Assembly: GCA_040401595.1 (NCBI GenBank)
Contig: JBBAOE010000003.1
Span: forward strand, 139,459-203,458
Direction of reading: 5' to 3'
DNA length: 64,000 bases
Source of the DNA: Burkholderiaceae bacterium
Lineage (GTDB): Bacteria > Pseudomonadota > Gammaproteobacteria > Burkholderiales > Burkholderiaceae_E
Numbering within the stretch: the stretch's first letter is position 1; each line of letters starts with the position of its first letter. The translations under genes were made by a program, and so were the position numbers. Shown here piece by piece: positions 1-64,000 of the stretch. The notes beneath the pieces were generated by a model. That model searched no databases. It had not been told where the DNA came from and saw only the letters and a list, made by a program, of their open reading frames with translations.

Positions 1-1544
1 ACGGAAGATCCGGCGAACTCCACCCCCACCTTTTCGCCGGCCGCGTTGGTCAGCGTAGTGAACCAGCCATTGTGTGAGTCACCGGAGAGTGTCACCAGAC
101 GCTTGCCCTGCGATTTGGCAGCCGTATAGATCGCTTCGCGGTTGGTGGTGTAGCCATCCCAGGCGTCGAGGTTATACGGGATCCGCGGATTCGTTTTGGG
201 ATCCAGCAGGGCGGTCTGGGCCGGGGACAATGCGCCGGCGCCAGCAGCGGCGGCTGCAGCGGGTGTGGCGCCCGCGGCCAAGGCGGCTGCGGTCACACCA
301 AAACGGGTGGCTTTGGCCGTCAGGAAGTCCGAGATCGCCTTGCCGACCGCCGCCTGATTGGCAGGGGTTGGGCTCGCAAACGCCGCATTTTGTGCCGTGC
401 CCACGTTTGCCGGGAGCGCCATGCGGGCCATGATCACCTGGTTACCCAGGATTTGCCAGGTGGCCGTGGAGGCCTTCATGCCGTCGGTGAGCCACGTCTG
501 CTGTTCCGTGCTGATGATGCGTTGGTTCGCATCGGTTCCGGTTCCCAGGGCGGTCAGGTAACGCGTCACCCCGCCGTCTGCGTCGCCGTAGTTATCGTAC
601 TGGCGCGTTCGACCTTCGATTCGGGTATCGAGCATATGCAAGGTCATCAGGCTGCCGAAGTCAAAGCGGCGATAAATCTTGAGCAGGTTGCCGCTGGCAT
701 CCGTGCGGATCGGCATCCACTCGTGGTACGCGCGGGAGGCATTGGCCTTGCGCACAGCCCAGTCCCCTTGGGTCGCCGGGTTATGGTTTTCGGCGCCAGT
801 GACGTAGGCGTTATTGGCGAACTCGTGATCATCCCAGATGGCGATGAGCGGCATTTTGGCGTGCAAGGCCTGCAGGCTGGCGTCGCTACGATAGGTCGCG
901 TAGCGCGTCCGGTAGTCCTCGAGCGAGACGATTTCACTGGCCGGGGCCGTGACTCGGCCAAGCGTCACCGCATCGGCATTGCCATAGCCCGCTGGGTTCG
1001 AGCTGTATTCGTAGATGTAGTCGCCCAGATGGATGGCGTACTGCGCATCGGATTTGGCGGCGGCGTCATAAGCGTTGAAATATCCCTGGGAATACAGCGA
1101 GCAGGAGAACACCGCGAGTTTCACCGAAGCGACGTCGCTCTTGGGCAGTGTTCGGGTGATACCGACGGGCGAGAAGGCTCGGGTGGCGTCCAGGAATCGG
1201 TAGTAGTAGGTGGTGCCCGCGCTCAACCCGGTGACATCCACTTTGGTGGTGAAGCCTGTCTCCGGACTCGACAGGCAAGACCCCGATTTGACGATCGTCG
1301 AAAACGCGCTGTCGGTGGCCACTTCATAGGTGAGTGGGACGCTGAGGTTCGAATCGATCGACTTGGCGTGGGTCCAGAGGATGACCCGGTCGGTCAGGGG
1401 GTCGCCGCTCGCGACGCCGTAGCGATATTCCGCCGGCGTCAGGGGGGACTCGCCGCAGGCGCTCAGCGCAGCACTGGAGGCGACGACGGCTGCTGCCGAT
1501 GCGGATTTGAGGAGGAACTCGCGGCGATCGTTGGTCTTGGTCAT
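1..1544 (-). CDS. phoD: Alkaline phosphatase D family protein (PhoD), N-terminal ~514 codons; C-terminus lies beyond the left edge
   Basis: Absent from the ORF track because it has no in-window stop. The minus-strand ATG at 1544 has GGAG 7 nt upstream. It reads MTKTNDRREFLLKSASAAAVVASSAALSACGESPLTPAEYRYGVASGDP and stays open to position 1. Motifs seen: IAIWDDHEFANN and LSGDSHNGW. Twin-arginine RREFL is followed by an LSAC lipobox. Confidence 0.85.
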   Translation of the reverse strand, partial: MTKTNDRREFLLKSASAAAVVASSAALSACGESPLTPAEYRYGVASGDPLTDRVILWTHAKSIDSNLSVPLTYEVATDSAFSTIVKSGSCLSSPETGFTTKVDVTGLSAGTTYYYRFLDATRAFSPVGITRTLPKSDVASVKLAVFSCSLYSQGYFNAYDAAAKSDAQYAIHLGDYIYEYSSNPAGYGNADAVTLGRVTAPASEIVSLEDYRTRYATYRSDASLQALHAKMPLIAIWDDHEFANNAYVTGAENHNPATQGDWAVRKANASRAYHEWMPIRTDASGNLLKIYRRFDFGSLMTLHMLDTRIEGRTRQYDNYGDADGGVTRYLTALGTGTDANQRIISTEQQTWLTDGMKASTATWQILGNQVIMARMALPANVGTAQNAAFASPTPANQAAVGKAISDFLTAKATRFGVTAAALAAGATPAAAAAAGAGALSPAQTALLDPKTNPRIPYNLDAWDGYTTNREAIYTAAKSQGKRLVTLSGDSHNGWFTTLTNAAGEKVGVEFAGSS

Positions 1545-1586
1545 GTCTGGACTCCGGATAAGAGCCCGGATTAACGCAAGGCTTCA

Positions 1587-1604
1587 GTGACACCATCGTG
1601 AAAA
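1587..1604 (-). promoter_or_regulatory. Pho-box-like direct repeat upstream of phoD
   Basis: Read on the minus strand it is TTTTCAC-gatg-GTGTCAC. These are two 7-mers at 11-bp phasing, resembling the PhoB box CTGTCAT-N4-CTGTCAT. The box ends 43 bp upstream of the phoD ATG, where a -35 element would sit. Confidence 0.5.
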
Positions 1605-1729
1605 TCAAAGCCCGGGGTGCAACGCCATCGCGTTCGGTTGTTCGTCCTGACAGTACGCTCAGTCGTTATTTTTTATGAAACGGTCCTGTGCAGCAGAACA
1701 GCGGGTCTCGAGCCATGGGATCTCATGCC

Positions 1730-1747
1730 CTGTCACTGTCTTGACAT
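1730..1747 (+). promoter_or_regulatory. Pho-box-like direct repeat upstream of the btaA-like gene
   Basis: The plus strand reads CTGTCAC-tgtc-TTGACAT. It has the same orientation as the downstream gene and lies about 130 bp before ATG 1875. Confidence 0.45.
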
Positions 1748-1842
1748 GGTTGGTGTTCAGACTACTTCGAAGCGATAGCAACGGTTGATCCGATCTCGCC
1801 CGGTTATCCCCGCCATTGTTGATCGATGCCTCGACGCACTGT

Positions 1843-1872
1843 CCTGGAGAATTCTGGAGACCTCTGGAGAAT
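1843..1872 (+). repeat. Three tandem 10-bp units containing CTGGAGA
   Basis: The units are TCCTGGAGAAT, TCTGGAGACC and TCTGGAGAAT. CTGGAGA starts at 1844, 1854 and 1864, an exact 10-bp period. The last copy supplies a GGAGA Shine-Dalgarno 4 nt before ATG 1875. Confidence 0.6.
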
Positions 1873-1874
1873 TC

Positions 1875-3095
1875 ATGCAAGCGACTGATACCTCCACATT
1901 ACTTGCAGACGCCGTGTATGGGCACCGCGCGCAAGGTCATGTCGGCATTCTGGATCGACTCTTCGCGCGCTGGTTCGAGCGCTTGGTCTATACCCAAATT
2001 TGGGAAGATCCAGCCTGCGACCTCGAGGCCATGGCGGTCGAGTCCCATCATCGGATCATCACCATCGCATCGGCGGGATGTAATGCGTTGGCCTATTTGC
2101 TGGCGGATCCGGCGGAGGTGGTTGCAGTCGATCTGAATCGGGCGCATCTGGCACTGCTCGATCTGAAAGCGGGGGCGCTGCGGGCGTTCGACCATCATCA
2201 GGATTTCCTGGAAATGTTTGGCCGCGGCCATTCGAAAGCGAACATTGCACGGTTTCGCCAGCACATCGCACCGCTGCTCTCGGTCGAGGCGCGTCGTTGG
2301 TGGATGGCTCGGGATGCGTTTGGCCGACCCCGCATCAGCATGTTTACGACAGGCCTGCATCGGCATGGGCTGACTGGACGCTTCATTGGCATTGTTCATG
2401 CGTGGGCGCGCCTGCGAGGGGTTCGCCTCGAAGACTGGACGCTGGCCAAGACGCCCCAGGAACAGGCTGTCTGGTTTGATACCAAGGTCGCGCGACTCTT
2501 TGATGGTGCACTGGTCCGCCGACTTGCCGCTTCGCCTCCGGTTGTCTGGAATTTGGGTATCCCGCCGTCGCAGCATGAGGCGCTGTGCGACGGGGAGGTC
2601 CAGAGCATGGCGGGCGTATTGCGCGAGCGCGCTCGGCGTCTCGCAACGATCGCGCCGGTCGCTGACAACTGGTTTGCCTGGCAGGCATTCGCACGGCGAT
2701 ACAACGTCGAAGAGGGGCCCTTGCCGCCCTATCTGGAGGCGAAAGCCTTTGGGCTGCTGAAAACTCGGGTCGATCGATTGCAAATGGCCCATGAAAACCT
2801 GCGGGTGGTCTTGACCGGTCGTACGACCGCCAGCCTTGATCGTTTTGTGCTGTTGGACGCGCAGGATTGGATGTCAGACGATGAACTCGTTCGCCTGTGG
2901 CAAGAAATTACCCGGACGGCACGGCCAGGCGCACGCGTGATTTTCCGGACGGCCGGTGTTACATCTCCACTGGAGCGGGCATTGCCACGTGCGATCGCCG
3001 AACGTTGGCGGGCAGATCATGTCACGGCTGATCGACTGCATGCGCGCGATCGTTCTGCAATTTATGGTGGTTTTCATCTGATGCATCTGATTTGA
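1875..3095 (+). CDS. BtaA-like (DUF3419) S-adenosylmethionine:diacylglycerol 3-amino-3-carboxypropyl transferase family protein
   Basis: This is ORF 1785..3095 trimmed to ATG 1875, which has a GGAGA RBS. Motifs: RLVYTQIWEDP and ITIASAGCNALAYL (Gly-rich SAM-type), characteristic of the BtaA/DUF3419 family. The TTG at 1785 is probably not the real start. Confidence 0.75.
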   Translation: MQATDTSTLLADAVYGHRAQGHVGILDRLFARWFERLVYTQIWEDPACDLEAMAVESHHRIITIASAGCNALAYLLADPAEVVAVDLNRAHLALLDLKAGALRAFDHHQDFLEMFGRGHSKANIARFRQHIAPLLSVEARRWWMARDAFGRPRISMFTTGLHRHGLTGRFIGIVHAWARLRGVRLEDWTLAKTPQEQAVWFDTKVARLFDGALVRRLAASPPVVWNLGIPPSQHEALCDGEVQSMAGVLRERARRLATIAPVADNWFAWQAFARRYNVEEGPLPPYLEAKAFGLLKTRVDRLQMAHENLRVVLTGRTTASLDRFVLLDAQDWMSDDELVRLWQEITRTARPGARVIFRTAGVTSPLERALPRAIAERWRADHVTADRLHARDRSAIYGGFHLMHLI

Positions 3096-3097
3096 AG

Positions 3098-4270
3098 ATG
3101 CGTTTGAGCCCGGATCTGGCTGGCCACCGCCCTGGGGTGATACAAGCGGCCGGGATGGCCGATCCGATCGCTCTGCGGCCATGGATCAGCAATGCGGATG
3201 CGGTGTTGCAGATCGTGGCGACACCGTCAGGGGATGTGCCTGTCCTGATTCCAGATCGTTCTTTTAGTCTAAGCAATCGTTACGGTGCGAACTCAGAGCC
3301 GCCAACCCGGCTCGCCGAACGGGCCTGGGTTACGTGTCTTTGGTCGGGGTCAGCCGGTTATGCGATCGATGAATGGGCGGCCCGGCAGGATCCTCGCTGG
3401 GCCCGGGGCCTCAGGCCATTCGCACGGCTGACCGCCGGACTGTCCTGGATGCTGGGCCCGTGGCGGGGAGCGGTTCAGGTCGGGAGCTGGCCTTTATCGA
3501 CCAGTCTTCGCGAAACGCTGCAGGTGGTGGATTTGCTCGGGGTGCTCGATACTGCCATCGAGCGCTTTCCAGACTGCCCCATTGCGCTCCGGCATGTGTT
3601 TGCGGACAGCCCGCCCGAGTTGCTTGAAGCCCTGACGCAAAGGGGCTTTCGGGCGCTTCCCGCCCGCGTGGTCTACGACCTCGACGCTACTCAGGTCTGC
3701 AAGCCCAAGGCCTCTCATCTGAAGCGCGACCTCGCCCTGCTGGCGCGTTCAGACTTGACCGTGATCGCAGATTCCGACTTCACGCAAGAAGACATCGAAG
3801 CTGCGTTGCGCATGTATCAGGGGGTCTATCGACGCCGCCACAGTTTGCGTAATCCTGACTATTGCGCCGGTTTCATCCAGTGGACCCGGCAGCGCGGCTT
3901 GATTGAGTTGCTCGGTTTGCGTTCTGCAACAGGGGAATTACGGGCCTTCGCCGCCCGGCACGATCAGGGGGCGACGACGAGTGTGCCACTGCTTGGCTAC
4001 GATCTCGAGGCCGACCGTCGCGATGGACTCTATCGCCAACTGGTCGCGGCTCTGGTGCGTGAGGCTGGCGTTCGGAACCAGAGATTCGATTTCTCCAGCG
4101 GCGCTGGCGACTTCAAGCGTAAGCGCGGATTTGAACCACGACTGGAAATGACCATGCTGCGCGCGCCGTCCCAGTCGCTGCTGCAATGGCCTGTCGGGCT
4201 GGCCTTACGTCTCGCGGCAGCGGGAACATCGTTTCTGAGTATGGAACGGTTGATCGCCGCCGGTGCCTGA
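3098..4270 (+). CDS. GNAT-fold acyl/aminoacyl transferase, FemAB/CelD (BioF2-like) type
   Basis: ATG 3098 lies 3 nt after the upstream TGA (3093-3095). The C-terminal LYRQLVAALVREAG..FDFSSGAGDFKRKRGF resembles the FemAB/CelD-type acetyltransferase domain. Confidence 0.6.
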   Translation: MRLSPDLAGHRPGVIQAAGMADPIALRPWISNADAVLQIVATPSGDVPVLIPDRSFSLSNRYGANSEPPTRLAERAWVTCLWSGSAGYAIDEWAARQDPRWARGLRPFARLTAGLSWMLGPWRGAVQVGSWPLSTSLRETLQVVDLLGVLDTAIERFPDCPIALRHVFADSPPELLEALTQRGFRALPARVVYDLDATQVCKPKASHLKRDLALLARSDLTVIADSDFTQEDIEAALRMYQGVYRRRHSLRNPDYCAGFIQWTRQRGLIELLGLRSATGELRAFAARHDQGATTSVPLLGYDLEADRRDGLYRQLVAALVREAGVRNQRFDFSSGAGDFKRKRGFEPRLEMTMLRAPSQSLLQWPVGLALRLAAAGTSFLSMERLIAAGA

Positions 4271-4297
4271 ACGATTCGAGTTCAGTAGGATCCAGAC

Positions 4298-5230
4298 TCA
4301 GGCTGGGACCAGTAGCGCTCTTCGTTCCAGAATCTCGAATTCTTCGCCGCTCTGGCTTCCGGGTTTGCAATGCAGGATCTGCAACTCACCCGCATGCGTC
4401 TCCACGAGCGCAGTGAGGCTTTCAACCCAGTCCCCGTCATTGCAATACAGGATCCCATCAAGATCGTGAATGGCCGAGCGGTGAATGTGTCCGCACACGA
4501 CACCATCGAAGCCACGCCGACGCGCTTCCCCCGCCAGGGCCTGCTCAAAATTTGAAATGAACGAGACGGCGTTCTTGACCTTGTGCTTGAGGTATTGCGA
4601 GAGCGACCAGTACGGCTGACCGAGGTGATGCCGGAGTCGGTTGTAGTGGCGATTCAGCCATAAGGTGACGGTATAGGCGCGGTCACCCAGGTGTGCAAGC
4701 CATCGCGCATGGCGCATGACACCATCAAATTCGTCGCCATGCACGACCCATAAACGCCGTCCGTCCGCGGTCACGTGAACGGTTTCGGTAACGACTTCGA
4801 TCCCGCCGAACGCAAGACCGCCAAATTGCCTGGCCGCCTCGTCATGGTTACCGGGGATGTAGACGACCCGCGTCCCTTTACGGGCTTTGCGAAGCAGTTT
4901 CTGGATGACATCGTTGTGCGCCTGCGGCCAGAACCAGCGACGCTTCAGCGCCCATGCATCAACAATGTCACCGACCAGGTAGATTGTGTCTGCTTCGTAG
5001 TCGCGCAGAAACGCGAGCAGGGCCTCCGCCTGACACCCTGCGGTTCCGAGGTGAATGTCGGAGATGAAGACGGCACGCAGAGCATTGGGGGCAGCCAGGC
5101 TGTCGCCCTCGGAGGGTGTTAGCTGCGCCTGGCGTCGGTTTCCTGATCCGGCGCCGTGCTCAGAGCCCTCCAACAGGAGCTCATGGGCGATCAGATCCTT
5201 GAGCAGAGGCTGAGCGAGGGATGCATTCAT
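4298..5230 (-). CDS. Metallophosphoesterase of the LpxH / PlcP (phospholipase C) type
   Basis: Calcineurin-like motifs are present: VFISDIHLG, YLVGDIVD, IPGNHDE, VVHGDEFD and VCGHIH. Start is ATG at 5230. Confidence 0.8.
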   Translation of the reverse strand: MNASLAQPLLKDLIAHELLLEGSEHGAGSGNRRQAQLTPSEGDSLAAPNALRAVFISDIHLGTAGCQAEALLAFLRDYEADTIYLVGDIVDAWALKRRWFWPQAHNDVIQKLLRKARKGTRVVYIPGNHDEAARQFGGLAFGGIEVVTETVHVTADGRRLWVVHGDEFDGVMRHARWLAHLGDRAYTVTLWLNRHYNRLRHHLGQPYWSLSQYLKHKVKNAVSFISNFEQALAGEARRRGFDGVVCGHIHRSAIHDLDGILYCNDGDWVESLTALVETHAGELQILHCKPGSQSGEEFEILERRALLVPA

Positions 5231-5272
5231 GCCGGTTCCAGTTTGCCTGTGCCGGTATTAAACGGAACGCCT

Positions 5273-5290
5273 TTGACGGGATCATGACAA
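5273..5290 (-). promoter_or_regulatory. Pho-box-like direct repeat upstream of the PlcP-like gene
   Basis: The minus strand reads TTGTCAT-gatc-CCGTCAA. It ends 43 bp upstream of ATG 5230, the same spacing as at phoD. Confidence 0.5.
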
Positions 5291-5299
5291 CTGATGGTT

Positions 5300-6193
5300 T
5301 TAGGTTGGTTGTTGGTTTTTTGCGTTGTCCGGCAGAACCATCAGTGCCTGCCCCATCTGGATTCGCTGCCCTGACTGAATACCGTGCGCTAGGCGAAAGC
5401 CTTTGGGCGCAAACACGATGATGGTGGAGCCATGTTCGAACCAGCCCAGTTCTTCGCCCTTGCCAAATGCGTGAGCGCATGGAATTTCGTTGGGGCCTTT
5501 CCAACGCAGGTGCATCAGGATATTGATTGCATGAAGGCGGATGCTCGCAACCAGAACGGCGGCTACCGGGACGATTGCCAGCGGATGATTGGCTGCGCCG
5601 ATTCGGGTTCTGAGAACAGCTCGTTCGTTTTTGCAGAACAGACGCTCGACCCGCTTGAGAGCGATCGGGTTGACATTCCAGACGTCACCGCTGAGATAAG
5701 TAACGTGATCCAGTTGTCCATCGTAGGGGGCATGGAAGCGGTGATACATCGAGGAAGTCAATCTCAGGGTGACATAGGTCCCGTCGACAAACGGGCTAAT
5801 GTCCTGGGAAGGTCCGAATAATTCTCGAATTGAGTATGGATAGCCCTTGGCCTGAAAGACCTCTATCCCCCGTACATCTCCACAGGCGCCCACGATTGCA
5901 TCGCATGGACTGCTGAGCGTATCGGGATCATGATCGACGCGCCGGGCCCCGGGCTTTAGTTCCCGGATGAAGCACTCGCGCAAACTGTTGAACCGTTGCT
6001 GACGGGCTTCCGAGAGATCGAGATCTGTGAAGACTCGCCAGACGGCAATGGAAAATCGCGTCAGTAGAGGGCTTCGGATCGCGCTGTATCGACCCATCCA
6101 CTGCGTTAGCAAGATCCGCGGGATTCGGTTGGTCAGCAGAAAATTCAGGTCTTCCTGAAGAAAAAGACGATCACGCAATCTGGAGAGCTTCAT
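5300..6193 (-). CDS. Phosphatidylserine decarboxylase family protein (pyruvoyl-dependent)
   Basis: Motifs: MYHRFHAPYDG, SGDVWNVNP and C-terminal GWFEHGSTIIVF, which carries the G-S-T self-processing site typical of Psd proenzymes. Confidence 0.8.
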   Translation of the reverse strand: MKLSRLRDRLFLQEDLNFLLTNRIPRILLTQWMGRYSAIRSPLLTRFSIAVWRVFTDLDLSEARQQRFNSLRECFIRELKPGARRVDHDPDTLSSPCDAIVGACGDVRGIEVFQAKGYPYSIRELFGPSQDISPFVDGTYVTLRLTSSMYHRFHAPYDGQLDHVTYLSGDVWNVNPIALKRVERLFCKNERAVLRTRIGAANHPLAIVPVAAVLVASIRLHAINILMHLRWKGPNEIPCAHAFGKGEELGWFEHGSTIIVFAPKGFRLAHGIQSGQRIQMGQALMVLPDNAKNQQPT

Positions 6194-6243
6194 CGTTTCG
6201 TCAAATCCCAGTGTTATAAAACAGTGACAACATTGCGGAGGCG

Positions 6244-7902
6244 TTGAACATCATGGAAGCTTTAGCCATGTCTGCGTTGGCTCTCGGTACCCTGGCTGCA
6301 GGTTGGCCGGCCGCCTCGCAGCGAATTGCGCTGTCGCGGGCCAAACACCGCTCGCTGGCGGGTCACTCGAGAATGGCCAAGCGAGTGGCGTCGCTGATCC
6401 CTGGATACAGCTACGACGAGACTGGTTTTTTCGCGGCCGATGATGCATCCCCAGAAATCGTGGCGCGGCGACGCGCTGGTTTTCTCGATCTCTGCCAGAC
6501 GCTCGGAACGCGCCATGCCAAGACCATCGCCATGAGCGATCAGGCGCGCGACTATCTTCCCGATATGCAATTCACCGGTCGTTACCGGGTACCGTTTCAG
6601 TTCAGCCCGTACCTGCGCAGTCATCTTAAGCTGGGCAGCTTTGTGCAGTCGTCCGCTGGCGTGACGGTTGAGGATCTGGATGGCCAGAGATTCATGGATC
6701 TCACTGGTTCTTACGGTGTCAATGTATTTGGCTATGATTTCTATAAAGAAACGATTGCCGAAGGCGTTTCTCGCGTGGCTGAGCTGGGGCCAGTGCTGGG
6801 CGCCTACCATCCGGTCGTTCTGGATGTCATCAAGCGCCTGCGCGTCATCTCCGGGCTTGAGGAGGTGAGCTTCCACATGTCGGGCACCGAGGCGGTGATG
6901 CAGGCCGTGCGCGTTGCCCGTTACCGGTCCGGGCGGACGCATCTGGTCCGATTCTGCGGCGCGTATCACGGCTGGTGGGAGGACGTGCAACCTGGCCCGG
7001 GTAACCCCTTGCCGCCCCGACAAACCTATACGCTGCAGGACCTCTCTGAGCGGTCGTTGCGTGTGCTTGAGACGCGGCGCGATATTGCCTGTGTGCTGAT
7101 CAATCCGCTGCAGGCACTGCACCCCAACGCCAGCGCGCCTGGCGATTCGACCCTGGTCGACAGTTCGCGTCGGGCCGGATTTGATCGGGCCGCCTATGCG
7201 TCGTGGTTGCGTGAACTGCGTCGAATTTGTACCGCACGCGGTATCGCGCTGATTTTTGATGAGGTCTTTTTGGGGTTCCGGCTGGCACCGGGTGGTGCGC
7301 AGGAGTATTTCGGCGTGCAGGCGGATCTCGTCACCTACGGCAAGACGCTCGGCGGCGGCCTGCCGGTCGGTGTCGTGTGCGGCAAGCGCGAGTGGATGCA
7401 ACGTTTCAATGAGCAGCATCCGGCCGATCTCTGCTTTGCGCGCGGGACCTTCAACGCGCATCCACATGTGATGGGCGCAATGTTGTCGTTTTTGGAGCGA
7501 CTCGAAACGCCCGAGGTCCAGGCGATTTATGCTGATCTCGATAACACTTGGAACCGACGTGCGCAGGAGCTCAATGAGCGGCTCCGACAGGCTGGCGCTC
7601 CGGTGCGGGTCACGAATCTTTCGACGGTCTGGACGGTGCTCTACGACTCCCCGTCGCGCTACAACTGGATGTTCCAGTTCTACTTGCGGGCCGAAGGCTT
7701 GTTGCTCAGCTGGGTCGGCAGTGGCCGATTGATTTTCAGTCTGAACTATCACGACACTGATTTCGAAGAAGTGGCCGAGCGCTTTTGTCGCGCCGCACAG
7801 GCGATGCGACGCGACGGCTGGTGGTGGGAAGGATCGCAACTGAGCAATCAGCAGATTCGACGCACCCTGTTGCGGGAAATGCTGGGTCGGCTGCGCGCTT
7901 AA
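6244..7902 (+). CDS. Class-III (glutamate-1-semialdehyde aminomutase-like) PLP aminotransferase with an N-terminal extension
   Basis: Motifs: HMSGTEAVMQAVRVAR, FDEVFLGFR and YGKTLGGGLP (PLP lysine). At 552 aa it has about 100 extra N-terminal residues that begin with a hydrophobic stretch. The start is uncertain: TTG 6244, ATG 6253 or ATG 6268. Confidence 0.85.
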   Translation: MNIMEALAMSALALGTLAAGWPAASQRIALSRAKHRSLAGHSRMAKRVASLIPGYSYDETGFFAADDASPEIVARRRAGFLDLCQTLGTRHAKTIAMSDQARDYLPDMQFTGRYRVPFQFSPYLRSHLKLGSFVQSSAGVTVEDLDGQRFMDLTGSYGVNVFGYDFYKETIAEGVSRVAELGPVLGAYHPVVLDVIKRLRVISGLEEVSFHMSGTEAVMQAVRVARYRSGRTHLVRFCGAYHGWWEDVQPGPGNPLPPRQTYTLQDLSERSLRVLETRRDIACVLINPLQALHPNASAPGDSTLVDSSRRAGFDRAAYASWLRELRRICTARGIALIFDEVFLGFRLAPGGAQEYFGVQADLVTYGKTLGGGLPVGVVCGKREWMQRFNEQHPADLCFARGTFNAHPHVMGAMLSFLERLETPEVQAIYADLDNTWNRRAQELNERLRQAGAPVRVTNLSTVWTVLYDSPSRYNWMFQFYLRAEGLLLSWVGSGRLIFSLNYHDTDFEEVAERFCRAAQAMRRDGWWWEGSQLSNQQIRRTLLREMLGRLRA

Positions 7903-8105
7903 GTTGACCAAGCGCAGCCTCTATCGTATTTGGCGAGGGCTGCGCTCTGTTGCGTAAGCGGTGCGGTCTTCTCCGGGGCAGAACGGCCATTAGACAAGGC
8001 CGGCGCTTACGGCCTCAGCACCCAGACTTCAGATGTCTGTCGCGACTTCGTCGTTCCGTCCCGCTGTCCCGTGCTGTGACGTTCCAGGGGGGCCGCGCTG
8101 CGTGT

Positions 8106-8828
8106 TCAGGCGTGCCGATTGGACGGGTCGGTCACGTGGTCCATCGGGTCAATGCGCTGCCCCCGCAACAGAAAGAGCGGGGCCGTGTGGTACATCTTGA
8201 TGTCATGAAACGGGTCGGTGATGATCTTGAATGCCCAAGCGATCGCTGTTTTGGCGTCTCGGATCACGACCAGTTGTGCAACCCGGAACAGCAGGCCGCC
8301 AACCCCGATCGCGAACCAGACAAGACCGACCGAATGCCAGAACTCTGACATGGTGGTCCAGGCTGGGAGTGCACCAAACAGGTCCGGCACGAACCAGACG
8401 ACCAGGGGGCTCGCCGCCCACAATCCCATCAATACCACCTTGCGCATCAGGTTGTAGCCCACCTTGATTTCTTCCTTGTGCTCGTGGGTCGCTTGATTCA
8501 CCTCGTCGTAGCCTTTGGGCTCGAAGAAGAAATGTCCAGCCTGCCGACTCGTCATCGACACGCCCCATGCCAACAAGGCGGCATAGGCCGGGTCCACGAA
8601 CAAGAGCGCGTACGCCGTGACAAAGCACAGCGCGCTCAGGAGATGGAGGCTCTGGTTGATTCGGCAATGATGGTAGTAGCGATGATCGTCCCAGCGCAGG
8701 ACCGCGAGCGATTCAAAAAACTCTTTCACGTGGTTACCATCAAAAAGAATGACCTCAGGGTCTTCGGTCACAGTTGACAAAATCCAGCCGCTTGCCGCGA
8801 GCGCACTGCTTAGGGTGTGCCGCCTCAA
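8106..8828 (-). CDS. Polytopic membrane protein of unknown function (His-rich motif)
   Basis: It has several hydrophobic helices and a YYHHCRINQSLHLLSALCF motif, followed by AGHFFFEP. I could not place it in a family with confidence. The start (TTG 8828) is uncertain. Confidence 0.55.
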   Translation of the reverse strand: MRRHTLSSALAASGWILSTVTEDPEVILFDGNHVKEFFESLAVLRWDDHRYYHHCRINQSLHLLSALCFVTAYALLFVDPAYAALLAWGVSMTSRQAGHFFFEPKGYDEVNQATHEHKEEIKVGYNLMRKVVLMGLWAASPLVVWFVPDLFGALPAWTTMSEFWHSVGLVWFAIGVGGLLFRVAQLVVIRDAKTAIAWAFKIITDPFHDIKMYHTAPLFLLRGQRIDPMDHVTDPSNRHA

Positions 8829-8861
8829 ACGCTGCCATAAGGCTCATCTTGTCTAGGATTT

Positions 8862-8890
8862 GTGACATCTTGCTGACAGAAAAATGACGA
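8862..8890 (-). promoter_or_regulatory. Triple phased Pho-box-like array upstream of the membrane-protein gene
   Basis: The minus strand reads TCGTCAT-tttt-CTGTCAG-caag-ATGTCAC, three 7-mers at exact 11-bp phasing. Confidence 0.55.
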
Positions 8891-8917
8891 ATTGATGTCA
8901 TTTCTCGGTAGCATCGA

Positions 8918-8935
8918 CTGTCATCACATTGTCTC
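8918..8935 (+). promoter_or_regulatory. Pho-box-like direct repeat upstream of the glycosyltransferase gene
   Basis: The plus strand reads CTGTCAT-caca-TTGTCTC, with an additional ATGTCAT half-site at 8895-8901. It overlaps the TTG 8929 given in the ORF track, which argues for ATG 8959 as the true start. Confidence 0.4.
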
Positions 8936-8958
8936 AGTCCGCTTGCAGAATTCGGCTC

Positions 8959-10239
8959 ATGCCCGATGAAATCGCAGCTCTGTCCGTGGAATCCGATGGT
9001 GCGTCTGCGCGGCCCTTGCGGATCGCCTTCGTGACCGAGACCTACCCGCCCGAAGTCAATGGCGTGGCGATGACGCTGGCAGAACTCGTTCGACGCTTGC
9101 ACGCGCGACATCACCAGATTGAATTGATCCGGCCACGTCAGGGACATGAGGTTGCCGCACCGAAGTCCCCCGATTCCGATGGGGCGATCCTGGGTCATGG
9201 CCGGGCGCCCATTCGAGAAGTCCTGGTGCGTGGCATCCGGATTCCCCGCTACAGTCAGTTGAGGATGGGGCTACCCGCCAAAGGGGCATTGCTCCGGACA
9301 TGGACGACCCAACGTCCAGATGTCGTGCATATCGCGACCGAGGGGCCCTTGGGATGGTCAGCCCTGCAGGCTGCTCGAACCTTAAAGGTGCCGGTGAGCA
9401 CCGATTTCAGAACGAATTTTCATGCCTACAGTCGCCACTATGGGATGCGCTGGTTGCATAAGCCCATCATGGGGTACCTGCGCCAATTTCATAATCTCGC
9501 TCACAGGACTACGGTTCCGACCAAGACCTTGATGGGGGAGTTGTCGGCGTGCGGGTTCGAACGTCTGGTCGTGGTTGCCCGTGGGATTGATGCAGAGCGT
9601 TTTGATCCCCGACATCGCTGTATGGCACTGCGCCAGCGTTGGGGTCTGAGCCCGGATGATTTCGCAGTTCTGTATGTGGGTCGGCTGGCAGCTGAAAAAA
9701 ATCTCGAACTCCTCGCCCATGCCTTTGAAGCCATTGCAGTGGTGAACCCGCGGGCCCGCTTGATTCTGGTGGGCGACGGCCCGATGCGCTCGGCACTGCA
9801 GGCGCGTTTGCCGAACGCACTGTTCTGCGGGCAGCAGATGGGTCACGATCTTGCCCGCTGTTACGCCAGTGCCGACTTGTTTCTGTTCCCGAGTAAGACG
9901 GAAACGTTTGGGAATGTGACGGTCGAAGCGATGGCGAGCGGTTTGCCGGTGGTTGCTTTTGCAGACGGGGCTGCGCTCGAGTTGATCCGGCCCGGTCAGA
10001 ATGGCGCAAGCGTTGCGCTTGACGACGATGCGGGCTATGTCAGTGCGGCGACTCAACTTGCAGTGGACTCTGACGCCTGTCGGGCCCTGGGAGCAGTTGC
10101 ACGCGAGACAGCGTTACAACTTGATTGGGAGACGATCGTCGATCGTTTCGAAGTGGTGATTCGTTCTGCCGCTCACAGCGGGTTCGGGTCCGTTCCGACG
10201 GGAACGCTCAGTGCGCCCCGACCGATACCATCACGTTGA
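8959..10239 (+). CDS. GT4-family glycosyltransferase (Agt/SqdX-like glycolipid synthase candidate)
   Basis: The N-terminus reads RIAFVTETYPPEVNGVAMTL. The retaining GT-B motif is FPSKTETFGNVTVEAMASGLPVV (E-x7-E). Confidence 0.85.
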   Translation: MPDEIAALSVESDGASARPLRIAFVTETYPPEVNGVAMTLAELVRRLHARHHQIELIRPRQGHEVAAPKSPDSDGAILGHGRAPIREVLVRGIRIPRYSQLRMGLPAKGALLRTWTTQRPDVVHIATEGPLGWSALQAARTLKVPVSTDFRTNFHAYSRHYGMRWLHKPIMGYLRQFHNLAHRTTVPTKTLMGELSACGFERLVVVARGIDAERFDPRHRCMALRQRWGLSPDDFAVLYVGRLAAEKNLELLAHAFEAIAVVNPRARLILVGDGPMRSALQARLPNALFCGQQMGHDLARCYASADLFLFPSKTETFGNVTVEAMASGLPVVAFADGAALELIRPGQNGASVALDDDAGYVSAATQLAVDSDACRALGAVARETALQLDWETIVDRFEVVIRSAAHSGFGSVPTGTLSAPRPIPSR

Positions 10240-10678
10240 TGACGCCTGCGCGTTCGAATCTCAGACCCATCGAGTAGTTGCGGCCCCACTCCAATGGGGC
10301 TTTTAGACCCTTGAGTAGCAGATGGTATTCGCCGGCCTTGAACGCCATGTCGGCGCCTGCAAGCACCTGAATTGAAGATAGGGCTGGTGCACTGGCGTCC
10401 GGCCCACCGCGCAGTTCGACGCGGTCGGCCAGGGTGGTGTAGGCAGATAACAGACGATCATTTTTCGTGATGGATTCGAGAATCAGATAGATCGGTGCGT
10501 CGCGGGCTTGCGGCTCCGAGGCCTCGCCCCAGGGGTGCACGATGGTAAAACCGTCGGCGTAGTACTCGTGCGACTCGGCCGAGACTGCGGCCAGCGAGGC
10601 CAGAATCAACAATGCCAGTCGGGCACCGAGCCTAATCATGGGGTTCATCAAGGTCTTGGTAGCCATCGGAGAAGTCAT
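10208..10678 (-). CDS. Periplasmic PCu(A)C-like (DUF461-like) protein
   Basis: It has a Sec signal peptide (LASLAAVSA) and a small beta-rich mature part. YHLLLKGLKAPL is reminiscent of the PCuAC core, but the Met ligands are absent. ATG 10678 overlaps the upstream stop (ATGA). Confidence 0.45.
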   Translation of the reverse strand: MTSPMATKTLMNPMIRLGARLALLILASLAAVSAESHEYYADGFTIVHPWGEASEPQARDAPIYLILESITKNDRLLSAYTTLADRVELRGGPDASAPALSSIQVLAGADMAFKAGEYHLLLKGLKAPLEWGRNYSMGLRFERAGVINVMVSVGAH

Positions 10679-11298
10679 CCCGAAAATTGAATTGAATAGC
10701 CCCAGGAGTCCAGGCGCTGGGGGATCGCGTTAAACGCGAGCGTGACCCGCGTTGTGCCCTGGTTCACTGGTACTTCGTGCAGGAGAGAACTCGGGAACAG
10801 CACCAGATCGCCAGCGGCAGGCAAGGGACCCGCCCATTTCTCGGCGTTGAATGGACCTAGTTGGGTCTTGTCATGCATGTTGCTGAACACAAAATCGCGC
10901 CCGCCGAGACTGCGAATGAAGAGCGTATTCGCTGAGGCGTGGCATTCGCTCAGGTAGAGCACCCCAGAGATAAAGCAGTTCGCATGGTTGTGAACCGATT
11001 GCCGACCCCCGTGGCGCAGAACGTTGACCCACAATTCCTTGATGTGCCAGGTCAGAGGCTCACCGAACAGATGAATGCCAAACTCCACCAGTCTTGGCTG
11101 TAGGGTGACTGCAAGCTCTTCAAGGAGCTGGTCTCCACCCGGGTTCAGGATCGTGGTGTGGGTCAGTTCAGCCGATCGTGGATTTGCCTGAGCAGCCTCG
11201 GGTGCGAACCGCTCGCGCAGCGCAGTGACCCGCTCGGGCGCGACGGCCTTCTCCACACGCATGAATGGGGTCGGAAACAGCGGAATGATGTCGGGCAC
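10675..11298 (-). CDS. Putative 2OG-Fe(II) oxygenase-like protein (TIGR02466-type)
   Basis: Motifs: FPTPFM at the N-terminus, SVHNHANCFISGVLYL and LVLFPSSLLHEV. GTG start at 11298. Confidence 0.6.
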   Translation of the reverse strand: MPDIIPLFPTPFMRVEKAVAPERVTALRERFAPEAAQANPRSAELTHTTILNPGGDQLLEELAVTLQPRLVEFGIHLFGEPLTWHIKELWVNVLRHGGRQSVHNHANCFISGVLYLSECHASANTLFIRSLGGRDFVFSNMHDKTQLGPFNAEKWAGPLPAAGDLVLFPSSLLHEVPVNQGTTRVTLAFNAIPQRLDSWGYSIQFSG

Positions 11299-11361
11299 GA
11301 TCGGGGTTCGCTTCGTTGCTGTGGGCTAAGTTCTCAGGGATCGGTGATCCGTTTTCAGTGA

Positions 11362-12363
11362 TCAGGCCGGCCAGCCAACGATCACGGCGATTCGCGCCAA
11401 TGACCAGTAGGCGGCAATCGCCCCGATCCCGTAGAGCGCGGGCACTTTGAGTTGCGCCGCGAGTTTGGTGCGAACCAGCAGCAGGGTCAAACCCCAGGCC
11501 AGGGCCACCACCAGCAACTGGCCAGCCTCAACGCCCAGATTGAAGGTCAGTAGTGCCATCGAGACATGTTGTTCAGGCAGGCCAATTTCCTTCAAAGCGC
11601 CTGCGAACCCGAGACCATGAACAAGTCCAAATACAAAGGCAACCAGCGCCGGCCAGCGCCGGGTCCAGGTCTCGCGTTGGTAGAGCGCTTCGGCGCTGAC
11701 CAGGACGATCGACAGGGCAATCGAAGCCTCGACGGGCGGGGATCGCAGCACCAGGAGTCCGAGCGCACTGGCTGCAAGGGTCACGCTGTGTGCGAGCGTA
11801 AACGCCGTGATCGTCGCAATCAGGCGTTTACGAAATCCAACCAGAAACAAGAGGCTGATGACAAAGAGCAGATGATCGAAGCCGGTCAGGATATGTTCGA
11901 TCCCGAGTGAAAAATAGGCGGTAGCCACTTCGCTGCCGGCTCTCTCGTCCTTGGCGCTGCCAAAGAGCTGGACTTTGGGCTGTGCGCTCGTCAGAGTTAC
12001 CACTTGACGATCACCGCTTCGCCAATAGATCCGAACGATCGCGGCGGAATACGCTTTACCGACGCCCTGGATCGATAACATTCCGGCGAGCCCCTTGGGC
12101 CCACACTGGATCAGTTGTTGATCACCCGCGCACCCTTCGGGCCAGCTCGGGCTCAGATCCTCCCCGATCGGGCGGCCCCCCTTGCCGGCGGCGCCCCAGG
12201 ACCAGATGAACTGACCCGGTGCGACTTCGCGCATCGTCATTTCGGCCATGGTCAGCTCATGGGCGTGGGCCACTGAAACACCGAACCCTACCAGGGCGAC
12301 GAGGAGCATCAGGCGTTTCAGAAGCCATTGCGCCAGGGCGCTGAGCCCAGAGTTTGGCGCCAT
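11362..12363 (-). CDS. HupE/UreJ-like metal-transport membrane protein with an N-terminal periplasmic domain
   Basis: The signal peptide ends AHA|HE. The C-terminal half carries GFDHLLFVISLL, AFTLAHSVTLA and GLVHGLGFAG. ATG 12363 overlaps the upstream TGA by 1 nt. Confidence 0.7.
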   Translation of the reverse strand: MAPNSGLSALAQWLLKRLMLLVALVGFGVSVAHAHELTMAEMTMREVAPGQFIWSWGAAGKGGRPIGEDLSPSWPEGCAGDQQLIQCGPKGLAGMLSIQGVGKAYSAAIVRIYWRSGDRQVVTLTSAQPKVQLFGSAKDERAGSEVATAYFSLGIEHILTGFDHLLFVISLLFLVGFRKRLIATITAFTLAHSVTLAASALGLLVLRSPPVEASIALSIVLVSAEALYQRETWTRRWPALVAFVFGLVHGLGFAGALKEIGLPEQHVSMALLTFNLGVEAGQLLVVALAWGLTLLLVRTKLAAQLKVPALYGIGAIAAYWSLARIAVIVGWPA

Positions 12364-13241
12364 CAAGGCTTCACCTCTTCTTCGCGAATCTTGTACTTCT
12401 TACCCATTTCGCGAACCGCATTCGTACTGAGTTGGGCCATGGTGTCGTCGCGCCAATCCTGATAGATCGCGTCTTTGTTCTTGTCGAACTCGGCAGGCAC
12501 ACCAGGCTTGATTTCCTCTAGCTGTATCACCCGCAGCCCATCGGTACTTCCGATCAACTGCCAGACGCCAGGGGTCGACTTTTCAATGGCTTCGGTAAAC
12601 TCTGCCCCGTAGCTTTGCACCAGATTTTGCCGGGGGCGGTCCTTGAAGACCCGCAAGCTGCTTTCGGCGTCGATTTTCCCCTTGCCATTGAGCGCGGCAA
12701 CGAACTTCGTCAGGGCCTCAGGCGATCGATCACTGGTGACTACTGCTTCGAGAAAATTAAATCGTATTGGCGTGTCGTAGCGATCACGTTTGGATTCAAA
12801 CCATTTGCGAACGCCGGCTTCATCAATCTTGGGAAGGGTGAGTCCAGATTGGGTCACGCTCAGGGACTTGAAAATGATCCGGTCGCGGATTGCCGAATCG
12901 CCCCGGTCCAGACCCAGCGCCAGGCCTTCGCGATAGAGCACTTCGTTATCGACCCATCGATCCAGGAGTGTTTTCAGTTCGGCCTCGCTTGGCTCGCGCT
13001 TCAAGCCGCCGGTGAAAATGTCGTGGGCTTCTCTCTTGACCGATTTCGAGATCGTGATCGTTTGGGGGTCGTCCTTGTCAAGACTCAAGGTGTGGTCAAC
13101 GCCAAACACCAAAGCACCCAGCACCATAAAATGCAGCAAGGGTTCACGCAACATGCGGGACAGGGGGCCGTCTGTGCGGTTCGTCGAGGAGGCCGAAGCA
13201 GCACCTGGGACTGGGGCGTTTTGAGGATCCATGGAATTCAA
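12363..13241 (-). CDS. Membrane-anchored PpiC/SurA-like peptidyl-prolyl isomerase family protein
   Basis: EPLLHFMVLGALVFG forms an N-terminal anchor, and the rest resembles rotamase-type proteins that I recall as frequent neighbours of HupE-like genes (from memory). Alternative start is ATG 13232. Confidence 0.5.
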   Translation of the reverse strand: MNSMDPQNAPVPGAASASSTNRTDGPLSRMLREPLLHFMVLGALVFGVDHTLSLDKDDPQTITISKSVKREAHDIFTGGLKREPSEAELKTLLDRWVDNEVLYREGLALGLDRGDSAIRDRIIFKSLSVTQSGLTLPKIDEAGVRKWFESKRDRYDTPIRFNFLEAVVTSDRSPEALTKFVAALNGKGKIDAESSLRVFKDRPRQNLVQSYGAEFTEAIEKSTPGVWQLIGSTDGLRVIQLEEIKPGVPAEFDKNKDAIYQDWRDDTMAQLSTNAVREMGKKYKIREEEVKP

Positions 13242-13248
13242 CGAGGGT

Positions 13249-15915
13249 TCAGCGGGAGTTGGGGGATGGAGTCGGCCGGATCGCCGCCAGCGCGTTCAGG
13301 ACCTCACTGGCGACACCGGGTTCGTTACCCAGCAGGGACCGTGCAAGCGTGAACAGGGGATCGTACGCGGGCAGAAAATCGGGGCTTTGCTGGAGAATGT
13401 CCAATAAAGGCTCGCGTAATCGCAGGAGCATGTTTAGCGGGTCGGGATCGGGCCGCACTGTCAATCCCAATTCAATGTAGCGCGCCCGCGCCGACCCGTA
13501 GGCTTGCAGGCGTTGAAGCGTCTCCTCTGAGGCGTCACGCAAGACGCTATCGGGCTTCAGCTGCAGTTGATGGACGAGGGTCATCAGGCGGGTTCGTGGC
13601 GTTTCCGTAGGCGCATAGGTTTCCCACGGCGCATCATGAATCACGGCAGGCCGATCATCGGTGTTTGGCATGACCTGACCGGCGAACGCCCGCAGCTCCT
13701 CGGGTCCTGCAAGGATGCTGCCGAGAATGGCGTATTCGTCAACCACGCGCGCCTGTATCAGCGGCCGATGCAGCGCGGGGGCCGCTTTGAGCAGACTCGC
13801 CCGAACCCAGTCGGGATTCCAGCGCGGCTGATCCGGTCGCGAGAGCAAACCCAGCACGGGGGTGTCCAGACTGTTGCTCGCCAACACGGCGACCGCATCC
13901 GGATACACCTTCAAGAAGGCGGCAGTGATGCTGCGCACCGTCTGCAGGTTCATCTGATGGACCGCGAGCCACTGGCAAAATAATCCGCCGGGCGCTAGCT
14001 GTCGGCGAGCAGCTGCAAAATGCTCGACGGTATAGAGCGAGCCCGCGCCGCTGCGCGCCGGATGAAAGAGATCGGCAACGATGACGTCGTACTGTACCGG
14101 CGACGCCTGCACGTACCGTCGGGCATCGGCCGCGAGAATCTTCAGGGGCATGTCATCCCGCGCGGCGCTGGGTTTCGGCGCAAAGAACGCTGCAGCCTCA
14201 ATCACTTCGGGCAGCAACTCCACCGCAGTGACTTGCAAATCCGCGTTCAATGCGGCGGTCTGCGCCGTATGCCCTGTGCCAAGCCCTAGAAAGAGTGCGC
14301 TGCGTGGCGCCGGATGCAGCAGGATGGGTAGTTCAGCGAGCCGCACTTCCACCGGACTACGGGCACTGCTGCCTTCCTGAGTACGATTGTTGATCCGCAA
14401 GCGGGCGATGCCGCTTGGATCTTCAACGATGCTCACCGCTGCCATCGTGCCATCGCGATAACTCTGGAGCGTCGACCCCTCTGGCATGTCGACGAATCGC
14501 AGGGGCGACGCCCAGAGGCCAACTGCTATCGCTGCCAGTGCAGACAACGCGACGCGAGGCTGGAACCAATTGATTCTCGAATGTAGCGCGAGATAAGCGC
14601 CGATGATGATGCTCAAGATCCATTTCGGCCCAACCAGGGGGATCAGGCCGACGCCAAACAGGAGCGGTGCGCAGGCAGCCCCGGTGGTGTTGACAGCGAG
14701 CGCTCGCCCGAGCGGCCAGGACTGCGCTTGAGCGCGCTGGCACAGATGGGTGAAGAGCGCGCCCATGATCAGGGTCGGGGCCAACATCGCGGCGACCGCC
14801 GTCAAGGCCTCACCGGTCAGTGCAGTGAGCGCGCTCGCGCCAAAGGTACGTGCCGGCCATGCGCAGATGACATCCGCCCACCACAGCGTTGCGCCGCCCA
14901 ACAAAATCGCGGCGGCGAGGCCTTGAATCAGCGTGCTCTCGGTGGCGTCGTTTGCTGGTGGTTTGCGCGCTTGCAGGAGGGCAGCGCCCAGTGCAGTCCC
15001 CAGCAAATAAACCGCCAGCAAGAGTGCGTAGCTGTAGACCGTATTTTCGGTGACCTGGCTCAGAACGCGCACCGCGAGCACTTCGTAACCGATGCCGAGT
15101 AGCCCGGTGAAGAACAGGACTCGGCCAATGACCGGATGCTGGGTGTCTGCGCCCGGCGTCATCGCATTGCGTGCTGTGGTTTGATCCTTTGCAGGGGTGG
15201 CCATAGCCTCCAGTGGCGTTCGCCAGAGCGACAAGGCCAGTACAGCGCAAGCTGCATTGATCGCGCTGCACACCCAAGCGGTTTGTTGCAGTCCGAGCGT
15301 CGGCATAGCCACAAACACGACCGCCAAGACACCCAGTACCGCACCGAGGGTGTTCGCGGCATACAGCCCGCCGAGTCGACTCGCGGCGCCCGATAGTTGA
15401 CGCTCAATCGCGGGTAGCGTTGCACCCATCGCAGCGGTTGCCGGCAGCAGCAGCAGCATGGGAAAGCCAAACGCGAGGCACCAGTGCCAGAGGCTCGAAG
15501 GCTGCGCGCCGATCATTGCGTGGGTGGTGTGATTGAACCAGGGCAATAGGGCTGTCAGGACCAGCCCCCACAGCGCGATGAGTGTCTCAAGGGCGGCGTA
15601 CCAACGGCCCGGGACCCGACTGGCGGCAATCGATCGCCCCAACACAAAGGCGCCGATTGCCAGTCCGCCGAAGAACGCAGCAAGAACGGCGAGCACGGCA
15701 ATGATCTCGTGCCCCAGTGCTGTCGCCAGTTGCGCGCTCCAGAGCATTTGCCAGGCAAGCGACACGGCGCCCGAGAGCGCCATCAATAGGTAAGGCAACA
15801 GAGGACCTTTCAGCGCAGTGAGTCGACGCGTTGAGTAAGCGATCGACGAAAACGAAAAACCGGCCGCAGGGCCGGTGGTCAGGCCATGGTCACGAGCCCG
15901 AAGGCCCGTAACCAT
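13249..15915 (-). CDS. Fused polytopic membrane domain / spermidine-synthase-like aminopropyltransferase fold protein
   Basis: The 888-aa protein has an N-terminal half of about 450 aa that is highly hydrophobic. The C-terminal half carries LFLGLGTGHT, YDVIVADLFHP and GGLFCQW (SpeE-like SAM fold), followed by a helical repeat-like tail. Confidence 0.75.
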   Translation of the reverse strand: MVTGLRARDHGLTTGPAAGFSFSSIAYSTRRLTALKGPLLPYLLMALSGAVSLAWQMLWSAQLATALGHEIIAVLAVLAAFFGGLAIGAFVLGRSIAASRVPGRWYAALETLIALWGLVLTALLPWFNHTTHAMIGAQPSSLWHWCLAFGFPMLLLLPATAAMGATLPAIERQLSGAASRLGGLYAANTLGAVLGVLAVVFVAMPTLGLQQTAWVCSAINAACAVLALSLWRTPLEAMATPAKDQTTARNAMTPGADTQHPVIGRVLFFTGLLGIGYEVLAVRVLSQVTENTVYSYALLLAVYLLGTALGAALLQARKPPANDATESTLIQGLAAAILLGGATLWWADVICAWPARTFGASALTALTGEALTAVAAMLAPTLIMGALFTHLCQRAQAQSWPLGRALAVNTTGAACAPLLFGVGLIPLVGPKWILSIIIGAYLALHSRINWFQPRVALSALAAIAVGLWASPLRFVDMPEGSTLQSYRDGTMAAVSIVEDPSGIARLRINNRTQEGSSARSPVEVRLAELPILLHPAPRSALFLGLGTGHTAQTAALNADLQVTAVELLPEVIEAAAFFAPKPSAARDDMPLKILAADARRYVQASPVQYDVIVADLFHPARSGAGSLYTVEHFAAARRQLAPGGLFCQWLAVHQMNLQTVRSITAAFLKVYPDAVAVLASNSLDTPVLGLLSRPDQPRWNPDWVRASLLKAAPALHRPLIQARVVDEYAILGSILAGPEELRAFAGQVMPNTDDRPAVIHDAPWETYAPTETPRTRLMTLVHQLQLKPDSVLRDASEETLQRLQAYGSARARYIELGLTVRPDPDPLNMLLRLREPLLDILQQSPDFLPAYDPLFTLARSLLGNEPGVASEVLNALAAIRPTPSPNSR

Positions 15916-15929
15916 GTTCGCGGGTCAGA

Positions 15930-18065
15930 TTACTTGACGCCGGCAACCTTGCTCGAACCCAAAACTTCGACGTAGACCGGGTTGCTGTAGAACCAGAGGT
16001 CAGACCAGGCAACGACGTCAGAACTCGAGTACTTGACGCCAGCGACCGTACGCATGTGGGCTGGGCATGCTGCGTCGCCACAAGGGATTGCCCCCGGGAG
16101 GGTCTGGTCGTTCGGAGCCACTAGGAAGTCATTCAGTGGATTGCCCTCAGCATCGGTCTCGAACGGCACCGATGCTGGGATGTTGGTTCCGCGCAGACGG
16201 AAGTACTGCGATGCTTTCACAGCCGGAACCCGATAGGTCATCGTGCGGACACCATCCGCTGAAGCCGTCCAATTCGTTGAATTGAAGGTTTTCTGGATCT
16301 TCGCCGAGGCATTGAAGATCTTTGCGGGGAATTCGGCTGCTGTCACCGCAGGCGCATAGGCGCCCTGATCAGCAGGATCAATGTAGCCCGTGACATTGCC
16401 ACCGATCAGATCAACGTGATCGAGCACCGGCGCATTCAGAGGCTGGATGATGTTGACCTGCTTGAGGGACGGATTCGGGAAGCTGTAAGGTGATGCGTTC
16501 GTGCCCTGCGGATCGCGCAGAGAGACGGTGACGAACAGGTCGGTACCCGGGCGAACGACGAGCTTTTCGCCCATGGTGGCGCAACCGTCGATCCGCACCT
16601 CACCATTACCGGCAACCGCATTGGCAGACGCTTTCTCGATCAGTGCCTTGTTGGCATTGCGCGGCAGGCCTGGGTTCGACGCGCAGACCACGAACGACAG
16701 GCGATCGATCAGTTGCCCATTGGCAACGTAGCTGTTGCCACTGCGCAGACCGTCGATGATGCCTTCGGCGGTCAGGTTGCCTGTGCCCTTGCGAACCATG
16801 ACATAGTCATTGGTGTATTCGCCGGGGTAGAAATCGTTGTCGGTTTCGCGCTGGTCGGGACCGAAGGTGCCACGGCTGTGGTAGTCCGAGCTTGCAAAGA
16901 ACCACCAGTTACGGCCTTCGCCCAGCAGACCGTCCCATAATCCACCGATCTTGGCCGCGTAAACGCCCGTGCCGCCAAAGGTGCCGCCGCCTACAGCGTT
17001 CGACGAATAGCTGCCGCGCGGGGATTCCGCACCGTGGCCAGGCATTGACTCGAAACCAAACGCAATCTTTGGGGCTACGTTGTTGAAATTACGCAGGTGC
17101 TCGATGTTGAAGCCGTTGTTGCCGGTCGGGTTATAGATGCCGGCACGCTCGAGGTGGGCTGGAACGAAGTAGGACGTCGTTGGCGCCTTCTCGTTCAACC
17201 ACTTGAGGCCTTCCAAGGTCTTGATATGCCCCATGTTGGGGTACTTGGCGGTGTTGGTTCCGCTCAAGTTGTCAGTCGGCGCGATTTTGGCGGACAGGGG
17301 ATTGATCAGCGTGTTGTTCGAGCTGCCGGTGACCGAGCAATCCCAGAGGTTCTCAGCGCCGCGGCTGGTGTCGGTATCACTGCGATCAAAGCAATATTCG
17401 TATTGCGCCTGAAGGTTGGCGTTACCGGTTGTTGCGGTCGACGGCCAGGGTGCCTGACCTTTAAGCACGGCCATCGAGGTGTGCTCATGGCCGGGGTTGT
17501 TTTGCTCGAGTCCGATCCAGACTGGCTTCTTCGCATCACGGCCAAGGGTTTCAAGGGCTTTGTATTGATATTCCTTGATCTCCTGCCAGCGCCACATCTG
17601 CTTCGGTGTAGCGGTTCCGTCGCCCTTGATGGCGGCGAGGCCAATCGTGGATTCCCAGGTCTGGTTCGGTCCTTTGAGAGCCGAGGCGGGCTGGCCAGCC
17701 CCCGGGTAGGTCACTGGTGGCGAAGCCTGCCAGGGGCCGGTGGCGCTGGTGGTCAGTCCCAGACCGGGCGCGACCGGCTCAAACGGGTCTTCGGCCAGCG
17801 TACAGTTTCGAGCGCTGCGGCCACCGTGGTCGGCCTGGACGAACCAGTCGAGCTTCCAGGTGTTGACCGATTTGTCGACCAGCTTCTTGAGCGAAAGCGA
17901 GCCATCCGAGCAAGTCGAGTGGTTGTGGAAGTCACCGGTGACATAGGTGCCAGCGGCCTTGGTGGCGGCCTTTGGGGCAGCCGAGGCTTGCGGGGCAAGG
18001 GTCACGACGGTCGTGATGGCGGCGATCGCAACAGCGACTTCGCGCATTTTAAACTGGGGCTTCAT
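15930..18065 (-). CDS. Secreted PHP-domain (polymerase/histidinol-phosphatase fold) metal-dependent phosphoesterase-like protein
   Basis: The signal peptide ends QASA|AP. Ordered PHP-like motifs are GDFHNHSTCSDGS, FVQADHGG, GLEQNNPGHEH, VPAHLER and ASSDYHS. A long beta-rich C-terminal region follows. Confidence 0.6.
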   Translation of the reverse strand: MKPQFKMREVAVAIAAITTVVTLAPQASAAPKAATKAAGTYVTGDFHNHSTCSDGSLSLKKLVDKSVNTWKLDWFVQADHGGRSARNCTLAEDPFEPVAPGLGLTTSATGPWQASPPVTYPGAGQPASALKGPNQTWESTIGLAAIKGDGTATPKQMWRWQEIKEYQYKALETLGRDAKKPVWIGLEQNNPGHEHTSMAVLKGQAPWPSTATTGNANLQAQYEYCFDRSDTDTSRGAENLWDCSVTGSSNNTLINPLSAKIAPTDNLSGTNTAKYPNMGHIKTLEGLKWLNEKAPTTSYFVPAHLERAGIYNPTGNNGFNIEHLRNFNNVAPKIAFGFESMPGHGAESPRGSYSSNAVGGGTFGGTGVYAAKIGGLWDGLLGEGRNWWFFASSDYHSRGTFGPDQRETDNDFYPGEYTNDYVMVRKGTGNLTAEGIIDGLRSGNSYVANGQLIDRLSFVVCASNPGLPRNANKALIEKASANAVAGNGEVRIDGCATMGEKLVVRPGTDLFVTVSLRDPQGTNASPYSFPNPSLKQVNIIQPLNAPVLDHVDLIGGNVTGYIDPADQGAYAPAVTAAEFPAKIFNASAKIQKTFNSTNWTASADGVRTMTYRVPAVKASQYFRLRGTNIPASVPFETDAEGNPLNDFLVAPNDQTLPGAIPCGDAACPAHMRTVAGVKYSSSDVVAWSDLWFYSNPVYVEVLGSSKVAGVK

Positions 18066-18127
18066 GTCGATGAAATCCTGTAGATCAATGGTGGGGGTCT
18101 GCGTCAGGCCGTGGATGGCGCTGAGGC

Positions 18128-18616
18128 TTAAACGTTCTTCTGGTCGCCGAACAGGCGTACCTTGCCGCTGCTGAACTTCACCGGGATGGTGTAGGTCGTG
18201 GTCGTCGTGTCAACGTCGGTGTTCGTGACCGTCGCGGTCAGCGTGCAGACGCCGTTGGCATCACATCCAGATACCGTTACGCCCGATAAGTCGGCGATTG
18301 GGAAGGCCGACAAATCGGCCGCAACCGCAACCGCGAAGGATTCCTGAGTCAGGTTGTCTTTCAACGCCTGTTTGGTGTAACCAGCGTCCAGAAACGCGTC
18401 ATCGAAGAGGTCGACGAATCCACTGCTGGTCAGGCCGCTGAAGGACTTGAGCCCTGCGATCCCGGCGTTATAGCTGGCGGTGAACGCTGCTACCTGATCG
18501 GTCGTTGGGGCAGTGCTGGTGGAACCTGAGCTTGTTGACGAGTCACCACCGCAAGCGGTTAGCAGGCTCAGCAGGCCAGCGGCGAGCGACAGCTGGGCGG
18601 TCTTGCAAATTGTCAT
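18128..18616 (-). CDS. Lipoprotein of unknown function
   Basis: This is ORF 18128..18691 trimmed to ATG 18616. It reads MTICKTAQLSLAAGLLSLLTACGG (lipobox LTAC), followed by a Ser/Thr-rich linker. Confidence 0.65.
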   Translation of the reverse strand: MTICKTAQLSLAAGLLSLLTACGGDSSTSSGSTSTAPTTDQVAAFTASYNAGIAGLKSFSGLTSSGFVDLFDDAFLDAGYTKQALKDNLTQESFAVAVAADLSAFPIADLSGVTVSGCDANGVCTLTATVTNTDVDTTTTTYTIPVKFSSGKVRLFGDQKNV

Positions 18617-18762
18617 GAGATCGCAACCTTCAAAAAATCTTGGGGGGGTCCGGTGGGAACCGGTTTTGTTTTGCATTCGGCCAGTCCGCAAGGTAGGTGC
18701 GCCGATGGCACTACCCCACTCAAACTGAGGAGGGATTGTCCGGTCGGGCCCATGACGCTCGT

Positions 18763-18791
18763 GTGACGTTCAAATAAACGTTTTATGACGG
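18763..18791 (-). promoter_or_regulatory. Triple phased Pho-box-like array upstream of the lipoprotein-PHP operon
   Basis: The minus strand reads CCGTCAT-aaaa-CGTTTAT-ttga-ACGTCAC, three 7-mers at 11-bp phasing. The first 11 nt match the enterobacterial CTGTCATAAAA apart from one base. Confidence 0.55.
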
Positions 18792-18994
18792 CACTGCCCG
18801 AGTTGCCGAGCTTGCCTTCGGGCTGGTTCACCCAGGCTTACATTCAGTTGTAAGAATGGTTGCCAGTGGATGCATGATTCTGGCGCTCATCAGGGAAAAC
18901 CTGGGGGCTGGGATCAGGCCAAAGCCTGCCGGCGGTGAGCTTGTCGCAGTATCCTTCTCGGGTCATTGAACAAGTAAGTCTTCAGGAGACACCC

Positions 18995-19477
18995 TTGAGC
19001 CATTCCACCGAATCCCTTGCTCTGACCGTCAACGGTCGCGCCGTGAAGGTCGACGTCGATCCCCGGACCCTGTTGGTTCAGTTGATCCGCGACCAACTTC
19101 ATCTCACTGGCACCCATGTTGGCTGCGACACCGCTCAGTGCGGAGCGTGCACCGTGCATCTCAACGGCCGCGCGATCAAGTCCTGCTCGATCCTCGCCGT
19201 GCAGGCACAAGGTGCCGACATCACCACGATCGAGGGGCTCAGTCACGACGGTGAACTCCATCCCATGCAGGCTGCGTTTCGCGAATGCCACGGGCTGCAA
19301 TGCGGTTTCTGTACGCCAGGCATGGTCATGTCGGCGGTGCAATTGCTCGAGGATCATCCGAATGCCAGCGAGCAGGAAATCCGCGAGGGTCTTGAGGGCA
19401 ACATCTGTCGGTGCACGGGTTACCACAACATCGTCAAGTCGATCCAGCGCTGCCAGGCTGGCCACGCCACTGCCTAA
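18995..19477 (+). CDS. coxS: Aerobic-type Mo-hydroxylase small subunit, (2Fe-2S)-binding
   Basis: Motifs: [20 protein letters not shown] and [12 protein letters not shown] 18995 with GGAGA 5 nt upstream gives a typical protein of about 160 aa. The ORF track starts earlier, at GTG 18935. Confidence 0.9.
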
Positions 19478-19491
19478 TAGGGAAAGCAATC

Positions 19492-21855
19492 ATGACTGAC
19501 TTGTCGAATTCGCCGATCGGGCAATCGATCCTGCGCCGCGAGGACTACCGCTTCCTGACCGGTGCTGGCCAGTACACAGACGACGTCGTTCTGCCAGGCC
19601 AAAGCTATGGCTACTTCCTGCGTAGCCCCCACGCCCATGCCCGTATCAAATCGATCGACCTCACTCGTGCCGCTGCCGCCGAGGGCGTCCTGCACATCTT
19701 TACCGGTGCTGATCTGGCCGAAGCCAAGGTCGGCGGCCTACCCTGTGGCTGGCTGATCCACAACAAGGACGGCAGCCCGATGAAGGAGCCTGCGCACCCG
19801 GTGCTCGCGCAGGGCAAGGTGCGCCATGTGGGTGACCAGGTCGCGCTGATCGTCGCTGAAACAGCCAGCCTGGCCAAAGATGCAGCGGAGCTGATCGATA
19901 TCGATTACGAAGTGCTGCCGGCCGTGATTGATCTGGCGCATGCCGAAAGCAACGCGACGCTGGTGCACGACGAGGTACCGCACAACACCTGCTACGACTG
20001 GGGCCACGGCGACAAGGCTGCGGTGGACGCAGCATTTACGCATGCCGCCAAAGTCACCAAGCTGAGCTTTGCCAACAACCGTCTGGTTCCGAATGCCATG
20101 GAGCCGCGAGCGGCCAATGCGCAGTACACCAAGCACGATGACAGTTACACGCTGTACGTCTCGAACCAGAATCCGCACGTCGAGCGCCTGCTGATGTGTG
20201 CGTTCGTGCTGGGACTGCCCGAATCCAAGGTGCGCGTGATTGCGCCCGATGTGGGCGGTGGATTTGGTTCAAAGATTTATCTGTATGCCGAGGAAACCGC
20301 GCTAGTCTGGGCGAGCAAGCGCGTCGGGCGCCCCATCAAATGGACGGCCGATCGCAGCGAAGCGTTCCTGACCGACGCTCATGGCCGTGACCACCTCTCG
20401 ACCGCTGAACTGGCGATGGACGCCCAGGGCCACTTTCTGGCCTTGCGGGTGCACACCGTGGCCAATATGGGCGCATATCTGTCGACCTTCTCAACCTGTG
20501 TGCCGACGATCCTGTACGCCACGCTGTTGGCCGGTCAGTACAAGACACCGGCCATCTACTGTGAAGTGAAGTCGGTATTCACCAACACCGCACCCGTGGA
20601 TGCGTACCGTGGGGCTGGGCGTCCGGAGGCGACCTTCCTGGTCGAGCGGATCGTTGAAACCGCGGCACGTGATATGGGCCTTGATCCGGCCGAGATCCGT
20701 CGTCGCAACTTCATCACGCAGTTCCCGTATGCCACGCCCGTTGGCCTGACCTACGATACCGGTGACTATGAGGCGCACCTGTCCAAGGCGATCGAACTCG
20801 CTGACGTCGCTGGGTTTGCCGCTCGCAAGGCCGCGTCGAAGGCCCACGGCAAGCTGCGCGGTCTGGGCTACAGCTGCTACATCGAAGCCTGCGGTCTCGC
20901 GCCCAGCAACATCGCGGGTGCGCTTGGGGCCCGTGCCGGCCTCTTTGAAGCCGGTGAGGTGCGCGTGCACCCCACGGGCACGGTCACCGTATTCACCGGT
21001 TCGCACAGCCATGGTCAGGGCCATGAGACGACCTTTGCGCAGGTCGTCGCCGCCAAGCTGGGCATTCCGGTCGAGAGCGTCGAGATCGTTCACGGCGACA
21101 CCGGGCGCGTTCCGTTCGGAATGGGCACCTATGGCAGTCGTTCCCTGGCGGTCGGGGGCTCTGCGATCGTGAAAGCGGTGGACAAGATCATCGCGAAAGG
21201 CAAGAAGATTGCCGCTCACCTGCTTGAGGCCGCCGACACCGATATCGAATTCGAGAATGGTGAGTTCGTGGTGGCTGGGACCGATAAGAAAGTCCCATTC
21301 GGGTCTGTGGCGCTCACCGCCTATGTGCCTCACAACTATCCCCTGGACAAGCTCGAACCTGGCCTGAACGAAAACGCCTTCTACGATCCGACTAACTTCA
21401 CCTACCCCTCGGGGACCTATGTCTGTGAAGTCGAGGTCGATCCCGAGACCGGGGTGACCCGGGTCGATCGATTCACCGCGGTCGATGATTTCGGCAATAT
21501 CATCAATCCGATGATCGTGTCCGGGCAGGTCCATGGTGGATTGGCCCAAGGTCTGGGTCAGGCGATGCTTGAGGGCTGTACCTACGATCCCGAGTCAGGG
21601 CAGTTGTTGACGGGTTCGTTCATGGACTACACCATGCCCCGCGCCGATGATCTGCCGAACTTTGTGGTTGACCACACGGTCACGCCCTGCACGCACAATC
21701 CTCTGGGCGTGAAGGGATGCGGTGAGGCGGGGGCAATTGGATCGCCACCGGCATTCATCAATGCGCTGACCGATGCCCTTGGGGTGCGCGACGTTGCCAT
21801 GCCAGCCACGCGTGAGCGGGTCTGGCGCGCAGCCCACGGGCTCGCTGCCGCTTGA
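19492..21855 (+). CDS. coxL: Mo-hydroxylase large subunit, form II CoxL-like (xanthine dehydrogenase family)
   Basis: ATG 19492 reads [18 protein letters not shown]. The active-site loop is [12 protein letters not shown], the form II AYRGAGR signature rather than form I AYXCSFR. Confidence 0.9.
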
Positions 21856-21937
21856 GCTTGAGGCTTCGTTCGTCGGATATCAACGATACGGTCTGCGGGC
21901 TTGACTAAAGCGCCCGCAGGTCTACAGGAGAACTGAG

Positions 21938-22732
21938 ATGTACACGTTTGACTACAAACGCCCGGCCGCCCAGGCCGATGCCACGGCCGCTTTCCATGGC
22001 GATGCCCGGTATCTGGCCGGTGGCCAGAGTCTGATTCAGGCCATGAAGCTGCGCATGTCCTCGGCCGAAACCTTGATCGATCTGGGTGGGGTCGCAGGGA
22101 TGCATGGGATTCAGGTGGATCACGGTGCGGTCGTGATCGGGGCGATGACCAAGCATTCCGAGGTTGCCGCCTCCGAGCTGGTGCGCAAGGCAATCCCGGC
22201 GCTGGCTGATCTGGCCGGTGGTATCGGTGATCAGATGGTCCGCAACCTGGGCACGCTCGGCGGCTCTATCGCCAACGCCGATCCGGCAGCGTGTTACCCG
22301 TCGGCGATTGTCGCCCTGGGTGCCACGGTGCATACCAACCAGCGCAAGATCCCAGGCGCCGATTTCTTTACCGGTATCTATGACACCGCCTTGCATGCCG
22401 GCGAGCTCATCACGGCGGTGAGCTTTCCGATTCCGACGCGCGCTGCCTATGTCAAGTTCAAGCAACCCGCCTCGCGTTTTGCGCTGGTCGGTGTGTTTGT
22501 CGCGCAGACGCCCGATGGCGTTCATGTGGCGGTGACGGGCGCCAAGGGCAGCGTGTTTCGGGCCACCGCGATCGAGGCTGCCTTGAATGCCCATTACACG
22601 CCAGAGGCGGCGAAGGCGGTGCAGATGCCGACCGACGATATCAACAGTGATCTGCACGCCACGGCTGAATATCGCGCCGCGATGATCAGCGTGATGGCGG
22701 GACGCGCAGTCGCGGCCTCGCTCGCGCACTAA
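21938..22732 (+). CDS. coxM: Mo-hydroxylase medium subunit, FAD-binding
   Basis: YLAGGQSLIQAMKLR and GTLGGSIANADP are typical of the CoxM/XdhB FAD-binding domain. Confidence 0.9.
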   Translation: MYTFDYKRPAAQADATAAFHGDARYLAGGQSLIQAMKLRMSSAETLIDLGGVAGMHGIQVDHGAVVIGAMTKHSEVAASELVRKAIPALADLAGGIGDQMVRNLGTLGGSIANADPAACYPSAIVALGATVHTNQRKIPGADFFTGIYDTALHAGELITAVSFPIPTRAAYVKFKQPASRFALVGVFVAQTPDGVHVAVTGAKGSVFRATAIEAALNAHYTPEAAKAVQMPTDDINSDLHATAEYRAAMISVMAGRAVAASLAH

Positions 22733-22838
22733 GCGTCCCGGAGGGAAATCACCGGGTTGTTGAGCGGGTTCCCCTCACGGGGCGCCTGCTTGACCATCCG
22801 GCCTTGGCCCCCTCCGCTGCCTGCACCTTCCACCGCCC

Positions 22839-22880
22839 CGGCGGCTCTGGCATGCTTGCCGGGCCGCCGTTTCTTTTTTT
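22839..22880 (+). terminator. Intrinsic terminator or attenuator between coxM and coxD
   Basis: A GC-rich stem pairs CGGCGGC (22839-22845) with GCCGCCG (22863-22869), with inner GGCA/TGCC pairs. It is followed directly by TTTCTTTTTTT (22870-22880). Confidence 0.55.
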
Positions 22881-22891
22881 GAGTGTCATTC

Positions 22892-23839
22892 ATGAGCTCT
22901 TCTGCCGTGGCCCTGACCCTACCTGCTACTGTCGACGATGTCATTGCCGGTCTGGCGCAGCGCAACTATCTGTGTGACCGGCGTCTTGCGACGGCGCTTT
23001 TTTTGAGCCTCAAGTTGCAGCGTCCGCTGTTTCTGGAAGGGGAACCGGGCGTTGGCAAGACCGAACTGGCCAAGGCCTTGTCCGATTGGCTGGGCAGTCT
23101 CTTGTTACGCGTACAGTGCTATGAAGGACTGGACATCGCGCAGACCGCCTATGAGTGGAACGTTGCCCGGCAAATGATCGAAATCCGGCTCGCGGAAGCT
23201 GCACATGGCGCAAATGAGGCCATCGACCATGATGGGCTGGTTGCCACCCTGTATTCGCGGGCCATGCTGATCGAACGTCCGCTCCTGCAGGCCTTGACTC
23301 AGTCAAGGTCGCCGGTCCTGCTGATCGATGAATTGGACCGCGCCGATGAGCCCTTCGATGCGTTTTTGCTGGAGGTACTGGCCGAGAACCAGATTACGGT
23401 GCCCGAACTGGGGACGATCAAGGCGGTGGCCCCCCCCTTTGTGCTGATCACCAGTAACCGGACCCGCGAGATTCATGATGCGCTCAAGCGTCGGTGCCTA
23501 TACCACTGGGTTGACTTTCCCGATGTCGAGCGCGAGCTGGAAATCGTGCGCCGCAAGGCCCCTGGGGCGTCCGAGCGGCTTTCGCGCCAGATCGTCGAGT
23601 TTGTGCAGCGCATGCGCACACTCGATTTGTTCAAGGCCCCCGGTGTGGCGGAAACCATCGACTGGACCAACGCGCTAGTGGCACTCAACACCATTCGTCT
23701 GGATCCGGCGAGCGTTCAAGACACGCTGGGCGTTCTGCTCAAATATCAGGACGATATTGTCCGCATGCAGGGCGGCGACACCGCGAAGCTGCTCGATGAA
23801 CTTCGCGCACGTGGAATTTTGGATGGCGAAGCCGTTTGA
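22892..23839 (+). CDS. coxD: MoxR-type AAA+ ATPase (CoxD-like maturation factor)
   Basis: Walker A is GEPGVGKT and Walker B is VLLIDELDRA. Alternative start is GTG 22883. Confidence 0.85.
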   Translation: MSSSAVALTLPATVDDVIAGLAQRNYLCDRRLATALFLSLKLQRPLFLEGEPGVGKTELAKALSDWLGSLLLRVQCYEGLDIAQTAYEWNVARQMIEIRLAEAAHGANEAIDHDGLVATLYSRAMLIERPLLQALTQSRSPVLLIDELDRADEPFDAFLLEVLAENQITVPELGTIKAVAPPFVLITSNRTREIHDALKRRCLYHWVDFPDVERELEIVRRKAPGASERLSRQIVEFVQRMRTLDLFKAPGVAETIDWTNALVALNTIRLDPASVQDTLGVLLKYQDDIVRMQGGDTAKLLDELRARGILDGEAV

Positions 23840-23882
23840 TTTTTTGTGACGGATTCGTTCTAACTGATTCGTCCATAAGATA

Positions 23883-25064
23883 ATGCTCGCTGAAAATATC
23901 GTTCATTTTTCAAGGGTGCTGCGTACCGCGGGGTTGCAGGTCGGCCCGGACCGCGTGCTCGCGGGAATTGCCGCCGTCGAAGCGGTCGGGTTTGATCGCC
24001 GTGAAGATATCCGGGCGGCATTGTCGGCAGTCATGCTCGACCGGCACGAACAGCAGGTGATCTTCGACCAGGTCTTCGATGCATTCTGGCGTGATCCAAA
24101 GTTGCTCGAGCGGTTGATGTATTTGATGCTGCCCAAAATCAGCGGCCGCGGGGATCAGGTCCAGCGCCAACGCAGCAATCGGCTGGCCGAGGCGCTGGCC
24201 GCGCCGCAAGCGCCCAAGCCCCCCAACCCGGCGAATCAGAGCGCTGAGGAAGAGGTCCAGTTCGAAACGACCTTCAGTTTCTCGGACCGGGAGCGATTGC
24301 AGCGGGCGGACTTCGAGTCGATGACTGCGGCCGAGTTCGCTCTGGCCAAAGTGCTTGCCGAGCGCATTCCGCTGCCCGTGAGCCCAGTGATCCGGCGACG
24401 TTCTGAATTGGCCCCGCGCGGGCGGATCAATCTGCGTCGCACCCTGCACCGGATGGCGCGTCAGCCCGACGTGTTGTCGCCGGCGTTCATGCAGTTGCAG
24501 CGTGAGCTTCCACCGCTGGTCGTGCTGCTCGATATCTCGGGATCCATGGAACGGTATGCCCGCTTGTTTTTGCATTATGTCCATGGCCTGACCCGGCGCC
24601 ATCTGCGCGTACAGACCTTCACCTTCGGCACCCGGCTGACCAATATCACCCGCTGCCTGCGCTCGCGCGACCCCGATGTGGCCATGCAACTGGCCGATCA
24701 GCAGGTCGATGACTGGAAGGGCGGTACTCGAATCGGTACCTGCCTGGAGGACTTCAATCGGCATTGGGCGCGCCGCGTGCTTGGTCAGAATGCTGCGGTT
24801 CTGCTCGTGACCGACGGACTGGATCGGGACGGTGAGGGTCAATTGACGCTTGCGGCTGGGCATCTCCACCGGATGGCCCATCAGATCGTGTGGCTCAATC
24901 CGCTCTTGCGATTTGACGGGTTCGAACCCAGGGCTGCTGGGGTGCGGGCGCTGCTCCCCCATGTGGACCGTTTTCTGCCGGTGCACAACCTGGCCAGTCT
25001 GGCCGATCTGGGGCGGGCGCTACGCGCGCCGGCACTGCGGCCCGCGCTGCTTCTCAAACACTGA
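23883..25064 (+). CDS. coxE: VWA-domain protein (CoxE-like)
   Basis: VVLLDISGSM is a MIDAS-type motif. The gene sits directly after the MoxR ATPase, as in cox clusters. Confidence 0.85.
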   Translation: MLAENIVHFSRVLRTAGLQVGPDRVLAGIAAVEAVGFDRREDIRAALSAVMLDRHEQQVIFDQVFDAFWRDPKLLERLMYLMLPKISGRGDQVQRQRSNRLAEALAAPQAPKPPNPANQSAEEEVQFETTFSFSDRERLQRADFESMTAAEFALAKVLAERIPLPVSPVIRRRSELAPRGRINLRRTLHRMARQPDVLSPAFMQLQRELPPLVVLLDISGSMERYARLFLHYVHGLTRRHLRVQTFTFGTRLTNITRCLRSRDPDVAMQLADQQVDDWKGGTRIGTCLEDFNRHWARRVLGQNAAVLLVTDGLDRDGEGQLTLAAGHLHRMAHQIVWLNPLLRFDGFEPRAAGVRALLPHVDRFLPVHNLASLADLGRALRAPALRPALLLKH

Positions 25065-25084
25065 TCTGAAAGGACACGAGAGTC

Positions 25085-26071
25085 ATGGACAGTCTGGACC
25101 TGCAGGTTCTTGCGCAAGCGCGCGACTGGCTCAATGAAGGCCATGGGGTCTGGCTGGTGACCGTCATCGAGACCTGGGGTTCGGCGCCACGCCCGCCCGG
25201 GGCACTTCTGGCGTTGCGCAATGACGGTCTTGTTGTGGGCTCCGTCTCTGGGGGCTGTGTCGAGGATGACCTGATCGATCGGGTTCGTCATGGCGAACGG
25301 GTTGATCATCCCTCGCTCGTGACCTATGGTGTCACCAAGGAAGAGGCTGCGCGCTTCGGCCTGCCCTGTGGCGGCAATCTTCGCCTGGTGCAGGAGCCCT
25401 TGCGCGCCAGTGGCTGGGTCGATGAAGTGTTAACGCGGACCTCTGCCCATGAACTCGTGGCACGCCGCCTTGACCTACAGACCGGCGAGGTGACGGTTGA
25501 GGTGGCCGATCGTGCAGACACCTTTGCCTTCGATGGCAAAACGCTGCGCGCCCTGTTTGGGCCCCGCTGGCGATTGCTGATGATCGGTGCCGGGCAGCTG
25601 TCGCGTGCCGTTGCAACGATGGCGCTCGCACTCGATTTTGACGTGATCTGCTGTGATCCTCGAGAGGAGTATCACCTGACTTGGGACGTTCCCGGCACGA
25701 CGTTCAGCAAGGCAATGCCCGATGACCTGGTCCTTGAACTCGCACTCGATCCGCATAGTGCGGTGATCGCATTGACACATGACCCCAAGCTCGACGACAT
25801 GACGCTGCTGGAGGCGCTGCGTTCGCCAGCCTTCTATATCGGTGCGCTGGGTTCGCGCGGCAACACGCAGAAGCGCAAGGAGCGCCTGAAGGAATTCGAT
25901 CTGACTGAGGCGCAGATCGATCGCCTGCACGGCCCGATCGGCCTTGATCTTGGCAGCAAGACGCCAGCGGAAATTGCGGTCTCCATCGTGGCGGAGATCA
26001 TCGCCGTACGAAACGGTGTTGCGCTGGCCCAGAAGAAAACAGGTTCCTCGATCCCTGGGGCTAAGACCTAG
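25085..26071 (+). CDS. XdhC/CoxI-family molybdenum cofactor insertion chaperone
   Basis: An N-terminal XdhC_CoxI-like region (GSAPRPPGA) is followed by a Rossmann-like LLMIGAGQLS. Confidence 0.8.
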   Translation: MDSLDLQVLAQARDWLNEGHGVWLVTVIETWGSAPRPPGALLALRNDGLVVGSVSGGCVEDDLIDRVRHGERVDHPSLVTYGVTKEEAARFGLPCGGNLRLVQEPLRASGWVDEVLTRTSAHELVARRLDLQTGEVTVEVADRADTFAFDGKTLRALFGPRWRLLMIGAGQLSRAVATMALALDFDVICCDPREEYHLTWDVPGTTFSKAMPDDLVLELALDPHSAVIALTHDPKLDDMTLLEALRSPAFYIGALGSRGNTQKRKERLKEFDLTEAQIDRLHGPIGLDLGSKTPAEIAVSIVAEIIAVRNGVALAQKKTGSSIPGAKT

Positions 26072-27038
26072 CCACGGCGGCGTCGGTGGCCAGGAGCGTG
26101 CCGTTCAACAGGCCATAAAGGGTTGCGAGTAGCAGAGCTGCGATGAGCAGCGTGCTCAGTCCAAGCAAACCCAGTGCAGCGACATACAAGGGGCCGGTCG
26201 ATGAGACGCTCAGACTCAGCGCCGAAAACGCCGCCAACGGAAAGCTCATCCCCCAGTGCGCCATGCCAAAGGGAAGACGGGCGATGCGCGGCACAAGTGG
26301 CAGGACCCAGCAGAGGGTAAAGAGGGCAAGTCCCCAGAAGGCCCATCCCACGAGGAGTGGGAAGTTGAAGAGCAATGCATCCAGTCCAATCAGCGCAGGC
26401 GGCGCGATCAGGATGAAGTTGGTGGGAATCAAACGGTCTGGCCAGAGCCCCTGATGGGCGATCCGGACCACCAGCAAGGCGAGGGCGATCGGCCATAGGG
26501 CGACGCCGACCATGCATTGCGCCGCCGACCATTCCAGGTGGCCCAGTGGGACCCCGGCCAACGGAACGAGCACACTGCCGACGACTGGGATGAAGAGCGC
26601 TGGCGTTGCGCTGGCCCACTGCAGGCCGCCTTCTGTGCCGGGCCGCCACCAGCGCGAGAGTACCCAGATCGAAACGAACCAGATGCCCAGTGATCCGCCC
26701 CACCAAAGCGCGTCTATTACCGGGCCGCGCAGGCCGAGCGCGACGCCCAATGTCGTGAGCACCAGGACCGAGATCGGCATGGTGGCCACGAACGTATGTC
26801 GTACGGGATGGCGTAGGTCCGCCTGCCATGCGTCGCGATGTCGATGAATTCTGAGCAGGGACGCGCCGGCCAGCGTGACAAAGACGGCGCAGGCGAGCGC
26901 TCCGATGAGCACCGAAATACTTGGGATCGTGGTGCGGTTCCAGGCCATCCCGAGGCCGCAAAGCCCGAGGACCATGGAGAACCAGGCTGGGTCGAGCTGA
27001 GGCAGCTTGGGTTGTCTCAGTAACTCGGGGCTGCGCAT
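26061..27038 (-). CDS. TDT/TehA (SLAC1-like) family anion or dicarboxylate transporter
   Basis: About 10 hydrophobic helices. The N-terminus LPQLDPAWFSMVLGLCGLG is typical of TehA/Mae1-type proteins. Its 3' end overlaps the xdhC-like gene by 11 bp (convergent). Confidence 0.7.
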   Translation of the reverse strand: MRSPELLRQPKLPQLDPAWFSMVLGLCGLGMAWNRTTIPSISVLIGALACAVFVTLAGASLLRIHRHRDAWQADLRHPVRHTFVATMPISVLVLTTLGVALGLRGPVIDALWWGGSLGIWFVSIWVLSRWWRPGTEGGLQWASATPALFIPVVGSVLVPLAGVPLGHLEWSAAQCMVGVALWPIALALLVVRIAHQGLWPDRLIPTNFILIAPPALIGLDALLFNFPLLVGWAFWGLALFTLCWVLPLVPRIARLPFGMAHWGMSFPLAAFSALSLSVSSTGPLYVAALGLLGLSTLLIAALLLATLYGLLNGTLLATDAAVARS

Positions 27039-27119
27039 TGGCTCAGATTGCCCCAGGGACTCTTGGCGTTTCAGATGGATCCTGTAGAAGCTCGAGTATT
27101 CAGACGCCAGAGGTCAATC

Positions 27120-27149
27120 GCTTTCTGGAATGGCGCTTTCTGGAATGGC
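27120..27149. repeat. Perfect tandem duplication of a 15-mer (GCTTTCTGGAATGGC x2)
   Basis: Read directly from the intergenic region between the divergent TehA-like gene (start 27038) and panE (start 27221). Confidence 0.7.
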
Positions 27150-27220
27150 ACTTCCATGCAAGACTTGATCATCGTGCAGATGATAAAACCGATTGAACTT
27201 GGAAGGGCGCGGGATAAGCG

Positions 27221-28216
27221 ATGATTCTTGTCATGGGTGCCGGGGCAGTCGGCTGTTTTCTTGGCGGGCTCCTGCAGGCGTCGGGGCTCGAGGTCGTCTA
27301 CGTGGGGCGACCGAAGGTGCTCGATGCCTTGTCCACTCATGGGCTGACCCTGACCGATCTGGAGGGACGTCGGCTTACCATCGATGCGCGTGACCTGAGG
27401 CTCGCTACCGAGGTACCAGCGGGGCTTGTGCCGTCCGTGACACTGCTATGTGTCAAGGCCGGTGCGACACCGGAGGCGGCAATGAGCCTTCAGTCCAGCC
27501 TCCCTGCCGGCAGTGTGGTCGTCTCCATGCAAAACGGGATCGGACAGGCAGGCCGTGCCGAGCGTGTTGCACCATCGTTGTGTTTTCTCGATGGGATGGT
27601 CTCGTTCAATATTGCGAACCTTGGTGCGGGTCAGTACCACCGTGGAACGGCCGGATTTTTGGCGGCAACTGACCACCCGATGCTGCAAGCCGTCGTCGCG
27701 GCGTATCGTTCTCAGCAACTCGGGCTGCGGCTGGTTGCGGATATGCGTCCGATTCAGTGGGGAAAACTCCTGCTGAACTTGAATAACCCCGTCAACGCGC
27801 TATCCGGACTGCCACTTCGCGAAGAATTGATGCAAGACGGCTACCGACGTTGCCTGGCGGCACTGCAGGAAGAGGCCCTGGGGGTCCTGGGCGCGGCAGT
27901 GATCGAGCCTGCACAGCTGACCGCGGTCGCGCCACGGACGTTTTTGCGCGTGTTGCGGTTGCCGACCTTTCTGTTTCGCGTATTGGCCAGGCAAGCGCTC
28001 AAGATCGATGTCAAGGCACGCTCCAGTATGGCCGATGATCTGAGCGCGGGGCGCCAAACTGAAATTATCTGGTTGTGCGGTGAGGTTCAACGCTTGGCAG
28101 AGTCGGTCGGGCTCAATGCCCCCTTGAATGCGCGGATGCAGGCTCTGGTGGAGGCCTGGCCGCAGCGCGGGGCGCCGTATTCCCCCAGGCAACTGATGGA
28201 GTCTCTCGGAATTTGA
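27221..28216 (+). CDS. panE: 2-dehydropantoate 2-reductase (ApbA/PanE family)
   Basis: N-terminal MILVMGAGAVGCFLGG Rossmann motif, with PanE-like length and a C-terminal domain. Confidence 0.8.
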   Translation: MILVMGAGAVGCFLGGLLQASGLEVVYVGRPKVLDALSTHGLTLTDLEGRRLTIDARDLRLATEVPAGLVPSVTLLCVKAGATPEAAMSLQSSLPAGSVVVSMQNGIGQAGRAERVAPSLCFLDGMVSFNIANLGAGQYHRGTAGFLAATDHPMLQAVVAAYRSQQLGLRLVADMRPIQWGKLLLNLNNPVNALSGLPLREELMQDGYRRCLAALQEEALGVLGAAVIEPAQLTAVAPRTFLRVLRLPTFLFRVLARQALKIDVKARSSMADDLSAGRQTEIIWLCGEVQRLAESVGLNAPLNARMQALVEAWPQRGAPYSPRQLMESLGI

Positions 28217-28308
28217 CGATTAGCCCGCGACAAGTTCATGTGCACTTGAGGAATTTTCATCCAAGCTTGTCCAGACCAACTGTCGTGCGCTTCATGCGGG
28301 AGGGACTC

Positions 28309-28737
28309 ATGCGCAATGTCGGAGCGTTTCTGAAGGACCAACGGGGGCCGGTCTGGTCAGTCCACCCCGATCAGACTGTCCGTGAAGCGCTTGAGCTTCT
28401 GGCCAGACACAACATCGGCGCGTTGCTCGTCCTGCGCGATGCGCATCTGGAGGGTGTCTTTTCGGAACGCGATTACGCCCGCAAGGTTGCCTTGGAGGGG
28501 CGCAGCAGCAACGACACCCGGATCGCCGAGGTCATGACAACCCACGTTATCCACGTGTCGCCCGAACACTCGATCGAAGCGTGCATGGAGCTGATGACAA
28601 ACCACCGAATCCGCCATCTCCCGGTCCTCGATGGCGATCAGTTGATAGGCCTGATCTCTATCGGAGATGTGGTGCGGGAGATGCTTGCGGCGCAACAGTT
28701 TTTAATCGATCAGTTGCACCATTACATCGCTGGCTGA
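28309..28737 (+). CDS. CBS-pair domain protein
   Basis: This is ORF 28213.. trimmed to ATG 28309, which has GGAGG 5 nt upstream. Two CBS repeats are present (HNIGALLV.. and HRIRHLPVLD..GLISIGD). Confidence 0.8.
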   Translation: MRNVGAFLKDQRGPVWSVHPDQTVREALELLARHNIGALLVLRDAHLEGVFSERDYARKVALEGRSSNDTRIAEVMTTHVIHVSPEHSIEACMELMTNHRIRHLPVLDGDQLIGLISIGDVVREMLAAQQFLIDQLHHYIAG

Positions 28738-28805
28738 TCCATCGTCGCGGGCGTTGGTCGAGCCGAACCTGGGGCCGCGAGGCACCGGGTTCCTGCGTCC
28801 CTGCG

Positions 28806-30239
28806 TTACAGCCCGGCCTGCGTCACAAACTTGCTGTTGAGGTAGGCGCTGATCGCTTCACTACCGCCTTCCGAGCCGTAGCCCGAGTCCTTGACCCCGC
28901 CAAAGGGGGTTTCAGGAATTCCCAGACCCACGTGGTTGATCGAAATCATGCCGGTCTCGACCGAAGCCGCAATCGCTTGCGCGGTTTTGGCCGAACGGGT
29001 CCAGGCGTAGGCAGCCAGTCCGAACGGCAACCGATTGGCCTCACGCACGGCATCTTCGAAGCTGCCAAACGGATTGATCACCGCGAGAGGGCCGAATGGC
29101 TCTTCGTTCATGGCGCGAGCATCATTCTCGAGTTCCGTCACGACGGTCGGTTCCCAGAAGTTGCCGTGTTTGCCGATTTCATGGCCGCCTGCGCGCACTT
29201 TGCCCCCATGTTTCTGTGCATCCTCGATGTTGGCCTGCATGGCTGTGATGCGCCGCGGGTTGGCGAGAGAGCCCATCTGGGTGCCCGCTTCCAGGCCATT
29301 ACCGACCTTCAGCTTATTGGCGTGGGCAACGAACTGTTCGACGAAGCTGGGATAGATGCCTTCCTGCACCAGAAAACGGGTGGGCGAGATGCAGACCTGA
29401 CCGGCATTGCGGAATTTGCTCGCGGCCATCACCTTGGCGGCGACCGCGGCATCGGCATCGTCAAAGATGATCACGGGGGCATGGCCACCGAGTTCCATCG
29501 TGGCGCGCTTCATGTGCTGGCCCGCCATTGCCGCCAGATGCTTACCCACGACGGTTGAACCGGTGAACGAAATCTTGCGGATGATGGGATGCGGGATCAA
29601 ATACGACGAAATGGCGGCCGGGTCGCCGTAGACCAGATTGACCACACCAGCCGGTATTCCAGCATCCACAAAGCACCGAACCAGTTCTGCGGGAGACGCT
29701 GGAGTCTCTTCGGGCGCCTTGATGATGATCGAGCATCCTGCCGCGACGGCCATCGAAAGCTTGCGCACGACCTGATTGACAGGGAAGTTCCAGGGCGTGA
29801 AGGCAGCGACCGGGCCGACCGGTTCCCGCACGAGCAGCTGGTAGACGCCCTCGGCGCGCGCCGGGATCACCTGGCCGTAGGTGCGCCGCGCCTCTTCTGC
29901 GAACCAGTCGATGATGTCCGCCGAGTTGAGGATTTCCATTTTGGCTTCGGCGAGCGGTTTGCCTTGCTCCATGGTCATGGCCTGGCACACGCGATCGACG
30001 CGATCCCGCAGCAATTGAGCCGCCTTGCGCATGACCTTGGAACGCTCGAATGCGGACACCTTGCGCCACACAGCGAAGCCTCGATCGGCCGCTTCGAGCG
30101 CTCGGTCCAGATCCGCCTGTTCGGCAAACGCAACCGTGCCGATGGGCTCCCCAGTTGCGGGATTCACCACCGGGATCGTGCGCCCTGCCGCCGCATCGCA
30201 CCAGGCGCCGTCGATGAAGAGTTGAGTATTTGGATACAT
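28806..30239 (-). CDS. NAD(P)-dependent aldehyde dehydrogenase, succinate-semialdehyde dehydrogenase-like
   Basis: Trimmed to ATG 30239 ([13 protein letters not shown]). Motifs: FTPWNFP, ELGGHAP and GQVCISPTR (catalytic Cys). The 110-codon upstream extension in the ORF track is Arg/Gly/Trp-rich and implausible. Confidence 0.85.
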
Positions 30240-30247
30240 GCTTTTCC

Positions 30248-31558
30248 TCAGCTGGCCTGAACCGCACGGGCGGATGCCTGAGCCGCGTATTTCCCCAGCT
30301 CCAGTTTGGCCAGCGCAGCGCGGTGGACCTCGTCGGGGCCATCGGCAAAGCGCAGTGTGCGCGCCCCAGCCCACATGCCAGCCAGGGGGAAGTCGCCGCT
30401 GACACCACCACCGCCATGGGCCTGAATCGCCTGGTCGATGATGTCGCAGGCGACATTGGGTGCGACGACCTTGATCATCGCGATTTCGGCCTGGGCGGAC
30501 TTGTTGCCAGCCTTGTCCATGATCCAGGCCGCTTTCATCGTCAGCAAGCGGGCCATCTCGATCCGGCAACGCGCATCGGCGATCCGCTCATGCCAGACGC
30601 TTTGGGTGGAAACCGGGCGACCGAAGGCGACCCGGCTGGTCAGGCGTTTACACATCAATTCGAGGGCGCGCTCGGCCAGGCCAAGCAGGCGCATGCAATG
30701 GTGGATCCGCCCTGGTCCGAGGCGGCCCTGAGCGATTTCGAAACCGCGCCCTTCGCCCAGCAGGATGTTGGAGGCTGGAACCCGGGCATGATCGAAGACG
30801 ACTTCGCAGTGCCCATGGGGTGCATCGTCGTAGCCATAGACACTGAGTGGGCGCAGGATTTTGACGCCTTCGGTGTCGACCGGCACCAGAATCATCGACT
30901 GCTGCTGGTGACGATTGGCATTCGTGGGGTCGCTCTTGCCCATGACGATCATGATTTTGCAACGCGGGTCACCCGCGCCGCTGATCCACCACTTTCGGCC
31001 CGTGATCACATACTCATCCCCGTCACGTTCGATGCGGGTCTCGATATTCGTTGCATCGCTCGAGGCGACGGCTGGTTCGGTCATCGCAAACGCCGACCGA
31101 ATCTCTCCCGCCAGCAGCGGCTTGAGCCAGCGCTCGCGATGTTCAGGCGCAGCGTAGCGGCGCAGCGTCTCCATGTTGCCGGTATCGGGAGCGCTGCAAT
31201 TGAAGACTTCTGGCGCCCACGGAATCTGGCCCATGATTTCGGCCAGCGGCGCGTACTCGACATTGGTCAGGCCTGCGCCGTGTTCGGCCGAGAATTGCGC
31301 ATGGAATTCTGAATGAGCTCCGCCCGCCTGGCCGCCCGATGGGTCGGTGGCCGGCAACCAGAGGTTCCAGAGCCCGGCTGCGCGAGCCTTGGGCTTGAGT
31401 TCTTCAATCACCGGCAGGGGTGACCAACGCTGGCCGCGCGCGGTCTGTTCGGCCAGTTCTTCTTCGAAGCGATGCTCCGCAGGGTAGACGTGAGTTTGCA
31501 TGAAAGCGCGAACGCGCTCCTGAAGCGCCTGGGCGCGGGGGGTATGAGCAAAGTCCAT
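30248..31558 (-). CDS. Acyl-CoA dehydrogenase of the ACAD10/ACAD11 (FadE2-like) type
   Basis: The N-terminal [14 protein letters not shown] motif and overall layout match the ACAD domain of ACAD10/11-type proteins, and the C-terminal helical domain is typical. Confidence 0.85.
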
Positions 31559-31676
31559 GGGTCTTGGTCTCCGATTTGATCGTTCAGATGTTGGGAATCA
31601 GATGGTGGAAATGAGCGGTGTCGTCGGTCCGGGCTGTATCCGTCGCCGATGTTGGTTGAGAGTCAGGGCGTTTCGT

Positions 31677-33629
31677 TCAGGAAAGGTCAGCCGCGGATGC
31701 GCGAGCGGTGCGCCAACCAAGCTCAGCCAGTGGCCGTGCCCGCTTGCCGGATTGGATGGCTTCGGCGCTAGAGGCTGTGCCATCGACCGCTCGCTTCATG
31801 ATTCCCTGCAGGATACCGGCGAGCCGGAACAGGTTGAACGCTAGGTAAAACCGCCATGCTTGCGGCGCGATCGCCTGACGACCGGTGCGCTCGAGATAAC
31901 GGTCTAAATAAGCCTGCGCGGTCGGAATGCCAAGGCTGGGCAGATCCAGACCCGTCATCCCACGGAATACGTTCGGCTCGAGGTGCCAGACCATGACGTT
32001 ATAGGAAAAATCAGCGAGTGGATGGCCTAGCGTGGAGAGTTCCCAGTCCAGCACTGCCAGCACCCTGGGTTCGTTCTTCGCAAAGATCAAGTTATCCAGA
32101 CGGAAATCCCCATGCACGATTGCGGTTTCGTCACCGGCCGGAATATGCGCTGGCAACCAGTCGATCAGGGCTTCCATCGCGTCGATCTTTTCTGTTTCAC
32201 TCGCGCGGTACTGTTTGGTCCAGCGCGTGATCTGGCGCTCGAAGTAATTGCCCGGGCGACCAAAGTCGCCGAGCCCAACGGCTGCATAATCGACCTGGTG
32301 GAGCGCGGAGATGACCCGGTTCATGTCGTCGAAGATGGCGGTGCGCTCGGCATTGGAGAATCCGGGCAGACTCGGGTCCCAGAGGACGCGACCGTCAACA
32401 TGTTCCATCCAGTAGAACGCCCGCCCGATCACGGATTCGTCTTCGCACAGCGCCACCATCTTCGCGACCGGAACATCGGTGCTGGCGAGCGCTTGCTGAA
32501 CGCGGAATTCCCGTTCGATGGCATGTGCCGAGGGCAGGAGTTTCGATGCCGGTCCCGGTTTGGTGCGCATGACCCAGCGTCGGCCAAGACCATCGCGGTC
32601 CAGCGCCGCGCTGGACCCGCCCGAACCCGCTCCTTGCTGCGCGTTGCGCGCAGTCACCAGATAGGTGGGATTCGATTGGCCCCCTTTGAACTGGGTGACT
32701 TCCAGGCCATGTTGCGCCTCGGGAATATGGCTGCGAGCCCAGGCCTCCAGGGCTTCGAGTTCGAAGCGATGGCTGTCAGCGATCGGTTTGGTGCCCACGA
32801 AGGCCGAGGCTGCATCGAACGATTTCGAGGCTGGGCTCTGGGTGGCGGCGGCCGCCGCTGCATCAGTGGGTGCGCCGTTGATTGCACTGCTCATTGCGTT
32901 TGAACTCCCCGGATTGGACTTGCGCCAGACAAGGTACTGCATCAGCAGATTTTCCATCGTCGAATGCCGGCTCCTGGGTTGGAGCAAATCGACAGCCGAG
33001 ACGTTGACATGACGAATGATCCAATCCCGATCGGCCTCGCCGACATCGAGCGCATTGATGCAGGCGGGTGCTTGTGAAAGGCCGCCCAGCAGTGTTCGGC
33101 TCCCGGTCAGGGCATACGAGAGCACCACCCGATTCACGCCCCCGTGCAGGACCAGGAGGACGGTGCGCCAGGTCGGATCATGGCGAAGACGGGCGATCGC
33201 GGGATGAACCCGGTCCATGAGTTCGCCGATGGATTCGCCACCGAGGAAACGGGTCTGCTCGTCGACCGTCCCTTCAAACGCGCCCAGAAATGACTGACGC
33301 AGATCTTCGTCCGGGATCGCCGTGAGATGGCCGCCACGAATTTCCTGCAGTTCGGGCCAGGCTTCCAGAGTCGTCTCCGGGTGGTTCGCCGCGGCGAGAA
33401 CGCGGGTCGCGGTTTCGACGGTGCGGTTCAGGCCGCTGGTAATGACCCGATCAAAGTGGATTGCCTCGGCCCCGAACATACGCCCCGCAGCATCGGCCTG
33501 GTCGCGGCCTTCGGCGTCGAGTGAAATCGTGAGCGGATCAAATGGGGAACCGTCCGGCGCAAAGTAGGTGACGCTGCCGTGGCGCATGAGGTAGATGCGG
33601 CGGCGTTCGGGCGGGGTGAAGTGGAGCAT
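31677..33629 (-). CDS. Fusion protein: histidine-phosphatase (PGAM-like) domain + aminoglycoside-phosphotransferase-fold kinase domain
   Basis: The N-terminus carries IYLMRHGSVTY (RHG) and LLVLHGGVNR. An Ala-rich linker follows. The kinase half carries QFKGGQSNPTYLV, IVHGDFRLDNLIF and VLDWELSTLGHPLADF. Confidence 0.8.
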   Translation of the reverse strand: MLHFTPPERRRIYLMRHGSVTYFAPDGSPFDPLTISLDAEGRDQADAAGRMFGAEAIHFDRVITSGLNRTVETATRVLAAANHPETTLEAWPELQEIRGGHLTAIPDEDLRQSFLGAFEGTVDEQTRFLGGESIGELMDRVHPAIARLRHDPTWRTVLLVLHGGVNRVVLSYALTGSRTLLGGLSQAPACINALDVGEADRDWIIRHVNVSAVDLLQPRSRHSTMENLLMQYLVWRKSNPGSSNAMSSAINGAPTDAAAAAATQSPASKSFDAASAFVGTKPIADSHRFELEALEAWARSHIPEAQHGLEVTQFKGGQSNPTYLVTARNAQQGAGSGGSSAALDRDGLGRRWVMRTKPGPASKLLPSAHAIEREFRVQQALASTDVPVAKMVALCEDESVIGRAFYWMEHVDGRVLWDPSLPGFSNAERTAIFDDMNRVISALHQVDYAAVGLGDFGRPGNYFERQITRWTKQYRASETEKIDAMEALIDWLPAHIPAGDETAIVHGDFRLDNLIFAKNEPRVLAVLDWELSTLGHPLADFSYNVMVWHLEPNVFRGMTGLDLPSLGIPTAQAYLDRYLERTGRQAIAPQAWRFYLAFNLFRLAGILQGIMKRAVDGTASSAEAIQSGKRARPLAELGWRTARASAADLS

Positions 33630-33668
33630 GGGACGCGGGGTTGGCGGTGTCGGGCGAAGCCCCCCATT

Positions 33669-34802
33669 TTAGGACAAGGCAGCGAAGCGCTCTACATGCG
33701 TATCGGTATTTCCGGCGCTGATTTCGATGGCCAGCAGACGCTTGAACCAGTGACTCACCACCATCTCGTCGGTCATCCCCATGCCGCCATGCAGTTGCAC
33801 CGCCTCCTCGCGGATGCGTCGAGCCGCTTCGCCGATGGTGACCTTGGCGGCGCACAGTGCTCGTTCACGCTCATGCTCATCCTCGGCATCGCACCGCAAG
33901 GCTGCGAGCAAGCTCATGGAGCGCGCCAGTTCCAGATGAATTTGCATGTCGACCGCCCGATGCTGGAGCGCCTGAAAGCGGCCAATTGGTTGGCCGAACT
34001 GCTGGCGTGTGCGCAGATACTCGATCGTGGCGGTGACGGTCGCCTCCATCACGCCGACCGCTTCAGCGCACAGTGCCGCCAGCCCGATACCGAGCGCCTT
34101 TTCAATCGCTGGCAATGCCGACCCCGCTTGCCCCACACAGGCGCTGGCCGGCAAGTACAAGCCATCGAACCAGAGGTCGGCTGCGCGCAATCCGTCGATG
34201 GTTTTGAAGGCCTTCATGCGCAGGCCTGGGGTGTCGGGGGCAACCAGAAACAGCGAAACGCCCGCGGCATCGCCGGGAGCTCCGCTCAGGCGCGCAGACA
34301 CCAGAAGCGCATCGGCAGCCGGTGCATGGACGATCACGGCTTTGTGCCCGGTCAGACGCCAGCCACCGTCCTCGGCCACGGCATGGGATTCGACCCAGTT
34401 GTTACGACCATGGGATCCAGCTTCCTGGTGCGCCAGGACGACAATCTGTTCGCCCGCTGCCATCGCGGGTAGCAGCGAATCCGCGGTCGCCGGATCGGCG
34501 AAATCCCGCAAGAGCGCCGTCGCAATCACGGCACTTGCCAGGACCGGTTCGGCCAGCAGGGCCGGTCCGGCAGCCTGCATGGCCAGTTCGATCTCCACTG
34601 GTCCAAAGCCCAATCCGCCCCGCGCTTCCGGCACCAGAATGGCGGGTACGCCTAGCTCAGCCAGGCCATTCCAGATGCTTCGGCTCCAGCCCTCGGTACT
34701 GGCCACAATGGCCCGGCGGTCAGCAAATGCATACCGGCCCTTGACAAAGCGTGAGACGGCATCGCGCAGCTGTGTCTGTTCTTCGGTGTAGACAAAATTC
34801 AT
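33669..34802 (-). CDS. Acyl-CoA dehydrogenase family protein
   Basis: Typical ACAD N-terminus MNFVYTEEQTQLRDAV and C-terminal QLHGGMGMTDE. Confidence 0.85.
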   Translation of the reverse strand: MNFVYTEEQTQLRDAVSRFVKGRYAFADRRAIVASTEGWSRSIWNGLAELGVPAILVPEARGGLGFGPVEIELAMQAAGPALLAEPVLASAVIATALLRDFADPATADSLLPAMAAGEQIVVLAHQEAGSHGRNNWVESHAVAEDGGWRLTGHKAVIVHAPAADALLVSARLSGAPGDAAGVSLFLVAPDTPGLRMKAFKTIDGLRAADLWFDGLYLPASACVGQAGSALPAIEKALGIGLAALCAEAVGVMEATVTATIEYLRTRQQFGQPIGRFQALQHRAVDMQIHLELARSMSLLAALRCDAEDEHERERALCAAKVTIGEAARRIREEAVQLHGGMGMTDEMVVSHWFKRLLAIEISAGNTDTHVERFAALS

Positions 34803-34807
34803 GATCT

Positions 34808-35983
34808 TCAGAGCCCCAGAACCATCTGCGAAACGATATTTTTCTGAATTTCATTCGATCCACCAAAGATCGAAAGCTTGCGCAGGTTGCAATAAAGTGG
34901 TGCCAGGCCTGCCGCATGTTCGGGGCCTACCTCATCGCGCTCGAACAGCAGGCCATAGGGCCCGACAGCCTGCAACATGAGTTCCGAGAGGCTCTGGAGG
35001 ATTTCGGTCCCCTTGATTTTAAGGATTGACGGCATCGCGCCAGGGGCTTTGCCGCCCTCGGCGACCGAGAGCAGACGCAGGTTGGTCATTTCCAGAGCCA
35101 TCAGCTCGATCTCGACCCGGGCGAGGCGGGCGCTGAAGACCGGATCGTCCTTGAGGGGCCGGCCATGACGCTGCTCGGTGGTGGCGATTTTCTTGAGTCG
35201 CCCCAGGGTGCGCTTGCTGACCCCGATCCCGCCCAGATTCGTACGTTCGTGTCCGAGCAGGAATTTGGCATAGGTCCACCCCTCGTTTTCCTGGCCAACC
35301 AGATTCTCAACGGGTACCCGAACGTCTTCGAACCACACCTCGTTGACTTCCCGGCCGCCGTCGAGCAGCGTGATCGGGCGTACGGTAATGCCCGGCGTCT
35401 TCATGTCGATGAGCAGAAAACTGATGCCCCGCTGCGCCTTGGCTGCGGGGTCGGTCCGTACCAGACAAAAAATCCAGTCCGCATACTGGCCCAGTGTGGT
35501 CCAGGTTTTCTGTCCGTTGACGACGTAGTGGCCGGTCGCTGCATCGAGGACTGCACGTGTTTTGAGCGAGGCGAGATCAGAGCCTGAACCCGGCTCCGAG
35601 TAGCCCTGACACCACCAGTCCTGCGCAGCCGCGATTCGGGGCAGGAACTTCGACTGCTGATCGGCGGAACCAAATTTCATGATGACCGGTGCGACCATCT
35701 TGATGCCAAAGGCCGGCAACGGTGGCGCTGCTGCCCGGCTGCACTCTTCATCGAAAATGAATTGCTCGATCGAGGTCCATCCAGGTCCGCCAAATTCCCT
35801 TGGCCAATTGGTGGCTCCCCAGCCCTTTCGGTGCAGGATACGATGCCATTCGATGTACTCGTCGCGCTCGAGCGGGCGCGTGCTTGCCACCTTCGCGCGG
35901 ATCGTTTCGGGCAGGGAGGATTCGATGAAGCTACGGACTTCGAGACGAAATGCTTCCTCAGCCGGGGTGAAATTCAGATCCAT
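34808..35983 (-). CDS. Acyl-CoA dehydrogenase family protein
   Basis: ATG 35983 reads MDLNFTPAEEAFRLEVRSFI. Other motifs are WCQGYSEPGSGSD and IFGGSNEIQ. It lies 5 bp upstream of the next ACAD, so the two may form a heteromeric pair. Confidence 0.85.
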   Translation of the reverse strand: MDLNFTPAEEAFRLEVRSFIESSLPETIRAKVASTRPLERDEYIEWHRILHRKGWGATNWPREFGGPGWTSIEQFIFDEECSRAAAPPLPAFGIKMVAPVIMKFGSADQQSKFLPRIAAAQDWWCQGYSEPGSGSDLASLKTRAVLDAATGHYVVNGQKTWTTLGQYADWIFCLVRTDPAAKAQRGISFLLIDMKTPGITVRPITLLDGGREVNEVWFEDVRVPVENLVGQENEGWTYAKFLLGHERTNLGGIGVSKRTLGRLKKIATTEQRHGRPLKDDPVFSARLARVEIELMALEMTNLRLLSVAEGGKAPGAMPSILKIKGTEILQSLSELMLQAVGPYGLLFERDEVGPEHAAGLAPLYCNLRKLSIFGGSNEIQKNIVSQMVLGL

Positions 35984-36002
35984 GAATAGTCTCAAAATAT
36001 AT

Positions 36003-36019
36003 TGGCATATTAGATGCCA
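36003..36019. promoter_or_regulatory. Inverted repeat TGGCAT-N5-ATGCCA upstream of the ACAD pair
   Basis: It lies in the AT-rich 106-bp spacer between the ligase stop (36090) and the ACAD start (35983). Two GACGTCA copies follow at 36033 and 36042. Confidence 0.3.
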
Positions 36020-36089
36020 TTATAGATGTTTTGACGTCAGGGACGTCATGAAGTAGCGGGCGCTAAGGGTCTGGCTAAGCGACCCGGTT

Positions 36090-37748
36090 TCAACGGGCAC
36101 GCTCTCGGTCTTGCAGCAGCCGCCATTGAACCTTTCCGGTACCGGACTTTGGCAGGGTCGACACGAATTCGATCAGGCGCGGTACTTTGTACGCGGCCAT
36201 GTGTGCGCGGGCCCAATCGATGATGGCTTCTTCGCTCACCTTGCCCAAAAAATCTGGGCGCAGAACTACCACCGCCTTGACGGTCTCCCCGCGTATCGGA
36301 TCTGGGGCGGCAATGATGCAGGCCTCGTGGATCGCGGGATGTCCGTACAGCAGCGATTCGACTTCCGCCGGCCAGACTTTGAAACCCGATGCATTGATCA
36401 TGCGTTTGAGTCGGTCGACCATGAAGAAATAACCATCCTCATCGACCCGACCAAGGTCCCCGGTACGCAGGAACCGTTTGCCATCGAGCGTGATGAAGGA
36501 TTCTTCGTTGGCCTTGGGCTGGTTCCAGTACCCCTGCATGATGGGCGGACCGTGAACGACGATCTCCCCGGTTTCGCCCTGGGCGAGTTCGGTCAGCGTG
36601 CTCGGGTCGATAATCCGGGAATCCACGCCTACAAAGGGGATCCCCAGACATTGACGCTTGGGCCGCTGGGGTGGATTGACATGGGTGGGCGCCATGGTCT
36701 CTGTCATGCCATAGCCCTCGACGTAGGACACTCCCAGCAACCGGTGCATGCGCGCAGCCACGGCTTCCGGCATCGCGGCACCTCCGCCATTGATCCGCTG
36801 GATAGACGACAGATCAAAGGTCTCCAGTTCGGGATGGGCCAGCAAATCCACCACCATGGCAGCGATCAGGCTGAGCGCATTGATGCGATGGCGGGTGATG
36901 CATCGCAGCGCGACATCGCGGTCCCAGCGCGCCAGCACGACCACCGTGGCGCCCAGATAGAGCGGCCCATTCATGCTGCCTTGCATACCCGTGACATGAA
37001 AAAAGGGCAGCGCTGCGAGGAACACCGTTTCGTTGTGGGTGCTGAACCAGGTGAGCGGAACGACGGTGTTGTGCATGACACTGCGATGCGTATGCATGCA
37101 ACCCTTCGGATTGCCGGTCGTGCCTGAGGTATAGGGCATGACGCACAGATCACCGGCTTGCGAGGTGCGGGTCGTTGCCCGGTGGCCTGCGGCGATTGCG
37201 GTGACCCAAGGCGTCGCGCCCGGAAGATCGAGCGCCACGCGTGGTTCGCACACGAAGTCGGGGATATTCAGATCGGTGGGAACGCGGAGATAGTCGCTGT
37301 AGCAGGCCACCACCAGGTGGTCGAGGGTTTGCGACAGCAGCGGCGCAACTTCGCCCAGGAGGTTTTGCGCAACGATCGCCGTTTTCGCGCCTGAGTCGCG
37401 CACCATGTGCGTCAACTCTTCGGTTCGGTTCATCGGATTGACAGGAACCACGACTGCCCCTGCACGCAGGATGGCGTAAAAACCGATGATGAACTGCGGA
37501 CTGTTTTGCAGATAAAGAACAACCCGCTCGCCCGGGCGCACACCGCAGGGGCCTTGCAAATGACCGGCCAGAGCCTCACAGTCGTCCCTGAACTGCGCGA
37601 ACGTCAGTGGACTGTCATAGAAGATGAGGAAGTTCTTGTCGGGCCACCGCCAGGCGGAAATTTCGACGTTGGCGTACAGATCCGTGTCCGGCACCGAGAG
37701 GGTGCGCGGCAGTCCCGGTGGCCAGTGAGGCCAGTGCAGATCGCTCAT
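36090..37748 (-). CDS. AMP-dependent acyl-CoA synthetase/ligase
   Basis: Trimmed to ATG 37748 (MSDLHWPHWPPGLP). Motifs: YTSGTTGNPKG, GYGMTE and TGDLGRVDEDGYF. Confidence 0.85.
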   Translation of the reverse strand: MSDLHWPHWPPGLPRTLSVPDTDLYANVEISAWRWPDKNFLIFYDSPLTFAQFRDDCEALAGHLQGPCGVRPGERVVLYLQNSPQFIIGFYAILRAGAVVVPVNPMNRTEELTHMVRDSGAKTAIVAQNLLGEVAPLLSQTLDHLVVACYSDYLRVPTDLNIPDFVCEPRVALDLPGATPWVTAIAAGHRATTRTSQAGDLCVMPYTSGTTGNPKGCMHTHRSVMHNTVVPLTWFSTHNETVFLAALPFFHVTGMQGSMNGPLYLGATVVVLARWDRDVALRCITRHRINALSLIAAMVVDLLAHPELETFDLSSIQRINGGGAAMPEAVAARMHRLLGVSYVEGYGMTETMAPTHVNPPQRPKRQCLGIPFVGVDSRIIDPSTLTELAQGETGEIVVHGPPIMQGYWNQPKANEESFITLDGKRFLRTGDLGRVDEDGYFFMVDRLKRMINASGFKVWPAEVESLLYGHPAIHEACIIAAPDPIRGETVKAVVVLRPDFLGKVSEEAIIDWARAHMAAYKVPRLIEFVSTLPKSGTGKVQWRLLQDRERAR

Positions 37749-37764
37749 GGCGGCTCGGTCCGGC

Positions 37765-38538
37765 TCAGATAATGCTCGAGCCGCCATCGACTGCGATGGC
37801 CTGTCCCGTGATGTGGCGGGCTGCATCGCTGGCGAGGAACACAACGGCGCCCTTCAGGTCCTCTTCTCCGCCAATACGGCGTAGCGGCGTGCGGGCCATC
37901 AGCGAATCGGCAAATTTCTCGATCAGTGCATTGGCCATTTTGGAGGGGAAAAACCCTGGGCAGATGGCATTCACATTGATGCCGTATTGGCCCCATTCTG
38001 CCGCCAGTGCGCGGGTGAAGTTGATCAGGGCTGCCTTCGACGTGTTGTAGGCAATCGTCTGCATGCCCGGGGGGTTGCCCCTGAGACCCGCAATGGAGGC
38101 CAGATTGATGATCTTGCCGCGCCCTGCAGGGATCATGATGCGACGACCGACTTCGCGAGACAGATGAAACGGAGCGTCGACGTTGAGCGTCATCACTTTG
38201 CGCCAGGCCTCGTCCGGATAACTTTCCGCAGGCGCGCCCCAGGTGGCCCCCGCGTTATTCACCAGAATGTCGATCGTTCCAAATCGAGCGATCACCGCGT
38301 CAACCAGCGGCGCGACGTTCTGGGCTTGGCTCAGATCACAGGGAACTGCCAGCACTTCGAACCCTTGAGCTTCGAGCGTTGCCTGCGCCTCCGAGAGTTC
38401 AGCTGGCTTGCGGGCACAAATGGCCAGTTTGCAGCCCATCTCGCCCAACGCTTCGGCCATCTGCAGGCCAAGACCACGTGAAGCACCCGTCACCAATGCG
38501 ACCCGATTGGTCAGATCAAACAATGCCTTGACACTCAT
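37765..38538 (-). CDS. SDR-family oxidoreductase (FabG-like)
   Basis: ATG 38538 has an upstream GGAGGTGGGTGG. Motifs: VALVTGASRGLG and YNTSKAAL. Confidence 0.85.
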   Translation of the reverse strand: MSVKALFDLTNRVALVTGASRGLGLQMAEALGEMGCKLAICARKPAELSEAQATLEAQGFEVLAVPCDLSQAQNVAPLVDAVIARFGTIDILVNNAGATWGAPAESYPDEAWRKVMTLNVDAPFHLSREVGRRIMIPAGRGKIINLASIAGLRGNPPGMQTIAYNTSKAALINFTRALAAEWGQYGINVNAICPGFFPSKMANALIEKFADSLMARTPLRRIGGEEDLKGAVVFLASDAARHITGQAIAVDGGSSII

Positions 38539-38681
38539 CCACCCACCTCCAAATTCGATTCGCGATAAAGTTCCGCGACTCAATGATTTTCTGAACGCTT
38601 TCGACAGCTCTGGCGAACACGGTATCGCTTACGCCCGAGCAACGTCAATCGTGGTCAACCCGCCCAATTTGGAGATCCACC

Positions 38682-39662
38682 ATGAACGCTCTGATGTGCC
38701 ACGCCTGGGGGCCTATTGATCAACTTCGTCTTGAAGAAGTTGATGATCCGCATCCCGGACCAGGCCAGGCGGTCGTCGATGTGCATGCCGCGTCGGTGAA
38801 CTTTCCGGATGCACTGATCGTTCAGGGCAGCTATCAGGTCAAACCGCCCTTGCCGTTTTCGCCCGGTGCGGAGCTGGCCGGTGTCGTGCGTGAAGTGGCG
38901 CCCGATGTCACCCATGTCAAAGTGGGGGACCGCGTCATTGCATTTCCGGGCTATGGCGCGTTCGCCGAGCGTTGCCTCGTGGATGCGGCCCGCTTGATGC
39001 CTCTGCCTGCCGAGATGGATTTCGACACCGGCGCATCCTTCATGCTGACCTACGGCACCTCGATCCACGGCCTGCGCACGATCGGCAAACTGCAGGCGAA
39101 CGAAACCCTCCTGGTCCTGGGGGCTGCAGGCGGGGTCGGTCTTGCTGCCATCGAGATCGCTCGCGCGATGGGGGCCAACGTGATCGCTGCGGCATCCAGT
39201 GATCAGCGCCTGGCGCTTTGTCGCCAACATGGCGCGCAAGAAACCATCAATTACAGTACGGAAGACCTTCGGGCCCGGATCGATGCGCTCACGTCACGCC
39301 GCGGCGTTGATCTGGTCTACGACCCGGTCGGCGGCCCTCTGGCGGAAACCGCCTTGCGCTCCACAGCCTGGCGCGGCCGCTATCTCGTAGTTGGGTTCGC
39401 TGCTGGTGAAATCCCGAAGATTGCACTCAATCTGGCGTTGTTGCGCGAGCGCGCCATCCTGGGCGTGTTCTGGGGGGATGCGATGCGTCGCGAACCAGCC
39501 TTATTGAAAAACGATATGAAAACGCTGGTGGGCTGGTTTCACGAGGGTAAGGTCCGCCCTGCGATCCAGGAGCGCGTTGGCCTGGCAGGTGCTGCCGACG
39601 CCATTGCGCGTATGGCCCGACGTGAAGTGATTGGTAAGGTCGTCGTTCTTCCCCAGCAATAG
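38682..39662 (+). CDS. NADPH:quinone oxidoreductase-like MDR protein
   Basis: A GroES-like N-terminus is followed by VLGAAGGVGLAAIEIA, a Rossmann motif. Confidence 0.85.
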   Translation: MNALMCHAWGPIDQLRLEEVDDPHPGPGQAVVDVHAASVNFPDALIVQGSYQVKPPLPFSPGAELAGVVREVAPDVTHVKVGDRVIAFPGYGAFAERCLVDAARLMPLPAEMDFDTGASFMLTYGTSIHGLRTIGKLQANETLLVLGAAGGVGLAAIEIARAMGANVIAAASSDQRLALCRQHGAQETINYSTEDLRARIDALTSRRGVDLVYDPVGGPLAETALRSTAWRGRYLVVGFAAGEIPKIALNLALLRERAILGVFWGDAMRREPALLKNDMKTLVGWFHEGKVRPAIQERVGLAGAADAIARMARREVIGKVVVLPQQ

Positions 39663-39671
39663 AGAAACCCC

Positions 39672-40118
39672 ATGCTCACCATTGAAAACCTGCGTCACCG
39701 AATCGGCGAAGAAATTGCCGTCAGTGAATGGCTTGAAATTGATCAGAACCGCGTCAACCTCTTTGCCGATGCCACCGATGACCATCAGTGGATTCATGTC
39801 GATGTCGATCGGGCCCGGCGGGAGTCGCCCTACGGTGCTCCGATTGCTCATGGCTTTCTGACGCTCTCGTTGCTGGCGCGTTTTTCGGGTGAACTCCTGC
39901 GAGCCGACGGCGTGCGGCTCGGTCTGAATTATGGTCTCGACAAAGTCCGTTTTATTTCACCGGTGCGTGTCGGTGACCGCTTGCGTGCCCGCTACACGCT
40001 CGGAAGTCTTACCGATGTCGACGGTGGGGTCCAGGTGAGTTGGACGGCGACGATCGAAATCGAGGGGGCGGAAAAGCCAGCCTGCGTTGCGCAGACGCTG
40101 GTGCGCTGGCTGTTCTAG
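39672..40118 (+). CDS. MaoC-family (R)-specific enoyl-CoA hydratase, hot-dog fold
   Basis: DDHQWIHVD and IAHGFLTLSL are typical MaoC dehydratase motifs. Confidence 0.85.
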   Translation: MLTIENLRHRIGEEIAVSEWLEIDQNRVNLFADATDDHQWIHVDVDRARRESPYGAPIAHGFLTLSLLARFSGELLRADGVRLGLNYGLDKVRFISPVRVGDRLRARYTLGSLTDVDGGVQVSWTATIEIEGAEKPACVAQTLVRWLF

Positions 40119-40137
40119 CCACCTAGTCATGGCGCAC

Positions 40138-40155
40138 GGGCTCCGACCGGAGCCC
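40138..40155. terminator. GC-rich hairpin between convergent genes (possible bidirectional terminator)
   Basis: GGGCTCC-gacc-GGAGCCC is a perfect 7-bp stem. There is no U-tract on either side. Confidence 0.3.
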
Positions 40156-40162
40156 CGCCGGG

Positions 40163-40858
40163 TCAGACCTCCAGCCACTCCTTGCGGATCGCGGCATTGT
40201 CCTTGAGATCCTTAGCACTGCCCTCGAAAACGATCTGACCATGGCCCATGACGTAGAGGCGCTTGCTGATGCGCAGCGCGATCGTGAGCTTTTGTTCGAC
40301 CAGCAGAATCGAGACGCCTCGCTCGGCGATCCGGGCGAGTAGTTCGCCAACGAGTTCGACCATTTTGGGCGCTAACCCCTCGGTCGGCTCGTCGATCATG
40401 ACCAGGTCCGGGTCGCCCATCAACGTCCGGCACATCGTCAACATCTGCTGTTCGCCACCCGACAGCACGCCACCCGGTGTCTCGGCCCGTTCACGCAGCC
40501 GGGGGAACAGGTTGAACATGTCCTCCATATTCCAGCGCTTGGACGGCGTTGTCGATTTCATCCCGAGGATCAGGTTTTCACGAACAGTGAGACGGGGAAA
40601 GATGTCCCGGTTCTCAGGGACGTAACCCAGCCCCGCACGGGCAATTTCGTGGGGCTTGAGGCCGCTGATTTCCTGGCCCTTAAATCGGATGGATCCCTGC
40701 CGGGTGACGTCACCCATGATTGCCTTGATCGTGGTCGAGCGCCCCACGCCGTTGCGACCGAGCAGGGAGACGATTTCGCCACTGCCAACGTGAAAGTCAA
40801 CGCCGCGCAGGATATGACTTTTGCCGTACCAGGCATTCAGACCGTGAACTTCAAGCAT
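40163..40858 (-). CDS. livF: Branched-chain amino acid-type ABC transporter ATP-binding protein
   Basis: Walker A is GRNGVGRST, the signature is LSGGEQQML and Walker B is VMIDEP. Confidence 0.9.
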   Translation of the reverse strand: MLEVHGLNAWYGKSHILRGVDFHVGSGEIVSLLGRNGVGRSTTIKAIMGDVTRQGSIRFKGQEISGLKPHEIARAGLGYVPENRDIFPRLTVRENLILGMKSTTPSKRWNMEDMFNLFPRLRERAETPGGVLSGGEQQMLTMCRTLMGDPDLVMIDEPTEGLAPKMVELVGELLARIAERGVSILLVEQKLTIALRISKRLYVMGHGQIVFEGSAKDLKDNAAIRKEWLEV

Positions 40859-40896
40859 GGTGAGGGGGCAGGTCAGGGGCTGCAGGGCGAGGCATC

Positions 40897-41667
40897 TTAT
40901 TCATCCGCATGTTCTGCGGTTCCAAGATACGCCTCCTGAACCGCAGCGTTGGATCGGATCCGCTCGGGGGTGTCGGTCGCAATCACTTGTCCATAGACCA
41001 GGACCGAGATCCGGTCAGCCAGGTCAAACACAACCCCCATATCGTGTTCGACGATGATGAGTGTCTTGCCCTCACTCACTTTACGGATCAGATCGACCGC
41101 GTAGTCGGTCTCCGAATGACTCATGCCCGCGGTCGGTTCGTCGAGCATGATCACATCAGCACCACCCGCGATCGTGATGCCGATCTCCAGTGAACGTTGT
41201 TCCGCATAAGAGAGAAGCCCGGCGGGAATATCCCGGCGCGCCGTCAGGTTGATCTGCTCGAGAATTTCTTCGGCGCGCTCGCGGGCATCGCGCAGTCGTT
41301 CGATACCTTGCCAGAAGGAATATCGATAGCCGAGCGACCACAGGACACCGCAGCGAACGTTCTCAAACACGCTCAGGCGCGGGAAGATGTTGGTGACCTG
41401 AAAACTGCGTGAAAGGCCGCGGCGATTGATTTCGAAGGGCGCCAGCCCCGTGATCTCTTCGCCTTTGAGCCATATGTGGCCCGAGCTCAGCGGGAAGCGT
41501 CCGCTGATGAGATGAAAGAGCGTGGATTTTCCGGCCCCGTTCGGGCCAATGATGGCGTGTCGCTCGCCTTGTCGTACTGCAAGTTCGACGCCCCGGATGA
41601 TCGGAGTGACGCCAAAGCTTTTGTGAAGATCAACGAGTTTCAGGGCGGGTGCGTTCGTCATGATCAA
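40897..41667 (-). CDS. livG: Branched-chain amino acid-type ABC transporter ATP-binding protein
   Basis: GPNGAGKST, LSYAEQRSLEI and IMLDEPTAG. It overlaps livM by 4 bp. Confidence 0.9.
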   Translation of the reverse strand: MIMTNAPALKLVDLHKSFGVTPIIRGVELAVRQGERHAIIGPNGAGKSTLFHLISGRFPLSSGHIWLKGEEITGLAPFEINRRGLSRSFQVTNIFPRLSVFENVRCGVLWSLGYRYSFWQGIERLRDARERAEEILEQINLTARRDIPAGLLSYAEQRSLEIGITIAGGADVIMLDEPTAGMSHSETDYAVDLIRKVSEGKTLIIVEHDMGVVFDLADRISVLVYGQVIATDTPERIRSNAAVQEAYLGTAEHADE

Positions 41668-43016
41668 CGGACCCCAGCAGTGATCGTTGAACGGCTGTTT
41701 GAAGTCGACCCGTCGACATTCGCCGTGGCCGGAGGTTTGGGCTTGGCGTCATCGGGCACAGAACGCTCACCGACAGTGGCCTCGGTCCACGCCGTCGCCA
41801 CGATAGGCCAGGTGCGCCGAAACGCAAGGTAGCTGACCACAATTAGCGCAGCGATCAAACCCCAGGCCGTCGGTGAATCCGCTTCATACGAGAAGCCAAG
41901 GAGGCGCATCTGCATCCCCTCGGCTGATTTGACGAGAACGTGATGACTCGTTTCAATGAAGAAAATGATCCCGGCGAAGAGGCTGAGCCCCGGAACGGCA
42001 GCGAATCCATACGCCGGGACCAGCCTGGTCAAGCCCTGTCGCGTGGCAACCTGGCGATGCATGAGCAGGAGTCCTGCGAGCCCGCCAGGGGCATACATCA
42101 CCATCAGAACGAAGAGCATGCCCAGGTAGAGCAACCAGGCGCCGGTGATGTCCGACAGTGACTGCATGGCGGTCAGCAGGATGGCGCCCAGGATGGGCCC
42201 GATGAAGAATCCGGTTCCGCCAATAAAGGTCATCAGCAGAACGAATCCCGAAGGACCAGCACCGACGACCCCAGACGTGACGATTTCGTAATGGATGGCG
42301 GCGAGTCCGCCGGCAATCCCGGCAAAGAAACCCGCAATACAGAACGCCAGGAAACGAACCATGTGGGTGCTGTAGCCCACAAACTCAGCGCGCTCCGGAT
42401 TGTCGCGTACTGCGTTGCAGATCTGTCCGAGCGGGGTTCGGGTGAACGCGTACATGAGCCCTGAGCAAATCAGACACCAGACTCCGATCAGGTAGTAGAC
42501 CTGGATCTGGGGGCCGTAGGTCAATCCAAAGAGTTGCAGGGTCGAGGTTCGGCTGGTTGAGATGCCGCCCTCGCCGCCGAAGAAGCCACGCAGGATGAGC
42601 GAACAGGCGGCAACCAGTTCGCCGATCCCGAGCGAAATCATCGAAAACGCAGTACCAGCGCGCTTGGTCGATACCCAGCCCAGGGGCGCTGCGAACAGCA
42701 GACCGGCGATCCCGCCGACCAGGGGAACCAGGGGGAGAGGAATCGGGAGTTTGTTGGCAGCGATGATGTTGAGCGCATGCGCGGTGATAAATCCCCCCAG
42801 CCCGTAATACACCGCGTGACCAAAGGAGAGGATCCCGGTTTGACCGAGGAGGATGTTGTACGAGAGCGCGAAGATGATCGCGAATCCGATCAGGCTCATG
42901 ATCGAAATTGCTGCACCACTCGAGAAGACGTGGGGCAGAATGAGGATCATTGCGATCCCACCAAGCCAGGGCAGGGCACGGGTCATGACGCTCACCAATC
43001 CATCCTCATGTGTCAC
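41664..43016 (-). CDS. livM: Branched-chain amino acid-type ABC permease with a C-terminal Pro/Lys/Ser-rich tail
   Basis: Polytopic LivM-like core. The last ~50 aa (SVPDDAKPKPPATANVDGSTSNS) are low-complexity. Confidence 0.85.
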   Translation of the reverse strand: MTHEDGLVSVMTRALPWLGGIAMILILPHVFSSGAAISIMSLIGFAIIFALSYNILLGQTGILSFGHAVYYGLGGFITAHALNIIAANKLPIPLPLVPLVGGIAGLLFAAPLGWVSTKRAGTAFSMISLGIGELVAACSLILRGFFGGEGGISTSRTSTLQLFGLTYGPQIQVYYLIGVWCLICSGLMYAFTRTPLGQICNAVRDNPERAEFVGYSTHMVRFLAFCIAGFFAGIAGGLAAIHYEIVTSGVVGAGPSGFVLLMTFIGGTGFFIGPILGAILLTAMQSLSDITGAWLLYLGMLFVLMVMYAPGGLAGLLLMHRQVATRQGLTRLVPAYGFAAVPGLSLFAGIIFFIETSHHVLVKSAEGMQMRLLGFSYEADSPTAWGLIAALIVVSYLAFRRTWPIVATAWTEATVGERSVPDDAKPKPPATANVDGSTSNSRSTITAGVR

Positions 43017-43956
43017 GGTTCCCCATGAGGCCCTGTGGTCGGAACATCAGGACCAGGACCAGCAAGAGATAGGGGATGATCGGCGCGACCTGCGCGATCG
43101 TGGCCATCCACAGATCCCCAGCGAATGAATTTGGATCGAGTTTGATGCCGAAAAGTGCGGTGACGTCTGCGATCGAAACGTTAATCGCAACCGCAAAGGT
43201 CTGGATCAGCCCGATGGCAAGTGACGCGATGAATGCCCCTAGGAGCGACCCAAGTCCACCGACGACGACGACCACGAAGAGGATAGGCCCGAGCGAGGCG
43301 GCCATCGCGGGCTGCGTGACGAGTGCCGGCCCAGCGATGACCCCGGCTAGGGCGGCCAATCCGCAGCCAAAGCCAAACACCATCATGAAAATCAGCGGGA
43401 CGTTGTGCCCGAGCATTCCGACTGTATTGGGATGCGAAAGGGCAGCCTGGATGATCAGACCAACGCGGGTTTTGGTGAGCAGGGTCAAGAGCGCCACAAA
43501 GGTCGCTACCGACACCACCAACATAAACATCTTGAAGGCCGGGAAGGTCGTTTCAAACAGTGTGAACGCCGGGAAGTTCAGGAGTTCGGGGACCCGATAG
43601 TCGACGGCCACCTTCCCCCAGATCATCTGCACCCCTTCCTCGATGATAAAGGCGAGGCCAAACGTAAAGAGGAGTTCCGCGACATGGCCAAATTTGTGCA
43701 CGGTGCGAAGGCCGAACCGCTCAACCAACGCACCGATAAAGCCAACGAGGATGGGCGCCAGGACCAGACCTGGCCAATAGCCAACGTAACGGCTGATCTG
43801 GTAGCCGAAGTAGGCGCCGAGCATGTAGAAGCTCGCGTGGGCAAAATTCAGCACGCCCATCATGCTGAAAATGAGCGTCAATCCGCTCGCCAGCAGAAAC
43901 AGTAGCATGCCGTAAAGCAGTCCGTTCAGGCTGGAAAAGATAACGAGTTCGAGCAC
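43006..43956 (-). CDS. livH: Branched-chain amino acid-type ABC permease
   Basis: LNGLLYGMLLFLLASGLTLIFSMMGVLNFAH is a typical LivH N-terminus. Confidence 0.9.
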   Translation of the reverse strand: MLELVIFSSLNGLLYGMLLFLLASGLTLIFSMMGVLNFAHASFYMLGAYFGYQISRYVGYWPGLVLAPILVGFIGALVERFGLRTVHKFGHVAELLFTFGLAFIIEEGVQMIWGKVAVDYRVPELLNFPAFTLFETTFPAFKMFMLVVSVATFVALLTLLTKTRVGLIIQAALSHPNTVGMLGHNVPLIFMMVFGFGCGLAALAGVIAGPALVTQPAMAASLGPILFVVVVVGGLGSLLGAFIASLAIGLIQTFAVAINVSIADVTALFGIKLDPNSFAGDLWMATIAQVAPIIPYLLLVLVLMFRPQGLMGNRDT

Positions 43957-44003
43957 GGGGCGGTCGCTTCAGTCAGCGGAATAGATGGTTGCGGCGGGAG
44001 CGG

Positions 44004-44023
44004 GATCCTGAGTCTTCAGGATC
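44004..44023 (-). other. Intercistronic hairpin between the binding-protein gene and the permease genes
   Basis: GATCCTGA-gtct-TCAGGATC is a perfect 8-bp stem with a 4-nt loop. It sits in the 100-bp gap after the SBP stop. Confidence 0.4.
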
Positions 44024-44056
44024 ACCACCCCATTCCGCAGGAACCGACGGCTTCGA

Positions 44057-45298
44057 TCAGGTCGGAGCCTTCATCTGGCAAGTCGTGGGGATGACCGTAT
44101 CAGCTGCTGGAATCGTACCAACAGTCTTCCAGCCCCAGCCGGTTCTCTCTTCGTCTTCCTTCGTACCCGAACCGAACGAAGCGATGTACATGTCCTGGAA
44201 CACAGAATGATCGGTGGGACGCATAAAGATCTCAGCGCCAAGCACATTCTTGAACTTCATGGAATGAAGCGCAGCGGCAACTGCTTTGGGCTCTGACGAT
44301 TTGGCCTGATTGATCGCTAAAGCAAACATCTCCATTTGGTTCTTCAGCCGCAGGTACCACCAGCGCTGGCCATTAGGACCGCCGTATTTCTTCAGGAACG
44401 CTTCCTCAAAGAGGTCCATTTCGGCCGATGGCACGTTGGAGTGCCATTCGGTGATCGCGAACACGCGATGATCAAGACCCGTTTGCTTAACGGCCGTCGG
44501 GCCGCCCGCGCCACCTGCGTAGTAGGTATACCAGTTGACCTGAAGGCCTGCATCGGCTGAGGCTTTAAGGAGGAGTGCGAAGTCGCTGCCCCAGTTGCCG
44601 GTGATCACCGAATCGGCGCCCGATGCCTTGATCTTGGCGATGTAGGGCGAGAAGTCGGTGACTTTGGCGAGTGGATGCAATTCATCGCCCACGATTTGAA
44701 TATCGGGACGTTTTGCACCAAGCATTTCGCGCGCTGCTTTTCTGACTGACTGACCAAATGCGTAGTCCTGGCCGATGATGTAAACCTTCTTGATGTCGGA
44801 CTTACCCTTCATGAAGTTGGTCAGCGCGGCCATCTTGATGTCGGAGTTGGCGTCCCAACGGTAATGCCAGTAGCTGCACTTTTCGTTGGTCAGCGAGGGG
44901 TCGACCGCCGCGTAATTAAAAAACAGAACCTCTTTGCCGGGATTGCGTTCGTTATATTTCGTGACAAAATCCGAGATGGCGATCGCTGCGCCCGAGCCGT
45001 TGCCTTGGGTGATGTAGCGGATGCCGGCATCGATGGCCTTCTGGACCTGGACCAGACTCTCCTGCGGCGTACCCTTGTTGTCGTAACCAACCGCTTCGAG
45101 CTTCTGACCGCCAAGCACGCCGCCCTTGGCGTTGATGGTTTCGATCAAGAACTGCAGTTGCTTGAGGCCGTGCTCTCCAACGGCCGCCTGCAGACCCGAC
45201 AAGGGGTCAACGTAGGCAATCTTGACCTGAGCTTGCGCGTTGAACGCAGCCGCGATCATCGCGGCGCCAATCGCGACGCTGCGCACGAATTGTTTCAT
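44057..45298 (-). CDS. ABC transporter periplasmic substrate-binding protein (LivK/amide-urea type I fold)
   Basis: The signal peptide ends AFNAQA|Q, and KIAYVDPLSGL is typical of Leu/Ile/Val-binding family proteins. Confidence 0.9.
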   Translation of the reverse strand: MKQFVRSVAIGAAMIAAAFNAQAQVKIAYVDPLSGLQAAVGEHGLKQLQFLIETINAKGGVLGGQKLEAVGYDNKGTPQESLVQVQKAIDAGIRYITQGNGSGAAIAISDFVTKYNERNPGKEVLFFNYAAVDPSLTNEKCSYWHYRWDANSDIKMAALTNFMKGKSDIKKVYIIGQDYAFGQSVRKAAREMLGAKRPDIQIVGDELHPLAKVTDFSPYIAKIKASGADSVITGNWGSDFALLLKASADAGLQVNWYTYYAGGAGGPTAVKQTGLDHRVFAITEWHSNVPSAEMDLFEEAFLKKYGGPNGQRWWYLRLKNQMEMFALAINQAKSSEPKAVAAALHSMKFKNVLGAEIFMRPTDHSVFQDMYIASFGSGTKEDEERTGWGWKTVGTIPAADTVIPTTCQMKAPT

Positions 45299-45517
45299 TG
45301 TTGTCTCCGAAGTTGATACGCACCTAGGGTGCTACATGTGGCGGTGAAAATCCGGCCACGCTTAGAGTTCATGCTAGACGTAAAAAATAGCAAGAGCAAC
45401 CCATGGGACAGAGAACGCGCCTCGGGGAATCCCCAGTGTCAGGAATTCAATCTTCGTCGGAGCGATCATCAACGCCCTCAAATGGCGGGGCGCGCCAGAT
45501 CGTCCGAGCAGGCGGCA

Positions 45518-46858
45518 TCAGCGACTGAACATGATTTCCATTTCTCGACGAATCCCGTAAGCCCGGGTCGTGGTGTCCATGGCGACATCATCCCAGCATA
45601 GGCTTTGCCCTTTTCGCACGGGACGCACGACCTTGATCTGATGCGCCAGACCCAGAGGCAGGCCGCCCATCGCCAGCGAGGTGCTTGCTGGCAACAACTT
45701 GCCCCAGACCGTATAGCCACCTTCGCCGTCCAGCAACTCCCCCGCCTGGAGATCGCGCTTGGCGGTAGCCACCACATCGGCATTCCAGCAGGTCGCAACC
45801 CCGGTGGGTTCGCGTCGTAACATGACCGAGGCGACCGATTGACCGACTTCCAGGCCAATCAGGTGCCAGCGCTTATAGAGGGTAAAATATCGTCCGCTCG
45901 GGTCTGTGTGCGCGTTGTATTCCTCGAAGCAATTGCGTACGTAGTCCGTCTCGCCCTCGACGGTGACCCAGACGCCCATCCGAATGTCGTATGGAATCTT
46001 TCGACCATCGGCCTCGAGCGAAGAAATGACCTCAACCATGCCCTTGCGCTCAAGCACACCGCCCTCTTCGCGAGGTCGGGTGACAAATGGAATGTCCTCA
46101 ACGCTGGCGGGCGGGTAGAGCAAACCATTGCTCGGTACCGTGAGACCGGTGGCATTGGCCACCGCCGTACTTTCGATCGAAGGTTTTGAGCCGTCCAGAA
46201 AGCTGTTGAACATCTTTGGATTCAAGCCACCGCGCTGAGCCTGTTCGGGCGTCAGGCCGTAATTGCCCCAGACGGTATCGGGGGTTGACTCGGAAAAATG
46301 GGGTAACCACTTGTGACCGCGTCCGGCTGCCACCACCAGAAACCCGCAGGTTCTGGCCCAATCGACGAGATCGCAGATCAAGGCCGGTTGGTCGCCGAAG
46401 GCGAGTGAGTACAGCACGCCAGACTCGCTGGCCCGACGGGCCAGCAGCGGACCGCAGAAGGCATCAGCTTCTACAGTCACATTGACCACATGCTTGCCAT
46501 GCTCAAAAGCCATCAGGCAGTGGTCGACCGCGTGAACCGGTGAGCCTGTGCATTCCACAATGACATCGATGGCGGGGTGCTGCACGAGCGAATGCCAGTC
46601 CTCGCCGATATGGGTTGTACCGTCGCGAAGCGCTTCATCGAGCGAGCGGGCCTGGCTGCGCTGCGGCTCCCAACCCACCCGGGCCAGGTTGGCGCGGGCC
46701 GCATCGGGCGCCAGATCGGCAATACCCACCAGATGAATGCCTGGCGTTCGCGGAATCTGGGCCAGATACATCGAGCCGAATTTGCCGGCTCCGATCAGCC
46801 CAACGCGGATGGGATTGCCCTGGGCAGCGCGCTGCAGAAGTTGGGTGTGCAGGCTCAT
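45518..46858 (-). CDS. NAD(P)-dependent oxidoreductase, homoserine-dehydrogenase-like with a C-terminal SAF domain
   Basis: Trimmed to ATG 46858, which reads MSLHTQLLQRAAQGNPIRVGLIGAGKFG (Rossmann). The C-terminal KRDLQAGELLDGEGGY..VVRPVRKGQ resembles a SAF domain. Confidence 0.7.
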   Translation of the reverse strand: MSLHTQLLQRAAQGNPIRVGLIGAGKFGSMYLAQIPRTPGIHLVGIADLAPDAARANLARVGWEPQRSQARSLDEALRDGTTHIGEDWHSLVQHPAIDVIVECTGSPVHAVDHCLMAFEHGKHVVNVTVEADAFCGPLLARRASESGVLYSLAFGDQPALICDLVDWARTCGFLVVAAGRGHKWLPHFSESTPDTVWGNYGLTPEQAQRGGLNPKMFNSFLDGSKPSIESTAVANATGLTVPSNGLLYPPASVEDIPFVTRPREEGGVLERKGMVEVISSLEADGRKIPYDIRMGVWVTVEGETDYVRNCFEEYNAHTDPSGRYFTLYKRWHLIGLEVGQSVASVMLRREPTGVATCWNADVVATAKRDLQAGELLDGEGGYTVWGKLLPASTSLAMGGLPLGLAHQIKVVRPVRKGQSLCWDDVAMDTTTRAYGIRREMEIMFSR

Positions 46859-46860
46859 GA

Positions 46861-47733
46861 TCAGGCGGTCACCGTGATTTCGTCGAGTGAGGTTTCCAGG
46901 GCGCTTTGCGGCATGCCGTCCTTCCAGGGGAGATCGACGGGATAGGGCCGGGTCAGGCAATCATCGGGCAGACATTCGATCGGGGTGAAGTCCCGGTGCG
47001 CGATGTACTCGGGGCGCTTATGGCGTCGGATATGGTTACTGACCGCGCACAGGCTGAGGTAGACGGCGACCCGGTTGAATGGGCTCAGGTTGCTGCCCGA
47101 TGCGTGGACCAGACAAGAGTGGAACAGGATCATCGATCCCGCCGGTCCTTTGGGGCTGACAATCCCACCGTTCTTGCCACCAGCGCGCTCGACCAACTGG
47201 CTGATCAGGGGGTGATCGACCACCCAGAGCGGGTAACTGGTCGTGCTCAAGTCATGGCTAGCTTCGACGACCCCCTTCTTATGGCTTCCGGGGATGAACA
47301 TCAGCGGACCATTGTGCTCGGTCACATCGTCCAGAAAAATGGCAACGTTCATCGCCCGCTCAGTGGGCATCAGATCGTCATTGAGCCAGGTCCCGTAGTC
47401 CTGATGCCATTGCCAGACATCGCCTTCGAAGGCCATTTTGCCGTTGATTTTGAACTGGTGCATGTAGAGAGATTCGCCCAGCAGATCTTCGACCGGCTGC
47501 ACCATCCGCGGGTGTCGGGCGAGTCTGGCGAAGGGTTCGCTATACAGATGGGCAGCGAAATTGGTGCGCACCGCATCCTTGCCCTTCTCGCGTACGTTGT
47601 ACGCCTCCCGACGGGCATAGAGTTCGGGGACTGCATCGATCAGGCCACGGGTCTCCTGCGCGCTGAACTGTCCGGGAAAGAACAGGTAACCGTCCCGATC
47701 AAATTGTTCGAGTTGCTGTTTTGTCAGGTGCAT
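46861..47733 (-). CDS. PhyH-family Fe(II)/2OG dioxygenase, ectoine-hydroxylase-like
   Basis: The N-terminus LTKQQLEQFDRDGYLFFPGQFS and the core VWQWHQDYGTWLNDDLMP parallel the EctD signature but differ from it at several positions. The distal His lies in LFHSCLVHASG. Confidence 0.8.
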   Translation of the reverse strand: MHLTKQQLEQFDRDGYLFFPGQFSAQETRGLIDAVPELYARREAYNVREKGKDAVRTNFAAHLYSEPFARLARHPRMVQPVEDLLGESLYMHQFKINGKMAFEGDVWQWHQDYGTWLNDDLMPTERAMNVAIFLDDVTEHNGPLMFIPGSHKKGVVEASHDLSTTSYPLWVVDHPLISQLVERAGGKNGGIVSPKGPAGSMILFHSCLVHASGSNLSPFNRVAVYLSLCAVSNHIRRHKRPEYIAHRDFTPIECLPDDCLTRPYPVDLPWKDGMPQSALETSLDEITVTA

Positions 47734-47774
47734 GTGATGCCTCCGAAAATGTCTGATTGTGAACGGGTGTTTCC

Positions 47775-48416
47775 CTAGAGGCCCAGGGGACTAACGCCGA
47801 ACAGTTTGAGATGCAGGTAGGCAACGAATCCCACCCAGAGCGCTGTGCCGAGAACGATCGCCATGACCGTGCCTCTGACGGTCGCCGGTTTCAGAGCGAC
47901 ATTCGATGCTGGAACCGAGCTTGGACCGGCGGCCGTGTCGATCGTCATCGAAGTCTGAATAGCCCCCATGCGGTCGCGCTGGCGCGCCGCCCGGAAGTCA
48001 AAAACGGCCCACAGCAGGAAGCTGCCAAACAACAGGACATCTGCGGCCATACCGTTGGCGAGCAGGTGTGCAACCGACCAGACTTTGACGCTGATCACCA
48101 TCGGGTGACGCAAGCGCGCTTTGATGTGATTGCCCGGAATGTAGCTCGCAACGAGAAAGATCATCGCGAAAAGCATCAGCAACGCTGCGACATGTCGGGT
48201 TGCAACCGGCGGCACCCAGAGGATCTGGGGGGTCAAGCGCGCGACGCCGTATCCATGGATGATCAGAATGAAACCAATCAGAGAGGCGACGGACACGAGG
48301 CCTTTGAATTTTTTTTCGCCCAGCCTTGAGATCAGTCCGACACGCCAGTCCTCGGCGACGATCCGCAGGGAGTGGGTGCCCAGAAACAGGAGCAGCCCGA
48401 TCAGAAGTTCAATCAT
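47775..48416 (-). CDS. NnrU-family membrane protein
   Basis: MIELLIGLLLFLGTHSLRIV is a typical NnrU N-terminus. It has 4-5 TM helices. Confidence 0.7.
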   Translation of the reverse strand: MIELLIGLLLFLGTHSLRIVAEDWRVGLISRLGEKKFKGLVSVASLIGFILIIHGYGVARLTPQILWVPPVATRHVAALLMLFAMIFLVASYIPGNHIKARLRHPMVISVKVWSVAHLLANGMAADVLLFGSFLLWAVFDFRAARQRDRMGAIQTSMTIDTAAGPSSVPASNVALKPATVRGTVMAIVLGTALWVGFVAYLHLKLFGVSPLGL

Positions 48417-48455
48417 CGCGGTCGACCGTAAAAAATTGTGGATTTGTGTGTGGGC

Positions 48456-49049
48456 TCATGCCAGCGCTTCACGCACGAAATCGAGCCGGTCCTGTCCGAA
48501 GTACAAGCGATCGCCCACGAAAAAGCTGGGCGCACCGAAGACGCCTCGCGCCACAGCCGCCTCGGTGTTTGCCATGAGCGCGTTTTTTACCTCCGGATCG
48601 CTCACGAGTGCAACAAAACGGTCTGGATCCGGAAAGAGTGGCTCTAGGACCTGCGCGACGACAGCAGGATCGCCCATGTTGGCGCGGTCAATCCACATGG
48701 CCTTGAACACGGTGGCCAGATAGGCGTCGAACAGGTCTGGGAGCCGCAGTTGGATCCCGGCGGCTGCGCGCATCAAGGTCAGCGTATTGATCGGAAAATT
48801 CGGATTGTGGGCGAAGGCCACGTTGTAGCGTTTGGCCCAGAGATCCAGGTCCTGAAACATCCACTTCGCTTTCGCCGGAATGAACGCGGGGCTGCTGTTG
48901 TTGCTGCCCTTGAACACCCCGCCCAGCAGGATTGGCCGATAGACGATCTGGGCGCCCGCTTGGTTGGCGATCGCAGGCAGTTGCGTGTAGGCGAGGTAGG
49001 TCGTCGGACTGGCGAAATCGAACAGAAATTCAACCGTTTTTTCGTTCAT
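48456..49049 (-). CDS. 2-hydroxychromene-2-carboxylate isomerase family protein (DsbA-like fold)
   Basis: FLFDFASPTTYLAY and the C-terminal FGAPSFFVGDRLYFGQDRL are typical of HCCA isomerase/DsbA-like proteins. Confidence 0.8.
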   Translation of the reverse strand: MNEKTVEFLFDFASPTTYLAYTQLPAIANQAGAQIVYRPILLGGVFKGSNNSSPAFIPAKAKWMFQDLDLWAKRYNVAFAHNPNFPINTLTLMRAAAGIQLRLPDLFDAYLATVFKAMWIDRANMGDPAVVAQVLEPLFPDPDRFVALVSDPEVKNALMANTEAAVARGVFGAPSFFVGDRLYFGQDRLDFVREALA

Positions 49050-49105
49050 GATGAATCCGGATCTTGATGGCGATGATGAAGTTCAGTTTGGACGGTCTGA
49101 TGTGC

Positions 49106-49846
49106 TCACCAGGACTCGCTCCATGGCCGAAGGTCGAGTTCCTGGGTCCAGGCCGTGCGGGGCTGGCAATGCAGTTGCCAGTAGGTCTCGGCGATATGAT
49201 CGGGATTGAGGATGCCGTCCGATTCTTTGAGGGCATAGCGCTGCGGGAAGTTCTCGGCGATGAACCGGGTATCGATCGCACCATCGATCACGACATGAGC
49301 GACATGAATTCCCTGAGGGCCCAGTTCGCGCGCCATGCTTTGGGCGAGGGCCCGCAAGGCGTGTTTGGCGCCCGCAAAGGCGCTGAAACCCGCAGCACCT
49401 CGGAGGCTCGCCGTCGCCCCGGTGAACAGGATGGTGCCCCGCGCCCGGGGCACCATCACCCGCGCGGCTTCCCTGCCCATCAGAAATCCAGCCAACGCAC
49501 CCATCTCCCAGACTTTCCGGTAGACCCGCTCGGTCGTCTCAGCCACGGGGAATCGCACGTTCGCCCCGATATTGAAGACCGCCACTTCAATCGGGGCGAC
49601 GTCACGTTCAATCTGAGCAAACAGTTCAGTGACAGCGGTTTCGTCGCGGGCGTCCGATCCAAATCCAAACGCCTGCCCGCCTTCCGAGCGGATGCGCTGG
49701 ACCAGTGGCTCGAGGGAATCGGCCTTGCGCCTCGTCACACAAGCGACGTAACCCTCGCGGGCAAAGCGACGGGCGATCGCCCCGCCCGTTGCATCGCCGG
49801 CACCGATGATTAACGCCGCTTTTGGAGGGTTGGGGGTGTTGCTCAT
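49106..49846 (-). CDS. SDR-family oxidoreductase
   Basis: Trimmed to ATG 49846 (MSNTPNPPKAALIIGAGDATGGAIA). It has an SDR Rossmann fold. Confidence 0.75.
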   Translation of the reverse strand: MSNTPNPPKAALIIGAGDATGGAIARRFAREGYVACVTRRKADSLEPLVQRIRSEGGQAFGFGSDARDETAVTELFAQIERDVAPIEVAVFNIGANVRFPVAETTERVYRKVWEMGALAGFLMGREAARVMVPRARGTILFTGATASLRGAAGFSAFAGAKHALRALAQSMARELGPQGIHVAHVVIDGAIDTRFIAENFPQRYALKESDGILNPDHIAETYWQLHCQPRTAWTQELDLRPWSESW

Positions 49847-49877
49847 CGAACCCAGAAAGAGCCCGGCAGGCGCCGGG

Positions 49878-50804
49878 TCAAGCGTCCGCGCGCAGTGCCG
49901 CGCGTAACTGCGCACCGATATCGGGTCGATCGGCAAAGGCATCGGTGGGTGCACGGGGGGCCAGAATGTCATCCATTCGGGTCCTCACGGATTGCAGCGC
50001 CTGAGGATGGCTGTAAATGTAAAAACGGCCGTCCTGCAGCGCAGCAAACACCTCTTCGATGACTTCGGCCGCGCTGACCTTGCCTCTCGCGACCGCCTTC
50101 TGGCCCATGGCGCGGCTGATCAGCTGACTTTGTGTCAACTCTGGATTGGCCAGATGACTGGGTCGGTTGCGATCGCTCTGGCTGATCCCGGTGGGGACAA
50201 AGAACGGGCAAAGCACGGCGCAATGAACCTGGTCGGTGACGAGTGCGAGATCCTGATGGAGCGTCTCTGTGAGCGTTACAACTGCGTGCTTGCTGACGTT
50301 GTAGATGCCGGAATTGGGCATGCTGACCAGTCCCGCCATCGAAGCCGTGTTCACCACGTGGCCACGCCAAGCGGAATCGTTGCCAGCGGCTTCAAGCATC
50401 AGTGGCGTGAAGCTGCGGATTCCATGCACCACGCCCATCAGGTTGACTCCCAGGACCCACTGCCAGTCCGCGACGGAGTTTTCCCAGATCAGACCGCCCG
50501 AAGCGACACCAGCATTGTTGAAGACGAGATTGGGTACGCCGTATGCGCGCAGCGTCGCTTGCGCGAGGGCATCGACCGAATCCGCGCTGGCGACGTCGGT
50601 GACCACGGGCGTGACATTACCGCCTTGCGCTTTGAGTTCTGCAGCCGCTGCGTGTAATGCCTCTTCCTGGACGTCAGCCATCACGACGCGCATCTGGTGC
50701 TTCAGGGCGAGTTTGGCTGCCTCCAGGCCAAAACCGGAGGCCGCGCCAGTCAGAACGGCAATCCCACCGGTATGCAGGTGGGCGGAGGAGCTTGCTGAGT
50801 TCAA
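49878..50804 (-). CDS. SDR-family oxidoreductase
   Basis: IAVLTGAASGFGLE and YNVSKHAV (YxxxK). Confidence 0.8.
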   Translation of the reverse strand: MNSASSSAHLHTGGIAVLTGAASGFGLEAAKLALKHQMRVVMADVQEEALHAAAAELKAQGGNVTPVVTDVASADSVDALAQATLRAYGVPNLVFNNAGVASGGLIWENSVADWQWVLGVNLMGVVHGIRSFTPLMLEAAGNDSAWRGHVVNTASMAGLVSMPNSGIYNVSKHAVVTLTETLHQDLALVTDQVHCAVLCPFFVPTGISQSDRNRPSHLANPELTQSQLISRAMGQKAVARGKVSAAEVIEEVFAALQDGRFYIYSHPQALQSVRTRMDDILAPRAPTDAFADRPDIGAQLRAALRADA

Positions 50805-50815
50805 GGGTTCGACCT

Positions 50816-51880
50816 TCAGATGAGTTTGACGAGTTGTTTGCCGAAATTGCGGCCACTCAGCAGACCGATGAAGGCTGCTGGCGCATGGGCGAGTCCATCG
50901 GCCACGGTCTCGCGATATTTGATCCGTCCGCTCGCGACACCTTCGCCGAGTTCGCGCAGGGCTTGCGGCCAGACTTCCATGTGTTCACTGACAATGAAGC
51001 CCTCGATGCGCAAGCGCTCGGTCAGGATCAGTCGGGGGTTGGTCATCGGGATCGGTTCGCCGTTGTAACCCGAGATCATCCCGCAGACCGCGACGCGTCC
51101 AAACGCGTTCATGCGCGCGAGCACGGTATCCATCACGCGCCCACCGACGTTTTCAAAGAGGCAATCGACCCCGTTCGGGGTCGCCGCCTTGAGCGCCCGG
51201 TAGAGCGAAGCGTCATCCGGATGGGCTTTGTAATCGATACAGGCGTCAAAACCGAGTTCATCCACGACGTAAGCGCATTTGTCCGGACCACCTGCGATTC
51301 CGACTGCGTGAGCGCCATGGAGTTTGGCCAGTTGACCCACCGTGCTGCCGACTGCGCCACTCGCGGCGCTGACAACGACGGTTTGGCCTGCTTTGGGTTC
51401 GCAGAGTTTCAGCAGTCCGTACCAGGCAGTGACGCCTGGCATACCCACGGTACCGAGATACGCAGACAGAGGGACATGCTGAGTGTCGACCTTGCGAATC
51501 GCCCCCGGTTGGTCTGCGTCGACGATGCTGTACTGCTGCCATCCGCCCATCCCGACAACCGTGTCGCCCACTGCGAACTTTGCATTTCGGCTCGAGGCGA
51601 CTTCGCCCACCGTGCCACCAATCATGACGGCGTTGAGCGGTTGTGGGACCGCGTAGTTTTTGGCGTCATTCATTCGGCCCCGCATGTAGGGGTCGAGGCT
51701 CAGGTAGTGATGACGGATCAGGACCTGACCTTCGGCGAGGTCGGGAACGGGCGCTTCGCGAAGCGCGAAATTATCGGGCGTGACTACGCCTGTCGGACGG
51801 CTGACAAGGATGATTTGGGTATTGGTGAGGCTCAAAGCGATTGTCTCCGTGGCTTTTGTTGGGGGGATGCGATGGTCCAT
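50816..51880 (-). CDS. NADP-dependent alkenal/one oxidoreductase-like MDR protein (YncB/CurA type)
   Basis: VSRPTGVVTPDNF and VVVSAASGAVGSTVGQLAKLHG. The exact start is uncertain. Confidence 0.8.
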   Translation of the reverse strand: MDHRIPPTKATETIALSLTNTQIILVSRPTGVVTPDNFALREAPVPDLAEGQVLIRHHYLSLDPYMRGRMNDAKNYAVPQPLNAVMIGGTVGEVASSRNAKFAVGDTVVGMGGWQQYSIVDADQPGAIRKVDTQHVPLSAYLGTVGMPGVTAWYGLLKLCEPKAGQTVVVSAASGAVGSTVGQLAKLHGAHAVGIAGGPDKCAYVVDELGFDACIDYKAHPDDASLYRALKAATPNGVDCLFENVGGRVMDTVLARMNAFGRVAVCGMISGYNGEPIPMTNPRLILTERLRIEGFIVSEHMEVWPQALRELGEGVASGRIKYRETVADGLAHAPAAFIGLLSGRNFGKQLVKLI

Positions 51881-51905
51881 CGGACCGTCGGTAAACGTTC
51901 GGCGT

Positions 51906-53072
51906 TCAATCCGTCTCGGTCTGAAGGCGGATCAAAAATCGTTCGCAATGTGCCAATTGTTCCAGACTCACGAACTCATCGGCCTGATGGGCCTGTGAAA
52001 TGTCCCCGGGTCCACACACGACGGTGTCAATCCCGGCGCGTTGAAAGAGCCCAGCTTCGGTACCAAAGGCAACCACGGTGGTGGCTGTTGTGCCCGCAAG
52101 GCGTTGCGCCAGCCGGACCGCCTCGGAATCGGGAGTCGTGAGAAAAGAGGGGCAGGAGGCGAAGTTTTCGAAGCGAAAGCCGGCGCTGGGCTCGACCGCT
52201 TGCATCGTGGGTTCAAGCGCTGCCGCCCGCTCCAGTACCTGCTGCTGCATCGCAACATCGTCCGTTCCCGGCAAGTTGCGAAACTCATAGTGAATCCGGC
52301 AGTCCTCGGGGACGACGTTATCCGCAATCCCGCCCTCAATGATCGCAACGGCCGCCGTGCTGTGCGGTACATCGTAATCCCGATCAAATGGCCCTTCGGC
52401 ACGCCAGCGATCCGCCATATCGGCGATATGTGCAACCAGACGGGCGCCGGCTTCGATCGCATTGACTGCGAACGGCGTTTGAGCCGAATGCGCAGCCTTG
52501 CCGCGTACACAGCAGCGCCAGCGCTGGATGCCCTTGTGGGCAATCGCCGGGATCATCCGGGTGGGTTCTCCCACCACACACAATCGGGGCGTGAGGCCTT
52601 CGTCGCGCAAGTCTGCGATCAGTCCCTGGACGCCAACACAGCCGATTTCTTCATCGTAGGAAAAGGCATAGTGGACCGCGAACGGCAGGTCGGCCTCCAG
52701 AAATTGGGCGGCCTGTGCAACAGCCAGACCAATAAAGCCCTTCATGTCGGCGCTACCGCGGCCGTACAGGCGACCGTCCCGAATCACTGGATCCAGGGGG
52801 TCGGTGCTCCAGGCCTGGCCATCCCAAGGCACCGTATCGGTATGACCCGACAGAATGATGCCATTGGGTTTGCCCTCGCCCAGGGTCGCAAACAGGTTGG
52901 CTTTTTTGCGATCAGCGTCCCAGGTCAACCGCAGCGGAACATTCAGGGTGCGCAGATGGTCAGCAATACAGTCGATCAGCGCGACATTCGAGTGATGGCT
53001 TACGGTGTTGATGCGCACAAGGCGGCGCGCCCACTCGAGACCGGCAGAACTGGGGGAAATGGATGGCAGCAT
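51906..53072 (-). CDS. M20-family deacylase (acetylornithine deacetylase ArgE-like)
   Basis: Trimmed to ATG 53072. Motifs: LSGHTDTVP, GRGSADMKG and YDEEIGC. Confidence 0.8.
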   Translation of the reverse strand: MLPSISPSSAGLEWARRLVRINTVSHHSNVALIDCIADHLRTLNVPLRLTWDADRKKANLFATLGEGKPNGIILSGHTDTVPWDGQAWSTDPLDPVIRDGRLYGRGSADMKGFIGLAVAQAAQFLEADLPFAVHYAFSYDEEIGCVGVQGLIADLRDEGLTPRLCVVGEPTRMIPAIAHKGIQRWRCCVRGKAAHSAQTPFAVNAIEAGARLVAHIADMADRWRAEGPFDRDYDVPHSTAAVAIIEGGIADNVVPEDCRIHYEFRNLPGTDDVAMQQQVLERAAALEPTMQAVEPSAGFRFENFASCPSFLTTPDSEAVRLAQRLAGTTATTVVAFGTEAGLFQRAGIDTVVCGPGDISQAHQADEFVSLEQLAHCERFLIRLQTETD

Positions 53073-53143
53073 GACTGTCACTTTAGCGTCAAAGGATGGC
53101 GGCTCGAGCCCAAGTTGGCTCAATGCTAACCCTAAGCGCTGCC

Positions 53144-54073
53144 TCAGCGGCCAATCGCGACCCGGGCGGCGGCTAGATCCCACGCGGCGCAGCCCACGGT
53201 TTTGAACACGCGTGGTCGAGTCGCCGGTTCCGCTCGAGGAAGGATCTCGGCCAGCGCTTTCACGGTTTCCCAGCTGACTCCCGCCTGAATCAGGTCGCCG
53301 GCTTCATGCGCAGCACCGGCAGGGTCATCGACAAAGAGTTCGCTGGCGTGAATGATCTCAGGCGTGAGTTCAGCCGCTTCGGGCCGAAACGCACCGACCG
53401 CAATGAGCAGGCACTCCGGGCGAGCCGCCTCTGCATAGACCGGAGTTTGGCTGGTCGTGCAGGTGATGACCACATCCCACGGCTGCTCAACGTCGGCCGG
53501 GATCCAGGAGATCGGCAAGTGTGCCTGGCGGGTCCGAAAGTGTTCCTCGCTGATGGCAGTACGGCCGCGAATGCCGACCTGCAGTTGCGGGTAGAGGGCG
53601 GCCAGCGCTTCGACATGGCAGCGCGCCTGGGTGCCCGTCCCGATCACCAGAACCCTTCGCGGCTGGGGTGGCCCCAGGGCCCGCAGACCCAACATCGACA
53701 TGGCAGCGGTACGACGGCCGGTAACCGTTGCGCCATCGAGGATCATGCGTGCGCAACCACTCTGGCCGTCGAGGATCGTGAGCTGCCCGAGGATTGTCGG
53801 GAGGCCGAGCGCTTTGTTTTGCGGCACCACGGTGATGAGTTTATGCGCGGCCAGATCCTCAGCTACTGCCGGCATGCAGAGCAACATGGCACCTTGGGTC
53901 ATGGGTACGGCCAGCCGTTCCGGACAGCGGATGGTTCCGGCTGCCAGTTCCAGGACCGCAACCTGCAGCGCGTCCACCAGTTCAGGAAACGGTAGCCGAG
54001 CTTGCGTCTCGACCGCGTTCAGCCAGGGGATTGCCCCAGATCCGGATGTTGTCGGGAGTTTCATCAGCGCCAC
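53144..54073 (-). CDS. Ornithine cyclodeaminase / mu-crystallin family protein
   Basis: GATVTGRRTAAMS and VLVIGTGTQA Rossmann motifs are typical of the OCD family. Confidence 0.8.
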   Translation of the reverse strand: MALMKLPTTSGSGAIPWLNAVETQARLPFPELVDALQVAVLELAAGTIRCPERLAVPMTQGAMLLCMPAVAEDLAAHKLITVVPQNKALGLPTILGQLTILDGQSGCARMILDGATVTGRRTAAMSMLGLRALGPPQPRRVLVIGTGTQARCHVEALAALYPQLQVGIRGRTAISEEHFRTRQAHLPISWIPADVEQPWDVVITCTTSQTPVYAEAARPECLLIAVGAFRPEAAELTPEIIHASELFVDDPAGAAHEAGDLIQAGVSWETVKALAEILPRAEPATRPRVFKTVGCAAWDLAAARVAIGR

Positions 54074-54074
54074 C

Positions 54075-54749
54075 TTAGCCCTGGCGAATTTCTTCGCGCC
54101 ATAACCAATAGGATTTCAGGTACGAACCCCCGATCACCGTCACCATGACGGCGGCGATGATAGGTCCCTGCCATGGCTCCCATCCGGGAATGGCTGCGCC
54201 AGCGATCAATAGCGCCCCGCCGAGCACAAAGCTGCGGCCAGCAAACCGGTGGGTCTGGTCCCAAACCCGGTCGCTGCTCAGCGTCCAGGGAGAGCGAATG
54301 CCGATGATGTGATTGGAACGCAGCTTGCCAAATACATTGCCGCTCCCGATGAGCAGCGATCCGATCAGGAAACCCGGCGCCAGGTGGTGCAGCAACGGCG
54401 TCGGAAACGGCGCATTGTCTGTATGGCTCAGGATGAACCCCTGGCCCAGGGTCAGGGTCAGCACAACCGAAATCCAGATCGATCCGACGGCGCGATCCGA
54501 TCGATGGAGATTCTCCGCTCGTGGGTCGGTCCTGCTCAACCATCGCAGGGTGATCCAGACGAAGCTGGTCAGGCCGGGGACCGCCAGCAGTCCGATCCAG
54601 GCCGGTGCCCAGCCGTTTGGCGTGCCATCGAATCCGAAGTGAATCGGCACGATCGCTCCCGGGGGCTGCTCCATGAGTCCCCGCAGGCCGCCCAGGGTCA
54701 TCAGGGCGATCAGCGCCGCAGTCCATCGGCTGGTTTGGCTACTTGTCAT
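54075..54749 (-). CDS. DUF1648 + SdpI-family membrane protein
   Basis: VPIHFGFDGTPNGW is DUF1648-like, and NHIIGIRSPWTLSSDRVWDQTHRFAG is SdpI-like. It overlaps the regulator gene by 11 bp. Confidence 0.75.
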   Translation of the reverse strand: MTSSQTSRWTAALIALMTLGGLRGLMEQPPGAIVPIHFGFDGTPNGWAPAWIGLLAVPGLTSFVWITLRWLSRTDPRAENLHRSDRAVGSIWISVVLTLTLGQGFILSHTDNAPFPTPLLHHLAPGFLIGSLLIGSGNVFGKLRSNHIIGIRSPWTLSSDRVWDQTHRFAGRSFVLGGALLIAGAAIPGWEPWQGPIIAAVMVTVIGGSYLKSYWLWREEIRQG

Positions 54750-55026
54750 GGCGATCCTCCTTGGTGGATCCGATCTCCAGCGCCGAGGCGAATCCCATCA
54801 GGGCTTCCTCCAGCACGGAGAGGTTCAGACGATAGGTGACGGTGGTTCCGCTTTTCTCGGCCATCACAAGATCGGCTTCGCGCAGCACAGCAAAATGCCC
54901 CGAGAGCGTCGGCTTGGACAAGGTGAAGTGTTGGGCAAGTTCACCCGCTGTGCGTTCATGCTGGCGCAGAAGCTTTAGAATCGCGCGTCGGGTCGGATCA
55001 GCCAAGGCTTTGAAAACCAGGTTCAT
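54739..55026 (-). CDS. ArsR-family (SdpR-like) transcriptional repressor
   Basis: ATG 55026 reads MNLVFKALADPTRRAILKLLRQHERTAGELAQHFTLSKPTLSGHF, a winged-helix ArsR signature. The longer 174-aa ORF in the track is implausible. Confidence 0.8.
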   Translation of the reverse strand: MNLVFKALADPTRRAILKLLRQHERTAGELAQHFTLSKPTLSGHFAVLREADLVMAEKSGTTVTYRLNLSVLEEALMGFASALEIGSTKEDRHDK

Positions 55027-55027
55027 A

Positions 55028-55051
55028 TTTGGTATTTTGCCAAATACCAAA
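55028..55051. promoter_or_regulatory. Perfect inverted repeat TTTGGTATTT-tgcc-AAATACCAAA (candidate SdpR-like operator)
   Basis: It has 10-bp perfect arms. It fills half of the 49-bp divergent spacer between the regulator ATG (55026) and the tldD ATG (55076). Confidence 0.6.
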
Positions 55052-55075
55052 ATATTGTCAATGATCGGTATTTCC

Positions 55076-56581
55076 ATGAATGAGCATTTCTCGCCGGGCC
55101 CCGAGACGCTGGCCACGCTGGATCGGATTCGTCGCAGTGCCGCCCAGCTGCGCTGCCCCGATGCGTTCTGGTCCTTGCGGGCCGCGGTCGAGCAAAGCCA
55201 GGTCTTTTCGGTACGCCGGGGGGTCGCCGAACCCCTCGCGGAGAGCGCCGATACCGGGGTCATGTTGACCGTGATTCAGGGCGGAGGGTTGGGATATGCG
55301 GCGACCGCCGACCTGTCTCCCGGGGGCCTGCAGGCGGCGCTCGATGAGGCGCTGGCATGGGCAAAAACCTGTGCCCAGGCGTCCGTTTTTCCGTTCAAGC
55401 CGCCCCTCGCAGGCACCGACGAGGCCACCGCAACGGGGGGCTGGTCAGCTCCCAATATCGGATCAGCGATGCCGGTCACGGCCGATCTGTTCGATCTGTT
55501 GCGCGTCGAGGATGCCGCTGCTGCCCGAGACACCCGGATCGTGGATCGCAGCGCCTCGATCCATGTGACCCAGGCGACCCGATTACGCCTGACCAGTCTG
55601 GGCGGCGAGCAGGTACAGCATCATCGCTGGGTGATTCCGTCTCTGGCGGTGACGGCCCATGTCGATGGCGTGACGCAGACCCGAAGTCTCGCTGGCAACT
55701 ACAACGGGTTCTGCCGTCAGGGCGGTTTCGAGGTCATTCTGGAGTCCGGTTTGATCGGCGCGGGTTCACGAATCGCCGACGAGGCGATTGCCTTGACGCA
55801 AGCGCCGGAGTGTCCGACTGGTGTGCTGGACCTTCTCGCGATGCCCGATCAGATGATGCTGCAGATCCATGAGTCGATCGGTCATCCGCTGGAGCTCGAC
55901 CGGATTTTGGGCGACGAGCGCAACTTCGCAGGCACGAGCTTCGTGACCCCCGACATGTTCGGGCGCTATGCCTATGGTTCCGAGCAACTCAATATCACCT
56001 GCGATCCGACGATCGAGCATGAGTTTGCAGCCTTTGGTTTTGATGACGACGGAACACGGGCAGAGCGGGCGGTACTGATCGAGCGCGGTCGTCTGTTGCG
56101 TCCAATCGGTGGTGCACTGTCGGCCGCGCGGGCTGCCGCCGCCGGGTATGCGCTGGAACCGGTTGCTTGCGCGCGGGCCTCGGCCTGGTGGCGTGCGCCG
56201 ATTGACCGGATGCCCAATCTCAACCTTGAGCCCGGTGACACCACACTTGAGCAGATGATCGGTTCCATCGATGACGGGATCCTCGTACGCACCAATCTGA
56301 GCTGGTCGATCGATGATTCGCGCGACAAGTTCCAGTTTGGCTGCGAATGGGGAGAACGGATCCGCCACGGGAAACGGGTTGGGGTCGTCCGCAACCCCAA
56401 TTACCGGGGCCGCTCCGCGAGCTTCTGGCGCTCACTCGACCAAGTCGGCAACGCCCAGACGGTTCAGGTCATGGGAACGCCTTATTGTGGCAAGGGCGAG
56501 CCGGGTCAGGTGATCCGGGTCGGCCACGCATCACCGCCCTGTTTGTTTCGTGGTGTGGAAGTGTTTGGCGGGGGACACTGA
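55076..56581 (+). CDS. tldD: TldD-family metalloprotease
   Basis: ATG 55076 (alternative 55061). The HExxxH motif is IHESIGHPLELD, and the C-terminal GxC region is YCGKGEPGQ. Confidence 0.85.
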   Translation: MNEHFSPGPETLATLDRIRRSAAQLRCPDAFWSLRAAVEQSQVFSVRRGVAEPLAESADTGVMLTVIQGGGLGYAATADLSPGGLQAALDEALAWAKTCAQASVFPFKPPLAGTDEATATGGWSAPNIGSAMPVTADLFDLLRVEDAAAARDTRIVDRSASIHVTQATRLRLTSLGGEQVQHHRWVIPSLAVTAHVDGVTQTRSLAGNYNGFCRQGGFEVILESGLIGAGSRIADEAIALTQAPECPTGVLDLLAMPDQMMLQIHESIGHPLELDRILGDERNFAGTSFVTPDMFGRYAYGSEQLNITCDPTIEHEFAAFGFDDDGTRAERAVLIERGRLLRPIGGALSAARAAAAGYALEPVACARASAWWRAPIDRMPNLNLEPGDTTLEQMIGSIDDGILVRTNLSWSIDDSRDKFQFGCEWGERIRHGKRVGVVRNPNYRGRSASFWRSLDQVGNAQTVQVMGTPYCGKGEPGQVIRVGHASPPCLFRGVEVFGGGH

Positions 56582-56582
56582 G

Positions 56583-57347
56583 ATGGACATGCCCAAGAAT
56601 CGGTTCAAGCGGGCCCTGGCTTCGGGTCAGACTCAGATTGGCATCTGGAACAGTCTGGCCAGTGCCTATGCCACGGAAGTCGTGGCGGGATGTGGCCTGG
56701 ACTGGATGCTCCTCGATACCGAGCATGCGCCAAGCGATGTTCCTACCGTGCTGGCGCAACTGCAGGCCGCGGCTGCCTATCCGATCGACTGCGTCGTCCG
56801 TCCGGCTTGGAACGATCAGGTCCTGATCAAGCGCTACCTCGATATTGGCGTGCAGTCACTCCTGATCCCGTTTGTTCAGAACGCGCAGGAGGCGCGCGCG
56901 GCGGTCCAGGCCTGCCGCTACCCGCCTCACGGAATTCGAGGTGTGACGGGGGGTGCACGTCATAACCGTTTCGGTCGGGTGCCTGACTATTTCGAGCGCG
57001 TCCATGATGAACTCTGCATCCTCGTCCAGGCCGAAACCTTGGTGGCCTTGGAACACCTCGATGAGATTCTTGCCGTGGAGGGGGTCGACGGCGTGTTCAT
57101 CGGCCCGGCCGATCTTTCGGCTGACATGGGTTTCGCAGGGACCGTCAACCGACCTGAAGTGCGGGTGAGGATCGAAGCTGCGATCGGTCAGATCCGCCGG
57201 TCTGGGAAGGCCGCTGGTTTTCTTTGGACGAATCTTGATGACTGCCAGCATTGGATCGAGATCGGGACCAGTTTTCTGGCGGTGGCATCCGACCTGGGCA
57301 TTCTGGCCCGTGCCAGTGATGGCTTGACCAAGCGCTTTAAGTCCTGA
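56583..57347 (+). CDS. HpcH/HpaI-family class II aldolase
   Basis: ATG 56583 lies 2 nt after the tldD TGA. NRFKRALASGQTQIGIW and LLDTEHAP are typical HpaI/GarL-type motifs. Confidence 0.85.
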   Translation: MDMPKNRFKRALASGQTQIGIWNSLASAYATEVVAGCGLDWMLLDTEHAPSDVPTVLAQLQAAAAYPIDCVVRPAWNDQVLIKRYLDIGVQSLLIPFVQNAQEARAAVQACRYPPHGIRGVTGGARHNRFGRVPDYFERVHDELCILVQAETLVALEHLDEILAVEGVDGVFIGPADLSADMGFAGTVNRPEVRVRIEAAIGQIRRSGKAAGFLWTNLDDCQHWIEIGTSFLAVASDLGILARASDGLTKRFKS

Positions 57348-57397
57348 GCCCCATCTTGTCTGCTGGGACCGCTGAGCGCACCAAGCGCGGGAAACTT

Positions 57398-58804
57398 ATG
57401 AATTCTTTGCTCATTCATCAGGCGGACTGTATCGCCACTCAGGATGACGCCCGTACGGAGCTGCGCGGTGCATCCATTCTCATTCGCGCTGGCCGGATCG
57501 AGCGTGTGCTGGCGGCCCACGAGGTCACGCCGGCGTTGATCGCGGATGTCGATCAGACGATCGATGCGCGCCACCATGTCGTGATTCCCGGGATGGTCAA
57601 CACACACCATCACATGGTGCAGAGCTTGACCCGTGCGGTCCCGACCGTGCAAAACGCTGAGCTGTTTTCCTGGTTGCGCGGTCTCTATCCCATCTGGGCG
57701 GGGCTGACACCCGAGATGGTGCAGGTCTCCAACCAGGTTGCCATGGCTGAGTTGCTCCTCAGTGGTTGTACGACCAGTAGCGACCATCTGTACATTTATC
57801 CGAACGGTGTGCGTCTCGAGGACAGTATCGAAGCGGCCCATCGAACGGGCATCCGGTTCACGGCCAGTCGCGGCAGTATGAGCGTGGGGGCGAGTCAGGG
57901 AGGCCTTCCGCCAGACCGTGTCGTCGAACGCGAGGACTTTATCCTGCGTGAAACCCGTCGTCTGATCGAGACTTGGCACAGCGACGAACCTGGCGCCATG
58001 ATTCAGATTGCAGTGGCGCCCTGCTCGCCGTTCACCGTCAGTCAGGATTTGATGCGCGAGTCGGCTGACCTGGCTCGAGCTTACGGGGTCCGGATGCACA
58101 CGCATCTGGCTGAAAATGATCATGACGTCGCGTACACACGCGAAAAATTTGGCTGTACGCCCGCGCAATATGCGGAGTCGCTCGGGTGGGTCGGGGCTGA
58201 TGTCTGGCATGCGCACTGCGTCAAACTGGACGAACCGGGCATGGGGACCTTTGCTCGCAGTCGCACGGGGATCGCGCACTGCCCATGCAGCAACATGCGG
58301 CTCTCCAGCGGGTTTCTTCCCTTGCGCCGTTTGATGGATCTGGGGGTTCCGGTGGGCTTGGGCGTGGATGGCAGCGCGAGCAACGATGCCGGCCACTTGC
58401 TCAATGAGGCCCGCCAGGCCATGTTGTTGGCTCGCGTCATCAAGGCGCTTGAGCCATTCGGTTGCGATGCGGGGCCGGGAGAGATGACCCCGCGCGATGC
58501 GCTGTGGCTAGCGACCCGCGGGGGCGCGCAGGTCCTTGGGCGGTCTGATATCGGTCAGATCGCGCCGGGCTTGTGCGCCGATCTAGCCCTTTTCCGCACC
58601 GATACGCTGGCGATGGCGGGCGCAGCGGTGCACGATCCGGTGGGGGCGCTGATGTTGTGTTCCAGTGGTCAGGCTGATTACACCGTTGTGAATGGTCGGG
58701 TCGTGGTCAGCGCGGGTGAAGTGACCACCGTTGACATCGGACCGTTGATCGAGCGGCACAATGCGCTCGCCCGGGCACTGGTGCAGGCCGCACAAACGGG
58801 TTAG
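57398..58804 (+). CDS. Amidohydrolase-superfamily deaminase (8-oxoguanine deaminase / AtzB-like subgroup)
   Basis: ATG 57398. PGMVNTHHHM (HxH), HTHLAE, AHCV and GVDGSASND are metal-ligand motifs of cytosine-deaminase-like amidohydrolases. Confidence 0.8.
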   Translation: MNSLLIHQADCIATQDDARTELRGASILIRAGRIERVLAAHEVTPALIADVDQTIDARHHVVIPGMVNTHHHMVQSLTRAVPTVQNAELFSWLRGLYPIWAGLTPEMVQVSNQVAMAELLLSGCTTSSDHLYIYPNGVRLEDSIEAAHRTGIRFTASRGSMSVGASQGGLPPDRVVEREDFILRETRRLIETWHSDEPGAMIQIAVAPCSPFTVSQDLMRESADLARAYGVRMHTHLAENDHDVAYTREKFGCTPAQYAESLGWVGADVWHAHCVKLDEPGMGTFARSRTGIAHCPCSNMRLSSGFLPLRRLMDLGVPVGLGVDGSASNDAGHLLNEARQAMLLARVIKALEPFGCDAGPGEMTPRDALWLATRGGAQVLGRSDIGQIAPGLCADLALFRTDTLAMAGAAVHDPVGALMLCSSGQADYTVVNGRVVVSAGEVTTVDIGPLIERHNALARALVQAAQTG

Positions 58805-58821
58805 ACAGAGGATGGAAGGCG

Positions 58822-60210
58822 ATGCCGCAGGACCGTTTCGAGCAACAATTTGAATCACTCGCTCAGGCGATGCCCAAGCTCGCGGGGCATGACGCCCAGT
58901 GGTCGCTCGAGTTTCGGGCTGAAGCCTCTGATTTTGTGCGCCTCAACCAGGGCGCGATCCGTCAGCCAGGCCATGTCCGCCGAACGCTCGCAACGATTCG
59001 ACTTCTGGAGGGCCAGCGCCATGCGTCGCGTGTGGTCGCCTTGAGCGGAGAAGAGGCCGAAGACCAGAGCCGCCTGGCTCAGGCGGTGGCTGGGTTGCGC
59101 AGCGGTTTGCCGTCGCTTGCCGAAGATCCCCTGTGCCAGATTGAAACCGCTCCGTCCCGCAGTCGGCGCGTTGAGCGCATGGCCAGTCCGAATGGCGTTC
59201 AAGGCGTCGCGCAGGATTCCCGCCCTGGCGATGCGGCCCGCGCGATCATCGAACAGGTGGTCAGTCAGACGCGGGGTCTCGACTTCGTGGGGATTCTCGC
59301 GGCCGGCCCACGCGCGCGCGGCTTGATCAACTCGCATGGGGTTCACCACTGGCACGAAGTGGATGGGTACTCGTTCGATTTCAGTTTGCATCATGACCAG
59401 GGAGAACTTCGAGGCCGTGCGGCGAAAGCGTCCATGCATGGTCGTACCTGGCAGGCCGAAGCATTCGCGCAGCGACTCGAGCAGTTGCGTCAAGACCATG
59501 CGCTGCTGGCAAGACCAGCGCGTGCCGCGCCGACTGGGAATGTGCGTGCTTTTCTGATGCCTGCGGCGGTTGAAGCCTTGCTGGGCCTCATGTCATGGGG
59601 TGGATTTTCGGCGAGCGACCGGATGGCGCGGCGAAGTCCCCTGCAGCGCTTGGTCGATGGAGAGGTCAGTCTTTCGGATCAGATCTCGATTTGGGATGAC
59701 GTCCGAGCAAGTGACGCATCCGGCTTTAATGCCGAGGGTTTCCGCCGGGTCACGCCCCTGTCGCTGATCGAGCGGGGACGGGACGCTGGCGCCTGTTGCA
59801 ACCCCCGTACTTCAATCGAGTACGGAGTTGCGCACACAGGTGCTGACGGCGAACAGCCCGAAGCCTTGATCATGGCTGCGGGCGAGATCGAAACGCAGGA
59901 GGCGATGCGCGCGCTTGGTACCGGTTTGTTTGTGAACCGACTCTGGTATCTGAACTGGTCGGATCGTCAGTCCGCTCGAATGACGGGCATGACCCGGTTC
60001 GCGACCTGGTGGGTTGAGAATGGCGAGGCGGTCGGGCCGGTCGATCCCATGCGCTTCGATGATTCGATCTATCGTACGTTTGGCGAGGCTCTGGAGGGCC
60101 TTACGACCGGCCGCGACATGATCGGTGACGATTCGACCTACGACGAGCGATCGCTCAAGACCGCCTTGGTGCCTGGCGCCTTGCTCTCGAGTTGGCGTCT
60201 GGTGAGTTAG
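58822..60210 (+). CDS. pmbA: PmbA/TldE-family protein (non-catalytic partner of TldD)
   Basis: PmbA_TldD-like length and C-terminal region (FVNRLWYLNW, TRFATWWVENGE). There is no HExxxH motif. Confidence 0.7.
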   Translation: MPQDRFEQQFESLAQAMPKLAGHDAQWSLEFRAEASDFVRLNQGAIRQPGHVRRTLATIRLLEGQRHASRVVALSGEEAEDQSRLAQAVAGLRSGLPSLAEDPLCQIETAPSRSRRVERMASPNGVQGVAQDSRPGDAARAIIEQVVSQTRGLDFVGILAAGPRARGLINSHGVHHWHEVDGYSFDFSLHHDQGELRGRAAKASMHGRTWQAEAFAQRLEQLRQDHALLARPARAAPTGNVRAFLMPAAVEALLGLMSWGGFSASDRMARRSPLQRLVDGEVSLSDQISIWDDVRASDASGFNAEGFRRVTPLSLIERGRDAGACCNPRTSIEYGVAHTGADGEQPEALIMAAGEIETQEAMRALGTGLFVNRLWYLNWSDRQSARMTGMTRFATWWVENGEAVGPVDPMRFDDSIYRTFGEALEGLTTGRDMIGDDSTYDERSLKTALVPGALLSSWRLVS

Positions 60211-60213
60211 AGC

Positions 60214-60237
60214 GGGTTCACCGTCATGGGTGAACCC
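60214..60237. terminator. Hairpin between convergent pmbA-like and bug genes
   Basis: GGGTTCACC-gtcatg-GGTGAACCC is a perfect 9-bp stem. There is no clear U-tract. Confidence 0.4.
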
Positions 60238-60258
60238 TGCACCTGGGCGCAGTTCTGC

Positions 60259-61326
60259 TTACTGGGCCTGAAAGCCGCTGGCGCGAATGATCCGCGACCA
60301 GGTCTGGGTGTAGGCTTGCTCGCGAGTACCGAGTTGTTCCGGCGTCATGAAGTCGACCGTCACACCCATGCCCGTCATGCGTTCGCGCACATCCGGCATG
60401 GCCAACACTTTGGAGACGGCATCGGCCAGGCGATCAATCGTGGCTTTTGGGGTGCCGGTTTTCGCAAACAGTCCATAGTAGGGGACGTCCTCGAATCCGG
60501 CGAGCCCGAGTTCGGCAAACGTCGGCACTTCGGGCAGAACAGCCTGGCGACGATTCCCCAGGACCGCAACGACCCGAAGCTTTCCGGCTTTGTGGTTCTC
60601 GATGAAGTCCGGCACGGATGCGACCCCGGCGCCGATCTGATTGCCGAGCATATCGCCGATCAACGGTGCGCTGCCGCGGTAGGGGGTGGATTGAAGATCG
60701 AGCACATATTTCTGGCCGATCAGCTTGACCAGAAATTCTGGGACCGAGGCTGGTGCGGGAACGCCAACGGTGCCCTTGCTTGGGCCTTGCTGACGAACCC
60801 AGGCGACGTATTCATTGACCGATTTTGCCGGTGTGCCGCTGGAAACGGCGAGTGCGTTGACGAAGCTGGCGAACCCGGCCACCGGAACAAAATCCTGCGC
60901 GGGATCAAAGCCCGGGTTTTTCACGACTTGCGGCAGGATCGAGATGGTGTGGTCGTGGGAAAGGAAAAGGAGTGAGCCGTCGGTCGGGCCGGCTTTGAGG
61001 GCCTGGGCCGCAATCTGACCACCTGCTCCGGCACGGTTCTCGACGATGACCGATATGCCCAGTTGATCTTTCAATTTTTCAGCCAGGGTTCGAGCCAGAA
61101 CATCGGTTCCGCCACCGGGCGGAAATCCGACGAGAATCCTGATCGGGCCAGCCGGCAGTGGCGTTTGCGCCAGAGCGGTATGGACGAACATGCCCGGGAT
61201 GAGCCCCGCACCCAGCGCGATTGTCAGGAGCGCCCGACGCGCATCGCGCAGGGGTGCGAACTGCACGACCCGATCCATCGAGCGATACAGCGTGCGCCCA
61301 AGCATGAACCCAATTCTCTGAACCAT
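60259..61326 (-). CDS. Bug-family (TctC-like) tripartite tricarboxylate transporter substrate-binding protein
   Basis: Signal peptide, then GPIRILVGFPPGGGTDVLAR, a typical Bug motif. Confidence 0.85.
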   Translation of the reverse strand: MVQRIGFMLGRTLYRSMDRVVQFAPLRDARRALLTIALGAGLIPGMFVHTALAQTPLPAGPIRILVGFPPGGGTDVLARTLAEKLKDQLGISVIVENRAGAGGQIAAQALKAGPTDGSLLFLSHDHTISILPQVVKNPGFDPAQDFVPVAGFASFVNALAVSSGTPAKSVNEYVAWVRQQGPSKGTVGVPAPASVPEFLVKLIGQKYVLDLQSTPYRGSAPLIGDMLGNQIGAGVASVPDFIENHKAGKLRVVAVLGNRRQAVLPEVPTFAELGLAGFEDVPYYGLFAKTGTPKATIDRLADAVSKVLAMPDVRERMTGMGVTVDFMTPEQLGTREQAYTQTWSRIIRASGFQAQ

Positions 61327-61446
61327 GGCGAACTTCCCGGTGTTGGAAATAAACAGCGCCCGTCACGGACGCGCATACTTCGAGTTTAATCGACCCGGAC
61401 GGCGCTCAAGCGGCGCTGCCGCCGGGTCCCGTCATGGAGACCGATT

Positions 61447-61998
61447 TTGGCTCTGAAAGCCACCATTTATAAAGCGCAGCTGCAGCTTTCGGATATGGAC
61501 CGCCAGGTCTATGGTGAACACACGCTGACTCTGGCCCTGCATCCATCAGAGACCGAAGAACGGCTTCTGATTCGTTTACTCGCATTTGCGCTCCAGGTGC
61601 CGGCCGATACCGATGCCGGGGCCCTTCAGTTCGCCCGGGGTCTTTCGGATACCGACGAGCCTGATATTTGGCAGCATGATCTTTCCGGACAGTTGGTTCA
61701 GTGGATCGAAGTCGGTCAGCCCGATGAGCGTCGTCTGGCGAAAGCTTGCGGTCGTGCAGAGCGGGTCTCGTTGTACGTGTATGGCAGCTCGGCTGCGATC
61801 TGGTGGGCTGCGATCCGCAACAAGCTGACGCGGCTCACGAATCTGGCGGTATGGCAGATCGATCCCGAACAGAGTCAGGCGCTGGCCGCGTTGGCGCAGC
61901 GTGCCATGCAATGGCAGGTGACGGTTCAGGATGGGACGGTCTGGGTCAGTGCGGGCGAATCGTCGGTCGAACTGACACCGGTTCAGCTGAATGCATGA
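61447..61998 (+). CDS. yaeQ: YaeQ-family protein
   Basis: The TTG start reads MALKATIYKAQLQLSDMDRQVYGEHTLTLALHPSETEERL, the canonical YaeQ N-terminus. Confidence 0.85.
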   Translation: MALKATIYKAQLQLSDMDRQVYGEHTLTLALHPSETEERLLIRLLAFALQVPADTDAGALQFARGLSDTDEPDIWQHDLSGQLVQWIEVGQPDERRLAKACGRAERVSLYVYGSSAAIWWAAIRNKLTRLTNLAVWQIDPEQSQALAALAQRAMQWQVTVQDGTVWVSAGESSVELTPVQLNA

Positions 61999-62068
61999 AT
62001 GCCCTACGTGTGCTGGATATTCGCGACGCTGCGGATCTCGTTTTAGAACGTTTATGGAGTCTTGAATC

Positions 62069-64000
62069 GTGCGGTTTTGTCTCTTGGGTGCCCCTTCGTT
62101 TTTTTCACCGCTTCTGCTGGGTTTCGCCATGATCGGGATGGCCCCAGCGCAGGCGCAGGATCCGTCGCAGTCTCCGCCGTCTGCTGTTGCCCAGGCCCTG
62201 GATGATCCTTACCTCTGGCTGGAGGAGGTTGGTGCGGAACGCGCACTCGGCTGGGTCAAAGAGCGCAATGCGATCTCCCGGACCCGACTGGAGGCGTGGC
62301 CCGATTTCGCGCCGACCCGAAACCGGTTGCGGGAGATTCTGGATTCGCAAGACCGAATCCCACAGGTAGTTCGCCGCGGGGCTTATCTTTACAATTTTTG
62401 GCAAGATGTATTGCGCCCGCGTGGCGTATGGCGCCGAACCTCATTGGCCGAGTTCGCCAAATCAAAGCCCGACTGGGAGATTCTGCTCGACCTGGATGCG
62501 CTGGCCCAGCAGGAACAGGAAAACTGGGTCTGGGGTGGCTCAACCTGTCTGGGTGGCTCCGAGGATCGGTGTCTGCTCAAGTTCTCCCGGGGTGGCGCAG
62601 ACGCCAAAGTCACGCGGGAATTTGATCTGACGCGCAAGGTGTTCGTTGCGGATGGGTTTAGCTTGCCCGAAGCCAAATCGAGCGTTGAATGGGTTGATCG
62701 AGATACCGTGTTCGTCGCGACCGATTTCGGACCGGGTTCGATGACGACCTCCGGTTATCCAAGGATCATCAAGCGATGGCAACGGGGGCAGCCGCTGAGC
62801 ACGGCGCAGACCATTTTTGAGGGCCGCGCTGGCGATGTGTCGGCATGGGTTTCGGTGGATCGGACCCCGGGATTCGAGCGAACGCTCGTCGGGCGTTCGC
62901 CAGACTTCTGGACCACTGAAGTCGCGTTGCTGGCCGGTGGCCAGTTGCGGCCGGTGGCCAAGCCGGCCGATGCCCAGTTGGACTTCTGGTACGGGCAGGT
63001 GCTGCTCACCTTGCGCAGTGACTGGGTACAGGGCGGTCGCACCTGGCCGGCGGGTTCTTTAATTGCGGCGGACGCCGAGCCTCTTTTTCGTGGCCAGGCG
63101 GATTCGACCAGCCATGATCTGGCCCGACTACACTTCAGTGCGCTGTTTACGCCGAGTCCGACGCGCTCGCTTCGGGGCTATTCCGCGACCCGGTCCCGCG
63201 TTTTGATCAGTGTTCTTGAAAACGTGGCGGGTCGGATCGAGGAACTGGAGTGGCGCAACGGTGCGTCAGCGCCTGCATCGCAGGGATTGGGTGCGAGTGC
63301 CGGGGGATCCTGGGTTCGACGTGCGGTTGAGGCGCCCTTTCCCGGTGCACTGAGCGTCAATTCACTGCATGACAGCCTGATCGCGAACGATCCCTTGGGC
63401 GAGCGCTATCTGCTGAGCTATGCAGATTTTTTGACGCCGGATTCGCTCTTCCTTGCGCAGACGGGTAGCGACCAGCGTGAAGTCCTCAAGGCGCGGCCAT
63501 CGTTTTTTGACGCGAGTGGAATGCGGGCGGTACAGCATTTTGCTGTTTCCAAAGACGGCACCCGGGTACCGTATTTCGTTGTCTGGCCGAAGGGCGGGGT
63601 GGCTGATGGCGCTAACCCGACCCTCCTCTACGGCTATGGTGGCTTTCGGCAAAGTTTGCAACCTTGGTATTCCGCAGCCTATGGCAATGCCTGGGTCGGC
63701 CGCGGGGGCGTGCTGGTCATCGCCAACATCCGGGGTGGCGGCGAATATGGCCCATCCTGGCATCAGGCTGCCATCAAATCGAACAAGCAAACGAGTTATG
63801 ACGACTTCATCGCGGTCGCTCAAGACCTGGTGGCTCGCCGCATCACAAGCCCCCAGCACCTGGGCATTGCGGGTGGCAGTAATGGCGGTCTCCTCGTCGG
63901 CGCCGTGATGGTGCAGCGCCCTGAACTCTTTGGCGCCGTGGTCTGTCAGGTCCCCCTCCTGGACATGAAGCGCTATCACAAGCTCTTGGCCGGAGCGAGT
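62069..64000 (+). CDS. Prolyl oligopeptidase (S9A) family serine peptidase, secreted; C-terminus lies beyond the right edge
   Basis: Absent from the ORF track because it has no in-window stop. GTG 62069 has GGAG 9 nt upstream and follows an in-frame TGA at 62063. The signal peptide ends APAQA|Q. Motifs: DDPYLWLEEV, GGSNGGLLVG (nucleophile Ser) and RGGGEYG. Confidence 0.85.
   Translation, partial: MRFCLLGAPSFFSPLLLGFAMIGMAPAQAQDPSQSPPSAVAQALDDPYLWLEEVGAERALGWVKERNAISRTRLEAWPDFAPTRNRLREILDSQDRIPQVVRRGAYLYNFWQDVLRPRGVWRRTSLAEFAKSKPDWEILLDLDALAQQEQENWVWGGSTCLGGSEDRCLLKFSRGGADAKVTREFDLTRKVFVADGFSLPEAKSSVEWVDRDTVFVATDFGPGSMTTSGYPRIIKRWQRGQPLSTAQTIFEGRAGDVSAWVSVDRTPGFERTLVGRSPDFWTTEVALLAGGQLRPVAKPADAQLDFWYGQVLLTLRSDWVQGGRTWPAGSLIAADAEPLFRGQADSTSHDLARLHFSALFTPSPTRSLRGYSATRSRVLISVLENVAGRIEELEWRNGASAPASQGLGASAGGSWVRRAVEAPFPGALSVNSLHDSLIANDPLGERYLLSYADFLTPDSLFLAQTGSDQREVLKARPSFFDASGMRAVQHFAVSKDGTRVPYFVVWPKGGVADGANPTLLYGYGGFRQSLQPWYSAAYGNAWVGRGGVLVIANIRGGGEYGPSWHQAAIKSNKQTSYDDFIAVAQDLVARRITSPQHLGIAGGSNGGLLVGAVMVQRPELFGAVVCQVPLLDMKRYHKLLAGAS

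Follow-up and report, generated by a model that had tools for sequence, protein, structure and literature searches.

A putatively PhoB-controlled Burkholderiaceae gene encodes a predicted exported hydrolase of a large, uncharacterised PHP-like family

PHP phosphoesterases, among them YcdX, L-histidinol phosphate phosphatase and TrpH/RNase AM (7ug9), carry an ordered series of motifs at strand ends; most are cytoplasmic, 250–350 residues long and recognised by PF02811. Exported PHP-type hydrolases have also been described. Sb-PDE from Sphingobium sp. TCM1 is a Sec-secreted PHP phosphodiesterase that contains mainly zinc and some cobalt (PMC5460133). The carbamate hydrolases CehA and McbA, which are likewise exported, have essential histidines in a PHP-like domain, and in strain CDS-1 a TonB-dependent receptor lies upstream of cehA (PMC8292978). 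The DUF3604 proteins (PF12228), themselves uncharacterised (bioRxiv 10.64898/2026.10.18.759936), are long (~600–700 residues), bear signal peptides and show an analogous motif order. Exported, metal-dependent and PhoB-controlled phosphate release is the business of PhoA, PhoD, PhoX, PafA and the purple acid phosphatases. The protein described here, P0001, is predicted to share that role, whereas the fold and metal site of those enzymes are unrelated to its own. Its first-pass annotation knew of no PHP-fold exoenzyme acting in this way; given Sb-PDE and CehA/McbA, that is too strong a statement about exported PHP-type enzymes, but as a Pho-regulon phosphatase none is known.

P0001 is encoded in a 64,000-nucleotide stretch of a Burkholderiaceae genome (the window), and its product divides as follows.

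15930–18065, minus strand: P0001, a predicted 711-residue exported PHP-like metallohydrolase (open reading frame, motifs, profile searches, AlphaFold)
17979–18065, minus strand: Sec signal peptide, residues 1–29, predicted cleavage ASA/AP (sequence read)
16716–17954, minus strand: PHP-like β/α barrel, residues ~38–450 (conservation, AlphaFold, profile against the PDB, hhalign)
15933–16715, minus strand: C-terminal β-sandwich, residues ~451–711 (AlphaFold DSSP; NF038032 covers the domain)

The gene lies where the first-pass annotation had put it, at 15930–18065, and is read on the minus strand from 18065 to 15930 to give the 711-residue product. All of the motifs quoted earlier are present and in the order given (GDFHNHSTCSDGS, FVQADHGG, GLEQNNPGHEH, VPAHLER and ASSDYHS). 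The proposed Sec signal is likewise readable at the N terminus, with n-, h- and c-regions ending in QASA/AP; hydropathy places the hydrophobic segment at residues 10–29, and the signal peptide as read contains no twin-arginine motif. Eight cysteines (C52, C88, C225, C243, C461, C495, C662 and C667) are invariant in a 40-sequence alignment, in keeping with an oxidising compartment. P0001 is, by its predicted signal peptide, an exported protein. An extracellular exoenzyme had been proposed; export stands, and action in the periplasm appears more likely than release from the cell because the signal is of the Sec type only, the partner proteins are periplasmic or inner-membrane, and the betaproteobacterial form is linked to a TonB-dependent receptor.

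Taken alone, P0001 has no Pfam match even at E ≤ 10, with the PHP and DUF3604 models included, and no match to PDB sequences; it matches NF005928 at E 0.0037. A 35-sequence family profile searched against the PDB retrieves only PHP proteins, led by 9etk (E 1.5e-5) and TM0559 (2anu, E 1.6e-4), with weaker matches to the PolX PHP domain (3au2), 3e0f, 3e38 and 7ug9. Aligning the family with a TrpH-type PHP alignment in hhalign gives 82% probability (E 1.1e-5) and superposes the HxH, D, DH and AHPxR elements. The relative P0127 matches the Pfam PHP model at E 2.2e-5; no curated cut-off is passed. Together with the NF038032 match discussed below, these family-level results support P0001 as a predicted divergent member of the PHP superfamily, so that the original PHP assignment holds in silico.

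A confident model was obtained by AlphaFold from a 114-sequence alignment (pLDDT 90.9, pTM 0.90), which replaced an unusable one built from 18 close homologues (pLDDT 45). Strands and helices alternate in β/α-barrel order with each motif at a strand end, offering as candidate metal ligands, in sequence, H47, H49, D54, H80, E187, H193/H195, H304, E339/H344, D394 and H396. An insertion at residues 99–124 is modelled with low confidence. The ~250 β-rich C-terminal residues noticed at first pass form a β-sandwich over residues 455–701, and the domain is closed by DLWFYSNP, a motif found family-wide. The first-pass annotation had suggested a fold search as a check: Foldseek of the pLDDT-90.9 model against the PDB and BFVD gives nothing at E ≤ 1e-3, and the matches listed include no PHP barrel. 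Known PHP structures are not paired with the model, and weak Ig/FN3-like matches to the C-terminal domain are all that appear.

With no close enzyme structure found by Foldseek, a large C-terminal β-sandwich and a lipoprotein partner, one could imagine P0001 as an inactive protein that has retained a PHP-like fold and serves in binding or structure, for example as a periplasmic scaffold for phosphate or metal. We regard this as very improbable. Across 114 sequences reaching down to 36% identity, H47, H49, D54, H80, E187, H193, E194, H195, H304, H344 and D394 are invariant, and conservation of H396 and E339 is 90% or more. Every canonical ligand is thus invariant or nearly so, multidomain fusions included, and such conservation is typical of a maintained active site. 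The ordered motif set of the PHP superfamily (HxH; D/H; H; E; H; H; DxH) is present in the family.

P0001 is a real, conserved gene. A homologue search finds more than 2,800 sequences, GTDB species genomes contain 188 relatives at 47–96% identity, and at 50% identity the family falls into at least 1,113 clusters. Members occur in Pseudomonadota, Bacteroidota, Ignavibacteria, Deinococcota and Actinomycetota, one SLH-anchored form among them; T9SS, PEP-CTERM or SLH anchors are found on relatives, and short forms of 407–479 residues still possess the C-terminal domain. Almost all members are annotated ‘hypothetical’. Literature searches on Pho-regulated or secreted PHP enzymes and on phosphate-starvation omics of Variovorax turned up no account of the family, and no published enzymatic, localisation or expression results were found for any member.

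Compared with known PHP phosphoesterases, P0001 shares the ordered motifs, placed by the model at strand ends, and differs in being exported, 711 residues long and without a Pfam match. Its predicted barrel holds ~150–200 residues of insertions and is fused to the β-sandwich, and the family adds invariant residues of its own (H193/E194/H195, D227, R307, R325, R350, D378 and R385). Sb-PDE is the best functional precedent: it hydrolyses phosphodiesters outside the cytoplasm and resembles the predicted P0001 in Sec export, PHP superfamily membership, metal dependence and probable disulfides (PMC5460133). In contrast to P0001, however, it is a 441-residue protein with a PF02811 match, for which Pho-box control is not reported; it also lacks an accessory module. 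We rejected it as a family member on the published supplementary alignment, where its motifs (GDLH.., FTEHD, WNHP and TTDAHG) differ from those of the P0001 family (LDW..DHGG, PGHEH, WDALLGEGR and DLWFYSNP), and treat it as a functional analogue only. A Novosphingobium ‘phosphoesterase’ adjoining an IS6 element proved not to be Sb-PDE but a short member of the P0001 family. DUF3604 was also set aside: PF12228 (cut-off 20.4 bits) has no match to P0001 at E ≤ 10 and none in its genome, and hhalign against one true member, in an uninformative single-sequence comparison, found no relationship. UniRef labels the Variovorax terrae orthologue DUF3604.

The link to phosphate is the strongest result of the analysis. 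At the locus itself the relevant elements are as follows.

18751–18791, minus strand: four 7-4-7 direct repeats with an 11-bp period, a putative PhoB array at the −35 position (sequence read)
18735–18740, minus strand: putative −10 hexamer GACAAT, 10 nt 3′ of the last repeat (inferred from sequence)
3–1544, minus strand: phoD, a known Pho-regulon phosphatase gene, as context (PF09423, E 1.9e-91)

The Pho-box-like array noted at first pass reads CGTCATA aaac GTTTATT tgaa CGTCACA cgag CGTCATG. Its proximal dimer (CGTCACACGAGCGTCATG) is nearly that of the phoB promoter of the same genome (CGTCACGCGAGCGTCATA), where the box is followed after 7 nt by GATAAT, comparable to the GACAAT of the P0001 operon. 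Exact CGTCAY-N5-CGTCAY sites number only 7 in the 3.74-Mb genome, the P0001 promoter dimer among them; this pattern and GTCAY-N6-GTCAY replaced a stricter one that matched almost nothing. Over 82 loci, the kilobase in front of the orthologue has a GTCAY-N6-GTCAY density of 0.48 per kb, compared with 0.0096 elsewhere, a ~50-fold enrichment at stereotyped positions. Phased arrays are kept in the Variovorax and Xylophilus loci, and in Sphaerotilaceae-type loci Pho boxes stand directly before the PHP gene. The pstS promoter of the same genome has only a weak box-like sequence. The presence of phoD in the region, also claimed at first pass, is confirmed by its Pfam match, and a PhoB-type repeat precedes it; the same island holds PlcP-like and BtaA-like genes with similar boxes. 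With 7-4-7 repeats in 11-bp phase at the −35 position, the operon promoter has the features expected of the Pho regulon, to which the P0001 gene very probably belongs.

Phosphorus also marks the wider family. In distant members the domain is joined to a purple acid phosphatase (Pur_ac_phosph_N + Metallophos) or to a phytase-like domain. Some adjoin SusC/SusD (PusCD) and PhoA in a PUSII-like cluster (compare PMC8115612); others lie beside ppk, a PhoB-like response regulator, PhoH and PAP2, or beside Metallophos genes. Members in Novosphingobium and Pseudoalteromonas reside in clusters that combine FecR or ECF-sigma genes with TonB-dependent receptors and are not recognisable phosphate loci. The fusions and the conserved predicted PhoB sites suggest an unrecognised phosphate-scavenging enzyme.

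Could the substrate be an ester or amide other than a phosphate? Among named models, NF038032 (CehA/McbA) alone hits the family consistently (E 3.8e-9 to 4e-20), and the PHP-like domain and upstream receptor described for those hydrolases would fit a periplasmic enzyme acting on some natural ester, with the Pho-box-like repeats coincidental or belonging to another OmpR-family regulator. P0001 itself scores 36.4 bits against a cut-off of 80, over residues 376–461 (model positions 159–226); relatives reach 51–72.5 bits, the short forms being at the top of this range. The match covers motif V and the C-terminal β domain and leaves the N-terminal half of the model unmatched; hhalign against one true CehA/McbA-family sequence, a single-sequence comparison, was uninformative. 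Characterised members cleave carbamate esters, not phosphoesters, which counts against a phosphoesterase role for P0001 (PMC8292978). Carbamate hydrolysis is, on the other hand, generally seen as a recent xenobiotic adaptation, which speaks against the non-phosphate reading (PMC8292978). Coincidence also sits poorly with repeats that nearly equal those of the phoB promoter and keep their sequence and position from genus to genus, and with fusion partners that are phosphatases. We judge a non-phosphate hydrolase to be improbable.

In Burkholderiales the PHP-like gene is accompanied by five or six others, which encode a PPIase, HupE_UreJ_2, a 2OG oxygenase, a PCuAC-like protein, a membrane protein with a fused SpeE-like domain and, in many cases, a lipoprotein. 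In the window these are as follows.

18128–18616, minus strand: 162-residue lipoprotein with lipobox LLTAC/G, first gene of the operon (translation)
13249–15915, minus strand: 888-residue polytopic membrane protein with a spermidine-synthase-like domain (PF01564, E 3.6e-11; NF037959)
12363–13241, minus strand: membrane-anchored parvulin-type PPIase, Rotamase_2 (PF13145)
11362–12366, minus strand: HupE_UreJ_2 membrane protein extended at the N terminus by a domain of ~150 residues, a putative metal supplier (PF13795, E 1.4e-45)
10675–11298, minus strand: 2OG-Fe(II) oxygenase, cytoplasmic (PF13759; TIGR02466 match just under cut-off)
10208–10666, minus strand: periplasmic PCuAC-like protein, 152 residues (PF04314, E 9.4e-14; signal peptide)

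The lipoprotein, which has no Pfam match, is a conserved upstream neighbour of the PHP gene in the Comamonadaceae/Oxalobacteraceae group alone. The 888-residue protein has ~12 hydrophobic segments, and most of the 82 related loci, rearranged ones included, contain its gene as well as the PHP gene. At the N terminus of the PPIase, LLHFMVLGALVFGV reads as a membrane anchor and falls below the hydropathy threshold; in the ~50%-identity group the PPIase gene directly follows the PHP gene. HupE_UreJ_2 is linked in nearly all loci that extend far enough to reveal linkage, and the PHP-like/HupE_UreJ_2 pair recurs on plasmid pDEIPR03 of Deinococcus proteolyticus. The oxygenase has no signal peptide, and its gene co-occurs with the module. 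Sphaerotilaceae-type loci place the PCuAC-like gene immediately upstream of the PHP gene. ORF calls in high-GC relatives are too noisy to define extra genes.

This company invites a different reading, in which P0001 belongs to a pathway for acquiring a transition metal (Ni/Co-type), either as its periplasmic hydrolase or as a component that handles the metal. A chelated metal would enter through a TonB-dependent receptor under NikR control and be released or processed by P0001, the ion being ferried by the PCuAC-like protein and moved through the inner membrane by HupE_UreJ_2; the SpeE-like-domain membrane protein and the oxygenase might make and export the chelator, and PhoB control would meet the need of phosphatases for metal when phosphate is scarce. 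Co-inheritance of the HupE_UreJ_2, PCuAC-like and PHP-like genes and the reappearance of the pair in Deinococcus are as this model would have it. So is the receptor, whose orthologue is found no more than 9 kb from the module in 20 related loci. In the genome studied here it is ~17 kb away, just before the window, adjoining a NikR-family gene from which it is separated by a GTAAGA-N15-TCTTAC palindrome. A similar palindrome precedes the receptor gene in two further loci (L001 and L002), nikR adjoins the receptor in three (L009, L010 and L124), and the FecR/ECF-sigma/receptor settings of Novosphingobium and Pseudoalteromonas point the same way.

Against this, the NikR-like protein appears to lack the canonical nickel ligands, judged by E. 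coli NikR. A metal pathway leaves unexplained why purple acid phosphatase and phytase-like domains are fused to family members, and why PhoA/PusCD, ppk and phoH are neighbours in those other phyla that have no HupE beside the gene. Nor does it sit well with Pho boxes placed directly before the PHP gene itself in Sphaerotilaceae-type loci, and accessory metal genes are equally expected if an enzyme merely needs its cofactor delivered. We therefore consider a metal-acquisition role unlikely.

The explanation we favour, with moderate confidence, is that P0001 is an exported metal-dependent phosphoesterase of a large uncharacterised PHP family, expressed in the PhoB regulon. On sequence and comparative grounds, phosphorylated PhoB would bind the four 11-bp-phased repeats in place of a −35 element during phosphate starvation and drive a seven-gene transcript. 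The preprotein would be exported through Sec and cut after ASA, with up to four disulfides stabilising the product. Its barrel would take up a PHP-type, probably trinuclear, metal centre at ligand positions whose conservation is observed and whose role is predicted. HupE_UreJ_2 permease, PCuAC-like protein and PPIase would most plausibly supply this metal and fold the enzyme. P0001, acting in the periplasm or on the cell surface, would then hydrolyse an organophosphate, the phosphate passing to Pst uptake; the substrate, for which monoesters, diesters, phytate, polyphosphate and nucleic acid are candidate classes, may enter by the linked TonB-dependent receptor.

A bolder proposal, which we regard as possible but doubtful, is that the family ranks with PhoA, PhoD, PhoX and PafA as a major, so far unrecognised class of phosphoesterases that are exported and under Pho control, and that in Proteobacteria and Deinococcus its members need metal inserted outside the cytoplasm by a dedicated pathway with HupE_UreJ_2. 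The insertion pathway may or may not include the PCuAC-like protein and the PPIase. If this is true, HupE_UreJ_2 gains a role as cofactor supplier for an exported enzyme, the metal possibly being Ni or Co and not Zn, Fe or Ca.

Mineralisation of organic phosphorus in soils and waters is currently credited to a few phosphatase families, and each newly found one, most recently PafA, has altered gene-based estimates of phosphorus cycling. The P0001 family is large and invisible to Pfam, yet has conserved predicted PhoB sites and phosphatase and phytase-like fusions. Its pairing with HupE_UreJ_2, the PCuAC-like protein and the PPIase would give a tractable system for metal acquisition by exported metalloenzymes. 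If P0001 is an active phosphoesterase, the family would provide a new marker gene of phosphorus stress, and extracellular phosphorus scavenging would gain a new enzyme chemistry.

The open reading frame of P0001, the 711-aa PHP-like (polymerase and histidinol phosphatase) protein, occupies 15930–18065 as the first-pass annotation placed it, to which we add its strand, minus (18065 to 15930). The Sec-type signal proposed there is present at the N terminus (MKPQFKMREVAVAIAAITTVVTLAPQASA|AP), and the motifs GDFHNHSTCSDGS, FVQADHGG, GLEQNNPGHEH, VPAHLER and ASSDYHS follow in the order quoted. This is a real gene under selection, as judged from more than 2,800 homologues, all unnamed or 'hypothetical' save one with a UniRef 'DUF3604' label, and 188 relatives in GTDB species genomes (47–96% identity). 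A DUF3604 identity for the family was tested and rejected. The GTDB relatives are mainly Burkholderiales (Comamonadaceae, Oxalobacteraceae and the Rubrivivax/Roseateles group), the others being Competibacteraceae, Methyloversatilis and one Polyangiales MAG; occurrence is sporadic, with a match in 13 of 301 sampled Burkholderiales genomes. An exhaustive profile search recovers the N-terminal ~445 residues as a module of wide distribution (1,113 clusters at 50% identity with E ≤ 1e-3, 349 with E ≤ 1e-30), carried by proteins of about 500 to 2,279 aa.

P0001 has no Pfam match, even at E ≤ 10, and its NCBIfam matches are sub-threshold: a PHP-domain model (E 0.0037, residues 21–83) and NF038032, the CehA/McbA family metallohydrolase model (E 3.8e-9, residues 376–461; it scores 36 bits where the cut-off is 80). 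The latter is the closest named sequence model; characterised CehA/McbA members are carbamate hydrolases with essential His residues in a PHP-like domain (PMC8292978). Searched against the PDB, a 35-member diverse family profile matches PHP-superfamily proteins only: 9etk, a 'metal-dependent phosphoesterase (PHP family)' (E 1.5e-5), TM0559 (2anu, E 1.6e-4, with AHPDR and SDFH motifs also aligning, sub-threshold), the PolX PHP domain, 3e0f, 3e38 and RNase AM (7ug9). Profile–profile alignment with TrpH-type PHP proteins of related genomes (82% probability, E 1.1e-5, 183 columns) pairs HxH, D, DH and AHPxR. Across 114 family sequences (to 36% identity), D45, H47, H49, D54, H80, E187, H193, E194, H195, D227, H304, R307, R325, H344, R350, D378, R385 and D394 are invariant; conservation of H396 and E339 is 90% or higher. 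These residues would cover the full canonical PHP ligand set, with extra acidic, His and Arg residues.

Modelled by AlphaFold with close homologues only, P0001 reaches pLDDT 45; the 114-sequence alignment gives a confident model (pLDDT 90.9, pTM 0.90). Strands and helices alternate through β40–44, α59–69 and β75–77, an insertion containing a low-confidence stretch (99–124), then α159–178, β182–188, β298–303, α321–330, β335–341, α368–382, β388–391, β418–424 and α433–442, every motif lying at a strand end. The β-rich C-terminal part described earlier is modelled as a β-sandwich (residues 455–701), terminating in a family-wide DLWFYSNP motif. Foldseek found no significant neighbour of the model in the PDB or BFVD, its sole matches being weak, Ig/FN3-like ones over the C-terminal domain; the PHP assignment therefore derives from sequence profiles and the topology of the motifs rather than from a comparison of folds.

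The PHP-like gene is the second of a tightly packed operon.

Genes of the P0001 operon, in operon order
18616–18128, minus strand: lipoprotein
18065–15930, minus strand: PHP-like protein P0001
third gene, minus strand: 888-aa polytopic membrane protein fused to a spermidine-synthase-like domain
fourth gene, minus strand: membrane-anchored parvulin-type PPIase
fifth gene, minus strand: HupE_UreJ_2 protein with an extra N-terminal domain
sixth gene, minus strand: cytoplasmic 2OG-Fe(II) oxygenase
seventh gene, minus strand: PCuAC-like protein

The Pho-box-like array reported ahead of this operon is indeed there, ~135 nt ahead of the start codon of the lipoprotein gene (CGTCATA-aaac-GTTTATT-tgaa-CGTCACA-cgag-CGTCATG), and is followed by GACAAT; the phoB promoter of the same genome reads CGTCACG-cgag-CGTCATA, then GATAAT. 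Exact CGTCAY-N5-CGTCAY occurs at seven sites in the whole 3.74-Mb genome, these two promoters among them. Phased CGTCAT/CGTCAC/CGTAAT arrays stand at the equivalent place in Variovorax terrae and Xylophilus rhododendri. Counted on the coding strand of 82 orthologous loci, exact GTCAY-N6-GTCAY dimers reach a density of 0.48 per kb within the 1 kb that precedes the PHP gene, compared with 0.0096 per kb elsewhere. Their positions are stereotyped: in Rubrivivax/Roseateles-type loci they come immediately ahead of the PHP gene (−60 to −125), and in Comamonadaceae-type loci ahead of the lipoprotein gene (about −610 to −700). Further 7-4-7 repeats lie upstream of phosphorus-related and neighbouring genes of the window.

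PhoB-type 7-4-7 repeats in the window
1545–1640
1690–1790
5231–5310
8829–8935

These four sites precede phoD, the BtaA-like gene, the PlcP-like gene and a divergent pair (the 8106–8828 gene and a GT4 gene); examples are TGTCATG-atcc-CGTCAAA and the four-repeat array TGACATC/CGTCATT/TGTCAGC/TGTCACA. With phoB-like repeats, conserved arrays, upstream enrichment and similar boxes on window neighbours, the predicted PhoB control of the operon is well supported on comparative grounds. The pstS promoter region (genome C1:174140–174380) holds only a weak Pho-box-like TTTCATC-gtcc-TGACACA, with tRNA-gene-like sequence immediately upstream.

Among the 82 loci, most of those with sufficient length carry the PHP-like gene together with operon genes three to six, despite rearranged gene order and orientation; a PCuAC-like match is found in about half, and the lipoprotein only in closer relatives. 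Short stretches directly downstream of distant PHP-like genes (L099:9805–10195 and L100:7343–7480) resemble the 888-aa SpeE-like protein only at residues 44–90 and in its tail, 803–884. The Deinococcus proteolyticus plasmid pDEIPR03 (L127:4869–7342) encodes a 407-aa short member annotated 'phosphoesterase' and, immediately after it, a HupE_UreJ_2 protein that also has the extra N-terminal domain. This repeats, in a distant phylum, the pairing seen in the window. We infer that the HupE, PCuAC-like and PPIase genes serve the exported enzyme by delivering its cofactor and helping it to fold; the ends of the membrane/SpeE-like protein may act as a distinct partner of the enzyme.

Export is supported by the signal peptide and by eight Cys invariant in a 40-sequence alignment of Burkholderiales-type orthologues, a pattern that fits an oxidising compartment. 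Release from the cell, as first proposed, is the part we would revise. Distant family members bear T9SS sorting domains, a PEP-CTERM motif or SLH repeats; P0001 has none of these anchors and its operon partners are periplasmic or inner-membrane proteins, so we consider that it more probably acts in the periplasm.

The main rival reading is a role in metal acquisition, which draws on the following observations. In 20 related loci an orthologous TonB-dependent receptor is encoded no more than 9 kb from the module. In the window's own genome the orthologue sits just before the window, beside phoD, after a NikR-family regulator (RHH_1 + NikR_C), with a palindrome, GTAAGA-N15-TCTTAC, between the two genes; regulator and receptor together span L125:6552–9645 (genome C3:136051–139144). 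A run of N, standing for withheld or masked bases (L125:7460–7480), breaks the 5′ end of this receptor gene. The NikR-like protein ends in a His-rich tail, and compared with Escherichia coli NikR its high-affinity nickel ligands seem to be replaced (TMQMQLDHEHRLE). nikR adjoins the receptor gene in three further loci (L009, L010, L124). NikR-operator-like palindromes before a divergent receptor gene (GTAGGA-N15-TCATAC, L001:9215–9250; GTAGGA-N15-TCCTAC, L002:9225–9260) fall in the intergenic region that also holds the PHP operon's Pho-box array, a shared location suggesting that the region responds to both phosphate and metal. Short members (about 470–480 aa) in Novosphingobium and Pseudoalteromonas directly follow TonB-dependent receptors (L123:369–4789, L129:2641–11287, L122:158–4978), with FecR ahead of the receptor in L123 and an ECF sigma factor and FecR after the enzyme gene in L129; they seem to be under trans-envelope signalling rather than PhoB. 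Metal acquisition leaves unexplained both the phosphatase fusions of the family and its phosphorus-locus neighbours in phyla without HupE. Many Bacteroidota proteins of ~1,350 aa join the PHP-like domain to Pur_ac_phosph_N and Metallophos (purple acid phosphatase) domains and a T9SS tail, and other fusions involve phytase-like, 'choice-of-anchor I', cohesin or SLH modules.

Giant secreted proteins with the PHP-like domain
P0306: purple acid phosphatase, T9SS tail
P0172: phytase-like (PF13449), purple acid phosphatase, T9SS tail
P0169: cohesin, choice-of-anchor I, T9SS tail
P0145: Metallophos, Big_2, SLH

One fusion protein is encoded among TonB-dependent receptors and Metallophos genes. The gene for one stand-alone homologue immediately precedes those for SusC/SusD and a PhoA bearing a GDPD_2 domain, an arrangement that mirrors the phosphate-utilisation system PUSII of Flavobacterium johnsoniae (PMC8115612), and another adjoins ppk, PhoB-like response regulators, PhoH and PAP2.

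No paper that we found describes the P0001 family or assigns a PHP-type enzyme to the Pho-regulon phosphatases. The first-pass annotation was aware of no PHP-fold exoenzyme in that role; on precedent it needs correcting. Sb-PDE is a Sec-secreted, mainly zinc-containing PHP phosphodiesterase (PMC5460133) and the closest functional precedent; its published alignment places it in a different PHP subfamily. Precedent and probable location aside, the original reading of P0001 as a predicted exported, PHP-type, Pho-controlled and probably phosphate-scavenging enzyme is supported in its core, and is extended by a conserved accessory module.

Follow-up and report, generated by a model that had tools for sequence, protein, structure and literature searches.

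A rare phosphatase-kinase fusion in an ACAD10/11-type gene module common in Burkholderiales

Gene content and predicted products of the locus

The window, the whole 64,000-nucleotide stretch of DNA analysed, comes from a Burkholderiaceae bacterium, a soil or freshwater betaproteobacterium. Table 1 lists the features of the locus. In the central 650-aa protein, a histidine phosphatase domain (aa 1-237) is joined through a disordered linker to an APH kinase of the ACAD10/11 type, and the downstream gene encodes an acyl-CoA dehydrogenase (ACAD) of the ACAD10/11/LvaC type. The coordinates and minus-strand orientation assigned to both genes in a preliminary description of this DNA were exact, and all the motifs it cited were found: IYLMRHGSVTY (aa 12-22) and LVLHGG (aa 159-164) in the phosphatase domain, QFKGGQSNPTYLV (aa 313-325), HGDFRLDNLIF (aa 506-516) and DWELSTLG (aa 528-535) in the kinase, and an N-terminal motif at aa 60-69 of the ACAD. 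The profile-HMM assignment proposed there matched all three families, with His_Phos_1 covering aa 12-200 of the 650-aa protein (107.8 bits, against a Pfam cut-off of 21.7), APH covering aa 310-549, and the ACAD matching Acyl-CoA_dh_N, _M and _1.

Table 1. Features of the fusion locus, with window positions.
Feature	Position	Strand	Basis
Aldehyde dehydrogenase, SSADH-like, 477 aa	28806..30239	-	Pfam Aldedh E 1.6e-156
ACAD10/11/LvaC-type dehydrogenase (predicted 4-phosphoacyl-CoA phosphate-eliminating enzyme), 436 aa	30248..31558	-	PDB matches, motifs
Phosphatase-kinase fusion protein, 650 aa	31677..33629	-	
ACAD10/11-type APH-fold kinase (predicted 4-hydroxyacyl-CoA kinase), aa 278-650 + stop	31677..32798	-	Pfam APH E 8.6e-49, PDB matches
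Inter-domain linker, aa 238-277, rich in Ala/Ser/Pro	32799..32918	-	AF2 pLDDT, junction comparison
Histidine phosphatase domain (His_Phos_1, branch 1), aa 1-237 of fusion	32919..33629	-	Pfam E 7.4e-31
PimD-like ACAD (small subunit type)	33669..34802	-	Pfam; NCBIfam pimD_small 3e-93, under cut-off
PimC-like ACAD (large subunit type)	34808..35995	-	Pfam; NCBIfam pimC_large 3.4e-146, under cut-off
Acyl-CoA synthetase (AMP-binding)	36090..37844	-	Pfam AMP-binding 2e-90
SDR oxidoreductase	37765..38583	-	Pfam adh_short_C2 1.5e-59
Zn-ADH/quinone-oxidoreductase family gene	38682..39662	+	Pfam
MaoC-type (R)-hydratase gene	39672..40118	+	Pfam

The aldehyde dehydrogenase gene, probably the final gene of the operon, begins 8 nt past the ACAD stop codon; its product matched the NCBIfam SSADH subfamily at 5.6e-139, under the cut-off. 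The PimD-like ACAD gene comes immediately before the fusion gene in the direction of transcription (gap of 39 nt) and is a conserved neighbour in many related loci, where it is found on the opposite strand; the PimD/PimC-like pair is absent at the corresponding position in the GTDB MAG L005. The synthetase, which probably starts further downstream than the listed TTG, scored 856 bits against NCBIfam PRK08314 (cut-off 705) and shares 30% identity with the synthetase at the lvaE position in Stutzerimonas, and the SDR shares 38% identity with the SDR at the lvaD position in the same cluster. Family and operon position suggest that the synthetase fills the functional position of LvaE, and the SDR may fill that of LvaD (4-oxoacyl-CoA to 4-hydroxyacyl-CoA). 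The Zn-ADH and MaoC genes are transcribed divergently from the fusion operon. In locus L003, the ACAD gene is also followed by an aldehyde dehydrogenase gene, with DNA that aligns with the corresponding stretch here, and the Zn-ADH/MaoC pair sits immediately upstream of the fused gene, in the same orientation.

In PDB searches, the kinase matched a Cupriavidus APH protein (3dxp; E 3e-153), mouse ACAD11 (E 2.3e-75) and 9o56 (E 1.1e-46), and the ACAD matched mouse ACAD11 (E 2.5e-142), human ACAD11 (2wbi; 7.5e-139) and 4hr3 (2.3e-133), with the best ordinary ACAD at only 5.5e-39. Both proteins therefore fall with the ACAD10/11 group, as previously proposed, on matches far beyond chance. The key kinase residues are R355 (beta3), E374 (alphaC), the catalytic D508, N513 and the DWE beginning at D528, with R373 and R465 as CoA-contact equivalents; D508, N513, R373 and R465 align with D220, N225, R86 and R176 of mouse ACAD11 (roles taken from PMC12440821 and PMC13596139). 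A lineage-specific Gly/Ser-rich insertion occupies about aa 327-350. The ACAD, the ATG of which is preceded by GGAG at 10 nt, contains all the phosphate-binding and catalytic residues described for mouse ACAD11 (PMC12440821): R279, R284, H287 and R290 of the phosphate-binding helix and the catalytic D406 (ADGPDEVH) correspond to R626, R631, H634, R637 and D753.

The phosphatase catalytic core (R16, H17, R69, E96 and H162) was invariant in alignments of 13 and 36 phosphatase sequences and is retained in Thermus, Azospirillum and Stutzerimonas homologues. The catalytic residues, which the preliminary description had proposed to check by alignment, are thus intact, and the domain is predicted to be catalytically competent. 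Its subfamily is marked by two features outside the catalytic core that are kept from Thermus to Burkholderiales: the motif RRR at aa 9-11 and, at aa 224-238, a C-terminal helix containing TME..L..QY. The domain was modelled by AF2 with a pLDDT of 84.6 and a pTM of 0.83; the nearest folds were those of small-molecule phosphatases (CobC, GpgP Rv2419c, RosC and PSP), and the best PDB sequence match was the PFKFB phosphatase domain (E 1.8e-6).

Distribution of the module and origin of the fusion

The window contains a rare fused form of a three-gene phosphatase/kinase/ACAD module common in Burkholderiales. Among the 80 GTDB species with phosphatases closest to the window domain, 76 have the phosphatase in a gene of its own immediately upstream of the kinase gene, and one other has it fused to the kinase; the kinase lies within 7 kb in two, and none was found in the remaining species. 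The ACAD gene directly follows the kinase gene in 69 of the 80, and the three genes are consecutive in two Paraburkholderia loci (L079 and L081). All five of the stand-alone kinases looked up had a His_Phos_1 gene upstream, adjacent in four cases (two with an overlap of 8 nt) and 2.5 kb away in the fifth. No fused representative was present among the best 150 of 1.84 billion cluster representatives. A kinase homologue was found in 268 plasmid records, only two of which carried the phosphatase-kinase pair. In the related loci examined, the Burkholderiales module lacked a DUF6285 gene, and no lipid-synthesis genes were seen next to it.

The same fused architecture was identified in four further 90%-identity protein clusters (P0002-P0005), the members of which come from assemblies that are independent of one another (ENA, JGI, Logan and NCBI), and in L005; an assembly artefact was ruled out as the source of the fusion on this basis. 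The fused proteins have diverged to 68-87% identity, with the phosphatase and kinase domains changing at similar rates, and the fusion probably arose a second time, independently, in P0005. The linker is long, variable and disordered; in the window protein, it exceeds that of the closest fused homologue by about 34 aa (comparison with P0002-P0005) and has a pLDDT of about 40 at aa 250-272. The AF2 model of the whole protein (pTM 0.57) had no defined mutual arrangement of the two domains and therefore offered nothing in the structure to suggest channelling or an interface.

Residues 2-237 of the phosphatase domain are 56% identical to a stand-alone 241-aa phosphatase of Cupriavidus necator. In Ralstonia syzygii, the phosphatase and kinase genes are in the same frame, with one stop codon and 36 nt between them, and a single point mutation suffices for fusion where the genes share a frame in this way. 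This in-frame pair and the 8-nt overlaps seen elsewhere indicate that the fusion arose by stop-codon loss. Given that 76 of the 80 closest species encode the phosphatase separately, just upstream of the kinase, the window fusion is a late joining of two operon neighbours, not derived from a HAD-bearing ancestor.

Comparison with known kinase/ACAD and kinase/phosphatase systems

The textbook example of a branch-1 histidine phosphatase that is fused to a kinase and acts on the product of that kinase is PFKFB, 6-phosphofructo-2-kinase/fructose-2,6-bisphosphatase (PDB 1c7z, 1k6m and 5hr5). The window protein likewise combines a kinase and a branch-1 histidine phosphatase in one chain, but PFKFB has a P-loop kinase rather than an APH kinase, the reverse domain order and a regulatory sugar bisphosphate rather than a catabolic intermediate as its product, and the similarity between the two phosphatases is at superfamily level only. 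A kinase fused to a phosphatase of its own product would run a futile ATP cycle unless specificity or regulation differed.

Mammalian ACAD10 (HAD-APH-ACAD) and ACAD11 (APH-ACAD) (PDB 8v3u, 8v3v and 2wbi) belong to the same kinase and ACAD families as the window proteins, with conserved catalytic, CoA-contact and phosphate-binding residues, but the ACAD of the window is encoded by a separate gene. Their published chemistry is 4-hydroxyacyl-CoA phosphorylation followed by FAD-dependent phosphate elimination, and the attribution of this mechanism to the window proteins holds for close relatives (PMC11342911, PMC12440821): the Burkholderia pseudomallei kinase and ACAD substitute for the ACAD10 domains in vitro and the Burkholderia kinase orthologue phosphorylates 4-hydroxyhexanoyl-CoA (Paquay 2024, PMC11342911), and Rashan 2025 (PMC12440821) supports the same mechanism. 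The B. pseudomallei proteins (kinase Q63VL0 and ACAD Q63VL1) belong with those of the window to a bacterial ACAD10/11-like clade and come from the same taxonomic order; they are stand-alone, not phosphatase-fused, and Paquay et al. 2024 mentions no phosphatase gene.

The N-terminal HAD domain that the preliminary description gave for ACAD10 is real (PMC11342911; frog ACAD10, P0262, is HAD+APH+ACAD), and a phosphatase-fold domain thus precedes the kinase in both ACAD10 and the window protein. The suggestion of a non-homologous domain replacement stood as a parallel in architecture; the replacement itself was not borne out, since the phosphatase is separate in 76 of the 80 species. The two phosphatase folds are unrelated, with a full catalytic set in the window domain and an incomplete DxD motif in the HAD domain, and the window fusion is convergent with ACAD10, a neighbouring gene having been joined to the kinase independently. 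The role of the HAD domain is not settled either: in one study, it showed negligible activity towards 4-phospho-hydroxyacyl-CoA but restrained the kinase (PMC11342911), whereas a 2026 preprint describes it as an ether-lipid phosphatase (PMC13596139).

Pseudomonas putida's lva operon, as reportedly described by Rand et al. in 2017, encodes the LvaA kinase, LvaB, the LvaC ACAD, the LvaD SDR and the LvaE synthetase; the 12-kDa LvaB binds LvaA. Its logic and enzyme families are the same as those of the window operon, which likewise has an SDR and a synthetase, but its kinase and ACAD form a separate, deeper branch (23% and 34% identity between the Stutzerimonas lva-type cluster and the window, respectively). 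Unlike the P. putida operon, the window has no LvaB/DUF6285-type gene, and the P. putida lva genes given in PMC6692424, unlike the window, include no phosphatase. A histidine phosphatase gene beside an lvaA homologue is already known from Pseudomonas citronellolis LA18T, in which it occupies the place of the absent lvaB and its function was left open (Habe et al. 2019, PMC6692424). Phosphatases 35-43% identical to the window domain also occur in ACAD/APH/DUF6285 clusters of Thermus, Azospirillum and Stutzerimonas (including S. stutzeri), the ACADs of which carry an HCMR motif and the Asp base; these phosphatases share the RRR..RHG start and the TME-type C-terminal helix with the window domain. 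The P. citronellolis, Stutzerimonas, Thermus and Azospirillum clusters thus resemble the window in having a histidine phosphatase gene inside a 4-hydroxyacyl-CoA kinase/ACAD cluster, but their genes are separate, with the phosphatase downstream of the kinase; their kinases and ACADs are of the Lva type, and a DUF6285 protein usually accompanies them.

Proposed pathway and role of the phosphatase

We consider it fairly probable that the locus is a bacterial bypass for 4-hydroxy (and probably 4-oxo) acids into beta-oxidation, with the phosphatase as an accessory hydrolase of phosphoacyl species. The synthetase would activate the acid, the SDR would reduce it if the substrate were a 4-oxo acid, the APH-fold kinase would phosphorylate the 4-hydroxyl of the acyl-CoA, and the ACAD10/11/LvaC-type flavoenzyme would remove the phosphate to give 2-enoyl-CoA, from which the MaoC hydratase and the remaining ACADs of the cluster would continue. 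The predicted kinase and ACAD steps rest on the published biochemistry of close relatives and on residue-by-residue conservation in the window; by analogy, the substrate range of the kinase may be wider than assumed (1-O-alkylglycerols; preprint PMC13596139).

The phosphatase is placed as an accessory enzyme because in vitro reconstitutions without a phosphatase carry out the core reaction with just the kinase and the ACAD (PMC11342911); from these reconstitutions, the P. putida lva operon and the scarcity of the pair in plasmid records, we infer an accessory rather than a core role. Gene linkage and the intact catalytic residues suggest that it most likely hydrolyses phosphoacyl-CoA or derived free 4-phospho-acids. 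Candidate substrates would be surplus intermediate, the incorrect enantiomer or phosphoesters in the wrong position, and such a safety valve or proofreading activity would stop dead-end phosphorylated CoA esters from trapping CoA. The same hydrolysis function had initially been suggested for the ACAD10 HAD domain, in which it was not found (PMC11342911).

It is rather unlikely that the phosphatase serves chiefly to regulate or support the kinase, like LvaB or the ACAD10 HAD domain, acting by contact or by taking an inhibitory or activating phosphate off the kinase rather than on a metabolite. The fusion and the 8-nt overlaps do argue for 1:1 stoichiometry and physical association, and the lvaB place of the P. 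citronellolis gene, the lack of DUF6285 in the Burkholderiales module, the restraint of the kinase by the ACAD10 HAD domain and the conserved elements outside the core would all fit. However, five catalytic residues invariant across distant phyla would be needless in a purely structural role, the co-occurrence of DUF6285 and phosphatase in Thermus, Azospirillum and Stutzerimonas indicates that they are not simple substitutes, the nearest folds are metabolite phosphatases rather than the protein phosphatases of the superfamily, and no fixed interface is predicted in the fusion. Less probable still is a functionally neutral fusion, an accidental loss of a stop codon with the phosphatase as a housekeeping passenger in the operon. 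Its rarity, the single mutation required and the disordered linker are consistent with neutrality, but the phosphatase is adjacent or fused to the kinase in 77 of the 80 species, its relatives turn up again in kinase/ACAD clusters with a different gene organisation in three further phyla or classes, and the fused form has persisted through considerable divergence, with a probable second origin. Finally, a role in ether-lipid salvage, with the kinase acting on alkyl- or acyl-glycerols under CoA-ester activation and the phosphatase on a lysophosphatidate-type lipid, finds a precedent for a phosphatase and this type of kinase in a single lipid pathway in the 2026 preprint (PMC13596139), in which ACAD10-type kinase domains, including several from prokaryotes, phosphorylate chimyl alcohol and 1-O-acylglycerol and are activated by CoA or its thioesters, and the HAD domain dephosphorylates 1-O-alkyl-2-acetyl-glycero-3-phosphate and 1-O-alkyl-glycero-3-phosphate, but it appears highly improbable given the acyl-CoA setting of the genes (synthetase, three ACADs, SDR and MaoC hydratase), the ACAD that usually follows the kinase and has phosphate-binding residues making sense only for phosphoacyl-CoA, the 4-hydroxyhexanoyl-CoA activity of the Burkholderia orthologue, the absence of lipid-synthesis genes beside the module in the loci examined and the unrelated folds, which preclude transfer of the HAD activity by homology.

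Adjacency or fusion in the surveyed species, the five kinases looked up, the Ralstonia pair and the distant clusters show that the phosphatase truly belongs with the kinase. The fusion marks these co-translated partners as a functional pair, and, together with the kinase and the ACAD, the phosphatase looks like a conserved third part of the 4-hydroxy fatty acid pathway.

Identity of the two proteins and their conserved residues

The fusion gene and the ACAD10/11-type gene of the preliminary description were both recovered where it had placed them, together with every motif it had quoted, and its domain and enzyme identifications proved largely right when judged by Pfam, matches to solved structures and conserved residues. 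Profile searches recovered His_Phos_1 at aa 12-200 of the 650-aa protein (E 7.4e-31; 107.8 bits against a cut-off of 21.7; profile positions 1-185 of 194), APH at aa 310-549 of the same protein (E 8.6e-49) and all three acyl-CoA dehydrogenase (ACAD) domains in the 436-aa protein. Neither protein reached the cut-off of any NCBIfam model.

The catalytic core of the branch-1 histidine phosphatases is complete in the phosphatase domain, with R16 and H17 (RHG), the second arginine R69, the acid/base glutamate E96 and the second histidine H162. All five residues were invariant in two alignments, among 13 and among 36 relatives, and were also retained in the phosphatase homologues of Thermus, Azospirillum and Stutzerimonas; an absence of catalytic residues, which would have spoken against the preliminary description, was thus not observed. 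The domain falls into no named NCBIfam subfamily (CobC, GpmB, SixA, PspA and others), all scores being far under the cut-offs and the highest that for ribazole_cobC (66.8 bits versus 162.9). The AF2 model of this domain alone was a confident alpha/beta fold (pLDDT 84.6, pTM 0.83) that matched CobC, GpgP, RosC and dPGM with a probability of 1.00. The closest solved folds, at 16-26% identity, were those of small-molecule phosphatases and mutases: CobC, the glucosyl-3-phosphoglycerate phosphatase Rv2419c, RosC and phosphoserine phosphatase.

Among solved structures, the Cupriavidus APH protein 3dxp was nearest to the kinase part (E 3e-153), followed by mouse ACAD11 (E 2.3e-75, over aa 281-643) and the ACAD10-type kinase 9o56 of Caldalkalibacillus (C. 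thermarum; E 1.1e-46), after which the next match fell to 3ats (1.5e-8). By sequence, the kinase is a member of the clade containing the ACAD10/11 kinase domains and 3dxp. It has D508 and N513 of the HGDxxxxN motif, the metal motif D528-W-E, the beta3 arginine R355 and the alphaC glutamate E374 (residue roles taken from PMC12440821 and PMC13596139). D220 and N225 of mouse ACAD11 correspond to D508 and N513, and its CoA-contact arginines R86 and R176 to R373 and R465.

The ACAD was clearly separated from ordinary ACADs: the best of these reached only 5.5e-39, versus 2.5e-142 for mouse ACAD11, 7.5e-139 for human ACAD11 (2wbi) and 2.3e-133 for the mycobacterial protein 4hr3. Because the ACAD11-type matches far exceed the best ordinary one, its proposed place within the ACAD10/11 clade was upheld. 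Residues R626, R631, H634, R637 and D753 of mouse ACAD11 correspond to R279, R284, H287 and R290, in the phosphate-binding helix (aa 278-290), and to D406, in ADGPDEVH (aa 405-412), an aspartate catalytic base where glutamate is usual. The window proteins thus keep every residue whose importance in mouse ACAD11 was demonstrated by Rashan et al. (PMC12440821). ATP-dependent phosphorylation of 4-hydroxyacyl-CoA has been shown for mouse and human ACAD10/11 and for Burkholderia pseudomallei Q63VL0 (PMC11342911, PMC12440821), and phosphate elimination for ACAD10/11, LvaC and B. pseudomallei Q63VL1 (cited papers); the B. pseudomallei kinase and ACAD, which are of the same type, substitute for the matching ACAD10 domains in vitro (PMC11342911). 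The window pair is therefore predicted, on well-founded homology, to comprise a 4-hydroxyacyl-CoA kinase and a 4-phosphoacyl-CoA phosphate-eliminating ACAD.

Fused and separate phosphatase and kinase genes

The main new result is that the fusion is a rare form of a common module. In a search of a collection of 5.8 billion proteins, with fused proteins counted as 90%-identity clusters among the best hits, phosphatase and kinase were combined in only five clusters (P0001-P0005); the remaining listed matches were stand-alone kinases of about 359 aa, save for one enoyl-CoA hydratase-kinase fusion. A phmmer search of 1.84 billion representatives, clustered at 50% identity, had no fused protein in its 150 best hits, which indicates rarity rather than absence, because clustering at 50% absorbs fused proteins into kinase clusters. 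A protein search with the phosphatase domain was excluded from the fusion count, as P0001-P0005 were missing from its best 120 hits although they must match.

The GTDB was scanned, one genome per species, using aligned phosphatase-domain sequences as the query, and the kinase and ACAD were located in the 80 best loci. A separate phosphatase gene lay directly upstream of the kinase gene in 76 of these 80; the kinase was within 7 kb in two further loci and was not found nearby in one. The two were fused in a single locus (L005), a betaproteobacterial MAG that is the closest relative of the window (phosphatase domain 85% identical). An ACAD10/11-type gene directly followed the kinase in 69 loci, and of the eight in which no ACAD was found, five stop at the kinase or just past it. 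Conversely, all five stand-alone kinases examined have an upstream His_Phos_1 gene, adjacent in four cases and at 2.5 kb in the fifth; two of the four adjacent pairs overlap by 8 nt, as is typical of translational coupling. In Cupriavidus necator, the 241-aa His_Phos_1 protein encoded immediately before the 3dxp-type kinase shares 56% identity with the window domain over its full length. In Ralstonia syzygii, the two genes share a frame, and a single stop codon and 36 nt lie between them, so one mutation would fuse them. The preliminary description had suggested that the fusion would be a domain replacement; the architectural parallel with ACAD10 holds, but the gene is so regularly a separate upstream neighbour that independent fusion of a conserved operon neighbour is the better description.

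Clusters P0001-P0004 group into a single clade for phosphatase and kinase alike (68-87% identity). P0005, known from one contig, has a kinase more similar (71%) to unfused ones, and this suggests that fusion occurred independently a second time. An assembly or frameshift artefact was rejected as the origin of the fusion, because it recurs in independent assemblies and its copies have diverged. In the AF2 model of the whole fusion, phosphatase and kinase were each well folded and a disordered linker connected them; with a pTM of 0.57, the domain arrangement is undefined and nothing can be concluded about a phosphatase-kinase interface. The linker contains a ribosome-binding-site-like GGGGAG 10 nt upstream of the ATG of Met245, but an internal kinase start is not claimed, because this methionine is absent from the linkers of P0002-P0004. 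Three Gly/Ala/Ser-rich low-complexity insertions were observed in the window lineage, in the linker, the kinase N-lobe loop and the ACAD. The hydratase fusion (P0037) is a cluster of 654-aa enoyl-CoA hydratase-APH kinase proteins from Burkholderiales MAGs, and in C. necator (L001 6366-9077) the phosphatase-kinase pair is immediately preceded by a hydratase gene; through this other type of fusion, the kinase is connected to beta-oxidation enzymes.

Gene context in the window and in other lineages

The genes around the fusion are ordered, on the minus strand, SDR, synthetase, PimC/PimD-like pair, fusion gene, ACAD10/11-type gene and aldehyde dehydrogenase, and everything in this operon context points to acyl-CoA metabolism. 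In a related contig (L003), the fused gene is flanked by the same set of genes, and the L005 MAG is collinear with the window from the ACAD to past the synthetase, the PimC/PimD-like pair being missing between its synthetase and fusion genes. In many Oxalobacteraceae, the PimC/PimD-like pair and a MaoC gene lie downstream on the opposite strand. Relative to L003, the block from synthetase to MaoC is inverted in the window, which also has an insert of about 2.8 kb between the aldehyde dehydrogenase and XdhC genes; the molybdenum hydroxylase block is syntenic. A branched-chain-amino-acid-type ABC transporter, whose permease genes account for the peak in AT skew at 42-44 kb, adjoins the acyl-CoA cluster here as it does in L003 and may therefore import the substrate. 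No promoter-like sites were found in a scan of 28000-40500, in which terminator-like sites were at chance level, and the whole 64 kb contained no tRNA genes and no Rfam families at gathering score.

Features of the window around the fusion gene
Feature	Coordinates	Strand	Remarks
CoxL-like molybdenum hydroxylase large subunit, then AAA ATPase, VWA/CoxE-like and XdhC maturation genes	19411-26071		
Insert relative to L003	26038-28806		SLAC1-type channel, ketopantoate-reductase-like and CBS-domain genes
SSADH-like aldehyde dehydrogenase	28806-30239	-	
ACAD10/11-type gene	30248-31558	-	436 aa; as in the preliminary description
Low-complexity insertion, ACAD	31277-31345	-	after LWLPA, aa 72-94
Fusion gene	31677-33629	-	650 aa; as in the preliminary description
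Stop codon of fusion gene	31677-31679	-	
Low-complexity insertion, kinase N-lobe loop	about 32580-32650	-	aa 327-350; predicted disordered
Low-complexity insertion, inter-domain linker	32799-32918	-	predicted disordered
GGGGAG and Met245 ATG	32895-32915	-	in linker
PimC-/PimD-like ACAD pair	34808-35995 and 33669-34802	-	both under NCBIfam cut-offs
Acyl-CoA synthetase	36090-37844	-	
Block inverted relative to L003	36098-40112		synthetase, SDR, Zn-ADH, MaoC
SDR	37765-38583	-	
Zn-ADH-family gene and MaoC hydratase gene	38682-40118		divergent
Branched-chain-amino-acid-type ABC transporter	40897-45298	-	binding protein, two permeases, ATPase
DRL-type oxidoreductase and PhyH-family dioxygenase genes	45518-47733		beside ABC transporter

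Like the lva-type operon (lvaABCDE), the window clusters kinase, ACAD, SDR and acyl-CoA synthetase genes on one strand (minus, 30248-38583). The association of phosphatase and kinase was also found outside Burkholderiales. Thermus brockianus (phosphatase 43% identical) and Azospirillum ramasamyi (38%) share a core of ACAD, APH, DUF6285 and histidine phosphatase genes; T. thermophilus HB8 (phosphatase gene TTH_RS10060) has SDR, AMP-binding, PaaI and MaoC genes ahead of this core. On a Stutzerimonas stutzeri plasmid (L094 4560-12529), a prpR-type regulator is followed by APH, DUF6285, histidine phosphatase, ACAD, SDR, acyl-CoA synthetase, DUF485 and acetate symporter genes; apart from the additional phosphatase gene, this is the lvaRABCDEFG order of the Pseudomonas putida operon. 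In the Thermus, Azospirillum and Stutzerimonas clusters, the ACADs bear the HCMR motif and the aspartate base and are therefore LvaC-type enzymes, and the window SDR and synthetase are 38% and 30% identical to the products of the Stutzerimonas genes in the lvaD and lvaE positions. In these loci (L094, L086, L095 and L087), a DUF6285 protein of 116-137 aa is always encoded between kinase and phosphatase. As the Stutzerimonas copy stands where lvaB does in the P. putida operon, DUF6285 is probably the LvaB family, a suggestion based on gene position in this one cluster. DUF6285 was not mentioned in the literature searched, and the flanks of the window fusion gene (gaps of 39 and 118 nt) are too short for an LvaB-like gene.

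The linkage nevertheless has limits. In Burkholderia cenocepacia, neither a kinase nor an ACAD gene lies within 6 kb of a phosphatase paralogue (34% identity), so that not every phosphatase this distant adjoins a kinase. In the plasmid collection, relatives of the phosphatase domain (E <= 1e-12) occurred in only 21 records, and just two of the 268 records with a kinase homologue had the phosphatase-kinase pair at the threshold applied. The phosphatase thus accompanies the pathway as an accessory in certain lineages and is not one of its universal components.

Possible role of the phosphatase

The kinase-plus-ACAD route for 4-hydroxy acids was established only between 2017 and 2025. By family and position, the synthetase would activate the acid to its CoA ester and the SDR would reduce a 4-oxo group; by homology to tested enzymes, the kinase would phosphorylate the 4-hydroxyl group of the acyl-CoA and the ACAD would eliminate phosphate to give the 2-enoyl-CoA. 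The phosphatase is probably an accessory enzyme that would take phosphate off phosphoacyl species (perhaps excess intermediate, the wrong isomer or free 4-phospho-acids) and would thereby protect the CoA pool, a role suggested by the linkage, the fusion, the intact catalytic residues and the sufficiency of kinase and ACAD in vitro. We tentatively propose, with doubts that outweigh our confidence, that the histidine phosphatase is an active, ancient and dedicated third component of the 4-hydroxy-acid bypass from Thermus to Burkholderiales, editing what the kinase makes through hydrolysis of 4-phospho-acids or of phosphoacyl-CoA esters that are dead ends or in excess. The one paper found to mention such a link described a levulinate-induced cluster of Pseudomonas citronellolis in which a histidine phosphatase gene (product WP_074983800) adjoins the lvaA homologue and lvaB is absent; Habe et al. 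proposed that the phosphatase might dephosphorylate 4-phosphovaleryl-CoA and asked for functional analysis (PMC6692424). Both ACAD10/11 papers leave a bacterial phosphatase unmentioned (PMC11342911, PMC12440821), a beta-proteobacterial RB-TnSeq paper is silent on these genes, and a broad literature search combining lvaA with Burkholderiales genera returned nothing relevant.

ACAD10 is a single HAD-APH-ACAD chain. The 650-aa protein has no HAD or Hydrolase match in Pfam, whereas PF00702/PF13419 are present in the animal ACAD10 sequences P0262, P0307 and P0356; kinase and ACAD share one polypeptide in ACAD10 but are encoded in the window by separate genes, with a stop codon, a 118-nt spacer and, for the ACAD, its own GGAG and ATG. 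P0317 (L088 2323-4128), which joins HAD and APH in 601 aa and begins with an ACAD10-like DLGG, was examined as a candidate prokaryotic HAD fusion; it lies on a compact 4.3-kb metagenome contig, where the preceding gene is intron-free (718 aa, no Pfam match), and may come from a prokaryote or from a microbial eukaryote. The role of the extra domain of ACAD10 is still disputed, between a brake on the kinase and an ether-lipid phosphatase. Paquay et al. found its activity on 4-phospho-hydroxyhexanoyl-CoA to be negligible, yet it restrains the kinase (PMC11342911); the bacterial phosphatase may likewise serve the kinase as a regulator or structural partner, in the manner of LvaB or of the HAD domain, although its catalytic residues are invariant. 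A 2026 preprint describes the HAD domain as a 1-O-alkyl-2-acetyl-glycerophosphate phosphatase and the kinase as an alkylglycerol kinase, an activity common to several prokaryotic homologues (PMC13596139), and the phosphatase-kinase pair may accordingly have a glycerolipid function, as proposed for ACAD10; the gene context points to acyl-CoA metabolism. A neutral fusion with a passenger phosphatase is hard to reconcile with the conserved synteny.

Systems of this kind are known, but little has been written about the fused architecture and, above all, about how widely phosphatase and kinase are linked. The window and 77 of 80 related species, in which the two genes are neighbours or fused, show that bacteria link a separate phosphatase with an intact catalytic set to this kinase, and a few lineages have it welded on. 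Why the pathway should need a phosphatase could be studied in a simple system open to genetics, for which C. necator, Paraburkholderia xenovorans, Ralstonia and T. thermophilus HB8 are candidates. A large protein family, at present labelled only "histidine phosphatase family protein" or "probable phosphoglycerate mutase", is also flagged for functional assignment, which matters where bacteria are to be engineered to grow on levulinate, gamma-valerolactone or other 4-hydroxy acids and build-up of phosphorylated CoA esters could limit flux. If the proposed editing role is correct, animals, with the HAD domain of ACAD10, and bacteria, with a His_Phos_1 domain that is even fused in some, would each have independently joined a phosphatase fold to the same kinase, which would point to a general need of the 4-hydroxy-acid pathway for a phosphate-removing safeguard.
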